Source: an uncultured Actinomycetes bacterium (GTDB lineage: Bacteria; Actinomycetota; Thermoleophilia; Gaiellales; Gaiellaceae). Taken from it: 64,000 bases of DNA. The translations under genes and the position numbers were made by a program. Under the pieces are notes generated by a model that made no database searches, was not told where the DNA came from, and was given only the letters and a program-made list of their open reading frames with translations. Where the stretch lies: the NCBI GenBank assembly GCA_963825255.1, contig CAWGSF010000007.1, positions 2,888 to 66,887 on the forward strand. The letters are read 5' to 3'. Shown piece by piece: positions 1-64,000 of this stretch. Numbering within the stretch: the first letter of the stretch is position 1; each line of letters opens with the position of its first letter.

Positions 1-1682
1 AGCGGCCCGACCGCGTCGCTCATCCCCCAGCGCCCGACCATCTGCCGCGCGATTCCCGTCAGCTGGCGGATGTCGGACTCGGCGCCGGTCGTCGTCTCGC
101 CGAACACGACCTCCTCGGCCGCGCGGCCGCCGAGCGCGACCTTGATCTTCGCGACTAGCTCGTGCCGCGTGTAGTTGAAGCGATCGCTGTCAGGCGCCGA
201 GAAGGTGACGCCGAGCGCCATGCCGCGCGGGATGATCGAGATCTTGCGCACCGGATCGGCGCCCGGCGTCAGCATGCCGACGATCGCGTGCCCGCCCTCG
301 TGGTACGCCGTCAGCTCGCGGTCCTCGGCGAGATCATCACCTGCCGCTCGGCGCCGAGGACGATGCGCTCGAGCGCATCGGTGAAATCGGCCTCCACGAC
401 CCGCTCGTGGTTCCGGCGCGCCGCGAGCAGCGCCGCCTCGTTGACGAGGTTTGCGAGATCGGCGCCGACCATCCCCGGCGTCGTCGCGGCCAGGCGGTCG
501 AGATCGACGTCGGGGCCGAGCGGTACCGACCGGGTGTGGACGGCCAGGATCGGCTTGCGCCCGTTGCCGGTCGGGCGGCTGACGGTGACGCGCCGGTCGA
601 ATCGCCCGGGCCGGAGCAGCGCCTGCATCGAGGACGTCGGGGCGGTTGGTCGCGGCGATCACGATCACGCCGGTCGACGAGTCGAACCCGTCCATCTCGG
701 TCAGGATCTGGTTCAGGGTCTGCTCGCGCTCGTCGTTGCCGCCGCTGAAGCCGGCGACGCCCGCGCTGCGCGACCGTCCGATCGCGTCGAGCTCGTCGAT
801 GAACACGATCGCCGGGGCCGCCGTTTTCGCCTCCGCGAACAGGTCGCGGACGCGGGCGGCGCCGATGCCGACGATCGCCTCGACGAACTCCGACGCCGCC
901 AGCGAGAAGAACGGGACGCCCGCCTCGCCGGCGACAGCCCGGGCGAGGAGCGTCTTGCCGGTCCCCGGCGGGCCGCTGAGCAGCACGCCGTGCGGGATCC
1001 GGCCGCCGAGCCGCTCGTACTTGGCCGGCTTGCGGAGGAAGTCGACGACCTCGGCTCAGCTCGTCCTTCGCCTCGTCGATGCCGGCGACGTCGGCGAAGG
1101 TGACCGGCGCGTCCGTCGCCTCGTAGCGCTTCGCACGCGAGCGGCCGAACGCGTCCAGCACGCCCTGCACGCCGCCGGCCCGGCGCAACAGCCAGAAGAG
1201 CAGCGCGACGAAGAGGATCGTCGGGCCGAAGCCGACGAGCAGCGTCTCCCACCAGGGCGCGTTCGTCTTCAGCGGCTCGGCGTTCAGGACGACGTCGTTC
1301 GCCTCGAGCAGCGGGCGGAGAGCGCCGTCGTGTCGGCGAAGGCCGGGATCTCGGTCTGGAAGCGCGTCGTCGGCTTGACCCCGTCGACGCTCTTCGCCGC
1401 CTTCGAGCTGCCCCTGGATCGCCGTGCCCGTCGAGGTGATCGAGACGACGTTGCCGGCGGTGACCTGTTGCAGGAAGAAGGGGCTGTACGGGACGCGGCC
1501 GTGCCGGACTCGGGCCCCATGGTCCGCGTGGCGACGAACACGTTGACAGCGAGCAGCACGAGGAAGAAGACGATCCAGCGGGGCGAGACCCCGAACCTGG
1601 GACGCTGGGGCGGCGTGGGCGACGATCTGCCGGGCGCGGGCGGCGCCGGCTCGGGTGCGCGGCCGTCGGCCTGCTGGGCCAT
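1..1682 (-). CDS. ftsH: ATP-dependent zinc metalloprotease FtsH (C-terminus beyond window start; needs about 6 frame changes as given)
   Basis: Minus-strand translation gives an N-terminal TM ([15 protein letters not shown]), Walker [23 protein letters not shown] and [12 protein letters not shown]. The pieces lie in different frames (ORFs 1284..1682, 337..1188, 311..628 and unlisted frames), with switches near 1492, 1412, 1312, 1052, 627 and 340. Confidence 0.85.
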
Positions 1683-1751
1683 GGCCCTAGGCTACTCCGC
1701 GCCCGTCTCCGTCGCCGGCGGGAGTGGGCACTGAGACCGGGCAGGGCTTGG

Positions 1752-1799
1752 AGCGGGAGCGACGGGACTGAACCCGCGACCTCCGGCGTGACAGGCCGG
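1752..1799. repeat. 48-nt copy of the 3' half of tRNA-Asp (att-like direct repeat; partner at 4698..4746)
   Basis: AGCGGGAGCGACGGGACT(C)GAACCCGCGACCTCCGGCGTGACAGGCCGG is identical to 4698..4746 except for one missing C. The match stops at the anticodon-loop region. Confidence 0.85.
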
Positions 1800-2008
1800 T
1801 CATAGCGCTTCAGGGTTGAGCGGGGATCGGCGGGGATTCCCGCCGTGAGCGGGCCTTTTCGACCCTGCCGTTGCGGGGATTGCCGGGCAGAAGCGGGAGC
1901 TTCCGGCGGCCTCCCGCGGGATCAGCGCGGGATGGATAGTTGCCTACGTGGCAAACGGATCGGACTTGTGCGGGATGCCGTGGACATTGCTCGCGAACGA
2001 CGGCTCGC

Positions 2009-2426
2009 CTAAACCCTCTCGAGGACGACGATTCGGAACACACGGATGGCCTCGAGCTTCTCCCGATTCGGCGAACTCGTCCCGGTCGGCTTTCTACTTC
2101 TCGAAGGATGCAGGATCGCTGCCTTCGCCTTCCGCCACGCGGGCGCGCACCGGAAAGCGATCGGTGTCGATCTCGACTTCGGCGTCAGGATTCGCCACAA
2201 GGTTGTGATACAGGAAACCAGGGTTCTTCGGATCGCCGCCCTTCGAGGCAAACACGGCGACGGAGTCGTCGTTGAGCCGCTGGTAGGCGAGCGGGTTCAC
2301 CCGCTCGACGCCGAGTCCTTGCTCCGCGGTGGTGAAGGAGCAAGAGAGTCCGTCCTCGAAGTAGCCGCCGACGCGGCCCGCGTTGGCGCGGAACTCGTCG
2401 ATGATCGCTTGATTCCAGTCACTCAT
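2009..2426 (-). pseudogene. Nitroreductase/quinone reductase family deazaflavin(F420)-dependent oxidoreductase, disrupted
   Basis: ORF 2094..2426 (MSDWNQAIIDEFRANAGRVGG...NPGFLYHNLVANPDAEVE) ends at an in-frame TAG (2094..2096). The family-typical C-terminus (REKLEAIRVFRIVVLERV) continues in another frame to the stop at 2009. Confidence 0.6.
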
Positions 2427-2499
2427 GTTCTTTGCAACGCCGGGCGGCCGCGACTCCTTCCCCTCGGCAGCGCCGATCCCCCTGTCCTCAAACTACTTT

Positions 2500-3249
2500 G
2501 GCAAGCAACACTCCCCGAGCGGTCCCGCTACGGGATTGTGCAAGCACTCCGGCAGACGCTAGCCGCGGCGGTGCGTTGGGACTACATGGGCCGCAACTCG
2601 GCCAAGCTTGCCGGCCGCAACCCGGAGCCACCGCCGCGGGTCGTCCGCGTCTACACCCTGGCCGAGTTGGAGCAGTCGCGGCTGAACTCTCGACGAGCCG
2701 TGAGCCGTTGCCCCCGCTTCCGCCGCCACCGGTTTACGGCGTGTGCAGTGGGTGGTCTTGAGCGGCGGGATGTGGACCGAGCCGTCGCCTCCTAAACGTG
2801 CACCGCACGGTTTCTGCCGGTTCGGTGGTCGAGCTAGCAAAGACGAGCGCAAGCCGACGCGGAGTTCACGCTAAGCCGACGGCCCGGCGGCGCTTGACCG
2901 GCTCCCGGCTCGGCTCGATACACCCCGGCTCTTTCCCGCGCCATCCGGGGGCTTGCTCAACCTCGATAACTTCCGCCGCCGGGAGTGGCGGCCGGCTATC
3001 GAGGCATCTGGCACCTCCACGCCCGCCCGTATCTACGACCTCCGCTCAACGTTTGCCTCGTATGCCCTCGCGGGCGGCATCACCGTCTTTGAGCTTGCAC
3101 GGCTCATGGGCACAAGCGTGCGGATGATCGAGAAGCATTACGGCACGCTCGTGGAGGGTGCGGGGGCCTCAATCGCTCGGCGGCTGGGCGCGATTGAGGC
3201 GGTGCAGGAGCGGAGTGCGGAGAGTGGCGGGAGTCTGGTTTACGAGTAG
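2500..3249 (+). pseudogene. Tyrosine recombinase/phage-type integrase, N-terminally truncated with multiple frameshifts
   Basis: ORF 2953..3249 carries the catalytic C-terminus (RIYDLRSTFASYAL...MGTSVRMIEKHYGTL). Upstream integrase-like pieces (LAGRNPEPP, VYTLAELE, ATGLR, LERRDVDRA, VHRTVSAGSVVELAKTSASRR) are scattered over all three frames. Confidence 0.75.
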
Positions 3250-3328
3250 CGACGAGACTCTCGCCTGGACGAGCATTCAGGAATGTTCCTTAGCGGCGCT
3301 GGCCAGAGCCGGTGACATGCCTTAGGTG

Positions 3329-4489
3329 TTAGGGAAGCGGAACGGTTCCGCCGCTGGCCAAGCAGTCGGCGAGGTAGAGCGCGGTTCCTGGATCGCCGCT
3401 CCAGAGGGTGTACCGGGCCGCGGCCCATGTCGGCGCGTGCTCGGACAGATCTGGGGGATCGAGTGCATCGCAAAGGCGCCGTCACGCTCCTCCGGCGAAC
3501 CGTCATGTGCGCTCGATCAGCGCCAGGAAGCCATCGCCGTTGCTACGTGCGTGGCAGAGGTTTGCTCCTTTCGATAGCGGGCCGGCTCGCCAGGTGAGCT
3601 CGCCGCCCGCGCACAGCAAACGCCCATGCTCGGCGTCGTCAGGGGCGAAGCGAGCAAGCGAAGCCACGACACCGGGCGCGCCGTGACACCACTGCACGCG
3701 GATCGACCCGTCTCTCCTGTGTCGCAGGCCCTCCGTCGAAGTGGGTGGCCAGTTGGCGAGCTCGCCCTGTTCGATCGCGTAGCGGGCCGTCGCCAGCGCT
3801 GCACGGCGATGAAGCTCGTCGCGGCATCGCGGGCAAGAGCGAGGATGCATCTCGCGAATACGTGAGCAGGTCCAATGATCTGCTGCACCCTCCCGTAGAG
3901 ATGCTGTGTCCAAAGGGCCGTGTCCGGATCCCACTCATCGCGAAGCCAAGCTGCGCTTTCGCGCCAGAGATCGAGCCACCTCGCCTCGCCCGTCAGTTCG
4001 TGCATGGTGGCGGCCGCAATGATTGTTCCCGGGACTGCCCCACGTCACCATTCACGGCGCTCGTCTTCTGCGTTCCCGGCGATAGACTCGGCCAGCCGGT
4101 CGGCGTTCTCCTTCGAAGGGGAGAGCCGATGCAACACGAGGCGAATCCCCGTATCGCCCATCCAGAGACTCCGCTCATGATCGTCGTCGGGAAAGTCGGG
4201 CTGGTAACTGCGCGCTATCGGTACGAGACGTATTCCCGGCGGAGTTCCACCAGCCCTCGATGCTGCAGCGAGTCGAGCGCCTGAACCACGCCCGCGCCGC
4301 CAAGGTAGACCGTGCGAAAGCGGCGCTCTTCGTCACCCTTTTCCTCAATGTCCTGGGGGTGGGTCGGCCAGCCATCGTCGAATGACCCCTCCGCATCGTC
4401 GACAATCTCCCGGATCGCGGCGCGGAGCCCGATACAGGGTTCCATCTGTCCTCGATTAGCCGTTCATGTGCCTCAGGCGTGAAGAGCAT
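3329..4489 (-). pseudogene. LanC-like (lanthionine synthetase C family) protein, heavily disrupted
   Basis: Fragments are present in ORFs 4215..4445, 3517..4005 and 3503..3934. They include TWGSPG, QWCHGAPGV, NLCH..NGDGF and a C-terminal RYTLWSGDPGTALYLADC. At least 6 frame changes are needed, including closely spaced pairs near 4060/4033. Confidence 0.6.
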
Positions 4490-4699
4490 CCTCCGAGACT
4501 TTAGAGAGGCAGAAGAGCCGGGCGTTAGAGCGGCACACGACGCCCGACGGATCGTCCATCCGCCCAACCGGAGACGACCTCGTCGCCTGCGCGAGAGTCC
4601 TTACGCCCGGACGTTTAGGGCACTTGTGGGGCACGCGGCGCACGTGCCCCCCGAGCCCAAGAGAGGCGAAACTCCCTCGTTAGCAGGGCAGACGTGAAG

Positions 4700-4773
<74 letters not shown>

Positions 4774-4873
4774 GGGCGCCGGTCAATACTAGCCGCGCAC
4801 GGAGCCAATCGATGAGTTCGGGGACGCCGCGGCGTCGAAATTCGGAGAGACCGGCGAAGAAGGAGGGAACGAG

Positions 4874-5449
4874 ATGGGGAGGATCGTCGTCACCGAGTTC
4901 GTCTCCCTGGACGGCGTCATGGAGGACCCCGGCGGATCGGAGGGCTCGAAGCATGGAGCCTGGACGTTCCAGTTCTCGCGCGGCGAGGAGGGGGACACGT
5001 TCAAGCTGGACGAGACCATGGGCTCCGAGGCGCTCCTGCTCGGGCGGGTCACCTACGAGGGCTTCGCGGCCGCGTGGCCGTCGCGGGAGGGCGAGTTCGC
5101 TGACAAGTTCAACACGATGCCCAAGTACGTCGTGTCCTCGACGCTTCGCGACCCGGAGTGGGCCAACTCGACCGTCCTCGAAGGAGACGTCGTCGAGGCG
5201 GTCACGAAGCTGAAGCGGGAGCAGGACGGAGACATCGTCGTCCACGGGAGCGCCAGCCTCGCGCAGGCCCTGATCGACAACGACCTCGTCGACGAGCTGC
5301 GGCTCATGGTCTTCCCCGTCGTCCTCGGCAGCGGAAAGCGCCTCTTCGGCGACAGCGGCATGAAGCGCCTGCAGCTCGTCGACTCGAAGACGGTCGGGGA
5401 CGGCGTCATGATCCTCGTCTACAGGCCGGCGGAGGAGCCGGCGAGCTAG
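4874..5449 (+). CDS. Dihydrofolate reductase family protein (RibD C-terminal domain type)
   Basis: 191-aa ORF: MGRIVVTEFVSLDGVMEDPGG...LLLGRVTYEGFAAAWP...DIVVHGSASLAQALIDNDLVDELRLMVFPVVLGSGKRLF. Confidence 0.75.
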   Translation: MGRIVVTEFVSLDGVMEDPGGSEGSKHGAWTFQFSRGEEGDTFKLDETMGSEALLLGRVTYEGFAAAWPSREGEFADKFNTMPKYVVSSTLRDPEWANSTVLEGDVVEAVTKLKREQDGDIVVHGSASLAQALIDNDLVDELRLMVFPVVLGSGKRLFGDSGMKRLQLVDSKTVGDGVMILVYRPAEEPAS

Positions 5450-5475
5450 GCAAGGCGAGCTGGAAGGAGCGGACA

Positions 5476-5868
5476 ATGCTCGAAGACGCAGAGATCGTCG
5501 CGATCGTGCCCGTCTCGGACATCGCAGCCTCGATCGAGTTCTACGAGGGGGCGCTGGGACTGCGCCTCGAGGAGCGGCGGGACGACCTGCCGACGAACCG
5601 GGAGGCGGAGCTCCGCGGCGGGAACGGCAAGCTCCTCCTCTACGAGAGCGTCGGCGCCGGACAGAGCCGCCACACGGTGGCGGGCTTCCGGGTCGGCGAC
5701 CTCCACGCCACGGTGCCGGCCTTGCGCGACCGGGGCGTGACGTTCGAGGAGTACGACCTGCCCGACCTGAAGACCGTGGACGGGATCGCGACGGTCGGAG
5801 ATGTCCGCGCGGCCTGGTGCAAGGATCCCGACGGCAACATCCTCGCGATCGAGTCCGTCGGGGCCTGA
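5476..5868 (+). CDS. VOC (glyoxalase/bleomycin resistance/dioxygenase) family protein
   Basis: In-frame ATG at 5476 inside ORF 5158..5868. Sequence IVPVSDIAASIEFYEGALGL...AWCKDPDGNILAIES is typical of a VOC fold. Confidence 0.7.
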   Translation: MLEDAEIVAIVPVSDIAASIEFYEGALGLRLEERRDDLPTNREAELRGGNGKLLLYESVGAGQSRHTVAGFRVGDLHATVPALRDRGVTFEEYDLPDLKTVDGIATVGDVRAAWCKDPDGNILAIESVGA

Positions 5869-5871
5869 TCG

Positions 5872-6138
5872 GTGCGCTACATGGTGATCGAGACGTACAC
5901 GCAGGGCCCGGCGCCCGTGTACGTCCGCGCCGCGGAGCGGGGCCGCATGCTCCCGCCCGGGCTCGAGTACGTGGAGAGCTGGATCGACGAGCGGAGCCTC
6001 GACCGCTGCTTCCAGCTCATGGAGACGGACGATCCGAGCCTGTTCGGGGAATGGATCGCGCGCTGGGCCGACCTCGCCGAGTTCGAGGTCGTCCCGGTCG
6101 TCGGCTCGGCCGAGGCCGCCGCCCGGACGCTCGGCTGA
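5872..6138 (+). CDS. DUF3303 family protein
   Basis: 88-aa ORF: YMVIETY...RGRMLPPGLEYVESWIDERSLDRCFQLMETDDPSLFGEWIARWADLAEFEVVPV. Confidence 0.6.
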   Translation: MRYMVIETYTQGPAPVYVRAAERGRMLPPGLEYVESWIDERSLDRCFQLMETDDPSLFGEWIARWADLAEFEVVPVVGSAEAAARTLG

Positions 6139-6140
6139 GC

Positions 6141-6806
6141 TCAGGCCCCGGGGCGTGCGCTCGCCTCGAAGAGGCCCGTCTGGTGGGCGAGCACGACCGC
6201 CTGGACGCGGTCGCGGAGGTGGAGCTTCTGGAGGATGTGGGTGACGTGCGTCTTGACCGTCGTCTCGCTGATGGTGAGCTCGTCCGCGATCTCCGCGTTG
6301 GAAAGGCCGCCGGCGACCAGGCGGAGGATCTCCCGCTCGCGCCCCGTGAGCTCGTCGAGCTCCTTCGGCGGCGTGAGCCGGGGAATGCGGGTGAACTGCT
6401 CGATCACGCGCTTCGTGATCGCCGGAGAGAGAAGCGCGTCTCCGGCTGCGACCGTGCGGATCGCGCGAGCAGCTGCTCCGGTGGGTCGTCCTTGAGGACG
6501 AAGCCGCTCGCGCCGGCCCTGAGCGCCTCGTAGACGTATTCGTCGAGGTCGAAGGTCGTGAGGATCAGGATCGCGCGCGTCGCGCTTCGCCGCGAGGATC
6601 CGCCGGGTCGCCTCGAGCCCGTCGAGGTCGGGCATGCGGATGTCCATCAGGACGACGGCCGGATCGAACCGGGCGGCCTTGTCCACGGCCTCGAGCCCGT
6701 TGCTCGCCTCGGCGACCACCTCGATGTCCTCCTCGTCGGCGAGGAGCATGCGAAAGCCGGCGCGGACCATCGACTGGTCGTCGACGACGAGGACCCGGAT
6801 CGTCAT
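6141..6806 (-). CDS. LuxR/NarL-family response regulator (central segment out of frame between two compensating indels)
   Basis: Receiver [18 protein letters not shown]...[16 protein letters not shown] and [39 protein letters not shown]. About 37 codons between ~6570 and ~6465 read as Arg/Pro-rich nonsense, while the alternative frame gives [28 protein letters not shown]. Confidence 0.85.
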
Positions 6807-7992
6807 GACCTCTCGCTCGGCAATCGGTAGGCGCGTGTCGAGGACGAAGCCGCCGCCGTTCGCCGCTCCTGCGTTCATCTCCCCGCCGTAGATCTTGACG
6901 CGCTCGCGGATGCCGACGAGCCCGTGGCCGAGCCCGTCGTGCGCGGCCGCCCCTCGGCCGTCGTCGCGGACCTCGATCCCCAGCTCGTCCTGCCGGTAGC
7001 GGAGCGTGACGTCCGCGTTGCTCGCGCGCGCGTGCTTCAGCGCGTTCGTCAGGCCCTCCTGGACGATCCGATACGCGGAGAGGTCGATCCCTCGCGGGAG
7101 CGGGAACGGCTCGCCCTCGACGTGGAGCTCGACCGGGAGTCCGGCACGGCCGACGTCGCTCAGCAACGAGTCGAGGCCGTCGAGACCGGGCTGGGGGACG
7201 AGCTCGGCCTCTTCGCCGTCGCTGCGCATGGCGGCGAGGAGACGCCGCATCTCGGCGAGCGCCGTCCGGCCCGCCCGCTCGACTCCGCTCAGGGCGTCGC
7301 GGTCCTCGGCCAGCGCGTCGGGGAGCTTGTGCCGCACGGCGCCGACCTGCAGCACCATGACGCTGACCGCGTGGGCGACGATGTCGTGGAGCTCGCGGGC
7401 GATCCGCGCCCGCTCCTCGGCCACGGCGATCCGTGCGGCCGCTTCCCGCTCCCGCTCGGCCTGCGCGGCGCGGAGCTCGGCCGCCTCGGCCTGCTCGGAA
7501 CGCTCGCGCAGCGCGTAGCCCGCGACCCAGGCGGCCGCGAACCGGAGGGGGATGAAGATGAGCCAGGTGGCCGCCTGTTCGCCGGGGATGTTGTCCACCA
7601 CGATCACGATCGACCCGAGAACGATCGCGAGCCCGATGCCGGCCTGTCTGCTGTCGCGCAGGTTCCCGAGCAGGAACGCGGTCGCCATTCCGACGACGCT
7701 CGAGGCTGTCGATGAACGGGATGAGCAGGCCGTCGACAGACGAGAACAGCGCGGCCAGGAGCCAGTAGGTCGCCGGAGCGGCAAAGGGAAACCGCCGGCG
7801 CGCGAAGAGCGGCAGCACCAGAAGCGCCATCGCGGGGACCGTGAACCAGAGCGTCGTGGTCGGCGCGCCGGGCGACTCGCGTCCGACGATCAGCTCGATC
7901 ATGCCCGTGATCGCCAGGGCTGCGATCAGCAGCTCGAACCAGTACTCCCGCGCGATGTTTCCGACCCGGCTCACGTTCTGAAGGTACTCCAC
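6807..7992 (-). CDS. Sensor histidine kinase (HisKA_3 / NarX-DesK type), one frame change near 7700, no stop before the regulator ATG
   Basis: N-terminal TM region in ORF 6565..7992. H-box ARELHDIVAHAVSVM and ATPase GLGHGLVGIRERV in ORF 6141..7784. Confidence 0.8.
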
Positions 7993-8134
7993 GCTCTCGC
8001 TCGTCGCCTCCTACCTGAGTCGGAGTCGAGATCGTCGGTGGGTCGGAGCGCGAATCACGCCATCCGACGACGCGGTTGCGCCGCCGCCGCCCTAGCGTCG
8101 GGCTCGGAAGTTTCGAATGCGAAGGAGGCAGGTC

Positions 8135-10366
8135 ATGTCCGCACCGAAGTCCAACAACCTGGCGGCCCGCATGGGACGCTGGAGCGCCGACCACTGGAAG
8201 ACCGCCACCTTCGGCTGGCTGGCGTTCGTCCTCGTCGCCTTCGCTCTCGGCGGCGCCTTCGGGACGAAGTCGATCGACCCGAACACGGCCGGGCCCGGTG
8301 AGTCCGGTCGCATGGACAGGATCCTCGACGCGGGCTTCAAGCGGCCCGCGGACGAGAGCGTCCTCGTCCAGAGCGGCTCGCTCTCGGCGACCGATCCCGC
8401 GTTCAGGGCCGCGGTCGAGGACGTCGTCGCGAGGATCTCGGGGCTCGACGTCGTCCAGAACGTTCGCTCGCCGCTCGACGAGGCCAACGCGGCCCAGATC
8501 TCCGAGAACGGCCGCGCGGCGCTCGTCGAGTTCGAGATCCGCGGCGAAGCCGACGAGGCCGCCGACAAGATCGGCCCGGTCATCGACGAGGTCGAGGCCG
8601 CGCAGGAGGCTCACCCACAGTTCTTCATCGGAGAGTTCGGCGATGCCAGCGCCGTCAACGCGATCGAGACGGCGTACGGTGACGACCTCGGGAAGGCCGG
8701 CGTCCTCTCGCTTCCGGTGACGCTCGCCATCCTCGTGCTCACCTTCGGGGCACTCGTGGCCGCCGGCATTCCGCTCGTGCTCGCCTTGACGGCCGTCTTC
8801 GCGACCTTCGGCCTCGTGGCCGTCACGAGCCACATCGTGCCGATGGCGAACCAGGCCGGCGCGGTCGTGCTCCTCATCGGGCTCGCGGTCGGCGTCGACT
8901 ACTCGCTCTTCTACCTGCGACGCGCACGCGAGGAGCGGGCCGCAGGACGCAGCGAGCGCGCCGCGGTCGAGATCGCCGCTGCCACTTCCGGTCGTGCCGT
9001 CCTCGTCTCCGGGCTGACCGTGATGACTGCGATGGCCGGGATGTTCCTGACGGCCGATCAGATCTTCGCCTCGCTCGGCGTGGCGACGATCACGGTGGTC
9101 GCCGTCGCGGTTCTCGGCTCGCTGACGGTACTCCCCGCCCTCCTCGCGAGGTTCGGGGACAAGGTCGACCGCGGCCGTGTCCCGCTCGTCGGCCGCCTGC
9201 GCCGCAGCGACGGTGAGGGCCGGGTCTGGGGCGCGATCGTCGACCGCGTCCTGCGTCGCCCGGTCGTCTCGGTGGTGCTCGCCGGCGGGTTGCTGGTGGC
9301 GCTCGCGATTCCGGCCTTCCAGCTCCGGATGGTGCAGCCGGGCCCGGACACGTTCCCGCAGTCGCTCCCCGTCGTCCAGACCTACAACCGCATGCAGGAG
9401 GCATTCCCCGGCACGGCCCTGCCGGCCAACGTCGTCGTCGAGGCACCGGACGTGAACGCGCCGGCCATGCAGGCGGCGATTCAGAAGCTCGAGCAGCAGG
9501 CGCTCGCGAGCGGTCGCATGCACGAGCCGATCACCGTCGATGTCAACGACGCCGGCACGGTGGCGAACATCACGATCCCGATCGACGGGACGGGCACCGA
9601 CTCGGTCTCGAACGAGTCGCTGGCGACCCTGCGCGACGAGATCGTGCCGACTACCGTGGGCGCCCTTCCTGACGTCGAGGCCGGCGTCACCGGGCTCACC
9701 GCCCAGTGGAAGGACAGCACCGACGAGATCACGTCGAAGCTGCCGCTCGTCGTCGCGTTCGTGCTGGTGCTCGCGTTCGTCCTGATGCTGGTGGCCTTCA
9801 GGTCGCCCGTCATCGCCGCCAAGGCCATCGTGCTCAACCTGCTCTCGGTGGCCGCGGCCTACGGCGTGCTGGTGCTCGTCTTCCAGCACGGCGTCGGCAA
9901 GGGCCTCCTCGGCTTCAGCTCCACGGCCGGGATCGACCCGGTCGTCCCGCTGCTCCTCTTCGTGATCCTCTTCGGCCTCTCGATGGACTACCACGTGTTC
10001 CTCCTGAGCCGGATCCGCGAGCTGGTCCAGCGGGGCGCGTCCACCGACGAGGCGGTCACGCAGGGGATCAAGACGACCGCGGGCGTCGTCACGAGCGCCG
10101 CGATCGTCATGGTCTTCGTCTTCGCGGTCTTCATCACGCTCTCGATGCTGTTCTTCAAGCAGTTCGGCGTCGGGCTCGCGACCGCGATCCTGCTCGACGC
10201 GACGATCGTCCGCGGGGTGCTCCTGCCCGCCTCGATGAAGCTGCTCGGCGACTGGAACTGGTACCTGCCGAGCTGGCTCGAGTGGCTGCCTCGGTTCGAC
10301 CTCGGCGAGTCCGAGGCGCCCGCCGAGACGCCGTCCGACACGAAGCCGACTCCCGTCTCCGCCTAG
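8135..10366 (+). CDS. MMPL family transporter
   Basis: Single intact ORF (8117..10366) with two multi-TM bundles and soluble loops. AGGAGG lies 6 nt upstream of ATG 8135. Confidence 0.8.
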   Translation: MSAPKSNNLAARMGRWSADHWKTATFGWLAFVLVAFALGGAFGTKSIDPNTAGPGESGRMDRILDAGFKRPADESVLVQSGSLSATDPAFRAAVEDVVARISGLDVVQNVRSPLDEANAAQISENGRAALVEFEIRGEADEAADKIGPVIDEVEAAQEAHPQFFIGEFGDASAVNAIETAYGDDLGKAGVLSLPVTLAILVLTFGALVAAGIPLVLALTAVFATFGLVAVTSHIVPMANQAGAVVLLIGLAVGVDYSLFYLRRAREERAAGRSERAAVEIAAATSGRAVLVSGLTVMTAMAGMFLTADQIFASLGVATITVVAVAVLGSLTVLPALLARFGDKVDRGRVPLVGRLRRSDGEGRVWGAIVDRVLRRPVVSVVLAGGLLVALAIPAFQLRMVQPGPDTFPQSLPVVQTYNRMQEAFPGTALPANVVVEAPDVNAPAMQAAIQKLEQQALASGRMHEPITVDVNDAGTVANITIPIDGTGTDSVSNESLATLRDEIVPTTVGALPDVEAGVTGLTAQWKDSTDEITSKLPLVVAFVLVLAFVLMLVAFRSPVIAAKAIVLNLLSVAAAYGVLVLVFQHGVGKGLLGFSSTAGIDPVVPLLLFVILFGLSMDYHVFLLSRIRELVQRGASTDEAVTQGIKTTAGVVTSAAIVMVFVFAVFITLSMLFFKQFGVGLATAILLDATIVRGVLLPASMKLLGDWNWYLPSWLEWLPRFDLGESEAPAETPSDTKPTPVSA

Positions 10367-10375
10367 AACAGAGAT

Positions 10376-10414
10376 GGTCGACCCCCGGGCCCTCCGAAGG
10401 CCCGGGGGTCGACC
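10376..10414 (+). terminator. Perfect 16-bp stem / 7-nt loop hairpin after the MMPL gene
   Basis: GGTCGACCCCCGGGCC-CTCCGAA-GGCCCGGGGGTCGACC, 10 nt after the stop. No U-tract. Confidence 0.5.
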
Positions 10415-10618
10415 GTGAAGGGAACCGCCATGACCGCCTTCACACTGACGGGGGTGACTCGACCGAGCGCGCAGAGGCTACGCGGTTAACCACAGCGCAG
10501 ATGGGCGTGCTCCCCGATGTCGGCCTGCCGCGGGCACTGAAGGGTGGCGGTGGAAGGGAGATCTGGCGTGAGCGTACGACCTCGAGATGCCCCTTCGCCC
10601 CGGCGGCGGCGTCGGAGC

Positions 10619-11554
10619 GTGGCGGGGGCTACGCCGGCTGTCGATCGCTCCTCCGCAAGGTTGGGGCTCGAGTTGATCGGTGCGACGAAGCGCTTCGACG
10701 CGATCGTGGCCCTCGACGACGTGAGCCTGGAAATTCGGCCGGGCCGGGTGGTGGGCTTCCTCGGCCCGAACGGGGCGGGGAAGACAACGGCCATGCGCGC
10801 CGTCTTCGGGCTCGTCGAGCTTGACGGCGGCGAGCTGCTTTGGGGCGGGAGCCCGGTCGGATTCGAGGAGCGGCTGCGGTTCGGCTACATGCCCGAGGAG
10901 CGCGGCCTCTACCCGCGCATGCGCCTCGCCGACCAGCTCGCCTACTTCGCCTCCCTGCACGGGCTCACCCCCGCCGCGGCTCGTGCCGCGGCATCCGAGT
11001 GGCTCGAGCGACTTTCCCTCGCCGACCGCGCCGGCGCGAACGTCGAGGAGCTCTCGCACGGGAACCAGCAGCGAGCCCAGCTTGCGGCGGCGCTGCTGCA
11101 CGCGCCGGAGCTGCTCGTGCTCGACGAGCCCTTCGCCGGGCTCGACCCCCTCGCCGTGCGCACCCTCGCCGACGTGCTCCGCAGCGAGGCGGCTCGCGGG
11201 GCGGCGGTTCTCTTCTCGAGTCACCAGCTCGAGCTCGTCGAGGACGTCTGCGAGGACGTGGCGATCATCGATCGGGGCCGCGTCGTCGCCACGGGGCACA
11301 TCGACGATCTGAGGAGGGCTTCGCACAGGCTGCGAATCGACCTCCGGCTCGAGGGGGCGCCGCCGGAGTGGCTGCCGCCGGTCTCCGGCGTCGAGCTCGT
11401 CGAGCGTCGAGACGGCAGGCTGAGGCTGCTCGCGCCCCGCGCCGTCGACCCGAAGCAGGTGCTGGCCGCCGCCGAGAGAACCGGGCGGGTCGTCGAGTTC
11501 GGCTACGGGCCGCCCTCGTTGGCCGAGCTCTTCCTGGAGCTGGTCGGGCGATGA
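10619..11554 (+). CDS. ABC transporter ATP-binding protein (start uncertain: 10544, 10619 or 10661)
   Basis: Walker A GPNGAGKTT, signature LSHGNQQR, Walker B LLVLDEP. ATGA overlap with the next gene. Confidence 0.85.
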   Translation: MAGATPAVDRSSARLGLELIGATKRFDAIVALDDVSLEIRPGRVVGFLGPNGAGKTTAMRAVFGLVELDGGELLWGGSPVGFEERLRFGYMPEERGLYPRMRLADQLAYFASLHGLTPAAARAAASEWLERLSLADRAGANVEELSHGNQQRAQLAAALLHAPELLVLDEPFAGLDPLAVRTLADVLRSEAARGAAVLFSSHQLELVEDVCEDVAIIDRGRVVATGHIDDLRRASHRLRIDLRLEGAPPEWLPPVSGVELVERRDGRLRLLAPRAVDPKQVLAAAERTGRVVEFGYGPPSLAELFLELVGR

Positions 11555-12693
11555 GCGGCTGGCGCGCGATCGGGCTCGTCGCCCGGCGCGAGATCCACGA
11601 GCGGCTGCGAAGCCGCGCCTTCCTCGTTTCGACGGTCGTCCTCCTCCTGCTCGTCGGCGGGTCGACCGCGCTCAACGGCGCCCTCTCGCGGGAGACGACC
11701 TACGACGTTGCGGTGACGACACCAGCGCCGCCCGGGCTCGAAGCCGCCCTCAAGCGCGCCGCGGAGCCGTTCGACGCGCACGTGCAGCTGAAACCGCTCG
11801 CGTCGGCGGCAGCCGGACGCCAGGCGCTTGCGGCCGAGGACGTCGACGCGCTCCTGCTCCTGAACGACGACCGGCTCGTTTTCCGCGCGAACGTCGACAC
11901 GGAGCTTGCGGCGGTCGCCGACACCGCCGTGCGCGCGCTCCGCCGACAGCTGCCACCCGCGCCGGAGCTGACGGTGTCGACGCTTGAGCCTTCGGACGCC
12001 GAGGCGACCGACGCCGAGACCCTCGTGGCCGTCGTGGGCTCCCTGCTCCTGTTCGTGTCCCTTGCCGTCTACGGAGAGTGGGTCGTCACCGGTGTCATCG
12101 AGGAGAGGAACAATCGCGTCGTCGAGCTGATTCTCTCGGCAGTGCGGTCGCGCCATCTCCTCGCCGGGAAGGTGATCGGGATCGGGCTGCTCGGACTCGG
12201 GCAGCTCGCGCTCGTCGCCGGTCTCGCCGCCGCCCTGCTCGCCGCCGGCGTGTTCGACGCCCCGGCGGCGCTCGGTGCCAGTCTCGCGCTGGTCGTGCCA
12301 TGGTTCGCGCTCGGGTTCGCGCTCTACGCGGTCGCCTATGCCGCAGCCGGCGCGCTCGCCTCCCGGCAGCAGAACGCGGAGACGGCCGGACAACCGGTGA
12401 CCTACACGCTCACCGCCGCATACTTCGCGGGTTACATCGCGGTGTCTGCCGATCCGAACGGCACTCTTGCCAACCTGCTGACCGTCTTCCCGCTGACCGC
12501 GCCGCTCGTTCTCCCGGCACGAAGCGCCCTCGTCGGCGTGCCGCTCTGGGAGCACGTACTCGCGGTCGTCCTCGTCCTCGGCTCGATCTACGCGCTCGTC
12601 CGCTTCGCCGGCCGCGTCTACGCCCGCGGCCTTCTCCACGGCGGCTCGGGCCTCGGCCTCCGAGCGGCCTGGCGCCTCACCCGCCAGCAGTGA
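11551..12693 (+). CDS. ABC-2 type transporter permease
   Basis: ATG 11551 overlaps the upstream stop (ATGA). Has an N-terminal TM, a large loop and then multiple TM helices (in-frame part of ORF 10840..12693). Confidence 0.7.
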   Translation: MSGWRAIGLVARREIHERLRSRAFLVSTVVLLLLVGGSTALNGALSRETTYDVAVTTPAPPGLEAALKRAAEPFDAHVQLKPLASAAAGRQALAAEDVDALLLLNDDRLVFRANVDTELAAVADTAVRALRRQLPPAPELTVSTLEPSDAEATDAETLVAVVGSLLLFVSLAVYGEWVVTGVIEERNNRVVELILSAVRSRHLLAGKVIGIGLLGLGQLALVAGLAAALLAAGVFDAPAALGASLALVVPWFALGFALYAVAYAAAGALASRQQNAETAGQPVTYTLTAAYFAGYIAVSADPNGTLANLLTVFPLTAPLVLPARSALVGVPLWEHVLAVVLVLGSIYALVRFAGRVYARGLLHGGSGLGLRAAWRLTRQQ

Positions 12694-12785
12694 GCCGGCC
12701 GTCTCCGGCAGCTCCGGGACTTGTAACAGGCGTCGCTCACGGGTAGGTTCGCGCTCTGGACAGGACCCATCCCGGGAGGTGCGTC

Positions 12786-14426
12786 GTGGGCATCTTGGCC
12801 ATGTTCGCCCGAAGGACGGTGCTCGTCGCGATGGTGGTTCTGCTCGCGGCGCTCGCCGCGGGGCCGGCGGTCGCGGGCGGCGGCGGCGGTGCGCCGCGCG
12901 TGCCGGCGATCGACTGGCAGCCGTGCGGTGACGACTTCCCCGGCCTCGAGTGCGCGACGGCCGAGGTGCCGCTCGACTACGACAGGCCTCGGGGCAAGAT
13001 CACCGAGCTCGCGCTGGCCCGCGTGCCGGCGAGCGACTCCGCCGGCAGGCTCGGCAGCCTGTTCATCAATCCCGGCGGTCCGGGCGGGTCCGGCGTCGGC
13101 CTCGTCCTCTTCGGCTTCGGCCAGTTCCTGCATGACAACCTCGGAGGGCGCTTCGACGTCGTCGGGTTCGATCCCCGCGGCGTCGGCGCGTCGGATCCGC
13201 TGCACTGCTTCGACAGCGAGGACGACCTGAACGCGTTCTTCGACGCGGTGCCGCTCTTCCCGTACCAGCGCGACCAGTACCGGCCCTTCTACGGCCAGTA
13301 CTCCTCGCTCGCCCGACTGTGCCTCGGCCGGGGCGAGCGGATCGCCGAGCACATGAGCACCGCGGACGTCGTCCGCGATCTCGACCTCCTGCGCCGGGCG
13401 GTCGGCGACCGCAAGCTGAACTACCTGGGGTTCTCGTACGGCAGCTACATCGGCAACACGTACGCCAACCTCTTCCCGAAGAACGTGCGCGCGCTGGTCA
13501 TCGACGGCGTGCTCGACCCGGTTCTCTGGTCGAGCGGGCGCCAGATCGAGTCCGACCGCGTCGCCACGCAGGAGGTGTTCGACGAGTTCCTGCGCCTGTG
13601 CAAGGAAGCCGGCCCGGCCGCCTGCGCGTTCTGGGACGGAAAGCGGACGGCGAAGCGCTGGGAGAAGCTCGCCCGGACGATCGAGGACGAGCCCGTCGAC
13701 CTCGGCGACGGTTTCCTCTACACCTACGACTTCCTGATCAACGACGCCGCCGGCGCGATGTACTCGCCGGAGATCTGGGGCGGCCCCGACGGCTACGCGG
13801 CGTTGCTCGACTTCGTCGCGGACGTGACCCTGGGCGACCAGTCGGCGAAGGCGAAGGCGCGCGCAGTGCGCCGCAACCTCGTCCAGGCGCTGTCGCCGCC
13901 GCAGACGGAGCACGACTACGACAACGGGCTCGACGCGTACTTCGGCAATCAGTGCGCGGACACGGAGTACCCGGACAGCTTCTTCGAGTTCCGGGTGATC
14001 GACCGATACGCGCGGGCCGGCTCGCGCTTCGGCCCCTACTGGTGGTGGTTCAACGCCCCGTGCGCCGAGTGGCCGGTCGCGAAGGACCGCTACGTCGGGC
14101 CGTGGACGGCGCGCACGTCGGCTCCGGTCCTCGTCGTCGGCAACTTCCACGATCCCGCGACCGACTACGCCGGGGCGCAGGCCTCGAGCAAGCTGCTGAA
14201 GAACAGCCGCCTGCTCAGCTACGCGGGCTGGGGGCACGTCGCCTACGCGCGCAACGTGTGCACGCAGGAGTACGTCGACGCGTACCTCCTCGACGGCAGC
14301 CTGCCGCCCGTCGGCACGATCTGCCCGGCGAACCCCAACCCGTTCCTCGACGTGCCCGAGGAGCCCCTGGCCGAGAGCACGCATCTCGTCGGCCTGCCGC
14401 CGGACGGGATCCCGCCGTCGCCCTAG
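12786..14426 (+). CDS. Secreted alpha/beta hydrolase (TAP-like / S33 tripeptidyl-aminopeptidase type)
   Basis: Signal peptide, nucleophile elbow GFSYGSYIG, and a C-terminal TAP-like region (VVGNFHDPATDYAGA). Confidence 0.75.
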   Translation: MGILAMFARRTVLVAMVVLLAALAAGPAVAGGGGGAPRVPAIDWQPCGDDFPGLECATAEVPLDYDRPRGKITELALARVPASDSAGRLGSLFINPGGPGGSGVGLVLFGFGQFLHDNLGGRFDVVGFDPRGVGASDPLHCFDSEDDLNAFFDAVPLFPYQRDQYRPFYGQYSSLARLCLGRGERIAEHMSTADVVRDLDLLRRAVGDRKLNYLGFSYGSYIGNTYANLFPKNVRALVIDGVLDPVLWSSGRQIESDRVATQEVFDEFLRLCKEAGPAACAFWDGKRTAKRWEKLARTIEDEPVDLGDGFLYTYDFLINDAAGAMYSPEIWGGPDGYAALLDFVADVTLGDQSAKAKARAVRRNLVQALSPPQTEHDYDNGLDAYFGNQCADTEYPDSFFEFRVIDRYARAGSRFGPYWWWFNAPCAEWPVAKDRYVGPWTARTSAPVLVVGNFHDPATDYAGAQASSKLLKNSRLLSYAGWGHVAYARNVCTQEYVDAYLLDGSLPPVGTICPANPNPFLDVPEEPLAESTHLVGLPPDGIPPSP

Positions 14427-14490
14427 TAGGCCGAGGACGAGAACGGGAGCCGACATGGGCGGTGCGCAAACCACCTGCGTCTAAGGCGGC

Positions 14491-14508
14491 GTGGCACTCA
14501 GGTGCCAC
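14491..14508 (+). terminator. Hairpin followed by a T-rich tract downstream of the hydrolase gene
   Basis: GTGGCAC-TCAG-GTGCCAC followed by CCGCTTTCGCTTTGC. Confidence 0.4.
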
Positions 14509-14602
14509 CCGCTTTCGCTTTGCTAGAACGATGCAGGTTTCCGGGTACCTGGAGGGGTACGTCGCGCCCTTGGCTTTGAGGCGATCCCGCCTCGGGTGGG
14601 CT

Positions 14603-14920
14603 CTATCGTCCGGATGCGGTAGCTCGTTCGGTGCCGGTGATCCGCGGTGAGGGACGCAGGACCACTCGGCGTTCCTCGGGAACGACGCGCTCGACCTCGG
14701 CCACCGGGACGATCAGCAGTACGTCTCCCGAGCGCCCTGCGTGCACGGCCAGCGCGGTCGGACGATCCCAGCGCGTGCTCGGCGCATAGCGCAACGTGTC
14801 CACGAGGCCGACGTGGCACTCAGCCGAGTCGACCATGAACCCCTCGCAGAGGGCAAGGCCCTCGAGGGACGAGGCTTCGGCGTCTCGAGAGCGAGACCTC
14901 ACCGTCTGAGCGCTGTTCAT
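14603..14920 (-). CDS. PRC-barrel domain protein (probable)
   Basis: ORF 14603..14983. Internal ATG 14920 is preceded by GAGGGGGG. Sequence GFMVDSAECHVGLVDTLRY...LLIVPVAEVERVVPEERRVVL resembles PRC-barrel proteins. Confidence 0.45.
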   Translation of the reverse strand: MNSAQTVRSRSRDAEASSLEGLALCEGFMVDSAECHVGLVDTLRYAPSTRWDRPTALAVHAGRSGDVLLIVPVAEVERVVPEERRVVLRPSPRITGTERATASGR

Positions 14921-15086
14921 GGTCGACCCCCCCTCGGCGTGGTGCGAAAGAGTCGGGGGGCGGCGCTCCGATCCCGGTTCCACGGCCGCGTGGTCCCTTC
15001 ACGAGCGCCGCCCTCCCAAACATGTCGAGACTAGCAGGTGTGATGAGAAAATGAGTAGCTCTCGCTGATATCTTGCGCCGAAAAGT

Positions 15087-15806
15087 ATGGCAAAGAGCGA
15101 AGACATCCTTCCCATGAGTTCCGTATTCTCCCCGACAATGCCTCAAGACTCACGTCCGATCTACAGCATTGGTGTGGTCGCGCGCCTGCTCGGCACCAGC
15201 CCGGGGACGATCCGGACGTGGGAGGACCGCTACGGCGTCGTCTCGCCGCAGCGAAGCGCAGGCGGGCGAAGGCTCTACTCGCGCGACGAGGTCGAGCGGC
15301 TTCGCTTCGTCAAGACGAAGATCGACGAGGGCATCCAGCCGGCGGACGCGCACCGTTTGCTCGCGGAGCGGATCGAGGCGGGCTCCAGCACGGCGAACGA
15401 GGGTGCGCGTGAGGCGCCGGGTCGGCTCATCCTGCTGGCGGAGCGCGACGTCCATTCGGCCGACCTCTCCGAGTACTTCCTCCGCCGCGCGGGGTACGAG
15501 GTGAGCGTCGCATCCGACCCGGCCGATGCCGAGAGGAAGTTCGCCGAGCTCTCTCCGCAACTCGTGATCGTCGACCTTCTCCTCTCCGGAGGAGCCGGAG
15601 CGGATCTTTGCCGCCGCCTCAAGGAGCGGCGCTCCTTCGTACCGGTGCTCGCAGTGTCGAGTCTCGATGCTCGCGAGGCTGCTGCGGTGGCGGGTGCGGA
15701 TGCCTTCATGCAGAAGCCGCTCGAGCCGCCTGAGCTCGTTTCCGTCGTGACCGAGTTGCTCGGCTCGGAAGCCTCTCTCGATTCGGACGTCGGGGCCCGA
15801 GTGTGA
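15087..15806 (+). CDS. MerR-family HTH fused to a response-regulator receiver domain
   Basis: YSIGVVARLLGTSPGTIRTWEDRYGVVSPQRSAGGRRLYSRDEVERLRFV (MerR HTH), then RLILLAERD...PQLVIVDLLLSGGAGADLCRRLK (receiver). Confidence 0.75.
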   Translation: MAKSEDILPMSSVFSPTMPQDSRPIYSIGVVARLLGTSPGTIRTWEDRYGVVSPQRSAGGRRLYSRDEVERLRFVKTKIDEGIQPADAHRLLAERIEAGSSTANEGAREAPGRLILLAERDVHSADLSEYFLRRAGYEVSVASDPADAERKFAELSPQLVIVDLLLSGGAGADLCRRLKERRSFVPVLAVSSLDAREAAAVAGADAFMQKPLEPPELVSVVTELLGSEASLDSDVGARV

Positions 15807-17201
15807 TCAACCGCGTTCCGAGCGGCGATCCCAAGCTCGACCAGGTGCTCGGGGGCGGGCTCCCCGAGCACTCGATCGCGCTGGTCGCAGGCGCCCCCGG
15901 GAGCGGCAAGACGATTCTCGCCCACCAGTACGTCTTCCAGAACGCGACAAGCGAGAAGCCGGCCCTCTACATCACGACGGCGTCGGAGCCCTTCGACAAG
16001 GTCCTGCGCTACGGCCAGGGCCTCACATTCTTCGATCGTCAGGCCGTGGGACAGAGGGTCTTCTTCGAGGACGTCGGAACCGTGCTCGCGTCGAGAGGGC
16101 TCACTGCGGCCCTCGATCGAATCGACGCGCTCCTGAAGGAGCGGCGTCCGGGCATGATCGTGATCGACAGCTTCACAGCGTTTCGCGACTTTGCGGCGGA
16201 CGACGGTGAGTTTCGGAGGTTCCTGCACGCTCTCGCCGGCCGGCTCTCCGTGTTTCCGGCCACGACCTTCTGGATCGGGGAGTACGACGGCGAAGAGGCT
16301 GCGCAGAGCCCTGAGTTCACGGTTGCCGACGCGATTCTGCATCTGTCCGCGAAGTGGATCTCGGAACGCGAGCTCCGGGAGTTCGAGGTTCGCAAGCTCC
16401 GCGGCTCCGACTTCCTCATGGGAAGGCATGCGTACCGGCTCTCGCAGGAGGGCGTCGACGTCTTCCCCCGTCTTGCCGATCCTGCGCAGGAAGCGCGCTA
16501 TGACTCGAGAGGGGCGCGGTCGCATCTCCTCGGGGATCAAGGCGCTCGACGAGATGCTGGCCGACGGGTATTGGCCCGGTTCGTCGACCTTGATCGCGGG
16601 CCCCTCGGGCTGTGGCAAGACTCTCCTGGGCCTTCACTTCGTCTTCGGCGGCGCCCAGCATGGGGAGCCCGGCCTCATCGCCACGCTTCAGGAGAACCCC
16701 ACGCAGCTCGAGCGCGTCGTCCAGAGCTTCGGCTGGTCGCTCGACGAGGACAGCGTCGAGGTCATGTATCGGTCGCCCGTCGATATCTACATCGACGAGT
16801 GGTTCTACGAGCTCTTTCAGAGGATCGAGAGCGGCGGCGTCCGCCGGGTCCTGCTCGACAGCCTCGACGATCTCGGTTTTACCACTCAGGACGAGGTGCG
16901 CTTTCGCGAGTACATGTACTCACTCGTTCAGCGCTGCGCGCGAGCGCGCGTCAGCCTCATGATGACCCTCGAGGTTCCGGACATCTCCCGCGTCACGCAC
17001 CTGTCCGATTTCAGCATCTCGCACCTTGCCGACAACGTGGTCCTTCTCCAGTACGTCTGGGCGGGGTCCGAGGTGAAGCGCGCTCTCACGGTCCTGAAAG
17101 CCCGTGCGAGCGCGCTCGAGCCGACCGTCCGCGAGTTCAGGATCCTCCCCGACGGCATCGTTCTCGGCGACACGATCGACCTCGTCCACGACAAGGGCTG
17201 A
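15803..17201 (+). CDS. kaiC: KaiC-like double RecA-domain ATPase (one frame change near 16510)
   Basis: Domain 1 has GAPGSGKT (ORF 15803.. frame). Domain 2 has RISSGIKALDEML...GPSGCGKT (ORF 16191..17201). GTGA overlap with the upstream regulator. Homolog only: no kaiA or kaiB in the window. Confidence 0.75.
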
Positions 17202-17458
17202 CTGCGGGCCCGGCTCCGCGGTCGACGGCGTGGGCGGCCATGCTTTCCGAGGCACAGCGACCGCGTCGGAGAGCGGCAGAGCGGCTGGGCCCGCCCGGCC
17301 GAACGGCCGGCTTCGCCGTCCCTCGAGCGCGCTCCGGATCCGTACTCCCCAGACGACGCGCCGCGCGGTCCCGTGGGCGAGGGCATGTCAATGCGCCCGG
17401 GAGGACTACGCTCTGTCTTGCACCCCGTACCGACTGCGAACGGGACGAGGGGAGCTGG

Positions 17459-18559
17459 ATGACCAAGGAGATCAAGCGGACGGCATTCGACCGCCGGCAG
17501 CGAGCGCTGGGGGTCGTCCAGCACCTGGACCGTGAAGGCTGGTACTGGCCCAAGCACTTCGGCGATCCCGTGGCCGAGCACCACGCGATCCGCAACGACG
17601 TCGGAGTCTGGGACGTCTCGCCGCTGCGCAAGCTGGCGTTGAGCGGCCCAGACGTCGTGAAGGCGGTCGACCGGATCTTCGCGAACGACATGCAGAGCCT
17701 CGAGATCGGGCAGGTGCGGTACACGCCGTTCTGCGACGAGAACGGGAAGCTGGTCGGCGAATGCACGGTCCTGAGGATGGCCCACGACCGGTGCATGGCG
17801 GTCACCGCGCTCGACTCCGACCTCGACCACTTCAAGACCGTGGTCGACGGGCTCTCGGTCGAGATCGAGCCGATGACGAGGTCGATCCCGCAGCTCGGGA
17901 TCAGCGGCCCCCGCTCACGCGAGCTGCTCCAGAGTCTCACCGACGTCGACGTCGCGGGGCTCCGCTACTTCCGCTTCTGGCCCGAGCAGGTGAAGGTCGG
18001 CGGCGTTCCGTGCTGGGTGTCACGCACCGGCTACTCGGGCGAGCTCGGGTACGAGCTGTTCTGCTCGCCCGAGGGGGCCGAGCAGCTCTGGGACGCGGTC
18101 GTCGACGCCGGCGCGAGGCCGTATGGGCTGGCCGCAGTCGAAACGATCAGGATCGAGTCCGGGCTGATCTTCATCGGGCGCGACTACTTCCAGCACGAGA
18201 CGAGCCCGTACGACGTAGGCCTCGACAAGCTCGTCCGGCTCGACAAGGCCGAGTTCCACGGCAAGAAGGCGCTCGCCGCCGAGGCCGCGAGTCCGCCCAA
18301 CCGGTTCGTCACCCTCGTCGTGGACGGACCGGTCCCCGAATACGGCGCCGCCGTGACGAAGAACGGTGAGCGGGTCGGCACGGTGACGAGCCCTTGTGCA
18401 AGCCCCACGCTCGGCAAGGTCATCGGCCTGACCGTGCTGAGCGCCGACGTCGCCCGCGACGGTGAGACCGTGGAGGTCGCCGTGGAGAACGGAAGCGTCC
18501 CCGCCACGGTCGCCCCCACGCCCCTCTACGACACCGAGAAGAAGCGCCCGCGAGCGTAG
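17459..18559 (+). CDS. Aminomethyltransferase (GcvT) family folate-binding protein
   Basis: In-frame ATG 17459 within the read-through ORF 15803..18559. Motifs: GVWDVSPLRKLALSGPD, SRTGYSGELGYELF, ETIRIESGL. Confidence 0.75.
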   Translation: MTKEIKRTAFDRRQRALGVVQHLDREGWYWPKHFGDPVAEHHAIRNDVGVWDVSPLRKLALSGPDVVKAVDRIFANDMQSLEIGQVRYTPFCDENGKLVGECTVLRMAHDRCMAVTALDSDLDHFKTVVDGLSVEIEPMTRSIPQLGISGPRSRELLQSLTDVDVAGLRYFRFWPEQVKVGGVPCWVSRTGYSGELGYELFCSPEGAEQLWDAVVDAGARPYGLAAVETIRIESGLIFIGRDYFQHETSPYDVGLDKLVRLDKAEFHGKKALAAEAASPPNRFVTLVVDGPVPEYGAAVTKNGERVGTVTSPCASPTLGKVIGLTVLSADVARDGETVEVAVENGSVPATVAPTPLYDTEKKRPRA

Positions 18560-18601
18560 GAGATCGCTCCCGGGAGCGATGTACGATGCCCTCCCTTTCG
18601 C

Positions 18602-19906
18602 ATGAGTGACAGACAACCGACCGTCGTCTTCTTCCCGGAGGCCGCCTTCGGCCCGACGAACAACTGCGTCGGGATCGGTGACGTGCTTCGCGGGCGCGGC
18701 TACCGCGTCGTCTTCATCGTCGAGGAGTCGTTCGCGGGCAGCCTCGAGGCGAAGGGCTTCGAGGAGCGGCTGATGCGGCTCGGGCCGCCGCCCGAGGTCG
18801 AGGAGATACCCGGCCAGTTCTGGAAGGAGCTGGTCCGCGAGATGGCGCCGGTGTTCCGCAAGCCGACGATCGAGCAGCTCGACGAGTTCCTCCGGCCGGG
18901 CATGCAGGCGCTGATCGACGGGTCGAAGTACGTGGACGAGAAGCTCGTCGAGATCTTCGAGGAGCTCCGGCCGGACGTCATCGTGGAGGACAACGTCGTC
19001 GCGTACCCGGCGATCGAGGCGTCGGGGAGGCCATGGGTGCGGATCGTGTCGTGCAACCCGCTCGAGCTGAAGGATCCGGCGCTACCTCCCGTGTTCTCGG
19101 GTTACCCCGCCGATGACAGCTCCGGCTGGAACGAGTTCCGCGCCGAGCACCGGCGGACGCATCTCCCCATGTGGGAGGACTTCGACGAGTTCGTGCGGAC
19201 GAGGGGAGCGCCGGGGCTCCCGGAGCTCGAGTTCATCCACGAATCGCCGTACCTCAACCTCTACGTCTATCCGGGCGAGGTCGACTACGCGCGCTCGGTG
19301 CCGCTGGCACCGACCTGGCATCGGCTCGAGTGCTCGGTCAGGGAGACCGAGGCCGAGTGGGAGGTGCCCGAGCAGCTCGCCGCCGGGCCGGGGCGTCTCC
19401 TCTACCTCAGCCTCGGGAGCCTGGGCTCGGCCGACGTCGAGCTGATGCAGCGGCTCGTCGACATCTTCGCCGCCACGCCGCACCGGCTGATCGTCAGCAA
19501 GGGCCCGCAGCATGAGCTGCTGCGGCTCGCCGACAACATGGCCGGCGAGGAGTTCCTCCCGCAGACGAAGGTGCTGCCGCAGGTCGAGCTCGTGATCACG
19601 CACGGCGGCAACAACACGACGACGGAGAGCCTCTACTTCGGCAAGCCGATGGTCGTCCTCCCGCTGTTCTGGGATCAGTACGACAACGCCCAGCGGGTCG
19701 ACGAGCTCGGCTTCGGACGCCGGCTTGCCCCGTACACGTGCACCGCGGAAGAGCTGACCGGTGCGATCGACGCACTGCTCGCCGACCGTGCTCTGGCGGC
19801 TCGGCTCGAGGCAGTCTCGGCCAGGGTGCGCTCAGAGCCCGGCACGGTGAGAGCCGCCGACCTGATCGAGCAGCTGGCGACGACCGGGCGCCCCGTCACG
19901 CGGTGA
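18602..19906 (+). CDS. GT1 family UDP-glycosyltransferase (MGT-like)
   Basis: C-terminal nucleotide-sugar signature ITHGGNNTTTESLYFGKPMVVLPLFWDQYDNA. Confidence 0.8.
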   Translation: MSDRQPTVVFFPEAAFGPTNNCVGIGDVLRGRGYRVVFIVEESFAGSLEAKGFEERLMRLGPPPEVEEIPGQFWKELVREMAPVFRKPTIEQLDEFLRPGMQALIDGSKYVDEKLVEIFEELRPDVIVEDNVVAYPAIEASGRPWVRIVSCNPLELKDPALPPVFSGYPADDSSGWNEFRAEHRRTHLPMWEDFDEFVRTRGAPGLPELEFIHESPYLNLYVYPGEVDYARSVPLAPTWHRLECSVRETEAEWEVPEQLAAGPGRLLYLSLGSLGSADVELMQRLVDIFAATPHRLIVSKGPQHELLRLADNMAGEEFLPQTKVLPQVELVITHGGNNTTTESLYFGKPMVVLPLFWDQYDNAQRVDELGFGRRLAPYTCTAEELTGAIDALLADRALAARLEAVSARVRSEPGTVRAADLIEQLATTGRPVTR

Positions 19907-21132
19907 CCGGAGGGGCGCGGCTCACGGGCCTCTCCGCGTCGCTCGACCCCTCGTGGCTCGCCGCCCAGCGCTGGTTCGCCGGCAAGGGGCGGCGGGTCGG
20001 GAGGATCAAGCAGGTGGCCGCGATCGCCCCCTTTCTCGCGGTCGTCGAGGTCGAGGTCGGCGACGAGGTGCAGCGATACTCGATACCGGCCGGTCAGGTC
20101 TGGTCCAGCCTGCTGGCGGCGGTGCGCGCGCGGCCGCAGGGCGGTTTCGAGCTCGACTGGCGCGGCGGCGAGATGCCTGGCAGCGAGCGTGGGCTGGAGA
20201 GCGACCAGTCGAACACCTCATCCGTGCTCGACGAGCGCCTCGTGCTGAAGTGCTACCGGCGCCTCTGGCCGGGAGCGCACCCCGAGGCCGAGCTCGTCGA
20301 GCAGCTCACGCGACGCACGCCTGTCGTGCCCGCCTTCCGCGGGTCGCTCTCGCTGCGGGACCCGGACGGCACAGTGTGGCCGGTCGCGCTCGTCCAGGAC
20401 TACATCGCCGGCGCGCGGGACGGCTGGGAATGGTCGCAGGAGCTGCTCGGCCGTGCACTCGCAGGCGCGCCGTTCGAGGAGACGACCGCGTTCGCGCGGC
20501 CGCTCGGTCGGGCGATCGCGCAGCTCCACGCGGCGCTTGCACAGTTGGGCGGCCGTCCGGCCGCGGTCGACGACGCCCGTCGCTGGCACGCCGAGTCGCT
20601 CGCCCAGCTCGAGCGAGCGCTCGCAGCGGTCGATGCCGACACCGCGAAGGCCGTGCGACGCGTCGAGAGCCGGATCCGCGCAGATCTCGGTCTCTTCGCG
20701 GGGATCGGGACGCTCACACGGGTCCACGGCGACCTCCACGTCGGCCAGGTGCTCTTCTCGCCGGCCGGGCTGCACGTGATCGACTTCGAGGGCGAGCCGA
20801 CCCGACCGCCGGCCGAGCGGCGGGCGCTGCAGTCTCCCGTACGGGACGTCGCCTCGATGCTGCGCTCGTTCGATCACGTACCCCGCTGGGTTCTGCGGGA
20901 CGTGGCGGACGCGGACGATCGCCTTGTGGGCGAGGCTTGGGCCGCGCGAGTGCGTGCCGACTTCCTCGACGGCTACGGGGAGCTCGCGCTCCCCCTCGAC
21001 CCGACGCTGCTCCGGGCGTTCGAGGTCGAGAAGGAGACGTACGAGCTCGTCTACGCGGCGAGCTTCCTGCCCGAATGGATGCCGATCGCCTTGGCCTCGC
21101 TGGTCGAGCTTGCGGCATCTTCGACGCCGTGA
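19903..21132 (+). CDS. mak: Maltokinase-like kinase (Mak/Pep2 family)
   Basis: GTG 19903 overlaps the GT1 stop (GTGA). Motifs: LAAQRWFAGKGR cap, SDQSNTSSVL, HGDLHVGQVL, IDFEGEP. Confidence 0.7.
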   Translation: MTGGARLTGLSASLDPSWLAAQRWFAGKGRRVGRIKQVAAIAPFLAVVEVEVGDEVQRYSIPAGQVWSSLLAAVRARPQGGFELDWRGGEMPGSERGLESDQSNTSSVLDERLVLKCYRRLWPGAHPEAELVEQLTRRTPVVPAFRGSLSLRDPDGTVWPVALVQDYIAGARDGWEWSQELLGRALAGAPFEETTAFARPLGRAIAQLHAALAQLGGRPAAVDDARRWHAESLAQLERALAAVDADTAKAVRRVESRIRADLGLFAGIGTLTRVHGDLHVGQVLFSPAGLHVIDFEGEPTRPPAERRALQSPVRDVASMLRSFDHVPRWVLRDVADADDRLVGEAWAARVRADFLDGYGELALPLDPTLLRAFEVEKETYELVYAASFLPEWMPIALASLVELAASSTP

Positions 21133-21208
21133 GCCGTCCCGAGTACTTGAGGAGAGGCTCGCGGTCGTTCAAGCTCGGCTGAACTTCAGACCCACGAGAG
21201 GAGTTCGC

Positions 21209-21436
21209 ATGGCTGACATTCAGGTTCCCGAGGTCAAGACCCGAGTGGCCACGGAGAAGGGGACGTTCGTCCTGGACGCCGCGGTCTGGCCACAATGCGG
21301 CCGTGGGTTCCCCGTGTCGGGCGGCCAGGCAAACCAGAAGTTTCAGTCCTCCGTCCTGGGCACTCCGGTCAGCTCCGTGAATCTCGTGTTCTCGGACGAC
21401 CAGACGACGGCATATATCGATGTGACGCTTTCCTAG
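21209..21436 (+). CDS. Hypothetical small protein (75 aa)
   Basis: ATG preceded by GAGAGGAG. Sequence MADIQVPEVKTRVATEKGTFVLDAAVWPQCGRGF... has no recognised family. Confidence 0.4.
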   Translation: MADIQVPEVKTRVATEKGTFVLDAAVWPQCGRGFPVSGGQANQKFQSSVLGTPVSSVNLVFSDDQTTAYIDVTLS

Positions 21437-21469
21437 CCCGGACTCCTAGCGGCGCGGTACCGTCCCGAT

Positions 21470-21859
21470 ATGGCGACGCGGCACGCGTCCTGCTCGTGCG
21501 GGCAGCTAACGGTCGAAGTCGAGGGCGACCCTGTCAGGGTCTCGATCTGCCACTGCCTCGCCTGCCAGCGGCGAACAGGGAGCGTGTTCGGGATGCAGGC
21601 ACGCTGGTCCCGCGAGCAGGTGCGGATCGAGGGCGAGGTGACCGAGTACGTGCGGATTTCCGACGAGGGCGAGGAGCGCTCGCTCTTCTTCTGCCCGCGC
21701 TGCGGCGCGACCGTCTACTACTGGACCGACCCGGAGCACATCGCGGTGCCGGTCGGCGCGTTCGCCGACCCGAACTTCCCCGCGCCGCGCGTCTCGGTAT
21801 GGGAAGAGCGCATGCACCCGTGGGTCGGCCTGCCCGTCGGGATCGAGCACATCGGCTGA
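21470..21859 (+). CDS. GFA (glutathione-dependent formaldehyde-activating / CENP-V) family protein
   Basis: Cys pattern CSCG...CHCLACQRRTG...FFCPRCG. Confidence 0.75.
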   Translation: MATRHASCSCGQLTVEVEGDPVRVSICHCLACQRRTGSVFGMQARWSREQVRIEGEVTEYVRISDEGEERSLFFCPRCGATVYYWTDPEHIAVPVGAFADPNFPAPRVSVWEERMHPWVGLPVGIEHIG

Positions 21860-21914
21860 GTCTCCGCTAGGTACTCACGGAAGAAGTCGGCTTCTCCCGG
21901 CGGATTGGGCCGAG

Positions 21915-21987
21915 TGGGCGGTGCTGGGCTCGAACCAGCGACCTCCTGCGTGTAAGGCAGGCGCTCTTCCAGCTGAGCTAACCGCCC
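21915..21987 (-). tRNA. tRNA-Val (anticodon TAC)
   Basis: Reverse complement GGGCGGTTAGCTCAGCTGGAAGAGCGCCTGCCTTACACGCAGGAGGTCGCTGGTTCGAGCCCAGCACCGCCCA folds as a cloverleaf. Confidence 0.9.
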
Positions 21988-21990
21988 AGG

Positions 21991-22063
21991 TGCCCCCAGC
22001 GGGATTCGAACCCGCGCTACGGCCTTGAAAGGGCCGTGACCTGGGCCGCTAGTCGATGGGGGC
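21991..22063 (-). tRNA. tRNA-Glu (anticodon TTC)
   Basis: Reverse complement GCCCCCATCGACTAGCGGCCCAGGTCACGGCCCTTTCAAGGCCGTAGCGCGGGTTCGAATCCCGCTGGGGGCA. Confidence 0.9.
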
Positions 22064-22106
22064 GGCGAGGCAAGGATAGCGCCCGCCCGGGGCTACACTC
22101 GTCGCG

Positions 22107-22179
22107 GGGCCGGTAGCTCAGCTGGCAGAGCAGGGGACTTTTAATCCCAAGGTCGGTGGTTCGAATCCACCCCGGCCCA
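22107..22179 (+). tRNA. tRNA-Lys (anticodon TTT)
   Basis: GGGCCGGTAGCTCAGCTGGCAGAGCAGGGGACTTTTAATCCCAAGGTCGGTGGTTCGAATCCACCCCGGCCCA. Confidence 0.9.
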
Positions 22180-22350
22180 TCTTTCCACAGAGTTTTCCCC
22201 TCTTGTTGTCCACAGGGAGAACGCGGTATACACCTCTCGGCGACTCGAAGCCGCCATCACGTTTCCGACGGAGGCTCCCTCTCCCCTCCCGTGGTCGTCG
22301 CCGACCCCGCGGCCACGGGAGGTCCGAGGGGGTCTTCTGCGTTGGCGGGC

Positions 22351-23727
22351 CTAGCCGGAGACGCCGGCGGGCTTGGGCAGCGGCTCGATCGCCTTCAGGG
22401 CCCGAGCGATCTCCTCCTCGGGGAGCGCGAAGTCCTCGAGCTGCCCGTGCAGGTACGCGTCGTAGGCGCCCAGGTCGAAGTGCCCGTGCCCCGAGAGGTT
22501 GAAGAGGATCGTGCGCTCGCGCCCCTCCTCGTCGGCCCTGGCCGCCGCCTCGACGACGCCGTGGATCACGTGCGCGGCCTCGGGCGCGGGGATGATCCCC
22601 TCGCTTCGAGCGAAGCGGACGGCCGAGCCGAAGACGTCGGTCTGCCCGTACGCCTCGGCGCGGACGAGGCCGTCGAGGACGAGCTGGGAGACGAGTGGCG
22701 CCATCCCGTGGTAGCGAAGCCCGCCCGCGTGGATCCCCGGCGGGACGAAGTCGTGGCCGAGCGTGTGCATGGGCACGAGCGGCGTCAGCTGCCCCGTGTC
22801 GCCGAAGTCGTACGCGAAGGGCCCGCGCGTCAGGGTGGGACAGGCAGCGGGCTCGCAGGCGAGGACGTCGATGTCGCGGCCGGCGATCTTCTCGCGGAGG
22901 AACGGGAAGGCGAGGCCGGCGAAGTTCGAGCCGCCGCCGACGCAGCCGGCGATGAGATCGGGGAAGGCGCCGGCCAGCTCCATCTGCGCGATCGCCTCCT
23001 GGCCGATCACGGTCTGGTGCATGAGGACGTGGTTGAGGACGCTCCCGAGGGAGTAGGCGGTGTCCTCGCGCTGGGCCGCGTCCTCGACGGCCTCTGAGAT
23101 GGCGATGCCGAGGCTGCCCGGAGAGTCCGCGTCGGCCTCGAGGACCGCGCGACCGGACTGGGTGTCCTCGGAGGGGCTGGCGACGACGCTCGCGCCCCAC
23201 GTCTCCATCATCGAGCGGCGGTACGGCTTCTGCTCGTAGGAGACCTTGACCATGTAGACCTTGCACTCGAGCCCGTAGAGCTGCGTGGCGAGCGCGAGCG
23301 CGCTTCCCCACTGGCCCGCTCCCGTCTCGGTCGAGATCCGTGTCCGCCCCGACTCCTTCACGTAGTAGGCCTGGGCGACGGCGGTGTTCGGCTTGTGGCT
23401 CCCGGCCGGGCTGACGCCCTCGTACTTGTAGAAGATGCGCGACCGCGTCCCCAGCTCGGCCTCGAGCCGGTGCGCGCGGTAGAGGGGCGTCGGGCGCCAG
23501 AGCCGGTAGACCCCCCGGATCGGCTCCGGGATCGGGATCTCGGCGTCCTGCGAGACCTCCTGGAGGATGAGGTCCATCGGGAAGAGGGGCGCGAGGTCGT
23601 CGGGGCCGACGGGCTCGCCGGTGCCGGGGTGCAGGACCGGCTGCGGCGGGTTCGGCATGTCGGCCTGGATGTTGTACCAGCGCTCGGGAATTGCGCTCTC
23701 GGGCAGGGTGATCTTCGTCTCGGTCAT
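22351..23727 (-). CDS. TrpB-like PLP-dependent enzyme (tryptophan synthase beta chain type 2)
   Basis: Intact 458-aa ORF. N-terminus ERWYNIQADMP, PLP lysine motif GSHKPNTA, and GGGSNFAG. Confidence 0.85.
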   Translation of the reverse strand: MTETKITLPESAIPERWYNIQADMPNPPQPVLHPGTGEPVGPDDLAPLFPMDLILQEVSQDAEIPIPEPIRGVYRLWRPTPLYRAHRLEAELGTRSRIFYKYEGVSPAGSHKPNTAVAQAYYVKESGRTRISTETGAGQWGSALALATQLYGLECKVYMVKVSYEQKPYRRSMMETWGASVVASPSEDTQSGRAVLEADADSPGSLGIAISEAVEDAAQREDTAYSLGSVLNHVLMHQTVIGQEAIAQMELAGAFPDLIAGCVGGGSNFAGLAFPFLREKIAGRDIDVLACEPAACPTLTRGPFAYDFGDTGQLTPLVPMHTLGHDFVPPGIHAGGLRYHGMAPLVSQLVLDGLVRAEAYGQTDVFGSAVRFARSEGIIPAPEAAHVIHGVVEAAARADEEGRERTILFNLSGHGHFDLGAYDAYLHGQLEDFALPEEEIARALKAIEPLPKPAGVSG

Positions 23728-23745
23728 GGTGGCGCGAGGATACTC

Positions 23746-24952
23746 CTATCGGAGACCCAGCGCCGCGACCGCGCTCTCGAGCCGGTCCATCGCCGCCTCG
23801 AGCTGTGCGTCGGCGAGATACGGCGCGGGCCCGAGGCGGAAATAGCGGCCGCGAGCGTCGATCAGGACGCCGTCGTCGGCCAGGCGTCGCGCCACCGCGC
23901 CCGCCTCCGGGCACTCGACGGCGAGGAACCCGCCGAAGCCGTCGAGCGGCGCCGAGCGGTCGCGCGCCATCAGCTCCTCCCGGACGCCGAGGCGGTCGAA
24001 GCGGTCGGCGAGCAGCCCGGTCTGGTGGAGGTAGGACGCACGCAGGAGCTCGGGGGTGAGGCCGCGCTCCGCGAAGAACCCGAAGACGCGGGCCGCCCGG
24101 TAGTGGCTCGTCGGGTCGTAGGTCGAGCCGGCGAAGCGCGCGCCTCCGGACGGATACGCCCACCGCCGAGTCGCCGCGCTCCGCCGCGAGCAGCTCGAAC
24201 TCGGCGAACCAGCCGGTGAGCACGGGCCGCATGTCCTCTGCCTGCGGGGGCAGGCGCAGGAAGCAGTTCCCCTCCCCGAGCTGGAGGTACTTGTAGCCGC
24301 CGCCGACGATCCACGCAGATTCCAGGCGCTCCTCCGCGACCCGGAAGGGGAGCGCTCCCAGCGCGTGGTAGACGTCGACGAGGAGCTCGGCGCCGGCAGC
24401 GGCGCATGCGTCCGCGAGCTCGCCGAGCCGCGGCACGATGCGGGCGGTCTCGAAGAGGACCGCGGAGACGAGGACGGCGCTCGTTCGCTCGTCGACCTCG
24501 GCCGCCATCCGCTCGGCCAGGGTCTCGGCCGGCGCGGCGGGCAGGCGAACGACCTCGAGCCCCGCCTCGCCCAGTCGCGCGAGCTGCCGGCGGAGCGTGT
24601 GGAACTCGCCGTCGGAGGTGACGAGTCTCGGCCGCCGGCGCAGGTCGAGCGCCGAGAGGAAGCGGATGACGAGCTCGTGCGTGTTCTGCGCGAGGGCGAT
24701 CTCTGCGTCGTGCTCGCCGAGGAGCAGCCTGAAGCCGTCCCGGACCGCGTCGGCCTTCGCGAAGGCGCGGTCCCACTTCTCGTCGACGCAGAGCGCCGCG
24801 TCCTCGAACGCCTCCAGCTGGCCCTCGCGCGCCACGTCGGGCCAGGCCTGGTGCGAGTGGCCGGTGAGGAGCAGCCGGTCGGCGACGCGGAAGGCGGAGT
24901 AGTCGGACGCCAGCGCGTTCGGCGTCCGCCGCAGGTCGTCGAGCTCGATCAC
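23746..24952 (-). CDS. kynU: Kynureninase (one frame change near 24160)
   Basis: GTG 24952 overlaps the kynA stop (GTGA). Motifs: LLTGHSHQAWP, VDVYHALGALP, GGGYKYLQLGEG. The C-terminus lies in ORF 23746..23970. Confidence 0.75.
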
Positions 24953-25741
24953 AGCTCGCTGCGGACCGACCAGAGGTCGGGGAAGGCGGGCTTGTTCAGG
25001 GTCGTGTGCAGGTAGGGCGCGCCGGGCGAGCCGCCCGTGCCGGGCTTGCTCCCGATCGTGCGCTCGACCATCTTCACGTGCCGGTAGCGCCACTCCTGGA
25101 AGCCCTCGTCGACGTCGACCATCCGCTCGCAGACCATGGCGGCCTCGCCGTCTTCTCGGTAGGCGGCCAGGACGGCCGCATGGACGCCGGCGGACTCCTC
25201 GACCGGCAGGGTCACGTCGCGCTCGAGCCGGTCGGCGGGGACGTCGTAGCCGCTCCGGGAGAGGTAGGCGAGGAAGGAGTCGTAGAGCGACGGCCGCTCG
25301 AGGGCGGCCGACGATCCGGCGGTAGTCGTCGCCCGCCTCGTCGTACGCGCGGAGGACCGAGCGCTCGCGCCGGCCGAGCACCGCCTCGAGCTCCCTGAAC
25401 TGGGCCGACTGGAAGCCGCTCGCCGACTCGAGCCGGTCGCGGAAGCTGAGGAACTGCGTCGGCTGGAGCGTCTCGATCACGTCGAGCTGCGCGACGACGA
25501 GCTTCAGGATCGTGAGGATCCGCTTGAAGGTGCCGAGCGCCTGCGAGCCGCGGCCCTCTTCGAGGAGGCGCTGGAGGTGGGCGAGCTCGTGGAGCAGCTC
25601 CTTGAACCACAGCTCGTACACCTGGTGGACGACGATGAAGAGCATCTCGTCGTGCTCGTCCGATCGCGGGCGCTGCGCGCCGAGGATCTCGTCGAGCGCG
25701 AGGTAGGAGGTGTAGGTGAGCGCCTTCGACTGCTCGCTCAT
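24949..25741 (-). CDS. kynA: Tryptophan 2,3-dioxygenase (one frame change near 25313)
   Basis: Motifs: LTYTSYLALDEILGAQ, FIVVHQVYELWFK, then (ORF 24949..25215) WRYRHVKMVERTIGSKPGTGGS. Confidence 0.85.
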
Positions 25742-25777
25742 GGGCCAATCCTTGGCCCGTGAGCGAGGGGAGGGTGT

Positions 25778-25849
25778 GTGAGGGAACCGGGAGGTTCCCT
25801 CACTGCATCAAAGAAGGGGGCACGTGGGGGAAACATGGTTTCCCCCACG
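25778..25849 (-). promoter_or_regulatory. Two tandem perfect hairpins between the acyl-CoA dehydrogenase stop and the kynA start (terminator/attenuator candidates)
   Basis: 25778..25803 GTGAGGGAACC-GGGA-GGTTCCCTCAC. 25823..25849 CGTGGGGGAAAC-ATG-GTTTCCCCCACG. On the transcribed strand the second hairpin is followed by a UGCCCCCUUCUUUGAU-like tract. Confidence 0.45.
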
Positions 25850-25874
25850 GGAGTGAGCCGAAGGCGAGCGACGG

Positions 25875-27012
25875 TCACGCGGTCTCCTTGAAGAGCTCGC
25901 GGGCGATGATCTCGCGCTGGACCTCGGAGGCGCCCTCGTAGATGCGCGGGGCCCGCACCTCCCGGTAGAGGTGCTCGAGCAGGTGCCCCTCCTCGAGCGC
26001 CCGCGCGCCGTGCACCTGGACGGCCACGTCCACCGCCCGCTGGGCGGTCTCCGTCGCGAACAGCTTGGCCATCGCCGAGGCCTGCCGGACGGGCCGCACG
26101 CCGGCGTCGTAGGCGGCCGCGGCGTCGTAGACGAGGAGGCGGGACGCCTGCACCCGTGTGGCCACCTCGGCGAGCTGGTGCCCGACCGCCTGGAGCTCCG
26201 AGAGCGGCTTGCCGAACGCCTCGCGCGCGGCCGCGTAGGCGACCGCCGCGTCGAGCGCGGCCTGCGCCATCCCGACCGCGAACGCGCCGACGCTGGGCCG
26301 GAAGAGGTCGAGCGTCTCCATCGCGACGCGGAAGCCCTTGTCCACCTCGCCGAGGACCTGCTCCTCCCCGACGAGCACGCCGTCGAGCTCGAGCCGCCCG
26401 ATCGGGTGCGGCGAGAGGAGTCGGAGCGCCTCGCCCGACACGCCCTCGCTCTCGCGCGGGACGGCGAAGGCGGTGACGCCCCGCGCGCCCGCGTCTTCCG
26501 TCGTCCGCGCGAAGACGGTGTACACGTCTGCCTCGGGCGCGTTCGAGATCCAGGTCTTCGCGCCGGTGAGCCGAAACGCGCCGCCGTCACGGTCGGCGCG
26601 AAGGGCGAGCGCGGCCGCGTCGGACCCGGCGTCGGGCTCGCTGAGCGCGAAGGCGGCCACGGCCTCGCCCGGCGGCCAGGCGTGGGACCCAGTGCCTCGC
26701 GGACCTCGGGACGGGCGTTGCGCAGGATCGGGTAGCCGCCGAGGCCCTGGAGCGCGAGCGCCGTCTCGGCCTCGGTGCACCCGTGGGCGAGCCCTTCGCG
26801 AAGCAGGCACAGCTCGACGGCCGACCCCTCGCCCTCGTGCGGGAGCACGTGCTCGAGCAGCCCCTCGTCGCCGAGCGCGCGGACGAGCGGCCGGTTGATC
26901 CGCCCGGGCTCACCCTCGCTCGGCCAGCGGCGCGAGCACGTCGTGCCCGAGCGCGCGGGCCCGTTCGAAGAGCGCCTCCTGGGCCTCCGAGAGTCGCGCT
27001 GTGCCCGCTCAT
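25875..27012 (-). CDS. Acyl-CoA dehydrogenase (at least 4 frame changes: ~26994, ~26905, ~26700, ~26670)
   Basis: ATGA overlap with the RidA stop. Pieces: LSEAQEALFERARALG, EPGRINRPLVRALGDEGLL, HWVPRLAAG, AAFALSEPDAGSD, C-terminal IYEGASEVQREIIAREL. Confidence 0.75.
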
Positions 27013-27396
27013 TCGGGAACGACCGCGACGCCCATCAGCTCGACGCGCGCCTCGGGGTCGAAGAGGGCGGAGGCTCCGATCAGGGCCATCGCCGGATAGC
27101 GGCGCCCGAAGTGCCGCCGCCAGACCTCGCCCAGCTCGCGCAGGGAGGCGCGGTACTCGTCCATGTCGGTCGAGAAGACGACGAGCGAGACGAGGTCGTC
27201 GGGCTCGCCGCCCGCGGCCCGCAGGGCCGTGACGAGCGCGCCCGCGGCGGCGTCGAACTGCTCGGCGAGCGTCTCGCCCGGCTCCGGTCTGTCCGCCCAG
27301 GTACACGGTGCGGCCCGGGGCGGCGACGACCGCGTGCGCGTAGCCGCTCGGCTCGGGGAGCTCCGGCGGGGCGACGATCCGGTGCCTGGCGCTCAT
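27009..27396 (-). CDS. RidA (YjgF/endoribonuclease L-PSP) family protein (one frame change near 27285)
   Basis: MSARHRIVAPPELPEPSGYAHAVVAAPGRTVYLGGQT, then the alternative frame to ...ELMGVAVVPE. ATGA overlaps at both ends. Confidence 0.65.
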
Positions 27397-28221
27397 CGCC
27401 CCGTCCAGCTGGGTCGGCGCCCTTCCGACCAGGCGGCGTAGAACTCCCGGTGGTCCTCGCTCTGCATCATCAGCGCCTGTCCCAGCGCCTCCAGCTCGAT
27501 CGCGCCGGCGAGGTCGAGGTCGAGCTCGCGCGTGAGCAGGACCTTCGTCGTCGAGTAGGCGAGCGCCGGGCCGTCGGCGAGCCGGCGGGCGAGCGCCTCC
27601 GTCGCGGCCGGCAGCTCGTCGTCGTCCACGACCTGCGTCGCCAGCCCGATCTCGAGCGCCCGCTCCGCGGTCACCTCGTCGCCGAGGATGAGGAGCTCCA
27701 GCGCCCGCCCCGCGCCGACGAGGCGTGGCAGGAGGTACGCGGAGCCCATGTCCGCGCCGGCGAGCCCGACCCGGGAGAAGAGGAACGCGAACGTCGCCGA
27801 GCGCGCGAGCAGACGGAAGTCGCTCGCGAGGGCGAGGACGGACCCGGCGCCGGCGGCGACGCCGTTGACCGCGGCGACGATCGGGAGCGGGCAGTCGCGC
27901 ATCGCCTTGACGACGGCCCCGGTCATCCGCGTGAACTCGAGCAGGTCGGCGGTGGGCTTGCCCTGGAGCTCGCCGATGATCTCCTCCACGTCGCCGCCCG
28001 AGCAGAAGCCGCGACCCTGTCCGGTGAGGACGAGCACGCGCGCGTCCCCGCGGTGGGGCAGCTCGGCGAGCAGGTCGCGCAGGTCGGCGTAGACGTCGAA
28101 GGTGAGCGCGTTCAGCTTCTCGGGCCGCGCCAGCGTGACGCGTCGCCACGCCGTCCTCGACGGCGAAGTCGAAGGTCTCCCACTGCTCGGTGAAGCCCGC
28201 CGACGCCCGGAACCTGGTCAC
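27393..28221 (-). CDS. Enoyl-CoA hydratase/isomerase family protein (one frame change near 28140)
   Basis: Crotonase motifs LTGQGRGFCSGGDV and IVAAVNGVAAGAGSVLA. GTG 28221 overlaps the SDR stop. Confidence 0.8.
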
Positions 28222-28950
28222 GCCTGGATCCCGCCTCCGTCGAGGACGAGCGCCTGGCCGTTGATCGCCGCCGCCTCCGGCGCGGCGAGGAAGGCGACGG
28301 CGAACGCGACCTCGTCGGGCTCGAGCAGGCGGCCGAGGGGCGACGACGCGATCAGCGCCGCCTCGGCCTCCTCCTCGCTGCGGTCCGTGGCGGACGACGA
28401 TGCGCGCGATCGACCTCTCGGTCATCTCCGTTCGCACGTAGGTCGGGCAGACGGCGTTGGCGGTCACGCCCGTGCCGGCCACCTCGGCGGCGACGGCGCG
28501 CATGAGGCCGACGGCGGCGTGCTTCGACGCCGTGTACGCGGCGGTGTAGCGGACGCCGACCAGGGCGGCGGTGGAGGCGACGGTGACGATGCGCCCCTCA
28601 TCGCGCTCGACCATGCCGCCGAGCACGGCGCGCGTGCAGAGGAAGGCGCCCGTCGCGTTGACGTCGAGGACGGCGCGCCAGTCGTCGAGCGTCGTGCGCC
28701 CGAGCGGGGCGCTCGCAGCGGCGCCGGCGTTGTTGACGAGGACGTCGACCCTGCCGAGCCGCTCGAAGAGCGCCGTCACCGCCTCCTCGTCGGTCACGTC
28801 GCAGACGTCGGTCTCGGCCGCCGCGGTCGCCTCCAGCGCCTCGCGGTCGCGCCCGACCGCGACGACCCGGTCGCCGGCGCCGGCGAAACGTTCGACGACC
28901 GCCCTCCCGATCCCCTTCCCGCCGCCCGTGACGACGACGACGCGCGTCAC
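28218..28950 (-). CDS. SDR family oxidoreductase (3-hydroxyacyl-CoA dehydrogenase-like; one frame change near 28395)
   Basis: Motifs: VVVTGGGKGIG, NNAG, YTASK. C-terminus LDGGGIQA is in the alternative frame. GTGA overlaps at both ends. Confidence 0.8.
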
Positions 28951-30518
28951 GCGGCGACCTCGACCTCGGCGCGGAGCGCGCGGCGGTCGATCTTGCCCGA
29001 CGGCGTCTTGGGCAGCTCCGCCACGAAGCGGACGTCGCGCGGGTACTTGTGCGGGGAGAGGTGCGTGCGCACGTGCTCCTGGAGCGCAGCGGCCAGGTCG
29101 TCCGAGGCGGCGACCCCGGCGCGGAGGACGACGTGCGCGCGCGTGAGCGTCAGCCCGCCCTCCTCGTAGCCGACGACGGCGCACTCGACGACGTCCGCGT
29201 GCGAGACGAGGCAGTGCTCGACCTCGGACGGCGCCACCCAGATGCCGCCCACCTTGATCAGCTCGTCGCTGCGCCCGCGGTACCAGAAGAAGCCGTCGCC
29301 GTCGCGGACGAAGAGGTCGCCCGTGTCCACGAGGTCGCCGTGGAACGTCTGCTTCGACTTCTCGTGCTCGTTCCAGTAGAGGAGCGCGGCGGTGTCGCCC
29401 TCGATCCAGAGCGTCCCGACCTCGCCGTCGGGCACCTCGCGGCCCTCGTCGTCGAGCACGCGGGCACGATAGCCGGGCACGACCTCGCCGACGCTGCCGG
29501 GCCGGACGCGCCCGGGGCGGCTCGAGATGTAGATGTGGTAGGCCTCGGAGGAGCCGATCCCGTCGAGCACCTCGACGCCGAACGCCTCCTGCCAGCGCTC
29601 GTAGAGCTCGCGCGGGAGCGCCTCGCCCGCGGAGGTGCAGAGCCGGAGGCAGGAGAGGTCCTGCCGGTGGGCGTCGGAGTGGGCGACCATCGCCGCCATC
29701 ATCGTCGGAACCTGGACGAGGATGCTCGGGCGATGCAGCGCGACGAGCTCGAAGATCCGCTCCGGCGTCGTCCGCTCGGGGAAGACGATCCCGGCCCCGC
29801 CGACGCCGAACGGGAAGAGCGCCGTCAGGTCGCGCGCGTAGCCGAAGAAGAGCTTCGGCACCGGGAGCACGACGTCGTCCTCCCTCAGATCGAGCACGCC
29901 TCGTGCGTACCACTCGAAGCTGAGCAGAGGGCTGTGCTGCGGGTGCACCGCCGCCTTGGGGAGGCCGGTGCTCCCGGTCGTGAACTTCCAGAGGGCGATG
30001 TCGTCGCGGGTGGTCGGGGCCGGCTCGAGCTCCTCCGGCGCCTGCGCGGCGAGCGCCTCGAAGGACACCTCGCCGGGACGGAGCTCGCCGGCGTCGCCGA
30101 CGACGAGCACGTGGCGGAGCCAGCTGCTCGAGGCCGCCGCCTCCCGGACGCGTTCCAGCGTGCTCGGGTCGGCGACCACGACGCCCGCGCGCGTGTAGTC
30201 GAGGTAGTAGGCGAAGTCCTTCGCCTGGAGGAACGTGTACGCCTCGGCCGTCACGGCGCCGATCTTCTGCGCCCCGTACCAGAGCGCCACGAGCTCGACG
30301 CCGTCGGCGAGGACGAGCAGGACGCGCTCCTCGGCGCGGACGCCCAGCTCGCGGAGGACGTGGCCGCTCCGGTTCACGAGCGCTGCGAGCTCCGCGTACG
30401 TGGTCGGGCCGTCGGGGCCGATCAGGGCGGTGCGGGGCCCGCGCCCCTCCTCGACGTTGCGGTCGACGAAGTGCGTCGCGAGGTTGAACCGGCGCGGGAC
30501 GTCGTCGTACGTCAGCAC
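28947..30518 (-). CDS. Benzoate/2-aminobenzoate-CoA ligase family AMP-binding enzyme
   Basis: Intact in-frame part of ORF 28947..32012. Motifs: FTTGSTGLPKAAV, SSEAYHIY, DTGDLF, YRGRSDELIKVGG, PKTPSGKIDRRAL. Context supports an anthranilate substrate (inference). Confidence 0.75.
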   Translation of the reverse strand: MLTYDDVPRRFNLATHFVDRNVEEGRGPRTALIGPDGPTTYAELAALVNRSGHVLRELGVRAEERVLLVLADGVELVALWYGAQKIGAVTAEAYTFLQAKDFAYYLDYTRAGVVVADPSTLERVREAAASSSWLRHVLVVGDAGELRPGEVSFEALAAQAPEELEPAPTTRDDIALWKFTTGSTGLPKAAVHPQHSPLLSFEWYARGVLDLREDDVVLPVPKLFFGYARDLTALFPFGVGGAGIVFPERTTPERIFELVALHRPSILVQVPTMMAAMVAHSDAHRQDLSCLRLCTSAGEALPRELYERWQEAFGVEVLDGIGSSEAYHIYISSRPGRVRPGSVGEVVPGYRARVLDDEGREVPDGEVGTLWIEGDTAALLYWNEHEKSKQTFHGDLVDTGDLFVRDGDGFFWYRGRSDELIKVGGIWVAPSEVEHCLVSHADVVECAVVGYEEGGLTLTRAHVVLRAGVAASDDLAAALQEHVRTHLSPHKYPRDVRFVAELPKTPSGKIDRRALRAEVEVAA

Positions 30519-31259
30519 GCGGCCACCTCGCGGACGAGCTCGACGACGAGGTCGACGAGCGTCTCGAACGTCCGCTCGCCCTCCTCGGCGGTCGCCTCGG
30601 CGGGGGCGCCGCAGTAGGCGCGATCCATTCCCATGGCAATGAAATCCGTCTGCCCGTCGGCGATGGCCGCGGGCATGTCGATCATCGTCGATTCCAGGGC
30701 CGCCATGCGCTCCCGCCGGACGAGCTCCGGCCGGTCGGCGAGAACGAGCGACGTCTCGTAGCGGCCGGCGTGGCACGAGCCCGAGCGGAACTCCTCGGTC
30801 AGCCGTTCCGCGTTGCGACGCCGGGTCAGGTCGAGGAGGCGGGCCGACGGCCCCAGCTCCGCGACCGCGTCCCGGAGCGTGCGCACCTGCTCGGGCTCGA
30901 AGTGGCTGTTCACGAGGACGATCCGCCCGAAGCCCTGCGCGGCGAGCGACCGGGCGACGTCGACGACGAGCGCGCGCAGGGTCTCCTCGCCGATCGAGAC
31001 GGCGCCGGGGAAGGCGGCGCCGTAGCGGGTGACGCCGTAGGGGAGGCGGCGGGAGGACGAGCGCGCGAACCTCGGGGTCGTCCGCGAGCCTCTCGGCGGC
31101 GCGCCTGCAGACGCCGAGCGAGATGAGGGTGTCCGTCTCGAGCGGCGCGTGCGGCCCGTGGGGCTCGACCGCGCCGAGCGGGAGGAGCAGGACCGTCGGC
31201 CTGGGATCCGCGAGCAGCTCCTCGAGGTCGGGGTACGCGAGCTCGGCGAATTCCGTCAC
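30512..31259 (-). CDS. Creatininase-family amidohydrolase (one frame change near 31055)
   Basis: Motifs: LLLPLGAVEPHGPHAPLETD, then NSHFEPEQ and CHAGRYETS (ORF 30512..30913). GTGCTGA overlap with the ligase start. Confidence 0.7.
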
Positions 31260-33347
31260 GACGCGACGGCGGCGCCCTCGGAGCGCTCGGGCGCCGGACG
31301 GAGCTCGCGCTCGAGGTCGGAGGGCGGGAGGTCGAGGATGCAGAGGTCGCCGCGGCCCGCGCCGACGATCGTGCTCGCGTCGTCGAGCGTCGTCAGGTGG
31401 CCGGCGACGAGCGTCGGCACGCCCGCCCCGGCCCTGACGCGGTCGCTGAGGCCGGTGAGGAAGCCCCGGCGGTACTCGGGCCGGTCGTGGGCGACGGTCT
31501 GCCCGGCGACCACGTGAATCAGGTCGCAGCCGTGCTCGACGAGCGCGCGGGCGGTCGCGACGCCCTCCTCCACGGACACGCCGCCGCGGGCCCAGTCGGT
31601 GACGGACAGGCGGACGGCGAGGACGCCGTCCCACGCCTCGCGCACCGCGTCGAGCACCTCGAGCGGGAAGCGGAGCCGGTCCTCGCCGTAGGCGTCGGCG
31701 CGGCGGTTCGTGAGCGGGGAGAGGAAGCTGGCGAGGAGGTACCCGTGCGCGTAGTCGAGCTCGAGGATGTCGACGCCGAGCTCGGCCGCGCGCCGCGCAC
31801 CTGCCACGAAGTCCGCGCGGACAGCCGCCATGCCGTCCTCGTCGAGCTCCCGTGGAACGGGGCTGAAGGGGCCGTAGGGGAGAGGGGACGCCGACACGAG
31901 CTCCCACCCCTCGCGCAGCGGGAGGTCGACGCCGAACGAGCGCGGGCGGCACGCTCCCCGTCTGCCCGCGTGCCCGAGCTGGAGCGCGACCGGGCGGAAC
32001 GTGGGCTCCCACTCGCGGATCGTCGGCGTCTCCGGCGTGATCCTGCCCTCCGGGGAAACCGCCACGAACCCGCTGAGGACGAGCCCCGCCCCGGCCGGCG
32101 AGGCATCGGGCCGCGCGACCACGCGGTTCTCGAGCGAGACAAGTAACAGACTGTTACTTGTTGTCGTCCGCCTCCCGAGCTCGAGGGGGGCGAACGCCGG
32201 CGGCGGGGCCACGGCCGTGTCGGCGCCCGTGAACCAGGCGTCGAGCACCCGCGTGAACGTCGGGTCGCGGACCGTGAGGCTCGCGTGGCTGATGCGGCCG
32301 CTGCGCGTCAGCAGGTTGAAGGCGAACTGGATCGGCTCGAGGTCGCGGTAGCCCGCGACGCGGGCGAAGTACGCGGCGCTCTCGCTTGCCGCCTGCTGCG
32401 TCCGCTCGACGACGGGCTGGCGCTCCATCTCGTAGTCGACGAGCGCCGCCTCGACGTTCCAGGCGCGGCGCTCGAGGGCGTCGCGGAGAGCGATCGCGTC
32501 CTCCATGGCGAGCTTCGTCCCCGAGCCGATCGAGAAGTGCGCCGTGTGGGCGGCGTCTCCCAGCACGACCGTGCGGCCGTGGTGCCAGACCCTGTTCACG
32601 ACCTTCGGGAAGTCGAGCCAGAGCGAGCGGTTCGAGAGGAGCTCGTGGCCCTCGAGGTCGCGCGCGAAGAGCCGCTCGCAGAAGGCGAGGCTCTCGTCCT
32701 CGGACAGCTCGTCGAGGCCCGGCGCGGCGCCACGTCGGCTCCGGGCACTCGACGATGAACGTGCTCGTGCGCTCGTCGAAGGGGTACGCGTGCACCTGGA
32801 AGAGCCCGTGCTCGGTGTCCTTGAAGATGAACGTGAAGGCGTCGAAGACGAGGTCGGTGCCGAACCAGACGTACTTGCAGCCCTCCGGCGCGACCGACGT
32901 GCCGAGCTCGCGCTCCAGCCCGCGCCGGACGACGCTGTTGACGCCGTCGGCGCCGACGACGAGGTCGGCGTCGTCCGGAGCGCCGTCGAGCTCGACGCCG
33001 AACGCCAGGTCGACGCCGAGGGAGAAGCAGCGGCGCTGGAGGATCTCCAGGAGCCGCTTGCGCGCGATGGCCGAGAAGGAATGGCCCTGCGACCGGAGGA
33101 CGCGCCCGCGGTAGCGGATGTCCACGCGGTCCCAGCGCGCGAACGTGTCGGTGATCGCCAGGTACGTCTCCTGGTCGGCGTCGCGGAGCGCGCCGAGGGT
33201 CTCCTCGCTGAAGACGACGCCCCAGCCGAAGGTCGCGTCGGGGGCGTTCCGCTCCGTCACCCGCACGTCGATGCCGGGGTCGACCTTCTTGAGCAGGATC
33301 GCCAGGTAGAGCCCGGCGGGGCCGGCGCCGACGATCGAGACCCTCAC
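31256..33347 (-). CDS. 2-aminobenzoyl-CoA monooxygenase/reductase-like bifunctional flavoprotein (one frame change near 32718; carries palindrome copy 1)
   Basis: N-terminal half: VSIVGAGPAGL, GADGVNSVV, LGDAAHTAHFSIGSGTKLAMEDA. C-terminal OYE-like half: LQLGHAGRRG, ELDYAHGYLLASFLSPLTNRR. Confidence 0.7.
32139..32161. repeat. Palindrome copy 1 (ACAAGTAACAGACTGTTACTTGT), inside a CDS
   Basis: Perfect dyad read directly. The stop of spurious ORF 32154..33347 (TAA at 32154..32156) anchors the coordinates. Confidence 0.95.
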
Positions 33348-34175
33348 CGGGACACCGCCTCCGCGAGCCGGTCGAGCTCGTCGACGTCTCCGACGGTCGG
33401 GAAGAGGACGAGCTCGTCGCAGCCGGCCTCCTCGTAGCCGCGCACGAAGTCCTTGATCGCCCGGGCGCTCGTGAGGTTGGCGGCGACGATGCGCTCGGCG
33501 AACGGCCCGGTGAACGCGTAGTAGTCACGGAGGTAGGCGTTGCCGCGCTCGACGTCCCCGAGCGCGAAGTAGCCCTGGCCCCAGAGGCGGGGGCGGCCGG
33601 GGCGCCCGAGGTCGCGCCAGGCCGCCTGGGCGCGCGCCGCGGCGCTTGCGAAGGCCCGCGGCGGGCCGCCGCCGTGCGCGTAGCCGTCGCCGTAGCGGGC
33701 CATGCGGGCGAAGGCGGGGCCGCTGCCGCCGCCGACGAGGAGCTCGATCCCCTCTCGCGGCGGGCCCACGCGATCCTCGTCGACGCCGCCGCGCAGGTAC
33801 GCGAGCTGCTCCGAGAACGTCCGCCCCCGGCCGCGGTGGTCGACGCCGGCGACCTCGTAGTCCTCGACCCTCGCGCCGATGGCGAGGCCGAGGGTCAGCC
33901 GCCCGCCCGAGAGGGCGTGCACCGAGGCGGCCTGCTTGGCGAGGAGGGCGGTCGCGCGCAGCGGGGCGATCGCGATCATCGTCGCCAGGCGCACGCGGCT
34001 GGTCGCGGCCGCCGCGGCGGCGAGCGTGGCGAAGGGCTCGAGGCTCGACGTAGGCGACGCGGTCGAGGACGGCCACGCTCGAGAACGGCCGGGCATCGGC
34101 GCGCCGCGCCCACTCGAGCACCTGCGCGCCGTCCGTCTCCGGCGTCGTGTTCGGGAGCCCGACGCCGACGTTCAA
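33344..34175 (-). CDS. LLM-class (luciferase-like) F420/flavin-dependent oxidoreductase (one frame change near 34050)
   Basis: N-terminus MNVGVGLPNTTPETDGAQVLEWARRAD (ORF 33525..34175). The rest lies in ORF 33344..34096 (GGRLTLGLAIG, ELLVGGG). GTGA overlap with the next gene. Confidence 0.65.
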
Positions 34176-34214
34176 CCGTGGGTCCGTTTCCGTCGCGTGC
34201 AGGAAGGTTTACAC

Positions 34215-34235
34215 TTGACCGAGGTGATGTGTCAA
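34215..34235. promoter_or_regulatory. Dyad TTGAC-N11-GTCAA in the divergent paaI / catabolic-operon intergenic region
   Basis: Located in the 83-nt gap between divergent starts 34175 and 34259, which is relatively AT-rich. Confidence 0.3.
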
Positions 34236-34258
34236 CAAAACCCGGACCGGGAGCGCGC

Positions 34259-34673
34259 ATGACGGACTCGGGCGAGGCGCGCGACCCGCTCCTCGAGCCC
34301 TCGGCGTTCGACCGCCACTACGGGCTCGAGGTGGTCGAGTGCAGCGACGAGCTCGTGCGCGGGCGCGTCGAGGTGGGGGAGGAGCTGAAGCAGCCGCTGG
34401 GGCTCGTCCACGGCGGCGTCCACGCGGCGATCGCCGAGGGGCTCGCTTCGCTCGGGACGAACCACGGCGTCGCCGCCGAAGGCAAGGTCGGCCTCGGCAT
34501 GTCCAACGAGTCGTCGTTCCTGCGGCCCGTCGGCGGGCGGGACGATCCACGCGACTGCGCGCCGGCGCCATCGCGGCCGGACGACGTGGGTCTGGGACGT
34601 GGAGCTCGCCGACGACGAGGGCCGGCTCTGCGCTCTCAGCCGGGTGACCGTGGCGGTCCGCCCGGGCCCGTGA
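34259..34673 (+). CDS. paaI: PaaI-family hotdog thioesterase (one frame change near 34535)
   Basis: FDRHYGLEVVE...QPLGLVHGGVHAAIAE...SFLRPV, then the alternative frame gives TIHATARRRHRGRTTWVWDVELADDEGRLCALSRVTVAV. Confidence 0.7.
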
Positions 34674-35506
34674 GCGAGGAGGCCCCGCCGCTCTTCGAGC
34701 AGCGGCCACAGAGCCTCGTCGTCACGCTGCTCGGCGCGTACGTCTACCCGGACGACCGGCTGGTGTGGTCGGGCGGGCTCGTGCGGCTCCTGGGCGAGCT
34801 CGGCTTCTCCGCCGGTGCCGCCAGGGTCGCCCTGGCGCGGCTGACGCGCCGCGACCTCCTCGCGCGCGTCCGCACCGGCCGGCTCGTGCACTACCGGCCG
34901 ACAGCGCGGACGACCGCGCTGCTGGCCGAGGGCGAGCGCCGGATCTTCTCGCTCGGCCGCGACGCCCGTCCCGCCGGCGAGTGGACGATCCTCTCGCATG
35001 CCATTCCCGACGAGCGGCGGCTCGAGCGCGGCCGGCTCGCCCGGCGCCTGCGCTTCCTCGGCTTCGGCTCGCTCCAGGACGGCGTCTGGATCTCGCCGCA
35101 CGACCGCGCGGAGGAGGTGGCCTCCCTCCTCGAGGAGCTGCGGCTCGTCGGCCATGCCGCCGTCGTCCTCGGGCGGCCGGCGGGCCTCACCGACCTCGAG
35201 ACCCTCGTCGCCCGTGCCTGGGACGTGGAGGGGCTGGCGAAGCGCTACCGCGCGTTCGAGCTCGCCTTCGGCCGGCACACGGCACGGAACGGCGTCGCCG
35301 ATCGGGAGGCCTTCCTCGTCCGCACCCGGCTCGTGCACGCCTTCCGGCAGTTCCCGTCCCTCGACCCGGGGTTGCCGGACGAGCTCGTCCCGACCGGCGG
35401 GCATCGCGCCCGGGCGGTCGCCCTCTTCCACGATCTCTATGCCGCGCTGGCAGAGCCGGCCCGGCGCCACTTCGTCGGCGCGACGGCCCCGCCCGTCCGC
35501 GGCTAG
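34670..35506 (+). CDS. paaX: PaaX-family transcriptional regulator
   Basis: GTG 34670 overlaps the paaI stop. Motifs: QSLVVTLLGAY...LVRLLGELGFSAGAARVALARL, GFGSLQDGVWISPH. Confidence 0.75.
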   Translation: MSEEAPPLFEQRPQSLVVTLLGAYVYPDDRLVWSGGLVRLLGELGFSAGAARVALARLTRRDLLARVRTGRLVHYRPTARTTALLAEGERRIFSLGRDARPAGEWTILSHAIPDERRLERGRLARRLRFLGFGSLQDGVWISPHDRAEEVASLLEELRLVGHAAVVLGRPAGLTDLETLVARAWDVEGLAKRYRAFELAFGRHTARNGVADREAFLVRTRLVHAFRQFPSLDPGLPDELVPTGGHRARAVALFHDLYAALAEPARRHFVGATAPPVRG

Positions 35507-35509
35507 CCG

Positions 35510-35989
35510 CTACTCGGGGCCGCAGTCGGGCTCGGGCTCTCCCTCGACGCCCGGGAGCCGGCCGAGGAGGGAGGTGAGCGTCGCCATCTCCTCCTCGGTG
35601 AAGCGGGCGAGGAAGAGATCGTCCACGCCGGCGATGTGCGTCCGGGCCGCCTCGCGGAGGCGCCGGCCGCCGGCCGTGGTCAGCTTCGCGTAGACGACGC
35701 GCCGATCGGTCGGGCAGGACGCCCGCTCGACCAGGCCGGACTGCTCGAGCCGGTCGAGGAGCCGCGTCATCCCGGATGCCGTGAGGAGGACCCGGTCGGC
35801 GAGGTCGACTCGCTTCAGCGCCTGGTCGGGCGCGTGCGAGAGGTGGAGCAGGACCTCGTACTCGTTGAGGGTGAGCCCGTGCTGCGCGACGAGGTCGGAG
35901 GAGAGCGCGCGCGTCAGCGCGGCGTGGGCGCGGAGGAAGCGGATCCACCCTTCGAGCTGGCCTCGTTCGGGAAATACTTGCGTACTCAA
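35510..35989 (-). CDS. MarR family transcriptional regulator
   Basis: Intact 159-aa ORF with winged-helix region LTLNEYEVLLHL...RVDLADRVLLTASGMTRLLDRLEQSGLVER..CPTDRRVVY. Confidence 0.85.
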   Translation of the reverse strand: MSTQVFPERGQLEGWIRFLRAHAALTRALSSDLVAQHGLTLNEYEVLLHLSHAPDQALKRVDLADRVLLTASGMTRLLDRLEQSGLVERASCPTDRRVVYAKLTTAGGRRLREAARTHIAGVDDLFLARFTEEEMATLTSLLGRLPGVEGEPEPDCGPE

Positions 35990-36039
35990 TTACGTTCTAG
36001 TATATGTTTGCGCAATCAACTATATCACCGGAGGTCACG

Positions 36040-37125
36040 ATGGGCACTGTAAATGGGAACGCGGCGGAGCTCGCAGGCACGTGGGTCGTCGATCCGAGCC
36101 ACTCGGCCGTGGAGTTCGAGGTCGTCGACACGGAGTCGCTGGTCGCGGCGATCCGGGGTCGGTTCACCGACTTCGAGGGCGCGCTCGTCCTTCCGAACGA
36201 CGACGGAGCCGGTAGCGCGACGGCCGTCGTCCGCACCGCCAGCGTCACCACGGACAACGAGCCGCGCGACGCGCACCTGCGCTCGCCGGACTTCCTCGAC
36301 GCCGAGGCCGCGCCCGAGATCACGTTCTCGGCCGACAGCGTCGTCGTCGAGGGCGACGCGCTGACCATTCCCGGGCGCATCGCCATCAGGGGCACGTCCT
36401 TCCCGGTCGAGCTGAAGGCCAGGGCCCTCGGGGCGGGCACCGACGTCCAGGGGCGGGAGAAGCTCGTGCTCGCCTCGGACGGCGAGCTCGACTGGGGCAC
36501 GCAGAAGGTCTCGCTCGACCTCAGCGCGACCTTCGTGAAGGAGGCGCTAGCGATGCGCGTGCTCGGGATCGCCGGCAGCCTCCGCGCGGGCTCCTACAAC
36601 CGCGCCCTCCTCGCCGCCGCGCGCGAGCTCGCGCCGGAGGGGATGGAGATCGTCGAGTACGACATCGCCGACCTCCCCTTCTACGACGCGGGCCTCGAGG
36701 CCGGCGGCGATCCCGGGCCGGTCGCGGACTTCAAGCGCGCGATCGCCGAGGCGGACGCCGTCCTGATCGCCACGCCCGAGTACAACCGGAGCGTGCCGGG
36801 CGTCCTCAAGAACGCGATCGACTGGGCGTCCCGCCCGCCGCTCGGCTCCCCGCTCGCCGGCAAGCGCGTCGGCGTCATGGGGGCCTCGACCGGGATGAGC
36901 GGGACGACCCACGCGCAGGCACACCTGCTCCAGGCGCTCGCCTGCACGCGCGCGAGCGTCCTCGACGAGCCGCGCGTCCTCGTCCCGCTCGCGTACGAGC
37001 ACTTCGACGAGGACGGCCGTCTCACGACCCCCGAGGTGCGCGAGGCCGTCAGGGACCTGCTCTGGTCGCTAGCCGCCGAGGGCGCGGCGGAGGACGTCAC
37101 GGAGCGCGCGCTGGTCGCCGGCTGA
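36040..37125 (+). CDS. YceI-like domain (36040..36552) read through into an NAD(P)H-dependent FMN reductase (36553..37125)
   Basis: GGAGG lies upstream of ATG 36040. YceI part: GTWVVDPSHSAVEFEV...RDAHLRSPDFLD. The internal ATG 36553 is preceded by AGGAGG 8 nt upstream. Reductase part: VLGIAGSLRAGSYNR, ATPEYNRSVPGVLKNAIDW. No stop separates the two parts. Confidence 0.7.
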   Translation: MGTVNGNAAELAGTWVVDPSHSAVEFEVVDTESLVAAIRGRFTDFEGALVLPNDDGAGSATAVVRTASVTTDNEPRDAHLRSPDFLDAEAAPEITFSADSVVVEGDALTIPGRIAIRGTSFPVELKARALGAGTDVQGREKLVLASDGELDWGTQKVSLDLSATFVKEALAMRVLGIAGSLRAGSYNRALLAAARELAPEGMEIVEYDIADLPFYDAGLEAGGDPGPVADFKRAIAEADAVLIATPEYNRSVPGVLKNAIDWASRPPLGSPLAGKRVGVMGASTGMSGTTHAQAHLLQALACTRASVLDEPRVLVPLAYEHFDEDGRLTTPEVREAVRDLLWSLAAEGAAEDVTERALVAG

Positions 37126-37501
37126 GAGGCCGGCGATCTCCGCCGGCGGCTCGTTCATCAGCTCGACGACCCGGGCGCGGACGGCGCTTCCCGCATCCGT
37201 GAGCGCCAGGGTCTTCACCCGGCGGTCGCCGAGCCCGGGCCGGCGCTCGACGAGCCCCCGCGACTCCAGCCGGTCGACGATGCCGGTCACGTTGGAGGCG
37301 TGGCAGTAGAGGGCGTCGGCGAGCTCGCTCATGGCCAGCGGGCGCTCGGGCTCGAGCAGCCGCAGGGCGTGGGCCTGCACGTGAGTGAGGTCGAGCTCGA
37401 CGAGTCGCGCCGAGAGGACGGCGTGCTTCGCCTTGGCGAGCTGGAAGACGAGCCGCCACGCTTCCTCGGCGACGGTCGGCCTGCTCGGTCACGGTGGCCA
37501 T
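37069..37501 (-). CDS. MarR family transcriptional regulator (one frame change near 37470)
   Basis: Starts MATVTEQAD, then the frame of ORF 37069..37380 gives VAEEAWRLVFQLAKAKHAVL...LAMSELADALYCHASNVTGIVDRLESRGLVER..GDRRV. Confidence 0.75.
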
Positions 37502-37512
37502 TGCTTCGAATG

Positions 37513-37560
37513 ATAGTTGATGAGGTAGATGCTTGACAAGATCAACGATAGAGGTAGCCT
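37513..37560 (+). promoter_or_regulatory. Divergent MarR/ABC promoter-operator region
   Basis: Inverted repeat ATAGTTGAT (37513..37521) / ATCAACGAT (37541..37549). The repeat flanks TTGACA (37533..37538), and TAGCCT (37555..37560) follows it after a 16-nt spacer. The ABC ATG at 37568 is 8 nt after the -10. Confidence 0.45.
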
Positions 37561-37567
37561 ACGGTTG

Positions 37568-38577
37568 ATGCGAGACGAGCACGGCATCCAGGCCGAGCGG
37601 CTGGTGCGGGAGTTCAAGGGCGGCATCCTCGCCGTCGACGGGATCGACCTGCTGATCGCGCCGGGCGAGATCTACGGCTTCCTCGGCCCCAACGGCGCCG
37701 GGAAGTCGACCACCGTGCACATGCTGACGACGCTCCTGCCCCCCACGGCCGGGACCGCGCGCGTCGCCGGGTTCGACGTCGTCAAGGAGGGGGCGCAGGT
37801 GCGCGCCGCAATCGGCGCGGCGCTCCAGGAGGCCGCCCTCGACCCCCTGCTGTCCGGGCGCGAGCACCTGCGGCTCCAGACCGCGCTCCACGGCATGCCG
37901 AGGGCAGAGCGGCAGCGCGGCGCAGCGACGCCCTCCTCGAGCGGGTCGGCCTGTCCGAGGCGGCCGACCGCAAGGTGAAGACGTACTCCGGCGGGATGAA
38001 GCGGCGCCTCGACCTCGCGCTCGCGCTCGTGCACGACCCGAGCATCCTCTTCCTCGACGAGCCGACCACCGGTCTCGATCCGCAGAGCCGGAACGCGCTC
38101 TGGACCGAGGTCGCCCGCCTGGCGCGTGAGGAAGACGTCACCGTCTTCCTCACGACGCAGTACCTCGAGGAGGCCGACGTCCTCGCCGACAGGGTCGGGA
38201 TCATCGACCACGGCCGCATCGTCGCCGAGGGGACGCCGGCCGCCCTGAAGGCCGAGATCGGGCGCCCGAGCGTCGAGGCGATCCCCGCGGACCCCGCCGA
38301 CCTCGACGCGGTCGCGCGGACGATCGAACGCTTCGGGGTGCACGTTCCCGGCTCGCCCAAGGGCGTTGCCGTCCGCCTGGACGGCGGCGAGGAAGCGCTC
38401 GCGGACGTCGTGCGGGCGCTCGACGCCGAGGGCCTCCACCTGGAGCACCTCCAGCTGCACGCGCCGACGCTCGACGACGTGTTCCTCGCCAAGACGGGGC
38501 GCTCGCTCGAGGGCGCCGGCGACGAGCTCGAGGACGAGGAGCAGCCGGAGCCCGAGCCCGAGCGGCTCCCGGCATGA
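37568..38577 (+). CDS. ABC transporter ATP-binding protein (DrrA-like; frame change near 37920)
   Basis: Motifs: GPNGAGKST; then (ORF 37975..38577) YSGGMKRRL, ILFLDEPTTGLD. Confidence 0.85.
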
Positions 38578-39375
38578 GCGCCCGGTCCCCCGTGAGCAGC
38601 CCGCTCCTCCTGCAGGTCGGGTACCTGGCGCAGGCGCTCGGTCCTGCGGACGCTGCGCCAGCCGGTGAACGTCGTCCCCTCCTTCGTCTTCCCGCTCATC
38701 CTGCTCGCGGTGAACACCGGCGGGCTCAGGGCGGCCGCTCGGATCCCGGGCTTTCCCGACCGACTCGTATCTCGACTTCGCGCTCGCCTTCACCTTCCTG
38801 CAGGGCGCGCTCTTCGCGACGACGAACGCCGGGACCGACCTCGCGCGCGACATCCAGACCGGCTTCCTGAACAGGCTCGCGCTGACCCCGATCCGGAGCT
38901 CGGCGCTCCTCGCCGGCCAGCTCGCGGGCGTCGTCGTGCTCGCACTCCTGCAGACGTCGCTCTACCTCACCGTCGGCCTCATCGCGGGCGTCACGATCGA
39001 GAGCGGCGTCCTCGGCGTGATCGTCCTCGTCTTCCTGGGCGTGCTCATCGCCCTCGGGTTCGGGGCGATCGGCGCGTTCCTCGGGCTGCGGACGGGCTCG
39101 GGCGAGGCCGTTCAGGCCTTCTTCCCGCTCCTCTTCGTCCTCTTCTTCATGTCGTCCATGAACCTGCCGCGGAACCTGATCGAGATCGGGTGGTTCCGCA
39201 CGGTGGCGACGATCAACCCGGTCTCCTACCTGATCGAGGCACTCCGGAGCCTGATCATCACGGGCTGGGACGCCGAGGCGCTGGCGCTCGGGCTTCGGGG
39301 TCGCCATCGGGATCGGCGGCGATCGCGCTCGCCGCGGCGAGCGTCTCGCTCCGGGGAAGGCTGGCGCGCGCATGA
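38574..39375 (+). CDS. ABC-2 type permease (about 3 frame changes: ~38640, ~38765, ~39295)
   Basis: ATGA overlap with the ATPase. TM-rich pieces lie in ORFs 38574.., 38665..39375 and 38936.. (NVVPSFVFPLILLAVNTGG, LLQTSLYLTVGLIAGV..., VATINPVSYLIEALR). Confidence 0.7.
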
Positions 39376-40141
39376 AGAGCTTCGTCTCGGTCGCCCTGGC
39401 GGTCGCGTGGCGCGGCGTCCGCAACGCGTTCACGACCCCGGCGATCCTCCTGCCCAGCCTGCTCTTCCCGCTCTTCTTCTTCACGGCGTTCGCCGGCGGG
39501 CTGTCGCGCGTCGCCGACGTGCCCGGCTTCGACTACCCCGCCGGCTACACGGCCTTCCAGTTCGTGTTCGTGTTCCTCCAGTCCGCGGCCTTCGGCGGCG
39601 TCTTCACCGGGTTCTCGATCGCGCGCGACTTCGAGAGCGGTTTCGCCCGCCGGCTCCTCCTCGCGGCGCCCCGGCGGACGGGGATCATCGCCGGCTACGC
39701 GATCGTGGCGCTCGTGCGCTGGGCGGCGACCGCGTCGGTCGTGACCCTCGTCGCTCTGATCTCGGGTATGACCATCCTCGGCGACGGAATCGACCTCTTC
39801 GGGCTCGTGCTTCTCGGAATCCTCGTCAACGTCGCGGCCGTCCTCTGGGCGAGCGGCGTGGCCATGCGCTTCCGCACGCTGCAGGCGGGGCCGTTGATGC
39901 AGATCCCGATCTTCCTCACGCTCTTCCTCGCGCCCGTGTACGTCCCGCTCGCCTGCTGAAGGGCTGGATCCACGCGGTCGCACAGGTGAACCCGGCGACG
40001 TTTCTGCTCGAGGCGGGACGCGGCTTCGTGGCGGGCGAGCCGGTGGAGGTGGCCACGGCGTTCGCCCTCGCGCTCGCCGCGGTCGCGGTCTTCTCCCTCT
40101 GGGCGCTCCGGGGCCTGCGAAGCGCCGAGTCCGCCGGCTAG
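39372..40141 (+). CDS. ABC-2 type permease (frame change near 39955)
   Basis: ORF 39372..39959, then the C-terminus LKGWIHAVAQVNPATFLLEAGRG in the ORF 38936..40141 frame. Confidence 0.7.
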
Positions 40142-40773
40142 CGGGCGAGCGGCCGGAGGCCGGCGTCCTCGAGCGCGGCGGCCACGAGCGGGTCGTACCG
40201 CTCGGCGACGAGGTCTCCGAACGGGTCGGAGGTGTGACGGGCGAGCGTCGGGTACGGAAGGGAGAACGCCGCGCGCATCGCGAGCAGGCGCCGGCGCTCT
40301 CCGGTGAGGCCGCCTTCGGGGACGGCGAGGAGCCGGTCGACCGCGGTCAGCCTCCTGATCTGGCGGAGGCGGGGCGGGACGTAGATCGCGAGCACGAGGA
40401 GCGCCGGCACGAGGAAGGTCGAGATCCCGAGGAGGTTCGCGAGGTCGTTGACGGCGTCCTCGCCCTCGCGCCCCAGGTCGGCGACGTTGCCGCCCGTCCC
40501 CGAGCCGGCCTGGGAGAAGGCATCGGACAGCTCGCCGCCGATCACCGGGATGCCGCCGACCGCGTCGGCGACCTGGCCGAAGCCTCCCTCGACCGCGGTT
40601 CCCGCGCCCGTCACGCCCCGGCCGAGGGCTCCGAGCTCCTGCACGGTGTCGTGCACCTTCAGGCCCAGCCAGGCGAGGAAGGCGAGGAGGGCCAGCACGA
40701 CGAGATCGACGAGCAGCGTCCGGACGAGGGCGTCCCGCGCGTGCGGGTAGAAGCGGGTGTGCGTCTGTTCCAT
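40138..40773 (-). CDS. Hypothetical membrane protein
   Basis: Intact 211-aa ORF with two predicted TM helices (LLVDLVVLALLAFLAWLGL; ISTFLVPALLVLAIYV). No family recognised. Confidence 0.5.
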   Translation of the reverse strand: MEQTHTRFYPHARDALVRTLLVDLVVLALLAFLAWLGLKVHDTVQELGALGRGVTGAGTAVEGGFGQVADAVGGIPVIGGELSDAFSQAGSGTGGNVADLGREGEDAVNDLANLLGISTFLVPALLVLAIYVPPRLRQIRRLTAVDRLLAVPEGGLTGERRRLLAMRAAFSLPYPTLARHTSDPFGDLVAERYDPLVAAALEDAGLRPLAR

Positions 40774-40797
40774 CTCGACCTCCCAGCGTCGCGTCGG

Positions 40798-41253
40798 CTA
40801 CGGCTGTCCCTCGGGGGCAAGCCCCTTGCGGCGGAGCTCCTCGAGGGCGCCCTCGCTCTTCTCGAGCGAGCCGAGGCCCATGCCCTGGAGGATCTCTTGC
40901 GTCTTCGAGAACTGGACGTCGGCGTACTCGACCACCTGGACGTGGTTCCCCCAGGGATCGCGGAAGTCCAGCCCTCGCCCGGGAAGGATCTCCGCGCCGA
41001 CGTCCTCGAGCGCGCGGCGGGCCGCCTCCAGGTCGTCGACGACCAGGCCGATGTGCCGGTGGCCGTCGGGCCCCTGGCTCCGCCCCTCGCCCAGCGCGAT
41101 GAACTGGTCGCCCATGTCCAGGAAGGCCATTCGCCGTCCGCGACCCCGGAGCGTGAAGTCGAAGACGCTCCCGTAGAAGGCGAGCGCCTCGTCGATGTCG
41201 CCCACCTCGAGGGCGACGTGGTTCATGCCCACGAGGCGCGCCCGCCGGCTCAT
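40798..41253 (-). CDS. VOC (glyoxalase) family protein
   Basis: Intact 151-aa ORF: HVALEVGDIDEALAFYGSVF...HIGLVVDDLEAARRAL...FRDPWGNHVQVVEY. Confidence 0.75.
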   Translation of the reverse strand: MSRRARLVGMNHVALEVGDIDEALAFYGSVFDFTLRGRGRRMAFLDMGDQFIALGEGRSQGPDGHRHIGLVVDDLEAARRALEDVGAEILPGRGLDFRDPWGNHVQVVEYADVQFSKTQEILQGMGLGSLEKSEGALEELRRKGLAPEGQP

Positions 41254-41265
41254 GCCGTGAGAGGT

Positions 41266-41288
41266 GCAAGTAACAGTCTGTTACTTGC
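41266..41288. repeat. Palindrome copy 2 (GCAAGTAACAGTCTGTTACTTGC)
   Basis: Perfect dyad 12 nt upstream of the VOC start (41253) and about 120 nt upstream of the MauE-like start (41410). Confidence 0.95.
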
Positions 41289-41409
41289 TCGCTCGGCTAG
41301 CGTTGGGAGGGACGCGGTCACCGCACGAGAAACCCTAGACGCTGACTGTTTTTGAGGATTTGATGAAAACTCTCTCGCCGCATCCCGCGGGGGCCGATTA
41401 GCTCCTACA

Positions 41410-42288
41410 GTGGTCCCGTTGTCGACGGTCGCCCGGATCCTCGTCGGACTGCTCCTGCTCTGGGCCGCAGCGGCCAAGCTGCGCCGGCGCGAGGACCTTC
41501 CCGACTGGCTTGCCGCCTACGGCCTCCCGGGTCGCTACGCCCGCCCGGCCGCCTGGGCGGTCATGGCGGCCGAGGCGGTCGTCGGCGTCCTGCTGCTCTT
41601 CGGGCTGGCGCTGCCCGCGAGCGCGTACGCGGCGGTCCTCCTCGGCGTCGGCTTCGTCGCGGCGCTCGCCCAGGCGCGCCTCCGGGGCGTCGAGCGGCTC
41701 CGGTGCGGGTGCTTCGGCGCCTCCGAGGGCCGGACGACGCACCTCCTCCTCCGCGCCGTCGGCTTCACCGCCCTCGCCGCCCTGGCCGCCTTCGGCGGCG
41801 GGATCGACGTCTCGGCCTCCTCCGACACGCTGGTCGCCGTCGCCCTCGTCGTCCTCACGGCCGCGGTCGTCATCCTCTCGCTGCTCGTCCTCGCGCTCTA
41901 CCGCCAGGTCGGCGTCCTCACGCTCCGCCTCGGCCCGCGCGTCCCCCTCGAGCTCGCCGAGGAAGGCCCCGAGGTGGGCTCGTCCGCGCCGCCGCTCGAC
42001 GGTCTTCGCGGCCGGGGCGCCGAGGTCGTCTTCTTCTTCTCGGCGACCTGCCGGCTCTGCCGCCAGCTCGCGCCCGGCGTCGCCGCGCTCGCACGGCAAG
42101 GGCTCAGGGTGCGTGTCGTCGAGGAGGAGCAGGAGGGCGACGTCTTCGAGGACTGGAACGTGCCGGGGACGCCCTTCGTCGTCCACGCGATCGACGGCGT
42201 GGTCGCCGCGAAGGGAACGGTCAACACGCTGGAGGAGCTCGAGACGCTCCTCGACGCGGGGCGGGCGAGGGTCAATGCCGCCGCGTGA
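41410..42288 (+). CDS. MauE/DoxX-like 4-TM membrane domain fused to a thioredoxin-fold (MauD/TlpA-like) domain
   Basis: N-terminal TMs (ARILVGLLLLWAAAAKL...). A Cys pair RCGCFG lies in the membrane part. The C-terminal domain has a CxxC motif (FFFSATCRLCRQL). Confidence 0.6.
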   Translation: MVPLSTVARILVGLLLLWAAAAKLRRREDLPDWLAAYGLPGRYARPAAWAVMAAEAVVGVLLLFGLALPASAYAAVLLGVGFVAALAQARLRGVERLRCGCFGASEGRTTHLLLRAVGFTALAALAAFGGGIDVSASSDTLVAVALVVLTAAVVILSLLVLALYRQVGVLTLRLGPRVPLELAEEGPEVGSSAPPLDGLRGRGAEVVFFFSATCRLCRQLAPGVAALARQGLRVRVVEEEQEGDVFEDWNVPGTPFVVHAIDGVVAAKGTVNTLEELETLLDAGRARVNAAA

Positions 42289-42877
42289 CGCGCTCGACCG
42301 CTCGGCCGAGCGCCTCTCGGCGAAGCTCGCAGAGTCGACGACGCGCCGCTCTTTCCTGGGGAGGCTGGGCGCCGCCGCGCTCGCGGTCGCGGGCGGCTCG
42401 GCGGTCGCCGCGGCGGTCAAGCCGGACGAGGCGGACGCGTTTCACTTCTGCGGTCACATCTGGACGACCGGGTCCTGCCCGAGCCCCTATCCGCCCCTCT
42501 CGCGCATCGACCGCAAGGGCTTTCCGCTCCACCCGCAGAACGGGAAGCCGATCGACAACCTCGGTCGGTTCGTCGACGCCGCCGGCGACCCGGTCGACGG
42601 AAACGGCGATCGTCTGGTCGGCCCCGACGGCGAGCCGTTGCCCGCGGCGCCCAGGACCCGCATCTGCGAGGACTGGACGCGCGAGCGACACGGGCTCAAG
42701 GACGTCCGCATGCAGGGGTCGTGGTTCCGCTGCTGCGGCGGCCAGATCCGCAAGCTCGTCGACTGCTGCTCCCACAGCCGGCGCCGCATCAACGGCGATG
42801 CGTCGCTCGTCGGCTACTGCTGGGGCGGCCGCAGGGTCTACTGCGTCATGTACTACGACACGAAGCTCCCGTGCTGA
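42275..42877 (+). CDS. Tat-secreted Cys-rich protein resembling the methylamine dehydrogenase light chain (MauA-like)
   Basis: Twin-arginine signal TRRSFLGRLGAAALAVAGG. Has 10 Cys. Motifs GSWFRCCGG..DCC and GYCWGG..VYC are reminiscent of the TTQ-bearing light chain. 14-nt overlap with the upstream gene. Confidence 0.5.
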   Translation: MPPRDALDRSAERLSAKLAESTTRRSFLGRLGAAALAVAGGSAVAAAVKPDEADAFHFCGHIWTTGSCPSPYPPLSRIDRKGFPLHPQNGKPIDNLGRFVDAAGDPVDGNGDRLVGPDGEPLPAAPRTRICEDWTRERHGLKDVRMQGSWFRCCGGQIRKLVDCCSHSRRRINGDASLVGYCWGGRRVYCVMYYDTKLPC

Positions 42878-44255
42878 TCGAGGTCGGCGTCGCGCTCGCC
42901 GCGCTCATGGCCGGGGTCTCCGGCGCCTGGTCGCCCTGAGGGCTGTCCATGCTGGAGACCTTCACTCCCGCCGTGTGCGGGAGCCGCAAGCGCCAGATCG
43001 TCGCCCAGGCCCTCTTCGCCGCGACCGCGATCGCGACGTCGGCGGCCCTCGGGCTCGCCCTCGGGGCGGTCGGCAGCGCGCTCGGCGCGCGGCAGGCGGT
43101 GCTGGCCGCGGCCGCGCTCGCATTGGTCGCCGCGGCGCGGGAGGCCGGCATCGTCCGCTTTCCGCTGCCGCAGGCGCGTCGCCAGGTGCCCGAGCGGTGG
43201 CGCTTCCAGCTGCCTCTTCCCGTGTGGGCGACCGGCTACGGCGCCGGGCTCGGCGCCGGCTTCTTCACCTACCAGCCGGTCTCGACGTTCTGGGTTGCCT
43301 GCGCGGCCGCCCTCGCGCTGGGCCGGCCGCTGCCCGCGGCGCTCTGCCTCTCGCTCTACGGGGTCGGACGGGCGGCCATGGTCGTCTGGCCGCGCCGGCG
43401 CGGGGACGACCCGACCGCGGCCGTCGAGCGGCTCGCGGGCCGACGCGGCGCGCTCCTGAGGGCGAACGCCGCGGCGCTCGTCGCCTGCGGCGTCCTGCTC
43501 GCCCTCGCACCCGCGGCGGGGGGAGCGGTCATGGTGCAGACCGGCGCCCTCGACCCGTCGGTCGACGGCGCCAACATCGCGTTCGCGTCCCAGGTGGACG
43601 GCGAACGTGCACATCCGGCCCGTGGGAGGCGGCGCGGACCTCGCCGTGATCGACGACGCGCGCGAGCCCTCGCTCTCCGGGAACCACGTCGCGGTCGTCG
43701 ACGGCGGCGGCGTCACGGTCTGGGACTGGCAGGCCGATACGCCGGTCGACAGCATCACGGGCGTCTCCCACCCGGCGCTCGCCTGGCCGCTCCTCGCGTA
43801 CGTCAGGGTCGACTCCGGCTCGCGCGTGATCGTCGTCCGCAATCTCGAGAACGCCGAGACCGAGCAGGTGCGCGCCCGCGTCAAGCGGTCGGTCGACCTC
43901 GGGCGCCCGTCGCTCCGCGGCGGCCGTCTCGCCTGGCACACGGCCTCGCGGCGCTCGTCGAGCATCGTCGTGAAGACGCTCTCCAGCAACTCGCCGGCGC
44001 GTCGTCGCCCGCAGCCGGATCTCGCTGCTCGCCAACCCGTCGCTCAGCGGGTCGCGCATCGTCTGGGTCGAGCAGCGCTCCGGCAGCTCGTACCTCAGGC
44101 TCGGCTCGGTCCGGAACAGGGCGGTTCGGACGCTCGAGCGGCTCCCCGGCCGTGGGCGTACCTACTGGACGACCACCATGGGCGCCGACTGGGTCTACGC
44201 GACGCGCTGGCGGCTGAAGACCGGCGGCGCGAGCGTCCTGCGAACCCGCTACTAG
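42871..44255 (+). CDS. DsbD/CcdA-like polytopic membrane domain fused to a repeat (beta-propeller-like) domain
   Basis: An in-frame TGA lies at 42937..42939, with frame changes near 43600 and 43985. GTG 42871 overlaps the upstream stop (GTGCTGA). The N-terminal segment reads LIEVGVALAALMAGVSGAWSP-TGA-GLSMLE, and the listed ORF starts at ATG 42949. The C-terminal half has 5-6 repeats of about 45 aa: DPSVDGANIAF, EPSLSGNHVAVV, HPALAWPLLAYV, RPSLRGGRLAW, NPSLSGSRIVWV. Confidence 0.5.
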
Positions 44256-44325
44256 CGGCGTTCTCCCCGGCCAGTCCCCCGGTAGAGGGACTGCAAAGCT
44301 CGGGTCCGGTCGTATAGTCCGGTTT

Positions 44326-44349
44326 GCAGCGGGCAGGCGTGCCCGCTGC
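44326..44349 (+). terminator. Perfect 10-bp stem / 4-nt loop hairpin between the propeller gene and the S8 protease gene
   Basis: GCAGCGGGCA-GGCG-TGCCCGCTGC. Also an outer dyad CTGCAAA (44291..44297) / TTTGCAG (44323..44329). Confidence 0.4.
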
Positions 44350-44375
44350 ATGGGAAGAGGTACAAGGGAGAACTG

Positions 44376-45841
44376 ATGCGGCCTTTCTCGTCCATGCGGC
44401 TTTGCGTGCTGGCGCTCGCGGCTGCGGCTGCGCTCGCGCTCGCGGGCCCGGCGGCGGCCGAGCGCTACGTCGTCCTGTACAAGGAGCGCGGCTGGTCGGT
44501 CTGGGGTGCGAAGACCGACGTGCAGCGCGCCGGGGGCTCGCTCGTCGCCTCCTACCCGGAGATCGACGTCGTCGTGGCCGAGTCGTCCGACCCCGGGTTC
44601 CCGGGGAAGATGGACCGGGTCCGGGGCGTTGAGGGCGTCGCCGCGTCCGGGAGCGCGGTCGCGTCGGCCGCCGGTCACTGGTGGGACGGAGACGGGGCGG
44701 GTCCGGACAACCCGTCTCCGACGACGACACGTTCTCGCCGCTCCAGTGGTGGTCGCAGCGGATCCAGGCGCCCGACGCGCACGCGATCACCGGCGGGAGC
44801 CGGAAGGTCGTCGTCGGCGTCATCGACACGGGAGTCGACGCGACCCATCCCGACCTCGACGACAACATCGACTGGTCGAGGAGCGCCTCGTGCGTGAGCG
44901 GGGCCGCGGTCCGCGACCCGGCCGCCTGGAACGACGATTCCGGCCACGGCACGAACGTCGCCGGCGTGATCGCGGCCGAGGCCAACGGCATCGGGATCGT
45001 CGGCATCGCGCCGAACGTGAGGCTGGCGGTCATCAAGGCGAGCGTCCACTCGGGCGACAGCGACTTCTTCCTGCCCGACGCGGTCATCTGCTCGCTCATG
45101 TGGGCCGCCGACCACGACGTCGACGTCGCGAACAACAGCTACTCGACGGACAGCGCCGTCTCGGGCGGGACGACCGCGTTCTGCAGGGACGACGAGGAGC
45201 AGCGCGTGATCATCAGGGCGGTCGGGCGCGCGGTCGAGTTCGCGCAGCGGCGCGGCGTCTCGGTCGTCGCGTCGGCGGGGAACGACGGGCTCGACGTCAA
45301 CGATCCGGCGAACGCGGGCTGCAAGAGGCTGCCGAGCCAGCTGCCCGGCGTGATCACGGTCTCCTCCATCGGCCTCGACGATCGCCTCGCCGTAGGACCG
45401 CCCTCGAACTTCGGGCTCGGGTACGTGGACGTGACCGCGCCGGGCGGGGACTTCCTCCAGGGCGTCCCGCCCTCGGGGCTCGTTCTCGGGCCGTGGCCGG
45501 CGGCCTTCCAGGTGCCGCGCCTTCTCTGCGATCCGTGCACGGGGCCGAATCCGGGCTACTACCGGTACTTCGCCGGCACCTCGCAGGCGGCGGCGCAGGT
45601 GAGCGGCGTGGCGGCCCTCGTCGTCGGCGAGCTCACCGATGACCGCAGGCACAAGGGCTGGTGGAGCTGGGGGAGGAAGGTCGACCCCGACCGGGTCGCG
45701 AGCATCGTCCGGCGAACCGCCGAGCCGTTCGCGTGCCCGGAGGGCGATGCCCGCTGCGTCACCGTCGGGAAGTCGACGAGCTTCTACGGGCGGGGCCTTG
45801 TCGACGCTCTCGCCGCCGTCGAGGCCGCGGACCGCGACTAG
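44376..45841 (+). CDS. S8 family (subtilisin-like) serine peptidase (frame change around 44650-44710)
   Basis: Signal peptide and I9-like propeptide in ORF 44376... Catalytic triad motifs VGVIDTGVD, HGTNVAGVIAA and GTSQAAAQVSGVAAL in ORF 44681..45841. Confidence 0.85.
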
Positions 45842-45886
45842 GCCCGCGCCGGGTCGACCCCGGTGGCCCGGGCTAGACTCGTGCCC

Positions 45887-46318
45887 ATGGCGGAGATCGT
45901 CGGACTCTGGCGCGCGCCGGCGCGGCGCGTCCCGATGGAGGCGCTCGACGAAGCGCGGGTGCTCGCCGACGGGCTCGACGGGTGCGCCCATCGCAGGCCC
46001 GGGAAGCGGTCCGTCCTCTTCGTGTCGGCGGAGGATCTCGAGGCGCTCGACGTCGCGCCCGGTGCCGTCCGCGAGAACTTCACGGTCAGCGGCGCCGACG
46101 TGATGCGCTGGCCGATCGGGCAGCGCGTGCAGGTCGGCGAGGCCGAGTTCGAGATCTCCATGGTCTGCGATCCCTGCCACCTGATGGAGGAGATCCGGCC
46201 CGGCCTCCAGGCGGAGATCGACGGGCGGCGGGGCATGCTCGCCTCGGTCGTCCGGACGGGGGCCGTCCGGCTCGGCGACGAGGTCGTCGCCGTCCAGGTC
46301 CCGTCGAGCCGCGCCTGA
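45887..46318 (+). CDS. MOSC domain-containing protein
   Basis: ENFTVSGADVMRWPIGQRVQVGEAEFEISMVCDPCHLM. Confidence 0.65.
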   Translation: MAEIVGLWRAPARRVPMEALDEARVLADGLDGCAHRRPGKRSVLFVSAEDLEALDVAPGAVRENFTVSGADVMRWPIGQRVQVGEAEFEISMVCDPCHLMEEIRPGLQAEIDGRRGMLASVVRTGAVRLGDEVVAVQVPSSRA

Positions 46319-46319
46319 G

Positions 46320-46874
46320 ATGACTGACGCCCCGCCCGGGGTCGTGACGGCCGTGAGCAGCAGCCCGGCCCACACGATGGTGAAGCCGAGCCGGGAAGGC
46401 ATTCGCCTCCTCGCCGGCCTGGGAGTCGAGGGCGACGCCCACCTGGGCGAGACGGTCAAGCACCGGTCGCGGGTGGCGCGCGACCCGACCGAGCCCAACC
46501 TGCGGCAGGTTCACCTCATCCATGCCGAGCTCCACGACGAGCTGGCCGCCGCGGGCCTCGCCGTCGGGCCCGGCGAGATGGGGGAGAACGTGACAACGCG
46601 CGGGGTCGACCTGCTCGACCTCCCCGTCGGCGCGCGTCTCCGGCTCGGCGACGCGGCCGTCGTGGAGGTGACGGGCCTCCGGAACCCGTGCGCGCAGCTC
46701 GACGGCGTGCGGCCCGGGCTGATGGCGGGCACGCTCGACCGCGACGAGGACGGCGGCCTGGTGCGCAAGGCCGGCGTGATGAGCGTCGTCCTGGCGGGAG
46801 GAGAGGTGCGCCCGGGCGACCCGATCCGCGTCGAGCTGCCCCCCGCGCCCCATGGCGCGCTCGAGCCGGTCTGA
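46320..46874 (+). CDS. MOSC domain-containing protein
   Basis: GEMGENVTTRGVDLLDLPVGARLRLGDAAVVEVTGLRNPCAQLD. Confidence 0.7.
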   Translation: MTDAPPGVVTAVSSSPAHTMVKPSREGIRLLAGLGVEGDAHLGETVKHRSRVARDPTEPNLRQVHLIHAELHDELAAAGLAVGPGEMGENVTTRGVDLLDLPVGARLRLGDAAVVEVTGLRNPCAQLDGVRPGLMAGTLDRDEDGGLVRKAGVMSVVLAGGEVRPGDPIRVELPPAPHGALEPV

Positions 46875-46882
46875 GCCCTCGC

Positions 46883-48287
46883 TCAGGCAGCCTTCACGCC
46901 GGCGATGAGCCGCTCGACGGAGTCCTTCGCGTCGCCGAAGAGCATCGCCGTGTTGGGGCGGTAGAAGAGGTCGTTGTCGATGCCGGCGAAGCCGGGGCTC
47001 ATGCTGCGCTTGAGGACGACGACGTTGGCCGCCTGGTCGACGTTGAGGATCGGCATGCCGTAGAGCGGGCTCTCGGGGTTGTCGCGGGCGGCCGGGTTCG
47101 TGACGTCGTTCGCGCCGATGACGAGGACGACGTCGGTGCGCGGGAAGTCCGGGTTGATGTCCTCCATGTCGCGCAGCTGCGGGTAGGGCACGTTCGCCTC
47201 GGCGAGGAGCACGTTCATGTGGCCGGGCATCCGCCCGGCGACCGGGTGGATCCCGTACTTGACGTCGACGCCGCGGCGCTCGAGCAGGTCGGCGAGCTCC
47301 CGGACGCTGTGCTGGGCCTGGGCCACTGCGAGCCCGTACCCGGGGACGATGACCACGCGGGAGGCGTAGGCGAGCATCACCGCGGCGTCCTCGGCCGTGA
47401 TCTCCCGGTAGCTCTTCCCCTCGGTGGGCTCGGGCGCGCCGGGAGCGGCCTCGGGCGCGGCGCCGAACGCGCTGAAGAGGACGTTCGCGAGCGAGCGGTT
47501 CATGGCGCGGCCCATGAGGACCGTGAGCAGCGTCCCGGAGGCGCCGACGAGCGTGCCGCCGATGATGAGCGCGACGTTGTCGAGGACGAAGCCGGTCGAT
47601 GCGGCGGCCAGGCCCGTGAAGGCGTTGAGGAGCGAGATGACGACGGGCATGTCGGCGCCGCCGATGGGGAGGACGAGGAGGACGCCGAAGAGGAGGGCGC
47701 CGACGACGAGGGCCACCGCCCACGCGCCCGACTCGGTCGAGCCTGCGACGGCGCCGATCACGATCAGGGCGACGAACAGCGCCGCGTTCACGAGCTGCTG
47801 GCCCGTGAAGAGGAGCGGGCGCCCCGGGAGGATCTCCTGGAGCTTCCCGAACGCGATCAGGCTCCCCGAGAAGCTGATCGAGCCGATCAGCGCCGAGAAG
47901 AGCATCGCTCCCATCGACTCCGGCGCGACGTGACCGGCCGCGGGGGTGAGCCGGTGGAACTCCGCCGCGGCGATGAGCGCCGCGGCCCCGCCCCCGACGC
48001 CGTTGAAGAGCGCCACCATCTGCGGCATGGCGGTCATGCGCACCAGGCGGGCCGAGGCGACGCCGATCACCGTGCCGACCGCGACACCGGCGACGATGAG
48101 CCAGTAGGAGTCGATCTCCGGGCTCGCGAGCGTGAACCCGAGGGCGATGGCCATCCCCGACTGCGGCCGCGAGGTTTCCGGAGCGGGCCGTGGCCGGCGA
48201 GGAGAGGCGCTTGATCCCGATGATGAGGAAGACGCTGGCGACGAGGTAGGCGACGTCGATCGTCGTCTGCGAGAGCGCGAAGATCAC
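46883..48287 (-). CDS. pntB: NAD(P) transhydrogenase subunit beta (frame change near 48155)
   Basis: N-terminus IDVAYLVASVFLIIGIKRLSSPATARSGN (ORF 46086..48287 frame). The rest lies in ORF 46883..48154 (MPGHMNVLLAEANVPY, VIGANDVTNPAA). Confidence 0.85.
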
Positions 48288-48580
48288 TCCCTGTCCTCGG
48301 GCTTTCGCTTGAACATCTCGAGCATGCGGTCGGTGACGAGGAAGCCGCCGACGACGTTGATCGTCGCGAAGACGACGGCGACGAAGGCGAGGGCCTGCTC
48401 GAGCGTCGAGTCGGCCGAGCCGGCGATGAGCATCGCGCCGACGAGGACGATGCCGTGGATCGCGTTCGTCCCCGACATGAGCGGCGTGTGCAGGAGGGTC
48501 GGCACACGCGAGATGAGCTCGAAGCCGAGGAACACGGTGAGGACGAAGACGGTCAGGCCGTTGAGCAGGGTCTGGCTCAC
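48284..48580 (-). CDS. pntA: NAD(P) transhydrogenase subunit alpha, part 2 (membrane)
   Basis: GTG 48580 overlaps the upstream stop. Sequence: LTVFVLTVFLGFELISRVPTLLHTPLMSGTNAIHGIVLVGA. Confidence 0.8.
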   Translation of the reverse strand: MSQTLLNGLTVFVLTVFLGFELISRVPTLLHTPLMSGTNAIHGIVLVGAMLIAGSADSTLEQALAFVAVVFATINVVGGFLVTDRMLEMFKRKPEDRE

Positions 48581-49684
48581 GAGCCCTCCACCAGCACGCG
48601 GCCGTCGTGGGCCACGCACGTCCCCTGCACGATCTCGTCCTCGAAGTCGAGGTGGAGGCTGCCGTCGCGGACGAGGAGCGCGAGGAACGACTGGACGTTG
48701 CGCGAGTACATCTGACTCGCGTGGACGGGCATCGTCGCCGGGACGTTCGTGAGCCCCACGATCGTGACGCCGTCGCGGACGACCGTCTCGCCCGGCTCGG
48801 TGTCGGCGCAGTTCCCGCCCGCCTCGGCCGCGAGGTCGACGACGACCGACCCCGGCCGCATCCCGCGCACGGCGTCCTCGGTGATCAGGATCGGAGCAGG
48901 GCGACCCGGGACGAGGGCCGTCGTGATGACGGCGTCCGACTCGTGCGCGTGCCGGGCGATGAGCTCCTGCTCCCGCTCGTGCTGGTCCTCGGCGAGCGCC
49001 ACGGCGTAGCCGCCCATCCCCTCCGCGCCCTCCACGTCGAGCTCGAGGAAGGTCGCGCCGAGGCTCTCGACCTGCTCCTTCACGACCGGGCGGACGTCGA
49101 AGGCCGAGACGACGGCGCCCAGTCGCCGGGCGGTGGCGATCGCCTGGAGGCCGGCCACGCCGGCCCCGAGCACGAGTACCTTCGCGGGCGGGATCGTCCC
49201 CGCGGCCGTCGTGAGCATCGGGAAGAACTTCCCCAGGTGCTCGGCCGCGAGGAGCGCGGCCTTGTACCCGGCGACCGTGCTCTGGGACGAGAGCGCGTCC
49301 ATCGGTTGCGCTCGCGTCACGCGCGGGATGCGATCCATCGAGAACGCGGTGACCCCCTTGGCGGCGAGCTCTCCCAGCGTCTCGGGGTCGGTGAGCGGCT
49401 GGAGGAGCCCGATCAGCGCCTGCCCGGCGCGGAGGGGCTCGATCTCCGCCTGGCGACGGCTTGCCGACGCGGCAGACGACGTCGGCCTCCGCGTAGAGCT
49501 CGCCCGCGCCGACGATGCGGGCACCGGCATCGGCGTACGCGGCGTCGGAGAAGGTGGCCGCCTCACCTGCGCCCTGCTCGACGAGAACCTCGACGCCGTC
49601 CTCGGCGAGCCGCCGTGCCGAGTCCGGCACGACGGCCACGCGGGTTTCCCCGGGGGCCGTCTCCTTCACCACGCCTACCCTCAT
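48577..49684 (-). CDS. pntA: NAD(P) transhydrogenase subunit alpha, part 1 (frame change near 49455)
   Basis: MRVGVVKETAPGETRVAVVPD, then ORF 48577..49566 (VLVLGAGVAGLQAIATARRLGA, DLAAEAGGNC). Confidence 0.85.
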
Positions 49685-49709
49685 GGTCGCCGGAGTCTAA
49701 GCTCCGGGT

Positions 49710-49949
49710 ATGGACGGATGGCTGGATGACGCGCGCGCGAAGCTCGCAGGGGTGGTCGGCGAGGACCCTGCCGCCTACGACCTGACCCAGGCTCAGGCCG
49801 ACGAGCTTCTCGACCTCGCGCGCATCGCCGCCCACGACAGCGGGGAGCGGACGAGCGCGCCGCTCCTCTGCTACCTCGTCGGTCTCGCCCACGGGCGCCA
49901 CGGCGGCGACCTGAGCGATCTCGTCGACGCGACCGTCGGTACGTCGTAG
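49710..49949 (+). CDS. DUF6457-like small protein
   Basis: 79-aa ORF: LDDARAKLAG...ELLDLARIAAHDSGERTSAPLLCYLVGLA. Confidence 0.45.
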   Translation: MDGWLDDARAKLAGVVGEDPAAYDLTQAQADELLDLARIAAHDSGERTSAPLLCYLVGLAHGRHGGDLSDLVDATVGTS

Positions 49950-49958
49950 GGTTCCCGG

Positions 49959-50723
49959 ATGCCCGGAACAGCGCTCGCGGACAGGACCGCGGTCGTCACC
50001 GGAGCCTCGAGCGGCATCGGGATGGCCACCGCCCGCGCGCTCGCGGCCGAGGGCGCCCGCCTCGCGCTCGGCGCGCGGCGCGTCGACCGCCTCGAGGCCT
50101 TCGTCGAGGAGCTCGGCGGAGATCACGCCTTCGGCCCTCTCGACGTCACGGACGCCGCGAGTTGCGAGGAGTTCGTCTCCATGGCGGCGAGCAGCCTCGG
50201 GCGAATCGACATCCTGATCAACAACGCGGGCCTGGCGCTCGGCCGGGCCACTATCGCGGAGGGCTCGGAGGAGGACGACCGCATCATGTGGGAGACGAAC
50301 GTCCAGGGCCTCCTCCGCATCACGCGCCTCGTGCTCCCGCACATGGAGGACAAGCGGGGACACATCGTCAACCTGGGCTCGTGGGCCGGGCGCGAGGCAT
50401 ACGGCGGCGGGGGCATGTACGTCGGCTCGAAGACCGCCGTCCGCGTGCTGACGTACGTCCTCAGGAAGGAGCTCGTGGGGCGGATCCGCGTGACGACGGT
50501 GGATCCCGGCATGGTCGGGGGCACGGAGTTCTCGGACGTCCGCTTCGGCGGTGACGCCGAGCGCAAGGCGGCGGTCTACCGGGGCGTCGACTGGCTCACG
50601 CCCGAGGACGTCGCCGACTGCATCCTCTGGGCCGTCACCCGGCCGGCGCGCATGAACGTCGACGAGATCGTCGTCAAGCCCCTCCAGCAGGCGAGCCAGG
50701 ACGCGATCGTCCGGGACGAGTAG
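49959..50723 (+). CDS. SDR family oxidoreductase
   Basis: Intact. Motifs: TGASSGIG, NNAG, YVGSK. Confidence 0.85.
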   Translation: MPGTALADRTAVVTGASSGIGMATARALAAEGARLALGARRVDRLEAFVEELGGDHAFGPLDVTDAASCEEFVSMAASSLGRIDILINNAGLALGRATIAEGSEEDDRIMWETNVQGLLRITRLVLPHMEDKRGHIVNLGSWAGREAYGGGGMYVGSKTAVRVLTYVLRKELVGRIRVTTVDPGMVGGTEFSDVRFGGDAERKAAVYRGVDWLTPEDVADCILWAVTRPARMNVDEIVVKPLQQASQDAIVRDE

Positions 50724-50730
50724 TCGGCCG

Positions 50731-52803
50731 ATGCCGCTCACCATCCTCGAGGGCTCGACGTTCTGCGTCTCCGACGAGCTCGGCGACATCGTCGAGCCCG
50801 ACGATGGGCCTCTTCGCCCACGACACGCGCTTCCTCTCGCACTGGGCGCTCAAGATCAACGGCGCCCGGCCGCTCATGCTCGCCTCGCGCAAGGTGGAGT
50901 ACTACTCGGCGGCGTTCTTCCTCCGGAACCCCGTGGCGGGCGGGCTCGTGCAGGACGAGCTCTCGATCGGCCGCGAGCGCTTCATCGGCGACGCGATGCA
51001 GGAGCACATCGTCGTCTCGAACCACTCCCGCAGGTTGATCGCCTTCGACCTCGCGGTGGAGCTCGGGAACGACTTCGCGGACATCTTCGCCGTCAAGGAG
51101 TACGACTTCGCGCTCGGGGACCCGGAGCACGCGCGCCCGCTGCCGCCGCCGGTCGAGCCCGTCTACGAGCCCGGCGACAACCAGTTCGTGCTCGCCCGCG
51201 AGGACCCGGACTTCCACGGGCTCACCCAGGTCGTCTTCTCCGAGCGCGGCGAGCCGACCGACTCGACCGTGACGTTCCGGGTCGAGCTCGAGCCGCGCGA
51301 GAGCTGGCGCCTGCGCGTCGACGTCATCCCGGCCGACGACGGCGTCCGGACGGCCGTCCACAGCGCCGAGCGGCGGTTCGGCGACGAGCTCGCGCGCGTG
51401 CGCGCGTCTCTCGCGGCCTGGCGCCTGCGGGTCCCGCAGCTGCGCTCGTCGTGGGACGAGCTCACCCACTGCTTCCGACAGTCGGTCGCGGACCTCTCCT
51501 CGCTTCGCATGGGCGAGGATCCGCGGCTGCTCGGGCCAGCTCCCCGCCGCAGGGATGCCGTGGTTCATGACCGTCTTCGGGCGGGACACGATCATCACCT
51601 GCCTCCAGACGCTCCTCTTCGGGCCGGAGCTGGCGCAGAACGCGCTCGCCGTGCTCGCCGAGCTGCAGTCGGACGAGGACGATCCGGAGTCCGACGCCGA
51701 GCCGGGGAAGATCGTCCACGAGGTGCGCCACGGCAAGGCGGCGCAGGCGTGGTTCCCGCGCTACTACGGGACGGTGGACGCGACGCCGCTCTACCTCATC
51801 CTCCTCTCCGAGGTGTGGCGCTGGACGGACGACGCCGGCCTCGTCCGGGACCTGCGTGGCCCGGCCCTGCGAGCCCTCGAGTGGATCGACCGCTACGGCG
51901 ACCTGGACGGCGACGGCTTCGTCGAGTACCTCCGGCGCTCGAGCCGGGGGCTCGTGAACCAGTCCTGGAAGGACTCGGGCGACTCCCAGCTCTTCCGGGA
52001 CGGGCGGGTCGCCGAGCCGCCGATCGCTCCCTGCGAGGTGCAGGGGTACGTCTACGACGCGAAGCTGCGGGTGGCCGAGCTCGCGCGCGCGGTCTGGCGC
52101 GAGCGCGAGCTCGCCGACCGGCTCGAGCGCGAGGCCGCCGAGCTCCGTCAGCGGTTCGACGAGGCGTTCTGGTGCGAGGCGAGGGGCGGTTACTACGCGC
52201 TGGCCCTCGACGCGCGGAAGGAGCGGGTGGACTCGCTCGACGTCCAACATGGGGCACCTGCTCTGGAGCGGGATCGTGCCGCCGGAGCGCGTCGACGCCA
52301 TCGTCGACCAGCTGATGGGCGAGGATCTCTGGTCGGGCTGGGGCGTGCGCACGATGTCGGCGGGGGACGCGGGCTTCAACCCGCTCGCATACCACGACGG
52401 CACCGTGTGGCCGCACGACAACTCCCTGATCGCGTGGGGCCTCGCCCGCTACGGGCGCTGGCCGGAGGCGCAGCGCATCGTTCGCCGCCTGCTCAACGCG
52501 GCGTCGTTCTTCGACCACCAGCTCCCCGAGGTCTTCGCCGGCTTCTCGCGCACGGAGACGCCCTTCCCGATCCCGTACCCGACGGCCGCGCGGCCCCAGG
52601 CGTGGGCCGCCGGCGCGCCCGTCCTCCTGCTGCAGCTCCTCCTCGGCCTCGTGCCCGACAGGCGCCGCCACGTGCTGGAGAGCGTCGCGCCGGGGGACAT
52701 CCCCTCGTGGGCCGGGAACGTTCGCCTCACCGGGGTGCGCGCGTTCGACAAGGCCTGGGACGTGCAGCTCGACGGCGGGGAGGTCATGATCGAGCAGGCG
52801 TGA
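50731..52803 (+). CDS. Amylo-alpha-1,6-glucosidase / glycogen-debranching-like protein (frame changes ~50800, ~51540, ~52245)
   Basis: Pieces: LFAHDTRFLSHW, MPWFMTVFGRDTIIT, GKIVHEVR, QSWKDSGDS, YHDGTVWPHDN. Confidence 0.75.
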
Positions 52804-53831
52804 GGATCGCGATCCTGAGCCCGGTCTGGTTCCCGGTCCCGCCGGTGGGGTACGGCGGGATCGAGTGGGTCGTCTCGCTTCTCGCCGACGGCCTCGCGGA
52901 GGCCGGGCACGACGTCACCCTCTTCGCCTCCGGCGACTCCTTGCACGAAGGCCGAGCTCGCGTCCGTCTACGACGAGGCGCCGTTCGCGCGAGATCGGCA
53001 AGACGACGCCCGAGCTTCGCCACGCGCTCGCCTGCTACGAGCGCGCGGACGAGTTCGACATCGTCAACGACCATTCGGGGCCGCTCGGCGCCGCACTCGG
53101 CGCGGCCTCGCCGACGCCCGTCGTGCACACGGTGCACGGGCCCCTGACGGGAGAGCCCGGCGAGCTCTACGTCACGCTCGCGAAGTTCGCGCCCGAGGTG
53201 GGACTGATCTCGCTCTCGCTCGAACCAGCGGAAGCCGCAGCCCGACCTGCCCTGGGTCGCCACGTGCCCGAACGCGCTCGACCTGGACGCGTACCCCGTC
53301 CACACGGAGCGGGGCGAGTACCTCCTCTTCCTCGGGCGGATGAGCGCCGACAAGGGCTGCCACCGCGCCATCGAGGTGGCCACGGAGGTCGGGGTCCCGC
53401 TGAAGATCGCGGGCAAGATGCGCGAGCCGGCCGAGCGCGAGTACTTCGAGACGTACGTCGCCCCGCACCTCGGCGAAGGGGTCGAATACCTCGGCGAGAC
53501 GAGCCACGGGAAGAAGGTCGCGCTGCTCCAGAACGCGCGCGCGACGCTGTTCCCCATCGACTGGGAGGAGCCGTTCGGGCTCGTCATGATCGAGTCGATG
53601 GCCTGCGGCACGCCGGTGATCGCGACGCGCTGGGGCGCGGTCCCCGAGGTGATCGAGGACGGCCGCTCGGGCGTCATCGTCGACGACTACCGCGAGATGG
53701 CGGGCGCGCTCGCCGACGCCGACCGGCTCGAGCCGCTGGAGTGCCGGCGCTACGCTGAGGAGCGATTCTCGGCGGGGCGGATGGTGCGCGACTACGAGGC
53801 GGCCTACGAGGCCGTGCTCGCGCGGGTCTAG
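52800..53831 (+). CDS. GT4 family glycosyltransferase (about 3 frame changes: ~52945, ~52985, ~53225)
   Basis: GTG 52800 overlaps the upstream stop. Motifs: IAILSPVWFPVPPVGYGGIEWVV, EPFGLVMIESMACGTPVIAT. Confidence 0.8.
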
Positions 53832-53834
53832 GGA

Positions 53835-53857
53835 GCAAGTAACAGACTGTTACTTGC
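53835..53857. repeat. Palindrome copy 3 (GCAAGTAACAGACTGTTACTTGC; dyad extends to 53834..53858)
   Basis: Lies in the 35-nt gap between convergent stops 53831 and 53867. Coordinates are anchored by the spurious ORF stop TAA at 53850..53852. Confidence 0.95.
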
Positions 53858-53866
53858 TGGCGGGGC

Positions 53867-55023
53867 TCAGCCGCTGCGCTTCGCGGCGGCGCCGGCCGGC
53901 GCGAGCGCCTGTTCGAGATCGGCGACGAGGTCGGCCGCCGACTCGATCCCGACGGAGAGGCGGACGAGGTTCGCGGGCGTGGGGAAGGGCGATTCCGCCG
54001 TCGAGGCGTGGGTCATGTCGGCCGGGACCTCGATCAGGCTCTCGACCCCGCCGAGGCTCTCCGCGAGCGTCCAGACCCTCGTCCGCGTGACGAGCGCGGC
54101 GGCCTCGTCCGCGTCGGCCGCGAGGAAGGAGATCATCCCGCCGAAGTCGCGCATCTGACGGGCCGCGATCTCGTGGCCGGGATGATCGGGCAGACCGGGG
54201 TAGAGGACGCGGTCGACCGCGGGGTGGCTCGTGAGGAAGGCGGCGACCGCGCGGGCGTTGTCGCAGTGGCGCTCCATCCGGACGGCGAGCGTCTTGAGGC
54301 CACGGAGCACGAGCCAGCAGTCGAAGGGCCCGGGGATCGCTCCGAGCGCCTTCTGGAGGAACTGCAGGCGCTCCGCGACGGTCGGGTCGTTCGTCGCGAC
54401 GAAGCCTCCGACCACGTCGGAGTGCCCGCCGAGGTACTTCGTCGTCGAGTGGACGACGACGTCTGCGCCCAGATCGAGGGGACGCTGGAGGTACGGCGTG
54501 GCGAAGGTGTTGTCCACGACGACCATGGCGCCGGCGGCGTGCGCGGCCGCGGCCGCCTTCGCGACGTCGATCACGTTCAGGAGGGGGTTCGTGGGCGTCT
54601 CGAGCCAGACGAGCCGCGTTCGCTCGTTCAGGTGCCGCTCGAGGCCGGCGTCGATCTCGTCCGCGGAGACGAAGCTGAACCGGTAGCCCTTCGGCTCGTA
54701 GATCTGGGAGAACATGCGGTAGACGCCGCCGTACACGTCGTTCACGCAGAGGACGTGGTCGCCCGGCTCGAGCAGGTGCACGAGCGTCGTGGTCGCGCCG
54801 AGGCCGGACGAGTAGGCGAGGCCGTGCGCGGCGCCCTCGAGCGAGGCGAGGCACGTCTCGAGCGCCGTTCGCGTCGGGTTCCCCGCGCGCGAGTAGTCGT
54901 ACCCCTGTGGACGCCGACCTCGTCCTGGACGAACGTCGACGTCTGGTAGATCGGCGTGACGACCGCGCCGGTCGCCGGGTCCGGCTCCTGGCCGTCGTGG
55001 ATCGCCCGCGTCTCGAAGTCCAC
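53867..55023 (-). CDS. Cys/Met-metabolism PLP enzyme (cystathionine gamma-lyase/synthase type; frame change near 54900)
   Basis: N-terminus [30 protein letters not shown]. Also [15 protein letters not shown] and [13 protein letters not shown]. Confidence 0.8.
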
Positions 55024-55055
55024 GGCCCCAGTGTAGGCACCCCGTCCCCGGTGGG

Positions 55056-55080
55056 CATGTCCGGGGTCAGACCCCGGCCG
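55056..55080. repeat. 25-nt hairpin repeat, copy A (CATGTCCGGGGTCAGACCCCGGCCG)
   Basis: Contains a CCGGGG-TCAGA-CCCCGG stem-loop. Lies 33 nt upstream of the gamma-lyase start on the transcribed strand. Confidence 0.85.
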
Positions 55081-55153
55081 CGTCCCTTTCGGGCCTCGCC
55101 CTGTTCCTCGTCAGGTTTCGGCGCCCGCCCGGAGGTCTTGGCTGGCCGTTAGA

Positions 55154-55178
55154 CATGTCAGGGGTCAGACCCCGGCCG
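55154..55178. repeat. 25-nt hairpin repeat, copy B (CATGTCAGGGGTCAGACCCCGGCCG)
   Basis: 24/25 identical to copy A and 98 nt away. Lies 25 nt downstream of the CBS stop. Confidence 0.85.
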
Positions 55179-55202
55179 TGGCCGAAGGACGCGACCGCGG
55201 CG

Positions 55203-56607
55203 CTACGCAGCGCCGTCCGGGCGGCCGCGGGCGAGGTACTCGAGGAGATCGGCGCGGGTGAGCACGCCGACGGGCCGTCCGTCGCGGGCGACGACGACGG
55301 CCGGGTTGCCCGCGGAGAGGTCGGCGAACACCGTGTCCACCGACTCGTCGATCTCGACCGCCGGGAGCGGGGGCTCCATCGCCGAGGCCACCTCCTCCTC
55401 GAGCGCCTCCCGGTTCCGGAAGACCCGCTCGAGGAGGCTCCGCTCGCGGATCGACCCGACCACGTCGGCCAGCGAGTCGGCCCCGTCTCGCCGCACGACG
55501 GGGATCTGCGAGATCGCGTAGCGGTGCATGAGGTCGATCGCCTCGCCGACCTTCTGGTTCGACTCGACCGTGACGAGCTCGGGAACATCGGGCGCGTCGT
55601 GCCGCTTGAACGCGAGGACCTCGTCGATCCTGGGCGGGGGCGCCTCCCGCTCGAGCACGCCGTGCTCCATCAGCCAGTTGTCGTCGTAGACCTTGGAGAG
55701 GTAGCCGCGCCCCGAGTCGGGGATCAGGGTCACGAGCGTCGCCTCCGGCCCGAACCGCCGGGCGACCTGGAGCAACGCCCACACGGCCGTGCCGCCAGAG
55801 CCTCCCACGAGCATGCCCTCCTCGCGGGCGAGCTTCCGCGCCGTCCGGAAGGAATCCACGTCCGACACCGTGACGTACTCGTCCACGAGCGACGGGTCGA
55901 ACGTCGCTCGGCCAGAAGTCCTCGCCGATCCCCTCCACGAGGTAGGGGTGGATGTCGTCGGGGTTCGAGAAGATCGAGCCTTCCGGATCCGCGGCGACGA
56001 CGAGGAGGTCCGGCTTCCGCTCCTTGAGGTACCGCGAGATGCCGGAGATCGTCCCGCCTGTGCCGACGGAGAGGACGATCGCGTCGAGCTCGCCGCCGGT
56101 CTGCTCCCAGATCTCGGGCCCGGTCGTCTCGTAGTGCGCCGCCGGGTTGGCCGGGTTCGAGTACTGGTCGGGCTTGAACGCGCCCGGGATCTCCTCGGCG
56201 AGCCGGTCGGACACGGAGTAGTAGCTCTCGGGCGACTCCGGCGCGACCGCGGTCGGGCAGATGACGACCTCGGCGCCGTACCCGCGCAGGAGCGCCCGCT
56301 TCTCCTCGGCGATCTTGTCCGGCATGACGAAGACGCAGCGGTAGCCCTTGATCGCGGCCACGATCGCGAGGCCGACGCCCGTGTTGCCGCTCGTCGGCTC
56401 GACGATCGTGCCGCCCGGGCGGAGCTTTCCCTCCCGCTCCGCCGCCTCGATCATCCGGAGGCCGATCCGGTCCTTGACGCTCCCGCCGGGATTCAGGTAC
56501 TCGAGCTTGGCGAGGAGCGTCGGCGCGACCTCGCGGCCGACCCGCTGCAGGCGCACCAGCGGCGTCCGGCCGACGAGGTCGAGGACGGTCGGATAGTCGC
56601 GGGGCAT
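55203..56607 (-). CDS. Cystathionine beta-synthase (PLP domain plus tandem CBS domains; frame change near 55905)
   Basis: Motifs: NPGGSVKDR, SGNTG, GTGGT. C-terminal CBS-pair region in ORF 55203..55886. Confidence 0.85.
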
Positions 56608-56632
56608 CGCCGGTAGCGTATTCGCGGCGCTT

Positions 56633-58169
56633 CTAGTGGCGGAAGTGGCGCCGGCCGGCGAACACCATGACCGCGTCCGCGCCCTCCACGGCGGCGGTCA
56701 CCTCGGCGTCGCGCTTCGAGCCCCCCGGCTGGATGATCGAGCCGACGCCCGCGTCGAGCGCGAGCTGCGGCCCGTCGGGGAAGGGGAAGAAGGCGTCCGA
56801 CGCGAGCGCGGCGCCGTGGAGGTCGTGCCCGTACTCCGCGGCCTTCTCGAGGGCGAGCCGGACGGCGTCCACGCGGCTCATCTGGCCACTGCCGATCCCG
56901 AGGGTCCGGAGGTCGTGCGCGATGACGATGGCGTTCGAGGCGACGTGCTTGACAACCCGCCACGCGAAGAGCAGGTCGCCCCAGGCCTCCTCGTCGGGAT
57001 GGTGCTGCGTGACGACCTCCATGCCCTCGCGGTCGTCGACCTGCGCATCGGCGTCCTGGACGAGGAACCCGCCGAGCACGCGCCGGTAGTCGCGGTCGCC
57101 GGTCGACGCCACCCGCCGTTCCGTGTCGGCGAGGATCCGCAGCGAGTCCTTGGCCGCGAGGGTGGCGAGCGCGGCCTCGTCGTAGCCGGGCGCGATCAGC
57201 ACCTCGACGAACTGCTCGGCGAGCCGCGCCGCGAGCTCGGGCGTGACCTCGCGGTTGAGCGCGACGACGCCGCCGTAGGCCGACACCGGGTCGGAGGCGA
57301 GCGCCTTCTCGTACGCCTCGTCGATCGGAGGCGGCGACCGCGCAGCCGCACGGGTTCGCGTGCTTCACGATCGCGCAGGTCGGCAGCGTGAACTCGCGGA
57401 CGAGCGCCTGCGCGGCGTCGAGGTCGTTGAGGTTGTTGAAGGAGAGCTCGCGGCCGCCGAGCTGCTCGACGCGCGAGAGGAGGTGCCGGCGGACGCCGGC
57501 CTCCGCGTAGTAGGCGCCGCGCTGGTGCGGGTTCTCGCCGTACGCGAGCGGGCTGACGCGCTCGAGCGAGAGGAGGAGGCGGGGCGGGAACGTCTCGACG
57601 TCGGCGAACCACGAGGCGATCGAGGCCTCGTAGGCGGCAGTGTGGGCGAACGCCTCGGCGGCGAGCCGGCGCCGCATCGCGACGTCGATGGTCCCCGCGC
57701 CGAGGAGCTCGAGGATCTCCTCGTAGCGAGCCGGGTCGCAGATCGGGACGACGTCCACGAAGTTCTTCGCGGCGGCACGCAGCAGCGCGGGCCCGCCGAT
57801 GTCGATCATCTCGACCGCGTCCTCCTCGCGGACGTTCCGGCGCGCCGTGACGCTCTGGAACGGGTAGAGGTTGACGCAGACGAGGTCGAACGTCCCGATG
57901 CCCTGCTCGCGCAGCTGGTCGAGGTCGGCCTCCTGGCCGCGCCGCGCGAGGATGCCCGCGTGGATGCGCGGGTGCAGCGTCTTGACGCGTCCGCCGAGGA
58001 GCTCCGGGACGTCGGTGATCTCCTCGACCGGGACGACGTCCACGCCGAGCTCGGCGATGTACGCGGCCGTGCCGCCGCTCGCCACCACCTCGATGCCGAG
58101 GTCGGACAGCCCGCGGGCGAGGACGTCGAGGCCCGTCTTGTCGTACACGGAGATGAGCGCCCGCCCCAT
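56633..58169 (-). CDS. purH: Bifunctional AICAR transformylase / IMP cyclohydrolase (frame change near 57330)
   Basis: Motifs: ALISVYDKTGL, RVKTLHP. C-terminus IIQPGGSKRD...FAGRRHFRH. Confidence 0.9.
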
Positions 58170-58179
58170 GCACGCGGAC

Positions 58180-58728
58180 CTAGGAGCGTAGTGCGCCGGC
58201 CAGATAGCGGCGAACTGACTCCGGGAGCAGCCGGTGCTCGACGGCGTGGAGGCGCTCGCGGAGGCGCTCCGGCGTGTCGCCGGGCTCGATCGACACCGTC
58301 TCCTGCGCGATCACCGGCCCCGAGTCGACGCCTTCGTCCACGAAGTGGACCGTCACCCCCGTCTCGGCCACCCCGGCCGCGAGGGCGTCCTCGATCGGCG
58401 TCGTCCCGGGGAAGGCGGGGAGGAGCGAGGGATGGACGTTGATCGCCGTGTACCGCTCGAGGAACGTCGGCGTCAGCAGCTGCATGTAGCCCGCGCACAC
58501 GACGACCTCGACGCCGTGCCCGGCGAGCCAGTCCGCCATGGCCAGGTCGCGCTGCTCCCTGGACGCGTGCTCCGCGAGCGGGAAGACCCCCGTCGGGATG
58601 CCGGCCCTCGCGGCCCGCTCCAACGCGCCGGCTCCACCGACGTTCGAGGCGACGGCCGCGATCGGGAGGCCGGCGTCGATGAGCGCCTGCAGGTTCGAGC
58701 CGCGCCCCGAGACGAGGACGCCGATCAC
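58180..58728 (-). CDS. purN: Phosphoribosylglycinamide formyltransferase
   Basis: GTG 58728 overlaps the purM stop. Motifs: VLVSGRGSNLQAL, NVHPSLLP. Confidence 0.9.
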   Translation of the reverse strand: MIGVLVSGRGSNLQALIDAGLPIAAVASNVGGAGALERAARAGIPTGVFPLAEHASREQRDLAMADWLAGHGVEVVVCAGYMQLLTPTFLERYTAINVHPSLLPAFPGTTPIEDALAAGVAETGVTVHFVDEGVDSGPVIAQETVSIEPGDTPERLRERLHAVEHRLLPESVRRYLAGALRS

Positions 58729-59678
58729 CGCTCGTCGGCCCAGACGACCCCTGAGACGCCCTCCTCGAGCCGGCCGACGACCGGGAACCCGGCCCGCGTG
58801 GCGTCGCCCACGGGCACGACCGCGCAGTAGCCGACGCCGAGGTTGAAGACGCGTCGCTGCTCGTCCTCGGGGACGCCCTGCTCGTCGAGCCACGCGTAGA
58901 CGGGCGGGCGCTCCCAGCTCCCGGGATCGATCCTGGCGCCGAGGCCGTCGGGCAGGACGCGGGCGAGGTTGCCGGCGATGCCGCCGCCCGTCACGTGAGC
59001 GAGCGCACGCACGTCGCAGCGGGCGCGCAGGCCGCGCACGTCATCCAGATAGAGCCGTGTGGGCGGGAGCAGGAGGTCGGGGTCGAACTGCGCGTCGCCG
59101 AGAAGGCCGCGGACGAGCGTGAAGCCGTTCGCGTGCAGGCCCGCGGAGGGGAGGCCGAGCACCGCGTCGCCCGGCCGGCAGCGCGAGCCGTCGACGACCT
59201 CGTCCCGCCGCACGAGCCCGACCATCGTGCCCGCGAAGTCCAGCTCGCCCTCCCGGTAGATGCCGGGCAGCTCCGCGGTCTCGCCGCCGAGGATGGCGCA
59301 GCCGGCGGCACGGCACGCCGAGGCGGCGCCGGCGACGAGATCGGCGATCTCGTCGAGGTCGAGGGAGCCGGCGGCCGCGTAGTCGAGGAAGAAGAGTGGC
59401 TCGGCGCCGGTCGTGAGGAGGTCGTTGGCGCAGTGCGCGACGAGGTCGATCCCGGCATCGAAGAGCCGGCCGGCCCGGCGGGAGAGGATCAGCTTCGTGC
59501 CGACGCCGTCCGTCGTCGCGGCGAGGAGCCGGTCCTCGTCGAGCGCGAAGAGGCCGGCGAACCCTCCGAGCCCTCCGACCACGCGCTCGCCGCGGGTCGA
59601 CTCGACGGCGGCGCGCAACCGCTCGACGACGTCCTCCGCCTTGCGCAGCGACACCCCCGCGTCGCCGTACCGCGTCAG
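58725..59678 (-). CDS. purM: Phosphoribosylformylglycinamidine cyclo-ligase (start unresolved)
   Basis: Motifs: YGDAGVS, GGLGGFAGLF, TDGVGTKL, GGETAE. There is no ATG/GTG/TTG in frame near the N-terminus, and GTG 59686 is one nt out of frame. Confidence 0.85.
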   Translation of the reverse strand: MTRYGDAGVSLRKAEDVVERLRAAVESTRGERVVGGLGGFAGLFALDEDRLLAATTDGVGTKLILSRRAGRLFDAGIDLVAHCANDLLTTGAEPLFFLDYAAAGSLDLDEIADLVAGAASACRAAGCAILGGETAELPGIYREGELDFAGTMVGLVRRDEVVDGSRCRPGDAVLGLPSAGLHANGFTLVRGLLGDAQFDPDLLLPPTRLYLDDVRGLRARCDVRALAHVTGGGIAGNLARVLPDGLGARIDPGSWERPPVYAWLDEQGVPEDEQRRVFNLGVGYCAVVPVGDATRAGFPVVGRLEEGVSGVVWADER

Positions 59679-60286
59679 AGCAGCACCTCGGCGACGAGCT
59701 CGGGCCTGCCCTCGGGGCCGCCGGGCTGGAAGCGCACGAGCGTGTCGCCGACGAGCACGTCGCACTCGACCCGGTCGAGCCCGAGGATCTCCGAGAGCGC
59801 GACGGCCTTCTCCTCCGGGTCCTGCGCCCGCATGTGCAGCTCGCCCAGGCGCAGCTCGTCGACCTTCGCCAGCTGCTCGTCGATCCAGTCGCGGGGCGGG
59901 TGCACCTCGAGCCGGTAGCCGGCGTCGGTGGCGATGAAGGTGCGCTTCCCCGGGTGGTCCTGGATCTTGAGGCCGAGGTCGGCCGCCCGCTCGAGCGCCT
60001 CCGTGAAGGCGTCGTCGTCGAGCGCGATGCCGATGTGGTCGACCCGGGGGTGCTCCCAGTGGCCCGGCTGGAGGACGACGTTCACGGCTCCGTGGGTCAG
60101 CTCGACGAGGCGCAGCCGGAAGCCCATCGCGTCGAGCTCCTCCCAGGACGTGCCCGCCTCGAACCACTCCGAGGTCTCGCCCTTCCAGCCGTAGCGGCCG
60201 ACGAGGGAGAAGCCGAGCTTGCCCAGGTAGCGGGCCTCGAGCAGCCGCACCCTGCTCGTCACGAGGTGGTAGTGGAAGAGCTGCAC
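59675..60286 (-). CDS. VOC/glyoxalase-like protein (start chosen at GTG 60286)
   Basis: In-frame part of ORF 59675..60397: VQLFHYHLVTSRVRLLEARYLGKLGF...HPRVDHIGIALDD. Confidence 0.5.
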   Translation of the reverse strand: MQLFHYHLVTSRVRLLEARYLGKLGFSLVGRYGWKGETSEWFEAGTSWEELDAMGFRLRLVELTHGAVNVVLQPGHWEHPRVDHIGIALDDDAFTEALERAADLGLKIQDHPGKRTFIATDAGYRLEVHPPRDWIDEQLAKVDELRLGELHMRAQDPEEKAVALSEILGLDRVECDVLVGDTLVRFQPGGPEGRPELVAEVLL

Positions 60287-60357
60287 CGAGCGCTGACCAT
60301 CGTAACCGGCGGCCCTGCCGTGATCTGATCTGGCGTACGATTGGCGCCGACCGATCG

Positions 60358-60627
60358 ATGAAGGAGGAGTCGATGTCGAGCACGCCGCCGCCCCCACCGC
60401 CCCCGGCGCACGGCTACGACCGCCCGTACTACCCGATGCCTCCGGCCCGGCCCCCGGCGGCCGAGCTCGTCGTCTTCCTGATCGCCTGGGTGGTGGCGCT
60501 GATCGTGACGGTCGCGGCCGACACCGTCGACTGGCCGCAATTCCTCACGGCGACGGTCGTCCTCTCCGCCGCGTACATCATCTCCCGGGGCATCGCCAAG
60601 GCCGGGAAGGTCTACGAGGGCCGCTAG
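60358..60627 (+). CDS. Small Pro-rich membrane protein (hypothetical)
   Basis: AGGAGG lies in the start region. Pro-rich N-terminus, then two hydrophobic segments (LVVFLIAWVVALIVTVAA; ATVVLSAAYIISRGIA). Confidence 0.45.
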   Translation: MKEESMSSTPPPPPPPAHGYDRPYYPMPPARPPAAELVVFLIAWVVALIVTVAADTVDWPQFLTATVVLSAAYIISRGIAKAGKVYEGR

Positions 60628-60665
60628 GACGGCGGGCGCACGCGGCCAGGACGGAAGGAGCACTC

Positions 60666-62027
60666 TTGACGGCTGAGATCGCCACGGATCACCTCTGGCG
60701 GCACTTCACCCCCGCCGGCGCGGGCAGGATCGTCATCGAGCGCGCCGAGGGCTGTCACATCTGGGACACCGAGGGCAACCGGTACCTCGACGCCCTCTCC
60801 GCCCTCTACTGCGTCAACATCGGCTACGGGCCCTGGCCCGAGATCGCCGAGGCCGCCAAGCGCCAGATCGAGCAGCTGCCCTTCTTCACGAACTGGGTCG
60901 GGTTCGCCACGCCGCCCGCGCTCGAGCTCGCCGACAAGGTCACCGAGCTCGTGCCGATCGACGTCGGTCGTATCTTCTTCGTCGGCGGCGGGTCGGAGGC
61001 GATCGAGACGGCGCTCAAGATCGCGCGGCAATACCACCGTCTCCGCGGCCAGCCGACGCGCTACAAGTTCGTGTCGCGCCGCAGCGCCTACCACGGGACC
61101 ACGCTCGGCGCCCTGTCGATCAACGGCAGCCCGGCGCTGCGACAGCACTTCGAGCCCCTGGTGCCCGGGTGCCTGCGGGCGCCGATGCCGTACCGCTACC
61201 GCTGCCCGTACTGCTCGGAGGAGCCCGCCTGCACGCTCCGCTGCGCGGACGAGATCGACGACATCGTCGTGAACGAGGGCCCCGAGACGGTCGCGGCCGT
61301 CATCCTCGAGCCGGTGCAGAACTCGGCGGGCTCGATCACGCCGCCGCCCGGCTACTTCGAGCGCGTGCGCGAGATCTGCGACGAGCACGGCCTCCTCCTC
61401 GTCGCCGACGAGGTCATCTGCGGCTTCGGCCGCGTCGGGGACTGGTTCGGGTCGACGCGCTACGGGATCGAGCCGGACATGATGACCCTCGCCAAGGGGA
61501 TCACCTCCGCCTACGCGCCGCTGGGAGCGGTCGTCGCCCGTCCGAACGTCGTCGAGCCCTTCTTCTCCGAGACGACGACAGCGTTCACGCACGGGATCAC
61601 ATTCGGCGGGCACCCCCTCTCGTGCGCGATCGCGCTCGCGAACCTGGAGATCTTCGAGCGGGAGGACCTGATCGGGCGCGTCCAGCGGTACATGGGCGAG
61701 TTCCGCGACCGGTGCGAGCAGCTCGTCGCCGACCACCCGATGGTGGGCGAGGTGCGCGGGGACGGCTACTTCTACTCGCTCGAGCTCGTGAAGGACAAGG
61801 AGACGAAGGAGACCTTCACGCCGCCCGAGCGCGACGAGCTGATCAAGAAGTTCCTGACGCCGCGGGCGCGCGAGCTCGGCGTCTACATGCGCTTCGACGA
61901 CCGCGGCGAGACGTGCGCGCAGTTCGCCCCGCCGCTCGTCGCCGGTCCGGACGAGTTCGAGGAGATGGTCGGCGTGCTCCGGCAGGTCCTGGACGAGGCC
62001 TGGGACCGGATCAACGTCAAGGTGTGA
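60666..62027 (+). CDS. Class-III (omega) aminotransferase family protein
   Basis: Intact 453-aa ORF. Motifs: GGGSEAIETALK, LLVADEVICGFGRVGDWFG, MTLAKGITSAY. Confidence 0.85.
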   Translation: MTAEIATDHLWRHFTPAGAGRIVIERAEGCHIWDTEGNRYLDALSALYCVNIGYGPWPEIAEAAKRQIEQLPFFTNWVGFATPPALELADKVTELVPIDVGRIFFVGGGSEAIETALKIARQYHRLRGQPTRYKFVSRRSAYHGTTLGALSINGSPALRQHFEPLVPGCLRAPMPYRYRCPYCSEEPACTLRCADEIDDIVVNEGPETVAAVILEPVQNSAGSITPPPGYFERVREICDEHGLLLVADEVICGFGRVGDWFGSTRYGIEPDMMTLAKGITSAYAPLGAVVARPNVVEPFFSETTTAFTHGITFGGHPLSCAIALANLEIFEREDLIGRVQRYMGEFRDRCEQLVADHPMVGEVRGDGYFYSLELVKDKETKETFTPPERDELIKKFLTPRARELGVYMRFDDRGETCAQFAPPLVAGPDEFEEMVGVLRQVLDEAWDRINVKV

Positions 62028-62210
62028 GAGGAGCAGCGATGGCGACGACGCGTCCGGCACCCGGACGGGCTGGGGCCGGATCGGCGGCCGCTACACGATG
62101 CTCGACATGACCGACCTGAGGACGGTCGTGCTGGACGTCGGCGGCCTCGACTAGCTCTCCGGCCTGCGGGTAGTGCCGCCCGCCGGCCGGCCCGCAGCTA
62201 CCCTCGGCGG

Positions 62211-63158
62211 GTGCGCCCGGCGCTGGCCATCCTCGTGCTCGTGCCCACGCTCGCCCTCGCCGGATGTGGCGGCGGAGACGACGAGGCGGCCCTGCTCGGA
62301 GCGGCGTCGACCTCGACGACGGGCGCCTCGCTCCCCGACTGGGTCGAGGCGCGGCTGATCGCGCGGGACGGCCCGGACGTCTCGCTCGTGATGGGGACGT
62401 CCGACTACGGCGTGGGCGCCAACCGGATCACCTTCCTGGTCGTGCGGGGCGACAACTCGATCGTCCACGACTCGCAGGCGGAGGTGTACCTCCGGCGCGA
62501 CGGGTCCGACGACGAGATCGAGACGAGCGCGGCCCTCGTGCCGATCATCCCGCACACGCACCCTCCCGGGGGGAGCCCGCCGCACGCCGACCCGACCGAC
62601 ATCTACGTCGCGAACGTCGATCTCCCGGAGGCCGGGCGCTACTGGCTCGTTGCCGAGCCCGGCGCGGACCCGATCCAGGGAGTGGGGACGATCGACGTGC
62701 GGGAGACCGCCATGACCCCCGCGGTGGGATCGAAGGCGATTCCGTCCGACAACCCGACGCTGGCGGACGCGCCTGCCGCCGAGATCACGACCGCGGATCC
62801 GCCCGACACCGGCCTCCTCCAGTACTCCGTCGCCGACTCGCTCGCGGAGGGCGTCCCCTTCGTCCTCGCCTTCGCCACCCCGAAGTACTGCACGAGCCGG
62901 ACGTGCGGGCCGACGGTGCAGACCGTCGAGCGGGTGGCGAGCAGGTTCGCGTCGTCGCCCATGCGCTTCATCCACGTCGAGATCTACAAGGACAACGACC
63001 CGAAGAAGGGCGTGAACCAGTGGGTGAAGGAATGGAACCTGCCGACCGAGCCGTGGGTCTTCGTGGTCGACGGCGACGGCGTCGTCCGCTCGAAGTTCGA
63101 GGGATCGGTCTCGGTCGCCGAGCTGAGCAGCGCGGTCGAGAAGGACCTGGCCCGCTAA
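62211..63158 (+). CDS. Lipoprotein with a C-terminal thioredoxin-like fold
   Basis: Lipobox LALAGC. C-terminal region VLAFATPKYCTSRTCGP...PWVFVVDGDGVV. Confidence 0.55.
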   Translation: MRPALAILVLVPTLALAGCGGGDDEAALLGAASTSTTGASLPDWVEARLIARDGPDVSLVMGTSDYGVGANRITFLVVRGDNSIVHDSQAEVYLRRDGSDDEIETSAALVPIIPHTHPPGGSPPHADPTDIYVANVDLPEAGRYWLVAEPGADPIQGVGTIDVRETAMTPAVGSKAIPSDNPTLADAPAAEITTADPPDTGLLQYSVADSLAEGVPFVLAFATPKYCTSRTCGPTVQTVERVASRFASSPMRFIHVEIYKDNDPKKGVNQWVKEWNLPTEPWVFVVDGDGVVRSKFEGSVSVAELSSAVEKDLAR

Positions 63159-63184
63159 GAACTCGAATCGAAAAATCGAGTTCT
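63158..63184. terminator. AT-rich hairpin between convergent genes (bidirectional terminator candidate)
   Basis: AGAACTCGA-ATCGAAAAA-TCGAGTTCT spans both stop codons. Confidence 0.5.
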
Positions 63185-64000
63185 AGGCCGTCGACCGCTC
63201 GAACCTGAGCTTCGCGAGGCGCAGGTCCTCGGGGATCCGGGTCGGGTAGCTCCGCGTCAGGCACGCACGGCAGAACGAGTCGGCCGGGCGCCTCGTCGCC
63301 TCCTGGAGCCCCTCGAGGGAGAGGTAGGCGAGCGAGGTGGCGCCGATCTGCTCCCGGACCTCCTCGACCGAGCGGTCGGCCGCGATCAGCTCCTCCTCGC
63401 CGGCCATGTCGATCCCGTAGAAGCACGGCGAGACGATCGGCGGCGAGGAGACGCGCACGTGCACCTCGAGCGCGCCCGCCTCGAACAGCATGGCCACGAT
63501 CTGGCGGGTCGTCGACCCGCGCACGATGGAGTCGTCGACGACGACCACGCGCTTGCCCCGCACCTCGCCGAGAGGGTTGAACTTCATGCGGATCCCGTGC
63601 TCGCGGAGCGCCTGGTCGGGCTGGATGAACGTACGCCCGACGTAGCGGTTCTTGATCAGGCCCTCCTGGTACGGGATCCCGCTGCCGCGGGCGAAGCCGA
63701 CGGCGGCTGGCGTCCCCGAGTCGGGAACCGCCATGACGAGGTCGGCCTCGACGGGCGCCTCCTCCGCAAGCCGCTCGCCCATCCGCACCCGGGCGCCGTG
63801 GAGCTCGATGCCGCGCAGGCTCGAGTCCGGGCGGGCGAAGTAGATGAACTCGAAGATGCAGAGGGCGCCCCCGTCCCGCGGCTCCGCCGCCTGCTCCTCG
63901 CGCATGCCCTCGGCGTCGACGACGACGAGCTCGCCCGGCTGGAGCTCCCGGACGGTCTCGGCGCCGATGAGGTCGAACGCGCACGTCTCGGAGGCGAGCA
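63183..64000 (-). CDS. purF: Amidophosphoribosyltransferase (N-terminus beyond window end)
   Basis: Motifs: CIFEFIYFARPDS, VVVVDDSIVRGSTT, SPPIVSPCFYGID. The reading frame continues to position 64000. Confidence 0.9.
   Translation of the reverse strand, partial: LASETCAFDLIGAETVRELQPGELVVVDAEGMREEQAAEPRDGGALCIFEFIYFARPDSSLRGIELHGARVRMGERLAEEAPVEADLVMAVPDSGTPAAVGFARGSGIPYQEGLIKNRYVGRTFIQPDQALREHGIRMKFNPLGEVRGKRVVVVDDSIVRGSTTRQIVAMLFEAGALEVHVRVSSPPIVSPCFYGIDMAGEEELIAADRSVEEVREQIGATSLAYLSLEGLQEATRRPADSFCRACLTRSYPTRIPEDLRLAKLRFERSTA

Follow-up and report, generated by a model that had tools for sequence, protein, structure and literature searches.

A candidate operon for tryptophan catabolism through anthraniloyl-CoA in a Gaiellaceae-like actinobacterium, with a predicted luciferase-like reductase partner

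Introduction

Can a cluster in which most genes appear interrupted still degrade tryptophan by way of anthranilate and CoA thioesters, and which enzyme would reduce the ring if the usual reductase domain has decayed? These questions are raised by a locus of a Gaiellaceae-like soil actinobacterium with a genome of 2.9 Mb. A first-pass annotation of the window (the whole 64,000-nt stretch of DNA that was analysed) had described a translationally coupled block leading from tryptophan to 2-aminobenzoyl-CoA; its gene families, gene order and junctions stood, whereas the frameshifts and the degenerate reductase domain had been overlooked. We consider it likely, judging from the sequences and their context, that the locus is a functional PaaX-controlled tryptophan catabolic operon, that its frameshifts are assembly errors and that a luciferase-like (LLM-class) protein acts as reductase partner.

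Results

Gene content and junctions

Pfam and NCBIfam profile searches of the window recovered all 11 minus-strand gene families in the order that had been predicted, and a sequence check found all nine junction motifs (GTGA, ATGA or GTGCTGA) at the predicted coordinates. The features are as follows.

34670..35506, plus strand: PaaX-family repressor, 278 aa, intact; GTG start, overlapping with the stop of the thioesterase gene
34259..34673, plus strand: PaaI/4HBT-type hotdog thioesterase, 137 aa; +1 insertion near 34533
34176..34258, no strand: divergent control region, AT-rich, conserved
33344..34175, minus strand: LLM-class oxidoreductase, about 275 aa, TTG start; +1 insertion near 34043
31256..33347, minus strand: flavoprotein with an FAD monooxygenase domain and an apparently degenerate old-yellow-enzyme (OYE)-like domain, 687 aa in congener G012; +1 insertion near 32718
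30512..31259, minus strand: creatininase-family metal amidohydrolase, 248 aa; +1 insertion near 31045
28947..30518, minus strand: aryl-CoA ligase of the benzoate-CoA ligase family, 523 aa, intact
28218..28950, minus strand: short-chain dehydrogenase (SDR), 243 aa; +1 insertion near 28392
27393..28221, minus strand: crotonase-family enoyl-CoA hydratase/hydrolase, 275 aa; +1 insertion near 28141
27009..27396, minus strand: RidA/YjgF family protein, 127 aa; +1 insertion near 27275
25875..27012, minus strand: acyl-CoA dehydrogenase (ACAD), 377 aa; +1 insertions near 26670, 26692, 26917 and 26997
25735..25877, no strand: dispersed repeat of ~145 bp between the ACAD gene and kynA
24949..25741, minus strand: kynA, tryptophan 2,3-dioxygenase, 263 aa; +1 insertion near 25310
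23746..24952, minus strand: kynU-like gene, distant kynureninase homologue, 401 aa when intact; +1 insertion near 24157
22351..23727, minus strand: TrpB-like (type 2) PLP enzyme, intact, with 18 nt between it and the upstream kynU

The junction overlaps are genuine, as the same overlaps join intact genes in congeners. In G012 (locus L012, intact) a 4-nt overlap is present at every junction from the LLM gene to kynA, ACAD/kynA included, except for a 7-nt overlap between the creatininase and ligase genes, and kynU opens immediately past the kynA stop. The divergent pair of thioesterase and PaaX genes with their common GTGA at 34670-34673 was likewise confirmed; only the thioesterase start had to be moved, from 34232 to 34259.

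Kynurenine-pathway genes

The kynA product matched Pfam Trp_dioxygenase with 137.9 and 70.2 bits, split over two frames, and its intact orthologue scored 284.8 bits with TIGR03036, below the cut-off of 390.7. An NCBIfam search with the kynU-like protein gave zero matches, the kynureninase equivalog model included, and KYNU_C reached 22.7 bits, again below the cut-off. A profile of 17 kynU-like orthologues matched Pseudomonas kynureninase (1qz9) over the full length (E 1.9e-17). The PLP lysine motif GGYKY shows no variation; by these comparisons the protein is related to kynureninases only distantly. The TrpB-like protein scored 713 bits with NF009057 (cut-off 366). Its gene was found in all 18 congeners searched, with or without the cluster, and lies near the cluster in Actinophytocola too, in a different arrangement; it belongs to the core of the genus and is probably not, strictly speaking, a member of the catabolic unit.

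The intact orthologue of the creatininase-family enzyme matched Pfam Creatininase over its full length (193 bits), and all 23 orthologues compared share E32, H34, D43, H119 and E168. Because these orthologues were seen inside such clusters only, they are candidate arylformamidases, and the enzyme of this operon is a putative one. In one genome, the creatininase gene accompanies the CoA genes while kynA-kynU lie at another place, so formamidase is one among several possible roles; two cyclase-family (KynB-type) genes elsewhere in the present genome also count against the creatininase route.

Ligase and ring-processing enzymes

The ligase exceeded the cut-off of TIGR02262 (512 against 375 bits) and matched benzoate-CoA ligase 2v7b (407 bits) and anthranilate-CoA ligase 4wv3 (385 bits) about equally; identity to the assayed anthranilate-CoA ligase of the Arthrobacter pAL1 cluster is 36%. 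From its sequence alone, anthranilate is not separable from benzoate or salicylate as substrate. The SDR matched adh_short with 173.5 bits in one frame, with its C-terminal part in another, and otherwise gave generic FabG/BadH-like matches. For the hydratase, ECH_1 gave 150.6 bits, and its intact orthologue scored 376 bits with NF006107 (cut-off 330). RidA matched Pfam Ribonuc_L-PSP and is 42% identical to RidA of the pAL1 anthranilate cluster. The N, M and C domains of Pfam Acyl-CoA_dh were found in ACAD across two frames; in NCBIfam it comes closest to cyclohexane-1-carbonyl-CoA and glutaryl-CoA dehydrogenases, with every score under its cut-off. Family searches detected no ring-cleaving dioxygenase within the operon, in keeping with a non-oxygenolytic route.

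The flavoprotein and its LLM neighbour

The best NCBIfam model of the flavoprotein, NF006101, is named 'bifunctional salicylyl-CoA 5-hydroxylase/oxidoreductase' and gave 791.5 bits, below its cut-off of 1078. Compared with the ACMR-like protein of pAL1 (47% identity) there are deletions at the OYE N-terminus, and the window copy carries an in-frame palindrome insertion of ~30 nt at 32135-32180. In the tree, the flavoprotein was placed in a sister clade to the canonical, characterised ACMR/SdgC family. It lacks the SPMxxY motif, and the His-His-Tyr triad is gone in its clade; the OYE half has lost both the FMN loop and the triad. The FMN phosphate-binding end is still conserved, so the OYE-like domain may keep a cofactor.

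The LLM protein matched Bac_luciferase with 92 bits. Its best NCBIfam matches are all F420 LLM subfamilies and its nearest solved structures are putative F420-dependent oxidoreductases. It is probably F420-dependent, and since it scores below the cut-offs of all these subfamilies, F420 as its cofactor stays a prediction. The F420 biosynthesis genes cofD and cofH/fbiC are present in this genome with scores above cut-offs.

Presence of this neighbour follows the state of the OYE half. Of the 43 flavoproteins with the SPMxxY loop, not one is encoded beside an LLM gene, and of the 33 that lack it, 31 have an LLM gene directly upstream. Where an LLM neighbour is absent, the His-His-Tyr triad is retained at 44 of 46 loci, versus 6 of 32 where there is one. 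In the tree, the LLM-associated flavoproteins form one clade with 100% support, which also contains two loci (L093 and L074) where an LLM neighbour was undetected. LLM link and motif loss trace to this single clade and so count as one evolutionary event, not as many independent ones. In a sample centred on the LLM protein, the flavoprotein gene adjoins 26 of ~30 orthologues versus 0 of 11 more distant homologues. A model of the LLM-flavoprotein complex reached an ipSAE of 0.80, a mark attained by 58 of 80 solved complexes and by 2 of 110 mismatched pairs, compared to 0.00 for the best control; partner pLDDT was at least 91, contact agreement was at least 81% and the predicted interface lies on the degenerate OYE-like domain.

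Distribution of the gene set and the substrate

The cluster was found in 5 of 18 congeners searched. A set of ligase, flavoprotein, creatininase, SDR, hydratase, RidA, ACAD, kynA and kynU-like genes recurs, with its genes rearranged, in Actinomycetota, Gemmatimonadota and one Eisenbacteria MAG; the kynU-like gene is present in 19 of 80 flavoprotein-centred loci, in three gene orders and three phyla, including those of four cultured Actinophytocola species. Such linkage of kyn and CoA genes is strong context evidence for a CoA branch fed by tryptophan-derived anthranilate, and the recurrence of the set suggests that anthranilate made from tryptophan, not salicylate, is the substrate. The initial reading from tryptophan through anthranilate to a CoA ester gains support from this linkage and from the abm-like and pAL1-like gene content.

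Alternatively, the CoA branch could degrade salicylate or another ortho-substituted benzoate by a route of the Streptomyces sdg type, with the kyn genes as chance neighbours or a side reaction. The name of the flavoprotein's top model and the position of the ligase within the general benzoate-CoA ligase family speak for this possibility. However, the pAL1 enzyme bears that model name as well, and its host has been shown to form anthraniloyl-CoA. In addition, RidA (imine/enamine deaminase family) is a constant member of the set although salicylate has no nitrogen to remove, the operon has neither a gentisate dioxygenase nor a maleylpyruvate enzyme, and kynA and kynU are tied to the set across the three gene orders and phyla. 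We regard salicylate degradation as unlikely.

Frameshifts, repeat and control region

By count, 11 of the 14 genes are frameshifted by single extra bases (10 interrupted and 3 uninterrupted genes are named here). The interrupted genes carry one extra base each, or four in the case of ACAD; in the window copy only ligase, PaaX and TrpB-like genes are uninterrupted. All interrupted genes have start-to-stop spans of 3n+1. Single-base insertions of this kind also split purH and a CBS-type PLP enzyme gene outside the operon and occur window-wide, and five congeneric loci have intact genes. Because +1 insertions also split purH and congeners keep intact genes with the same overlaps, we therefore read the frameshifts as assembly errors rather than decay.

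The first-pass annotation had noted two hairpins upstream of kynA. The structures exist, but they belong to the ~145-bp dispersed repeat, an insertion in some strains only. About six copies with 85-93% identity are present in this genome and many across the genus. In G012, G006, G002 and G003, four of the five cluster-bearing congeners, the ACAD-kynA site lacks the repeat, and the stop codon of the ACAD gene overlaps with the start of kynA. Scoring of the repeat region gave no terminator-like site.

A truly decaying operon, with real mutations and a pathway dead in this strain, would account for the number of interrupted genes, for the accessory nature of the cluster (5 of 18 congeners) and for the insertion of repeat and palindrome. 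It does not account for the fact that every event is a +1 insertion, with zero deletions and zero premature-stop substitutions, for a GC3 of 0.9-1.0 that persists on either side of each shift, or for the similar density of hits in purH and other genes beyond the operon; moreover, related long-contig MAGs have scattered shifts at other places, whereas two short-read-like assemblies have none. Decay is in our view very unlikely, and we retain assembly error as the reading of the frameshifts.

The control region contains TTGACA and an inverted repeat TTGAC-N11-GTCAA and is nearly identical in three congeners despite diverging flanks; it is a candidate promoter with PaaX operator. The repressor exceeds the cut-offs of Pfam PaaX, PaaX_M and PaaX_C and shares 30% identity with a regulator of PaaX type in the anthranilate cluster of pAL1. 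The thioesterase gave TIGR00369 and MenI/EntH-like matches and has an intact orthologue in G002.

Discussion

The abm clusters of Azoarcus evansii for aerobic 2-aminobenzoate degradation, reportedly described by Schuhle et al. in 2001, are said to encode a ligase, ACMR, three beta-oxidation enzymes and a YjgF/RidA-like protein, to lack a ring-cleaving dioxygenase and to proceed through CoA thioesters only. The present cluster shares the ligase, the FAD-monooxygenase/OYE fusion, three beta-oxidation-type enzymes and the YjgF/RidA-like protein; it has no ring-cleaving dioxygenase either, and its intermediates would likewise be CoA thioesters. It differs by kynA and a kynU-like gene in the same predicted transcription unit, by additional creatininase-family and LLM genes, by a PaaX-type instead of a MarR-type regulator, by the missing ABC binding protein and by a sister-clade flavoprotein whose reductase domain is degenerate and whose length is less by ~80 residues.

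As in the bacterial kynA-kynB-kynU anthranilate branch, a PLP enzyme of the kynureninase fold comes after a heme tryptophan 2,3-dioxygenase. In contrast to that pathway, the cluster has no cyclase-type KynB, its kynU-like protein has diverged too far to match the kynureninase model of NCBIfam, and anthranilate would go to a CoA ligase, not to an anthranilate dioxygenase. The salicylyl-CoA 5-hydroxylase SdgC of Streptomyces sp. WA46 resembles the present flavoprotein in its two-domain architecture and falls under the same NCBIfam model (NF006101), for which the present flavoprotein remains below cut-off (791 versus 1078 bits); the cluster lacks gentisate-pathway genes and has nitrogen-handling and kyn genes. 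A biosynthetic role, in which anthraniloyl-CoA would lead to a product derived from anthranilate or kynurenine, much as in the priming of aurachins or quinolones, is highly improbable: the ligase is near the aurachin anthranilate-CoA ligase AuaEII (4wv3, 385 bits) and kyn genes provide precursors in some actinomycete antibiotic clusters, but PKS, NRPS, condensing enzyme and exporter are all missing in or beside the operon, the partners (beta-oxidation-type enzymes, RidA, PaaX repressor) are typical of aryl-CoA catabolism and the genome has only 2.9 Mb.

Catabolism has an actinobacterial precedent in Arthrobacter sp. Rue61a, for which anthranilate-CoA ligases were assayed and anthraniloyl-CoA and C7H8O4-CoA were detected in anthranilate-grown cells (PMC3534580). 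The anthranilate CoA-thioester genes of this strain are located on plasmid pAL1 and on the chromosome. In its pAL1 cluster an assayed anthranilate-CoA ligase adjoins the ACMR-like flavoprotein (PMC3534580; NC_009453), and PaaX-type regulators, RidA and a hotdog-fold protein are present as in our locus, with 47% identity between flavoproteins and 42% between RidA proteins. The pAL1 flavoprotein, however, is full-length (797 aa) with intact SPM..Y loop and His-His-Tyr triad and without LLM; next to it are encoded an FAH-family protein, a cupin and a thioesterase rather than SDR, hydratase and ACAD, anthranilate arises there from quinaldine and not via kyn genes, and the ligases share only 36% identity.

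For the tryptophan catabolic operon we propose the following route, all steps of which are deduced from protein families and gene context. KynA would convert tryptophan to N-formylkynurenine, and an arylformamidase, for which the creatininase-family enzyme is the candidate, would take the formyl group off N-formylkynurenine or N-formylanthranilate. The kynureninase-like enzyme would yield anthranilate and alanine, and the ligase would form anthraniloyl-CoA. The FAD half of the flavoprotein presumably hydroxylates the ring at C5, and the dienone intermediate would be reduced to 2-amino-5-oxocyclohex-1-ene-1-carbonyl-CoA. This reduction is probably not performed by the fused OYE domain, in which both the FMN loop and the catalytic residues are decayed, but by the LLM protein encoded just upstream, likely with F420H2 and docked, as predicted, on the OYE-like domain. 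RidA may aid the hydrolytic loss of the amino group; SDR, crotonase-family enzyme and ACAD could then open and shorten the ring in an O2-free, BadH/BadI/BadJ-like manner. The hotdog thioesterase may release CoA from stalled thioesters, and an aryl-CoA would free PaaX from the divergent promoter.

New in this system are the sister-clade flavoprotein with its degenerate OYE half, the LLM neighbour, the predicted docking of the two and the F420 genes of the host. The flavoenzyme seems to have been shorn of its built-in reductase and paired with a separate LLM protein.

Operon content and integrity of the sequence

Pfam and NCBIfam searches recovered all eleven minus-strand families at window 22351-35506 in the order read by the first-pass annotation: luciferase-like oxidoreductase (LLM), flavoprotein, creatininase, ligase, short-chain dehydrogenase (SDR), crotonase, RidA, acyl-CoA dehydrogenase (ACAD), kynA, kynU-like and TrpB-like. 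The divergent pair of a hotdog thioesterase and a PaaX regulator was present as well, and every start/stop junction motif that it had listed was found at its position. The observation is thus real with respect to families, order and junctions. It had not noted the frameshifts described below, and its 'two hairpins', located in a 133-nt gap, are a dispersed repeat of ~145 bp that is not general to the cluster. About six copies of this repeat occur in the genome and many in the genus; at the ACAD/kynA site it is inserted only in the present genome and in G001 among the congeneric loci compared, and a consensus scan scored no terminator in it. In G012, a congener with an intact cluster, the junctions from the LLM gene to kynA are all 4-nt start/stop overlaps (7 nt between creatininase and ligase), ACAD/kynA included, and kynU starts immediately after the kynA stop codon. 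Because the overlaps are also found intact in G012, the coupling is genuine and predates this strain.

The genome is a 2.92-Mb MAG of 13 contigs with ~72% G+C, the window lying on contig 7; its named relatives are Gaiellaceae MAGs and the 'Microflora Danica' long-contig MAGs. Reading frames were analysed by GC3 frame plots and split Pfam matches, followed by tblastn and blastn against five congeneric loci. Compared with the congeners, the window copies of the LLM, flavoprotein, creatininase, SDR, crotonase, RidA, kynA, kynU-like and thioesterase genes carry one extra base each and that of ACAD carries four; all events are +1 insertions, each affected gene has a start-to-stop span of 3n+1, and GC3 is 0.9-1.0 on either side of every shift. 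Like events occur at similar density outside the operon in the syntenic part of the window. Over the whole window, +1 insertions relative to two congeners amount to about one per kilobase (e.g. at window 38751, 39290, 43641, 43993, 52239, 53222, 55905, 56607 and 57327), and outside the operon they split two further genes:

55165-56607, PALP-CBS enzyme, split by a +1 insertion
56493-58169, purH, split by a +1 insertion

The more fragmented assemblies G003 and G001 have no shifts, and other long-contig MAGs have different ones. Real pseudogenisation of the operon was rejected in view of the exclusive +1 type, the preserved GC3, the same events outside the operon and the intact genes of the congeners. 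From the sequence comparison, the frameshifts look like assembly errors of a systematic insertion type. Long-read MAGs of this kind appear to contain about one +1 error per kilobase that mimics pseudogenes, and 'pseudogene' or 'fusion' calls in this genome need comparison with relatives. Since the window copies appear to carry such errors, the functional analysis was performed on intact orthologues, mainly those of G012 (locus L012), with kynU taken from locus L014 and the thioesterase from L013.

The operon and the thioesterase-PaaX pair are separated by a short intergenic stretch:

34176-34258, divergent region, 83 nt, AT-rich, almost invariant among congeners

A TTGACA motif sits here inside the inverted repeat TTGAC-N11-GTCAA, and the region is plausible as a candidate promoter/operator. 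The consensus scan did not score it as a promoter. The PaaX protein matches the N-terminal, middle and C-terminal Pfam domains, all above cut-offs. At the other end of the operon, the TrpB-like (type 2) gene (window 22351-23727) lies 18 nt past kynU. It adjoins the cluster in Gaiellales; in Actinophytocola it is convergent after ACAD in another arrangement (L026 17517-18851; L027 17477-18811). The enzyme may supply the pathway with indole by way of tryptophan, yet its gene is a core gene present in 18 of 18 congeners searched, and the cluster itself was found in only five of these (the other 13 include the unpublished G009).

Note that the window also contains a 23-nt AT-rich perfect palindrome, CAAGTAACAG(A/T)CTGTTACTTG, at 32139-32161, 41266-41288 and 53835-53857. 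The genome has 38 copies of it at 72% G+C, compared with none of a reversed control. One copy lies within an in-frame insertion of ~30 nt in the flavoprotein hinge that is common only to G003. Another is located ~200 nt from one of the genome's two cyclase-family (KynB-type) genes, on contig 1 (326534-329556), which may be coincidence.

Substrate and pathway context

The ligase gave a full-length match to the benzoate-CoA ligase family model TIGR02262 (512 bits, cut-off 375) and is about equally near to the benzoate-CoA ligase 2v7b and the anthranilate-CoA ligase AuaEII (4wv3). The top model of the flavoprotein, NF006101, carries a salicylyl-CoA name, and the intact orthologue scores 791.5 bits against its cut-off of 1078. 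Sequence by itself is insufficient to define the substrate; in our view, gene context settles it as anthranilate. Among 80 loci found with the flavoprotein as query, the set of ligase, creatininase, SDR, RidA, crotonase, ACAD, flavoprotein, kynA and kynU-like genes recurs in three gene orders and three phyla: the Gaiellales type of the window, an Actinophytocola/Jiangellaceae type with PaaX-kynA-kynU divergent from the remainder, and a Gemmatimonadales/Eisenbacteria type in which the ligase is divergent, the creatininase comes first and kynA-kynU follow immediately on the flavoprotein. Membership that is kept while the order is shuffled across three phyla is a classical mark of genes acting in a single pathway. 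RidA is always part of the set and a ring-cleaving dioxygenase is absent, which fits an amino-substituted substrate and non-oxygenolytic ring opening. The earlier proposal of a route from tryptophan via anthranilate to 2-aminobenzoyl-CoA gains support from this linkage of kyn genes and CoA branch. Note that the two modules can separate, since in G031, an actinomycetotal MAG, the CoA-branch genes including the creatininase gene and a kynA-kynU pair are found on different contigs (L114 8725-10667; L032 9189-16347).

By Pfam and NCBIfam, the operon combines ligase, monooxygenase, beta-oxidation-type enzymes and a RidA-like gene without a ring dioxygenase. This content matches the Azoarcus-type aerobic 2-aminobenzoyl-CoA cluster, as reportedly described in 2001 for the 2-aminobenzoate genes of Azoarcus evansii. 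Actinobacteria offer an independent precedent: two ligases of Arthrobacter sp. Rue61a have been shown to be anthranilate-CoA ligases, and anthranilate-grown cells contained anthraniloyl-CoA, a hydroxyanthraniloyl-CoA-like ester and a C7H8O4-CoA ester (PMC3534580). The cluster on the Arthrobacter plasmid pAL1 resembles the operon in having PaaX-type regulators (two), a RidA and a hotdog protein. Its ligase gene and its gene for a 2-aminobenzoyl-CoA monooxygenase/reductase (ACMR)-like enzyme (L023 7481-16240) have FAH-family, cupin and acyl-CoA thioesterase genes as neighbours instead of beta-oxidation genes, which hints at a different downstream route, e.g. via free 5-hydroxyanthranilate. The pathway idea itself is not new, because genome reconstructions in Cupriavidus already joined kyn and abm genes conceptually (PMC8879955).

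The kynurenine branch and the creatininase-family protein

KynA, a heme tryptophan 2,3-dioxygenase by family, has a strong Pfam PF03301 match and matches TIGR03036 over its full length with 284.8 bits, below the equivalog cut-off of 390.7. No NCBIfam model, the kynureninase type TIGR01814 included, matched the kynU-like protein. A profile of 17 orthologues found Pseudomonas kynureninase (1qz9) as best PDB match, full length with E 1.9e-17, followed by human kynureninases and only then by cysteine desulfurases, and the PLP lysine motif GGYKY is invariant; we label the protein kynureninase-like. A kynB-type formamidase, whether cyclase or alpha/beta-hydrolase, is absent from the operon, and the genome has two cyclase-type (PF04199) genes on other contigs. 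The creatininase-family gene is the sole hydrolase candidate in the cluster.

This protein matches PF02633 with 193 bits over positions 2-238 of 238 and a PDB creatininase with E 2.5e-28, and the binuclear-metal ligand residues E32, H34, D43, H119 and E168 are invariant in its orthologues. With the models for creatininase proper, MftE and IolN it stays under the respective cut-offs. All 19 loci with a kynU-like gene also hold the creatininase-family gene. Two further matches with E <= 1e-40 were detected in 400 evenly drawn Actinomycetota genomes (G340 and the unpublished G355); the look at gene context covered G340, where the orthologue sits in a complete cluster. In a search of 5.8 billion proteins, the best 120 matches listed were all near-identical Gaiellaceae variants and gave no new contexts.

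Whether the enzyme is an arylformamidase is finely balanced, with doubt slightly in the lead. An N-formylanthranilate deformylase would fit the constant adjacency to the ligase, as its product is anthranilate; a formylkynurenine formamidase would fit that adjacency equally. ArfB, a formylaminopyrimidine deformylase, is a member of the creatininase family. A role on an alicyclic intermediate is also conceivable by analogy with IolN, a ring-opening diketone hydrolase of the same family. The expectation that the creatininase gene follows kynA-kynU when the modules separate is contradicted in G031, where it stays beside ligase and flavoprotein and no hydrolase lies beside the separate kynA-kynU pair; this decides neither for nor against the formamidase idea. 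Clusters without the creatininase gene offered no informative case of a cyclase-type KynB in its place, the cyclase genes in five such genomes (two of them unpublished) being located off the loci. The searchable literature contained nothing relevant on a creatininase-type kynurenine formamidase.

A degenerate reductase domain and its predicted LLM partner

In the intact orthologue, the N-terminal FAD hydroxylase of the flavoprotein matches FAD_binding_3, and residues 2-403 cover positions 1-417 of NF006101; among PDB entries the protein resembles VioD. The C-terminal old-yellow-enzyme (OYE)-like domain lacks the SPMxxY loop and the His-His-Tyr catalytic residues. Aligned to the pAL1 enzyme, with which it shares 47% identity, the G012 protein is shorter by ~34 residues after OYE strand beta-1, the SPMxxY FMN loop among them, by another ~12 residues and by about 55 at the C-terminus. 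With the FMN loop and the next helix deleted, the segment comprises 60 aa compared with 94 aa in canonical forms, and the OYE match begins only at about position 50 of solved OYEs. In the triad motif LELDYAHGY the first His is replaced by Asp. The barrel has kept a conserved phosphate-binding end.

The loss coincides with the LLM gene. Among 76 flavoproteins, the loop is present in 43, none of which has an LLM neighbour, and absent in 33, of which 31 have the LLM gene directly upstream (29 without L047 and L048 from unpublished genomes); of the two exceptions, one lies right at the end of a contig. Of the 46 loci that lack an LLM neighbour, 44 keep the equivalents of YqjM His164/His167/Tyr169; of the 32 that have such a neighbour, only 6 do. 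A tree computed with FastTree places the LLM-associated flavoproteins in one clade (34 rows, 100% support), together with L093 and L074, for which no LLM neighbour was detected. Only Actinomycetota and Chloroflexota/Thermomicrobiota are represented in it, and its sister clade contains the pAL1, Rhodocyclaceae (Azoarcus relatives) and Gemmatimonadota forms. Since the clade is single, LLM link and reductase loss represent one evolutionary event. Sampling from the LLM side (400 Actinomycetota genomes) gave orthologue-strength matches in about one tenth of the genomes. For the LLM orthologues of at least 52% identity examined in published genomes, the flavoprotein gene lies directly downstream in 24 cases and directly upstream in two; none of 11 more distant homologues adjoins one.

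Modelling of the complex, with alignments supplied for both proteins, gave an ipSAE of 0.80 (0.79-0.83 in three runs) versus 0.00 for the best of three controls; 58 of 80 solved complexes attain the ipSAE mark applied, as do 2 of 110 mismatched pairs. The partners had a pLDDT of at least 91, and contacts agreed in at least 81%. The predicted interface involves residues 458-467, 604-620 and 640-643 of the OYE-like domain and residues 118-131, 151-161 and 180-193 of LLM. Because we know of no solved LLM-OYE complex, the model is unlikely to be recall. LLM scored 115-121 bits with TIGR03619 (cut-off 166.9), and its nearest families and structures, all below cut-offs, are F420-dependent or putatively so; cofD and cofH/fbiC are present in the genome above cut-offs. 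In our reading, the fused reductase would have decayed to a docking scaffold, and LLM, probably with F420H2, would reduce the hydroxylated dienone. Alternatively, LLM may act at a later step. Searchable literature on F420 or kynureninase together with anthraniloyl-CoA monooxygenase yielded nothing relevant.

Downstream, RidA would convert 2-amino-5-oxocyclohex-1-enecarbonyl-CoA into the 2,5-dioxo ester by hydrolysis of its enamine/imine. The crotonase, which in its intact orthologue exceeds the cut-off of NF006107, would perform a BadI-like hydrolytic ring opening. SDR and ACAD, the latter with cyclohexanecarbonyl-CoA and glutaryl-CoA dehydrogenases as nearest relatives, would account for adjustment of the 5-oxo group and beta-oxidation. 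The joint reading, in which ACMR is split into two proteins in Actinomycetota/Chloroflexota, a dedicated, docked LLM subunit, probably F420H2-dependent, hydrogenates the ring on a dead OYE scaffold and, in the tryptophan-linked form of the cluster, the creatininase fold provides a third, non-orthologous type of arylformamidase, is put forward tentatively, as possible rather than probable.

Significance

To our knowledge, the aerobic route via 2-aminobenzoyl-CoA has been recognised since the early 1990s, and the steps beyond its first two enzymes were never worked out. The operon places the whole route from tryptophan in one coupled unit, so the pathway becomes testable; cultured carriers of the same unit are Actinophytocola oryzae DSM 45499, A. 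algeriensis CECT 8960, A. glycyrrhizae CGMCC 4.7433 and A. gossypii S1-96. The pathway type is already known. New, judging by the searchable literature, is the variant that has kyn genes within the operon, a creatininase member and a degenerate reductase paired with LLM. If true, decay of the fused reductase alongside a dedicated LLM partner would clearly exemplify a separate subunit taking the place of a domain, and the hand-over to LLM would add dearomatisation of an aromatic ring to F420/LLM chemistry. With LLM homologues of orthologue-level score in about one in ten sampled Actinomycetota genomes, most of those checked adjoining a flavoprotein gene, the route may be common in soil. Close relatives of the Gaiellaceae creatininase gene are numerous in metagenome collections, and the route may count in the turnover of tryptophan and anthranilate in soil.

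Follow-up and report, generated by a model that had tools for sequence, protein, structure and literature searches.

What kind of system is encoded by three tightly coupled plus-strand genes whose products recall the methylamine dehydrogenase (MADH) maturation proteins but whose usual partners are missing? The genes lie in a 64,000-nucleotide stretch from an uncultured Actinomycetes bacterium (GCA_963825255.1 CAWGSF010000007.1:2888-66887; hereafter the window). An earlier note on this DNA had proposed an extracytoplasmic system, related to Mau, for a Cys-rich Tat protein. We find that the gist of this proposal stands, including the MauE-MauD fusion and the propeller partner, but that its label "DsbD-like" fails and its label "MauA-like" holds unevenly. 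The region probably represents a self-contained Mau-type maturation cassette consisting of a MauE-MauD fusion, a Cys-rich Tat protein and a MauF domain, in Sec or Cys form, joined to a propeller. The cassette is a real, new variant of the Mau system. The MauE, MauD and MauF homologies, the conservation of the cassette, the Sec/Cys pairing, the TGA-specific hairpin and the propeller fold all rest on the data presented here. The three genes are as follows.

41410..42288, plus strand: gene 1, MauE membrane domain and MauD-type thioredoxin-fold domain (292 aa, GTG start)
42275..42877, plus strand: gene 2, Tat-exported protein with 10 conserved Cys (200 aa, 14-nt overlap with gene 1)
42871..44255, plus strand: gene 3, MauF-homologous membrane domain and six-bladed beta-propeller (three-frame translation, read through the TGA at 42937)

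Gene 1 had been described as a MauE domain fused to a thioredoxin fold with a CRLC motif, and both halves were confirmed. Residues 3-128 match Pfam MauE (PF07291) at E 2.7e-24, their 86.3 bits exceeding the gathering score of 27, and the membrane-domain motif RLRCGCFG corresponds to IDCGCFR and IDCGCFG in the MauE proteins of Paracoccus and Novosphingobium. The C-terminal domain, which follows the N-terminal membrane anchor, has a thioredoxin fold with a CxxC motif (CRLC) that is kept across homologues, ATCRLC aligning with APSCPVC of MauD. BLASTP with residues 142-290 retrieved MauD of Novosphingobium (E 1.3e-15) and of P. denitrificans (E 1.2e-12); the score against the equivalog model TIGR02661 was 34.7 bits, its cut-off being 188.6. 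Judged by these comparisons, the C-terminal part is a MauD homologue, not a MauD equivalog.

In 83 of 84 related loci, genes 1, 2 and 3 are adjacent and their order is unchanged, so that the three-gene neighbourhood is conserved in relatives, a point that the earlier note had proposed to check by co-occurrence. Across these loci, identity falls to about 30–35% for genes 1 and 3 and remains at least 55% for gene 2. Relatives are encoded on at least 581 stretches of a one-genome-per-species collection, and the hosts of the cassette comprise hundreds of soil Thermoleophilia genomes. Some lineages have the propeller without the MauF domain; the gene 2-type small subunit always adjoins a propeller, these lineages included. 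The absence of MauB, MauG and amicyanin noted earlier for the window extends to the relatives: within 6 kb on either side of the gene 2 match in the 84 loci there was no MauB, MauA, MauG or amicyanin, and no di-haem CxxCH gene was found in the window or within the same distance in these loci. Nor was any flavoprotein hydroxylase, radical-SAM enzyme, amicyanin, cytochrome or MauG, or any metal chaperone or P-type ATPase, conserved near the cassette. Three features flank it in the window.

41266..41288, no strand assigned: perfect palindrome GCAAGTAACAGTCTGTTACTTGC, AT-rich, separating gene 1 from the divergent glyoxalase gene
41350..41409, plus strand: conserved upstream region TTTTGAGGATTTGATGAAAAC ... 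CCGATTAGCTCCTACA, ending at the GTG start of gene 1
44376..45841, plus strand: secreted S8 protease, its ORF split in the window by a frameshift

The palindrome reported ahead of the cassette is real, with three copies in the window (32141, 41268 and 53837; 0 expected by chance) whose flanks are unrelated to one another, but it is not conserved with the cassette. It is confined to the relatives L001–L003, in which the gene 2 protein is 97% identical, and therefore lies outside the conserved cassette. The motifs of the upstream region recur 5′ of gene 1 in L004, L010, L013 and L018, and this region is probably a promoter or a 5′ leader; a scan for the sigma-70 consensus upstream of gene 1 gave no match. 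The S8 protease, unbroken in L004 as one 490-aa gene, occurs downstream of the cassette in 37 of the 84 loci, in the Gaiellaceae subset only.

Gene 3 begins with a membrane domain that had been called DsbD-like.

42880..43389, plus strand: MauF-homologous region with TM helices; motifs WSP[U/C]G, PQxRRQVPExWR, YGxxLGxGFxT and GxGRA

The label does not hold in detail: on sequence evidence, this domain is a homologue of MauF. Our alignment A5 matched P. denitrificans MauF over 170 columns (hhalign 99.0%, E 3.3e-18), and BLASTP retrieved the MauF proteins of Indioceanicola (E 4.6e-11) and Methylobacterium (E 4e-9), which have the motifs in common with it. The DsbD/CcdA profiles (PF02683, PF13386) did not match the window protein, and faint matches to DsbD_2 or DsbD_TM in 4 of 18 members (E 0.009–0.05) were far under the Pfam thresholds. 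A PDB profile search with the membrane domain returned neither CcdA nor DsbD. Of the Cys pair that DsbD/CcdA proteins carry in TM1 and TM4, only the TM1 position (U/C) is conserved, the TM4-equivalent segment YGxxLGxGFxT having no Cys. An identity as DsbD was ruled out on these grounds. MauF has no Pfam model, and our literature searches found neither a demonstrated function for it nor a record of its role in the biogenesis of TTQ enzymes being defined.

Gene 3 had also been taken for one ORF from 42871 to 44255. Both ends are correct, the GTG at 42871 lying inside GTGCTGA and the stop at 44253-44255, but there is no single open frame between them: an in-frame TGA and two +1 frameshifts had been overlooked.

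42937..42939, plus strand: in-frame TGA, proposed selenocysteine codon (residue 23, motif AWSP-U-GLSM)
42965..42983, plus strand: predicted SECIS-like hairpin CUCCCGC-CGUGU-GCGGGAG (7-bp stem from 26 nt after the UGA; UGA-to-loop distance 32 nt)
43601..43606, plus strand: first window-only frameshift in gene 3 (net +1 nt, by alignment with L005, L004, L013, L018 and L086)
43993..43996, plus strand: second window-only frameshift in gene 3 (one extra G)

The two frameshifts are most likely assembly errors, because they are found in the window only, because other window genes (ABC-2 permeases, the S8 protease) are split as well yet intact in L004, and because the sister long-read assemblies L001 and L002 each carry private single-base indels. 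In two short-read assemblies of close relatives, the frame of gene 3 is intact, over 461 codons in L005 and up to the contig end in L086, and both keep the TGA.

This TGA is a conserved feature. All 65 related loci of the TGA type have TGA as codon 23, and 17 sister loci have TGC or TGT (Cys) there, within an invariant motif WSP[U/C]G; three MauF proteins have the Cys of WSPCG at the same position. TGA-type gene 3 has a counterpart of the invariant MauF Cys only if TGA encodes Sec. The true stops of these loci are variously TGA, TAG or TAA, and TGA is an ordinary stop in genes 1 and 2. The codons 5′ of the TGA show a coding pattern, with third-position variation and serine switches between TCN and AGY. 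Three codons with invariant second positions separate the TGA from the next ATG, and their product, G-[LFV]-[SA], matches that of the Cys forms. All gene callers read codon 23 as a stop, and among the 120 listed of 549 gene 3 homologues, 120 have their annotated start after the TGA. GAGG directly follows the TGA, with an ATG 9 nt downstream, an arrangement that could also be a Shine–Dalgarno site and a restart.

In TGA genes, 96.3% of the hairpin cells are paired, with compensatory changes at 3 of 7 pairs, and the whole-structure covariation score was reached by 0 of 500 shuffles. In Cys-type genes, by contrast, only 33–52% are paired, and alifold recovers the hairpin in the TGA set only. Two loci have an uncompensated mismatch, the hairpin sits in conserved coding sequence (TPAVCGS), and its folding energy is not unusual at the given GC content. 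Four Thermomicrobia loci have the same TGA with a CGUGC pentaloop hairpin, beside Pfam-recognised MADH light chains, and the cultured Thermomicrobium roseum has a related cluster with the same in-frame TGA in its MauF-like gene. Searches of the window and of about 1 Mb of related loci found no selA, selB, selC or selD, and the NCBIfam selenoprotein models did not match gene 3. The pattern of codons and pairing suggests that the TGA at the invariant MauF Cys is a putative, and probable, selenocysteine codon; in Gaiellaceae, the UGA would most likely be read as Sec with the help of the hairpin 26 nt downstream.

Other readings of gene 3 have to be weighed against this one. The window copy could be a decaying pseudogene, with real frameshifts and a cassette inactive in this organism, as the two frameshifts common to no relative would suggest; we regard this as unlikely, given that genes 1 and 2 are intact, that unrelated window genes are split too while intact in relatives, and that L001 and L002 have single-base indels of their own. 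It is quite unlikely that the TGA is a true stop, splitting gene 3 into two cistrons, one for a 22-aa peptide that covers the first half of TM1 up to WSP and one for a 434-aa protein whose translation restarts at the ATG, with the lost Cys functionally replaced by the lineage-specific Cys in PAVCGS. That Cys does co-occur strictly with the TGA form, every gene caller starts at the ATG, and the GAGG has Shine–Dalgarno-like spacing. However, a stop would hardly stay TGA in 65 of 65 loci while the real stops switch, nor would the 9 nt before the ATG be expected to keep codon periodicity and G-[LFV]-[SA]; a stable hairpin specific to TGA genes, 16 nt past the putative restart codon, would hinder initiation; and the same TGA marks the same Cys in a second phylum (the Thermomicrobia loci). 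Similarly unlikely, finally, is a MauF-like domain that acts not in thiol-disulfide chemistry but as a metal (for example, copper) channel or chaperone, loading a metal site in the Cys- and His-containing gene 2 protein through the Cys/Sec, Met and Glu of the motif C/U-G-x-S-M-x-E. Partners of the MauE and MauD type are thiol-redox proteins, the ten invariant Cys of gene 2 fit disulfides, and the conserved surroundings contain neither a metal chaperone nor a P-type ATPase. The faint DsbD_2 and DsbD_TM matches, which would speak for a metal role since the DsbD superfamily includes metal transporters, one of them a known selenoprotein (SO_0444 family, PMC13188914), are far below threshold. The Met and Glu beside the Cys/Sec, the His in GPTGHTGG of Cys forms and the Tat export, which is typical of cofactor-carrying proteins, also count for it.

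The remainder of gene 3 contains the repeats that had been suggested to form a beta-propeller.

43528..44252, plus strand: extracytoplasmic six-bladed beta-propeller (repeats PSL.G..hAW)

An AF2 model of the homologue P0122 bears this suggestion out (mean pLDDT 85.4 overall; means of 10-residue blocks 85–98 across the propeller). Foldseek aligned the propeller with TolB at an rmsd of 3.3–3.8 A over about 226 columns (E about 1e-8, 18–20% identity); the best matches were TolB, YncE and BamB, and MADH was not among the top 50. A sequence relation to MauB, the seven-bladed heavy subunit of MADH, was not found by hhalign (1.1% and 0.2%). Identity as a MauB-type heavy chain was ruled out by these values and by the six-bladed, TolB-like fold.

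Gene 2 has the features listed earlier: the 14-nt overlap, TRRSFLG, 10 Cys, GSWFRCCGG and GYCWGG. Among its homologues (n=1442), none has a Pfam domain; the invariant positions include W150, Y181, RINGD and the C-terminal Cys. The likeness to MauA holds for the leader and is at most marginal for the mature domain. The twin-arginine leader matched TIGR01409 (E 2.2e-4), and the extended leader aligned with that of the MauA precursor (hhalign 84.9%, E 6.4e-6). TIGR02659 was matched by 32 of 66 gene 2 members, within the leader where checked; in the window protein, the match is confined to leader positions 6-39. For the mature domain, PF02975 matched none of 14 diverse members even with E as high as 10 allowed, a PDB sequence search returned no match, and Foldseek of a moderate AF2 model (pLDDT 63) against PDB found nothing at E < 0.5. 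Marginal but colinear hhalign hits on the light chains of MADH (P 0.016, 0.003 and 0.0012) place W150 on TTQ Trp57, DCC on RDCC, and Y181-C182 on Trp108-Cys. The Trp of GYCWGG, which had been suggested as part of a TTQ-like motif, is not conserved: W183 varies (Y, F, Q, H), and the Trp108 position is the invariant Tyr181. On these alignments, any kinship of the mature domain with the light chains of amine dehydrogenases would be very distant.

These data bear on a bolder interpretation, in which gene 2 encodes a true, highly diverged amine-dehydrogenase light chain whose Trp150-derived quinone is cross-linked to Tyr181 or a Cys, the propeller being the heavy subunit of a membrane-tethered quinoprotein dehydrogenase. 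This is possible but doubtful. The homologues of MauD, MauE and MauF together with the MauA-like leader, the colinear match of W150 with TTQ Trp57, and the constant adjacency of small subunit and propeller, even where the MauF domain is missing, are what one would expect of such an enzyme, and Thermomicrobia offer intermediate systems in which the light chains are Pfam-positive, MauE is fused to a propeller, and a MauF-like gene is present. Yet the mature domain lacks Pfam, PDB and Foldseek support, the second TTQ Trp is absent, the propeller is TolB-like rather than MauB-like, and the conserved neighbours of the cassette include neither MauG nor a flavoprotein hydroxylase, radical-SAM enzyme, amicyanin or cytochrome. 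We raise only tentatively the idea that an unrecognised class of MADH-like enzymes exists in Thermoleophilia and, in a related form, in Thermomicrobia, with a Trp150-centred cross-linked cofactor on a new small subunit, a membrane-tethered propeller as its seat, maturation by MauE-MauD and a Sec-dependent MauF, and no nearby MauG. In that case, the natural Sec/Cys swap would mark the Cys of WSPCG as the catalytic redox residue of MauF.

For the maturation cassette that we favour, the following course can be envisaged. The gene 2 protein would be exported by Tat and then dock on the membrane-tethered propeller, where two membrane redox modules would form or shuffle its five Cys pairs and possibly also form a Trp150-centred cross-link. 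One module would be the CxxC domain of MauE-MauD. The other would be the MauF domain, acting through its Sec/Cys, and in Sec forms the nearby Cys36 would probably be the resolving residue.

Several known systems resemble parts of the cassette. Like the MADH and aromatic amine dehydrogenase light chains (MauA/AauA, PF02975), including the atypical ones of Thermomicrobium, gene 2 encodes a small Cys-rich subunit beside a propeller, with a long Tat leader of similar n-region and the colinear pattern SW..CC / DCC / aromatic-Cys / C-terminal Cys. It differs in having 10 rather than 12 Cys, about 60 residues more and a Tyr for the second TTQ Trp, in the want of a significant profile or structural match for its mature domain, and in having no MauG nearby. 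The six-bladed TolB-type propeller is the best structural match to that of gene 3, which differs in its genomic context, in its tether to a membrane domain and in the absence of the TolB N-terminal domain. In architecture, gene 3 resembles DsbI of Helicobacter and Campylobacter, in which a DsbB-like membrane domain is joined to a beta-propeller in the periplasm (PMC4597128). There too, a polytopic membrane thiol-redox domain is followed by an extracytoplasmic propeller and works with a thioredoxin-fold partner; the likeness does not extend to the family, the membrane domain here being MauF-like, not DsbB-like, and Pfam DsbB did not match the gene 3 protein. Known prokaryotic selenoproteins of the DsbD/LysE-like membrane class include the rhodanese/DsbD fusion TsoB and the Cu/Zn efflux transporter SO_0444 (PMC13188914). 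They likewise are polytopic proteins whose Sec lies within a membrane-embedded motif and whose homologues include Cys forms, but they belong to another family and have the motif UxxxxU or UxC instead of WSPUG; MauF is absent from the 119 selenoprotein families listed there. A further counterpart of gene 3 is MauF itself (mauFBEDACJG; Paracoccus, Methylobacterium, Indioceanicola), which is homologous over about 170 residues, with WSPCG, PQRRxQVP, YGLSLGLxxLTY and GRxLP in common, and likewise has the genes for MauE, MauD and a small Tat subunit alongside. Gene 3 lacks the extra N-terminal 70 or so residues of MauF, has a C-terminal beta-propeller fused on, and in Gaiellaceae has a UGA codon for the invariant Cys. 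MauE and MauD, two accessory proteins in the methylamine and aromatic amine dehydrogenase systems, are here one fused polypeptide, and the gene order E-D-small subunit is the same as in mauEDA and the aau clusters.

Gene 3 of the Mau-like cassette runs through more than one reading frame in the window, with a TGA at codon 23 and two frame shifts further on. An earlier note had placed both ends of the gene correctly, from the GTG within GTGCTGA to the stop at 44253–44255, and treated everything between them as one uninterrupted gene, overlooking the TGA and both shifts. The features considered here are the following.

41410–42288, plus strand: gene 1, a MauE–MauD fusion of 292 amino acids, overlapping gene 2 by 14 nt
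42275–42877, plus strand: gene 2, a Tat protein of 200 amino acids with TRRSFLG, ten cysteines, GSWFRCCGG and GYCWGG
42871, plus strand: GTG start of gene 3 within GTGCTGA, read from the sequence
42937–42939, plus strand: in-frame TGA, codon 23 of gene 3
42965–42983, plus strand: SECIS-like hairpin with a 7-bp stem and a CGUGU loop; the stem begins 26 nt past the UGA, and the UGA-to-loop distance is 32 nt
Near 43601–43606, plus strand: first +1 frameshift of gene 3, from the frame reading of the window
Near 43993–43996, plus strand: second +1 frameshift of gene 3, likewise
44253–44255, plus strand: TAG end of gene 3, read from the sequence
32141–32159, 41268–41286 and 53837–53855: palindrome copies, 19–23 bp, perfect and AT-rich

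Because both frameshifts are private to the window when it is compared with related loci, because L001 and L002, sister assemblies built from long reads, carry private single-base indels of their own, and because the S8 protease gene and two ABC-2 permease genes, split in the window, are intact in the related locus L004, the shifts are probably assembly errors; the window itself is probably the product of an error-prone long-read assembly. That gene 3 is a real pseudogene in this strain, with the shifts that break its frame present in the genome, seems improbable. A short-read assembly whose gene 2 protein is 95% identical to that of the window (L005) has an unbroken gene 3 frame of 461 codons, and the Logan assembly L086, in which the gene 2 protein is identical, has a frame that stays open to the contig end, beyond both frameshift sites; both retain the TGA. 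The closest relatives of the window proteins come from Gaiellaceae MAGs, and the window has a G+C content of 72%. Its frameshifted-looking genes, whose relatives are intact, include the two ABC-2 permeases, the S8 protease and a FAD-monooxygenase/OYE fusion (38665–40141, 44376–45841 and 31256–33347, respectively).

The membrane domain of gene 3 had been described as DsbD-like, and this was not borne out. Neither Pfam nor NCBIfam gave gene 3 a match above noise, the DsbD-type matches being faint (E 0.009–0.17), and a PDB profile search with the membrane domain returned no CcdA and no DsbD; we rejected the DsbD/CcdA assignment in favor of MauF. Aligned with the MauF of Paracoccus denitrificans, taken from the mauFBEDACJG cluster of a plasmid record, the membrane-domain alignment gave an hhalign probability of 99.0% (E 3.3e-18, 170 columns), and single-sequence BLASTP with gene 3 reached the MauF proteins of Indioceanicola (E 4.6e-11) and Methylobacterium (E 4e-9). 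MauF itself has no Pfam domain. Four motifs are common to the two, given here with MauF first: LSTWSPCGYSS and AWSP[U/C]GLSM; PYPQRRAQVPHDAR and LPQARRQVPERWR; LYGLSLGLDYLTYV and GYGAGLGAGFFTYQ; FNLGRFLP and YGVGRA. The repeats of the C-terminal half are, as the earlier note had proposed, predicted to form a beta-propeller: in a model built on the homologue P0122 (mean pLDDT 85.4 overall, with 10-residue block means of 85–98 in the C-terminal half), the best match was a six-bladed TolB propeller (rmsd 3.3–3.8 Å over ~226 columns). A sequence relation of the propeller to MauB was undetectable, and we rejected MauB-likeness. Gene 3 is almost certainly MauF::propeller. At three loci, a signal peptide and propeller follow gene 2 directly without a MauF domain; the MauF and propeller modules are therefore separable, with the propeller as the constant neighbor of gene 2. 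These propellers lacking the MauF-like membrane domain (L059, L067 and L077; ~6550–6800, 3′ of the gene 2 match) belong to Miltoncostaeaceae and others.

We then considered the TGA. The window and 84 related loci were examined, of which 82 could be scored and three lacked the membrane domain; a first motif search found 64 TGA and 16 TGC/TGT codons, which became 65 and 17 when the motif was relaxed. Codon x in WSP-x-G-[FL]-S-M-[ILV]-E-T is thus TGA in 65/82 and TGC or TGT in 17/82. By taxon label, the TGA forms are mostly Gaiellaceae, and the Cys forms mostly Solirubrobacterales, with a few from Gaiellaceae or less specific taxa. The sequence on both sides of the TGA varies as coding sequence. 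Over the 20 codons 5′ of it, non-majority bases number 353 at third positions vs 180 at first and 143 at second positions, and several residues stay constant while their codons change synonymously, one case being a TCN/AGY serine switch; of the three codons that separate the TGA from the next ATG, the second positions are invariant and the third variable, and they specify G-[LFV]-[SA], which the Cys forms have there too. Genuine stops at the same loci are mixed (gene 2, TGA 55 and TAG 10; gene 3, TAG 29, TGA 23 and TAA 6; S8 protease, TAG 29, TGA 5 and TAA 4); the in-frame codon, by contrast, is fixed, being TGA in 65/65 loci of that type. In a database protein search, all 120 of the 120 gene 3 homologues listed had query coverage of 79–94% and none included the N-terminal 26 residues, from which it follows that gene calls start after the TGA; in every homologue listed and in every gene call inspected, the gene is cut short to begin at the Met that follows the UGA.

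Selenocysteine at this TGA is the reading that we consider very likely. Genome-wide reassignment of TGA, which would also make the codon sense, is excluded because TGA serves as the ordinary stop of genes 1 and 2 in the same operon. A search for selA, selB, selC and selD in the window and the short flanks of related loci found no sel gene, nor any tRNA-Sec or other in-frame-TGA gene there, and Rfam scans of the window and the TGA region returned tRNAs and noise only.

The hairpin 3′ of the TGA would fit the bacterial SECIS rules reportedly set out by Zhang and Gladyshev in 2005, namely 16–37 nt from the UGA to the apical loop and a G in the loop. Among 61 distinct sequences, 96.3% of cells are paired, and compensatory double changes are seen in three of the seven pairs; some of these call, on one side of the pair, for an amino-acid replacement or a switch between serine codon families. 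The whole-structure covariation score was reached by 0/500 shuffles, at a site that also encodes a conserved peptide and has an uncompensated mismatch in two loci; the folding energy is unexceptional for GC-rich sequence. In the Cys-type genes, pairing at these positions is 33–52%, and alifold recovers the hairpin in the TGA set only. Another hairpin, beginning at the UGA itself, is not claimed, as 83.6% of its cells are paired and many are unpaired. A cysteine 13 residues past the Sec position, Cys36 (PAVCGS; codon 42976–42978), is found in 60 of the 61 distinct TGA-type sequences and in TGA-type genes only. Its codon lies at the junction of the loop and the 3′ stem, and Cys36 may be a resolving cysteine or a by-product of the RNA-structure constraint.

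A related arrangement occurs in Thermomicrobia. The megaplasmid of the cultured Thermomicrobium roseum DSM 5159 encodes Pfam-positive methylamine dehydrogenase (MADH) light chains (E 9e-9 and 9e-11), several propeller-like proteins, a propeller::MauE fusion (596 aa) and a thioredoxin-like protein. Its 197-aa "hypothetical protein" WP_012643071.1 aligns with the membrane-domain profile of gene 3, beginning at position 27 (94.7%, E 6.4e-8). The annotation of this MauF-like gene (NC_011961.1, locus L091, 9684–10349) starts only at the Met that follows an in-frame TGA (ALWSP*GYSMVDVLGPT); 5′ of the annotated start stands MTLWLVPLALASGCSALWSP-TGA-GYSMVDVLGPT, with an ATG that overlaps the stop of the preceding gene. 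Three further Thermomicrobia loci (L096, L097 and L098) have the same TGA and a GGUCGA-CGUGC-UCGGCC hairpin 17 nt 3′ of it, and the Gaiellaceae and Thermomicrobia hairpins are alike in their CGUG(Y) pentaloop. Since the TGA is present in Thermomicrobia too, Sec-type MauF would occur in two phyla. In a selA tblastn search for T. roseum, the plasmid was not among the 60 of 188 match records listed. The T. roseum locus also holds a light-chain-like ORF (~L091:6850–7320) that is absent from the annotation. As T. roseum is cultured and has the same TGA beside Pfam-recognized light chains, the Sec prediction is directly testable.

Gene 1 proved to be exactly what the earlier note had described, in coordinates and in its MauE and MauD-homologous parts. 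The N-terminal domain passes the Pfam MauE threshold (86.3 bits) and has a CGCFG motif; residues 142–290 are homologous to MauD (E 1.3e-15 and 1.2e-12), ATCRLC being aligned with APSCPVC, at a score far beneath the MauD equivalog cut-off.

For gene 2, the coordinates, the 14-nt overlap, the Tat signal, the ten cysteines and both Trp-containing motifs are as first reported. Its family comprises 1442 homologues, none with a Pfam domain or an informative name, and relatives are encoded in at least 581 stretches of a one-genome-per-species collection. The ten cysteines, H61, W150, RINGD and G180-Y181-C182 are invariant; W183 in GYCW, taken earlier as the second tryptophan, is not conserved across the family. 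Likeness to MauA held for the leader, which aligns with the MauA precursor leader (hhalign 84.9%, E 6.4e-6, 35 columns); TIGR02659 is matched by 32/66 family members, in the window protein at leader positions 6–39. It did not hold for the mature domain in most searches: PF02975 was matched by 0/14 diverse members in Pfam, a profile search gave no PDB sequence match, hhalign against 2bbk_L was negative, and Foldseek found no PDB match for an AF2 model of moderate confidence (pLDDT 63). On these results we rejected membership of MauA. Family-vs-family hhalign of the mature domains against light chains was colinear and marginal, with P 0.016 for proteobacterial light chains plus the two T. roseum chains, P 0.003 when further Thermomicrobium-type homologues were added to that set and P 0.0012 for Thermomicrobium-type chains alone. 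This marginal alignment places W150 on Trp57 of the TTQ cofactor, LVDCC on YRDCC and Y181-C182 on Trp108-Cys, and includes the last Cys-containing strand. The mature domain may, somewhat more probably than otherwise, be a remote homologue of the light chains; a Trp-derived cofactor in the protein is doubtful, and a quinoprotein reading of the cassette as a whole is likewise tentative.

The three-gene neighborhood noted earlier is conserved in related genomes, genes 1, 2 and 3 being adjacent and in the same order in 83/84 loci, with identities down to ~30–35% for genes 1 and 3 and of at least 55% for gene 2. The three genes are likely a dedicated maturation cassette. The absence of a di-haem MauG-type gene was upheld: the 6 kb on either side of the gene 2 match contained neither an ORF with a pair of CxxCH motifs nor any further conserved partner, the CxxCH strings in those flanks being a MOSC-domain CDPCH, one CSGCH ORF at a single locus and thioredoxin CxxC followed by H. 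A glyoxalase gene lies 5′ of the cassette in 28 loci, and an S8 protease gene 3′ of it in 37/84, the Gaiellaceae subset. Throughout that subset, the secreted subtilisin-like protease (window 44376–45841) is followed by MOSC-domain genes, an arrangement not found in Solirubrobacterales; the protease may help to process the gene 2 protein.

The GTG start of gene 1 is abutted by a non-coding stretch, TTTTGAGGATTTGATGAAAAC ... CCGATTAGCTCCTACA (window 41350–41409), whose sequence is conserved among several loci of Gaiellaceae; it may be a regulatory site, or the promoter of an mRNA with a short leader or none. The palindrome, (GC)AAGTAACAG[T/A]CTGTTACTT(GC), has three copies in this 72% GC window vs 0 expected by chance. 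One is upstream of a glyoxalase gene, another separates two convergent genes, and the third seems to sit within a salicylyl-CoA-hydroxylase-like ORF (~11-codon insertion); their flanks are unrelated. We rejected it as an operator of the cassette, since it is present only in loci with a 97% identical gene 2 protein (L001–L003) and its three contexts are unrelated; possible identities are a tiny mobile palindrome and a site for a regulator.

The cassette shows that the MauD/E/F module is not confined to methylamine dehydrogenase but works as well for another small, Cys-rich Tat protein, a widespread one; this protein represents a new class of quinoprotein or else a new client of the MauD/E/F redox pathway. 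Sec/Cys swaps usually mark catalytic redox cysteines, and we therefore propose, as a testable hypothesis, that the WSPCG cysteine is the active site of MauF. Searches of the literature turned up nothing relevant to MauF function or mechanism, or to selenoproteins in Gaiellales or Thermoleophilia, and no NCBIfam model matches the family. The 119 prokaryotic selenoprotein families inventoried in 2026 include neither a MauF nor a WSPUG family; closest among them are TsoB, a rhodanese/DsbD-fusion protein, and the SO_0444 transporter (PMC13188914). TGA-type MauF in soil-dwelling Thermoleophilia is probably a new selenoprotein family. DsbI of Helicobacter (PMC4597128) is a precedent for placing a periplasmic propeller after a membrane redox domain. 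The membrane domain of DsbI is DsbB-like, whereas that of gene 3 is MauF-like; the likeness is therefore one of function and implies no common family.
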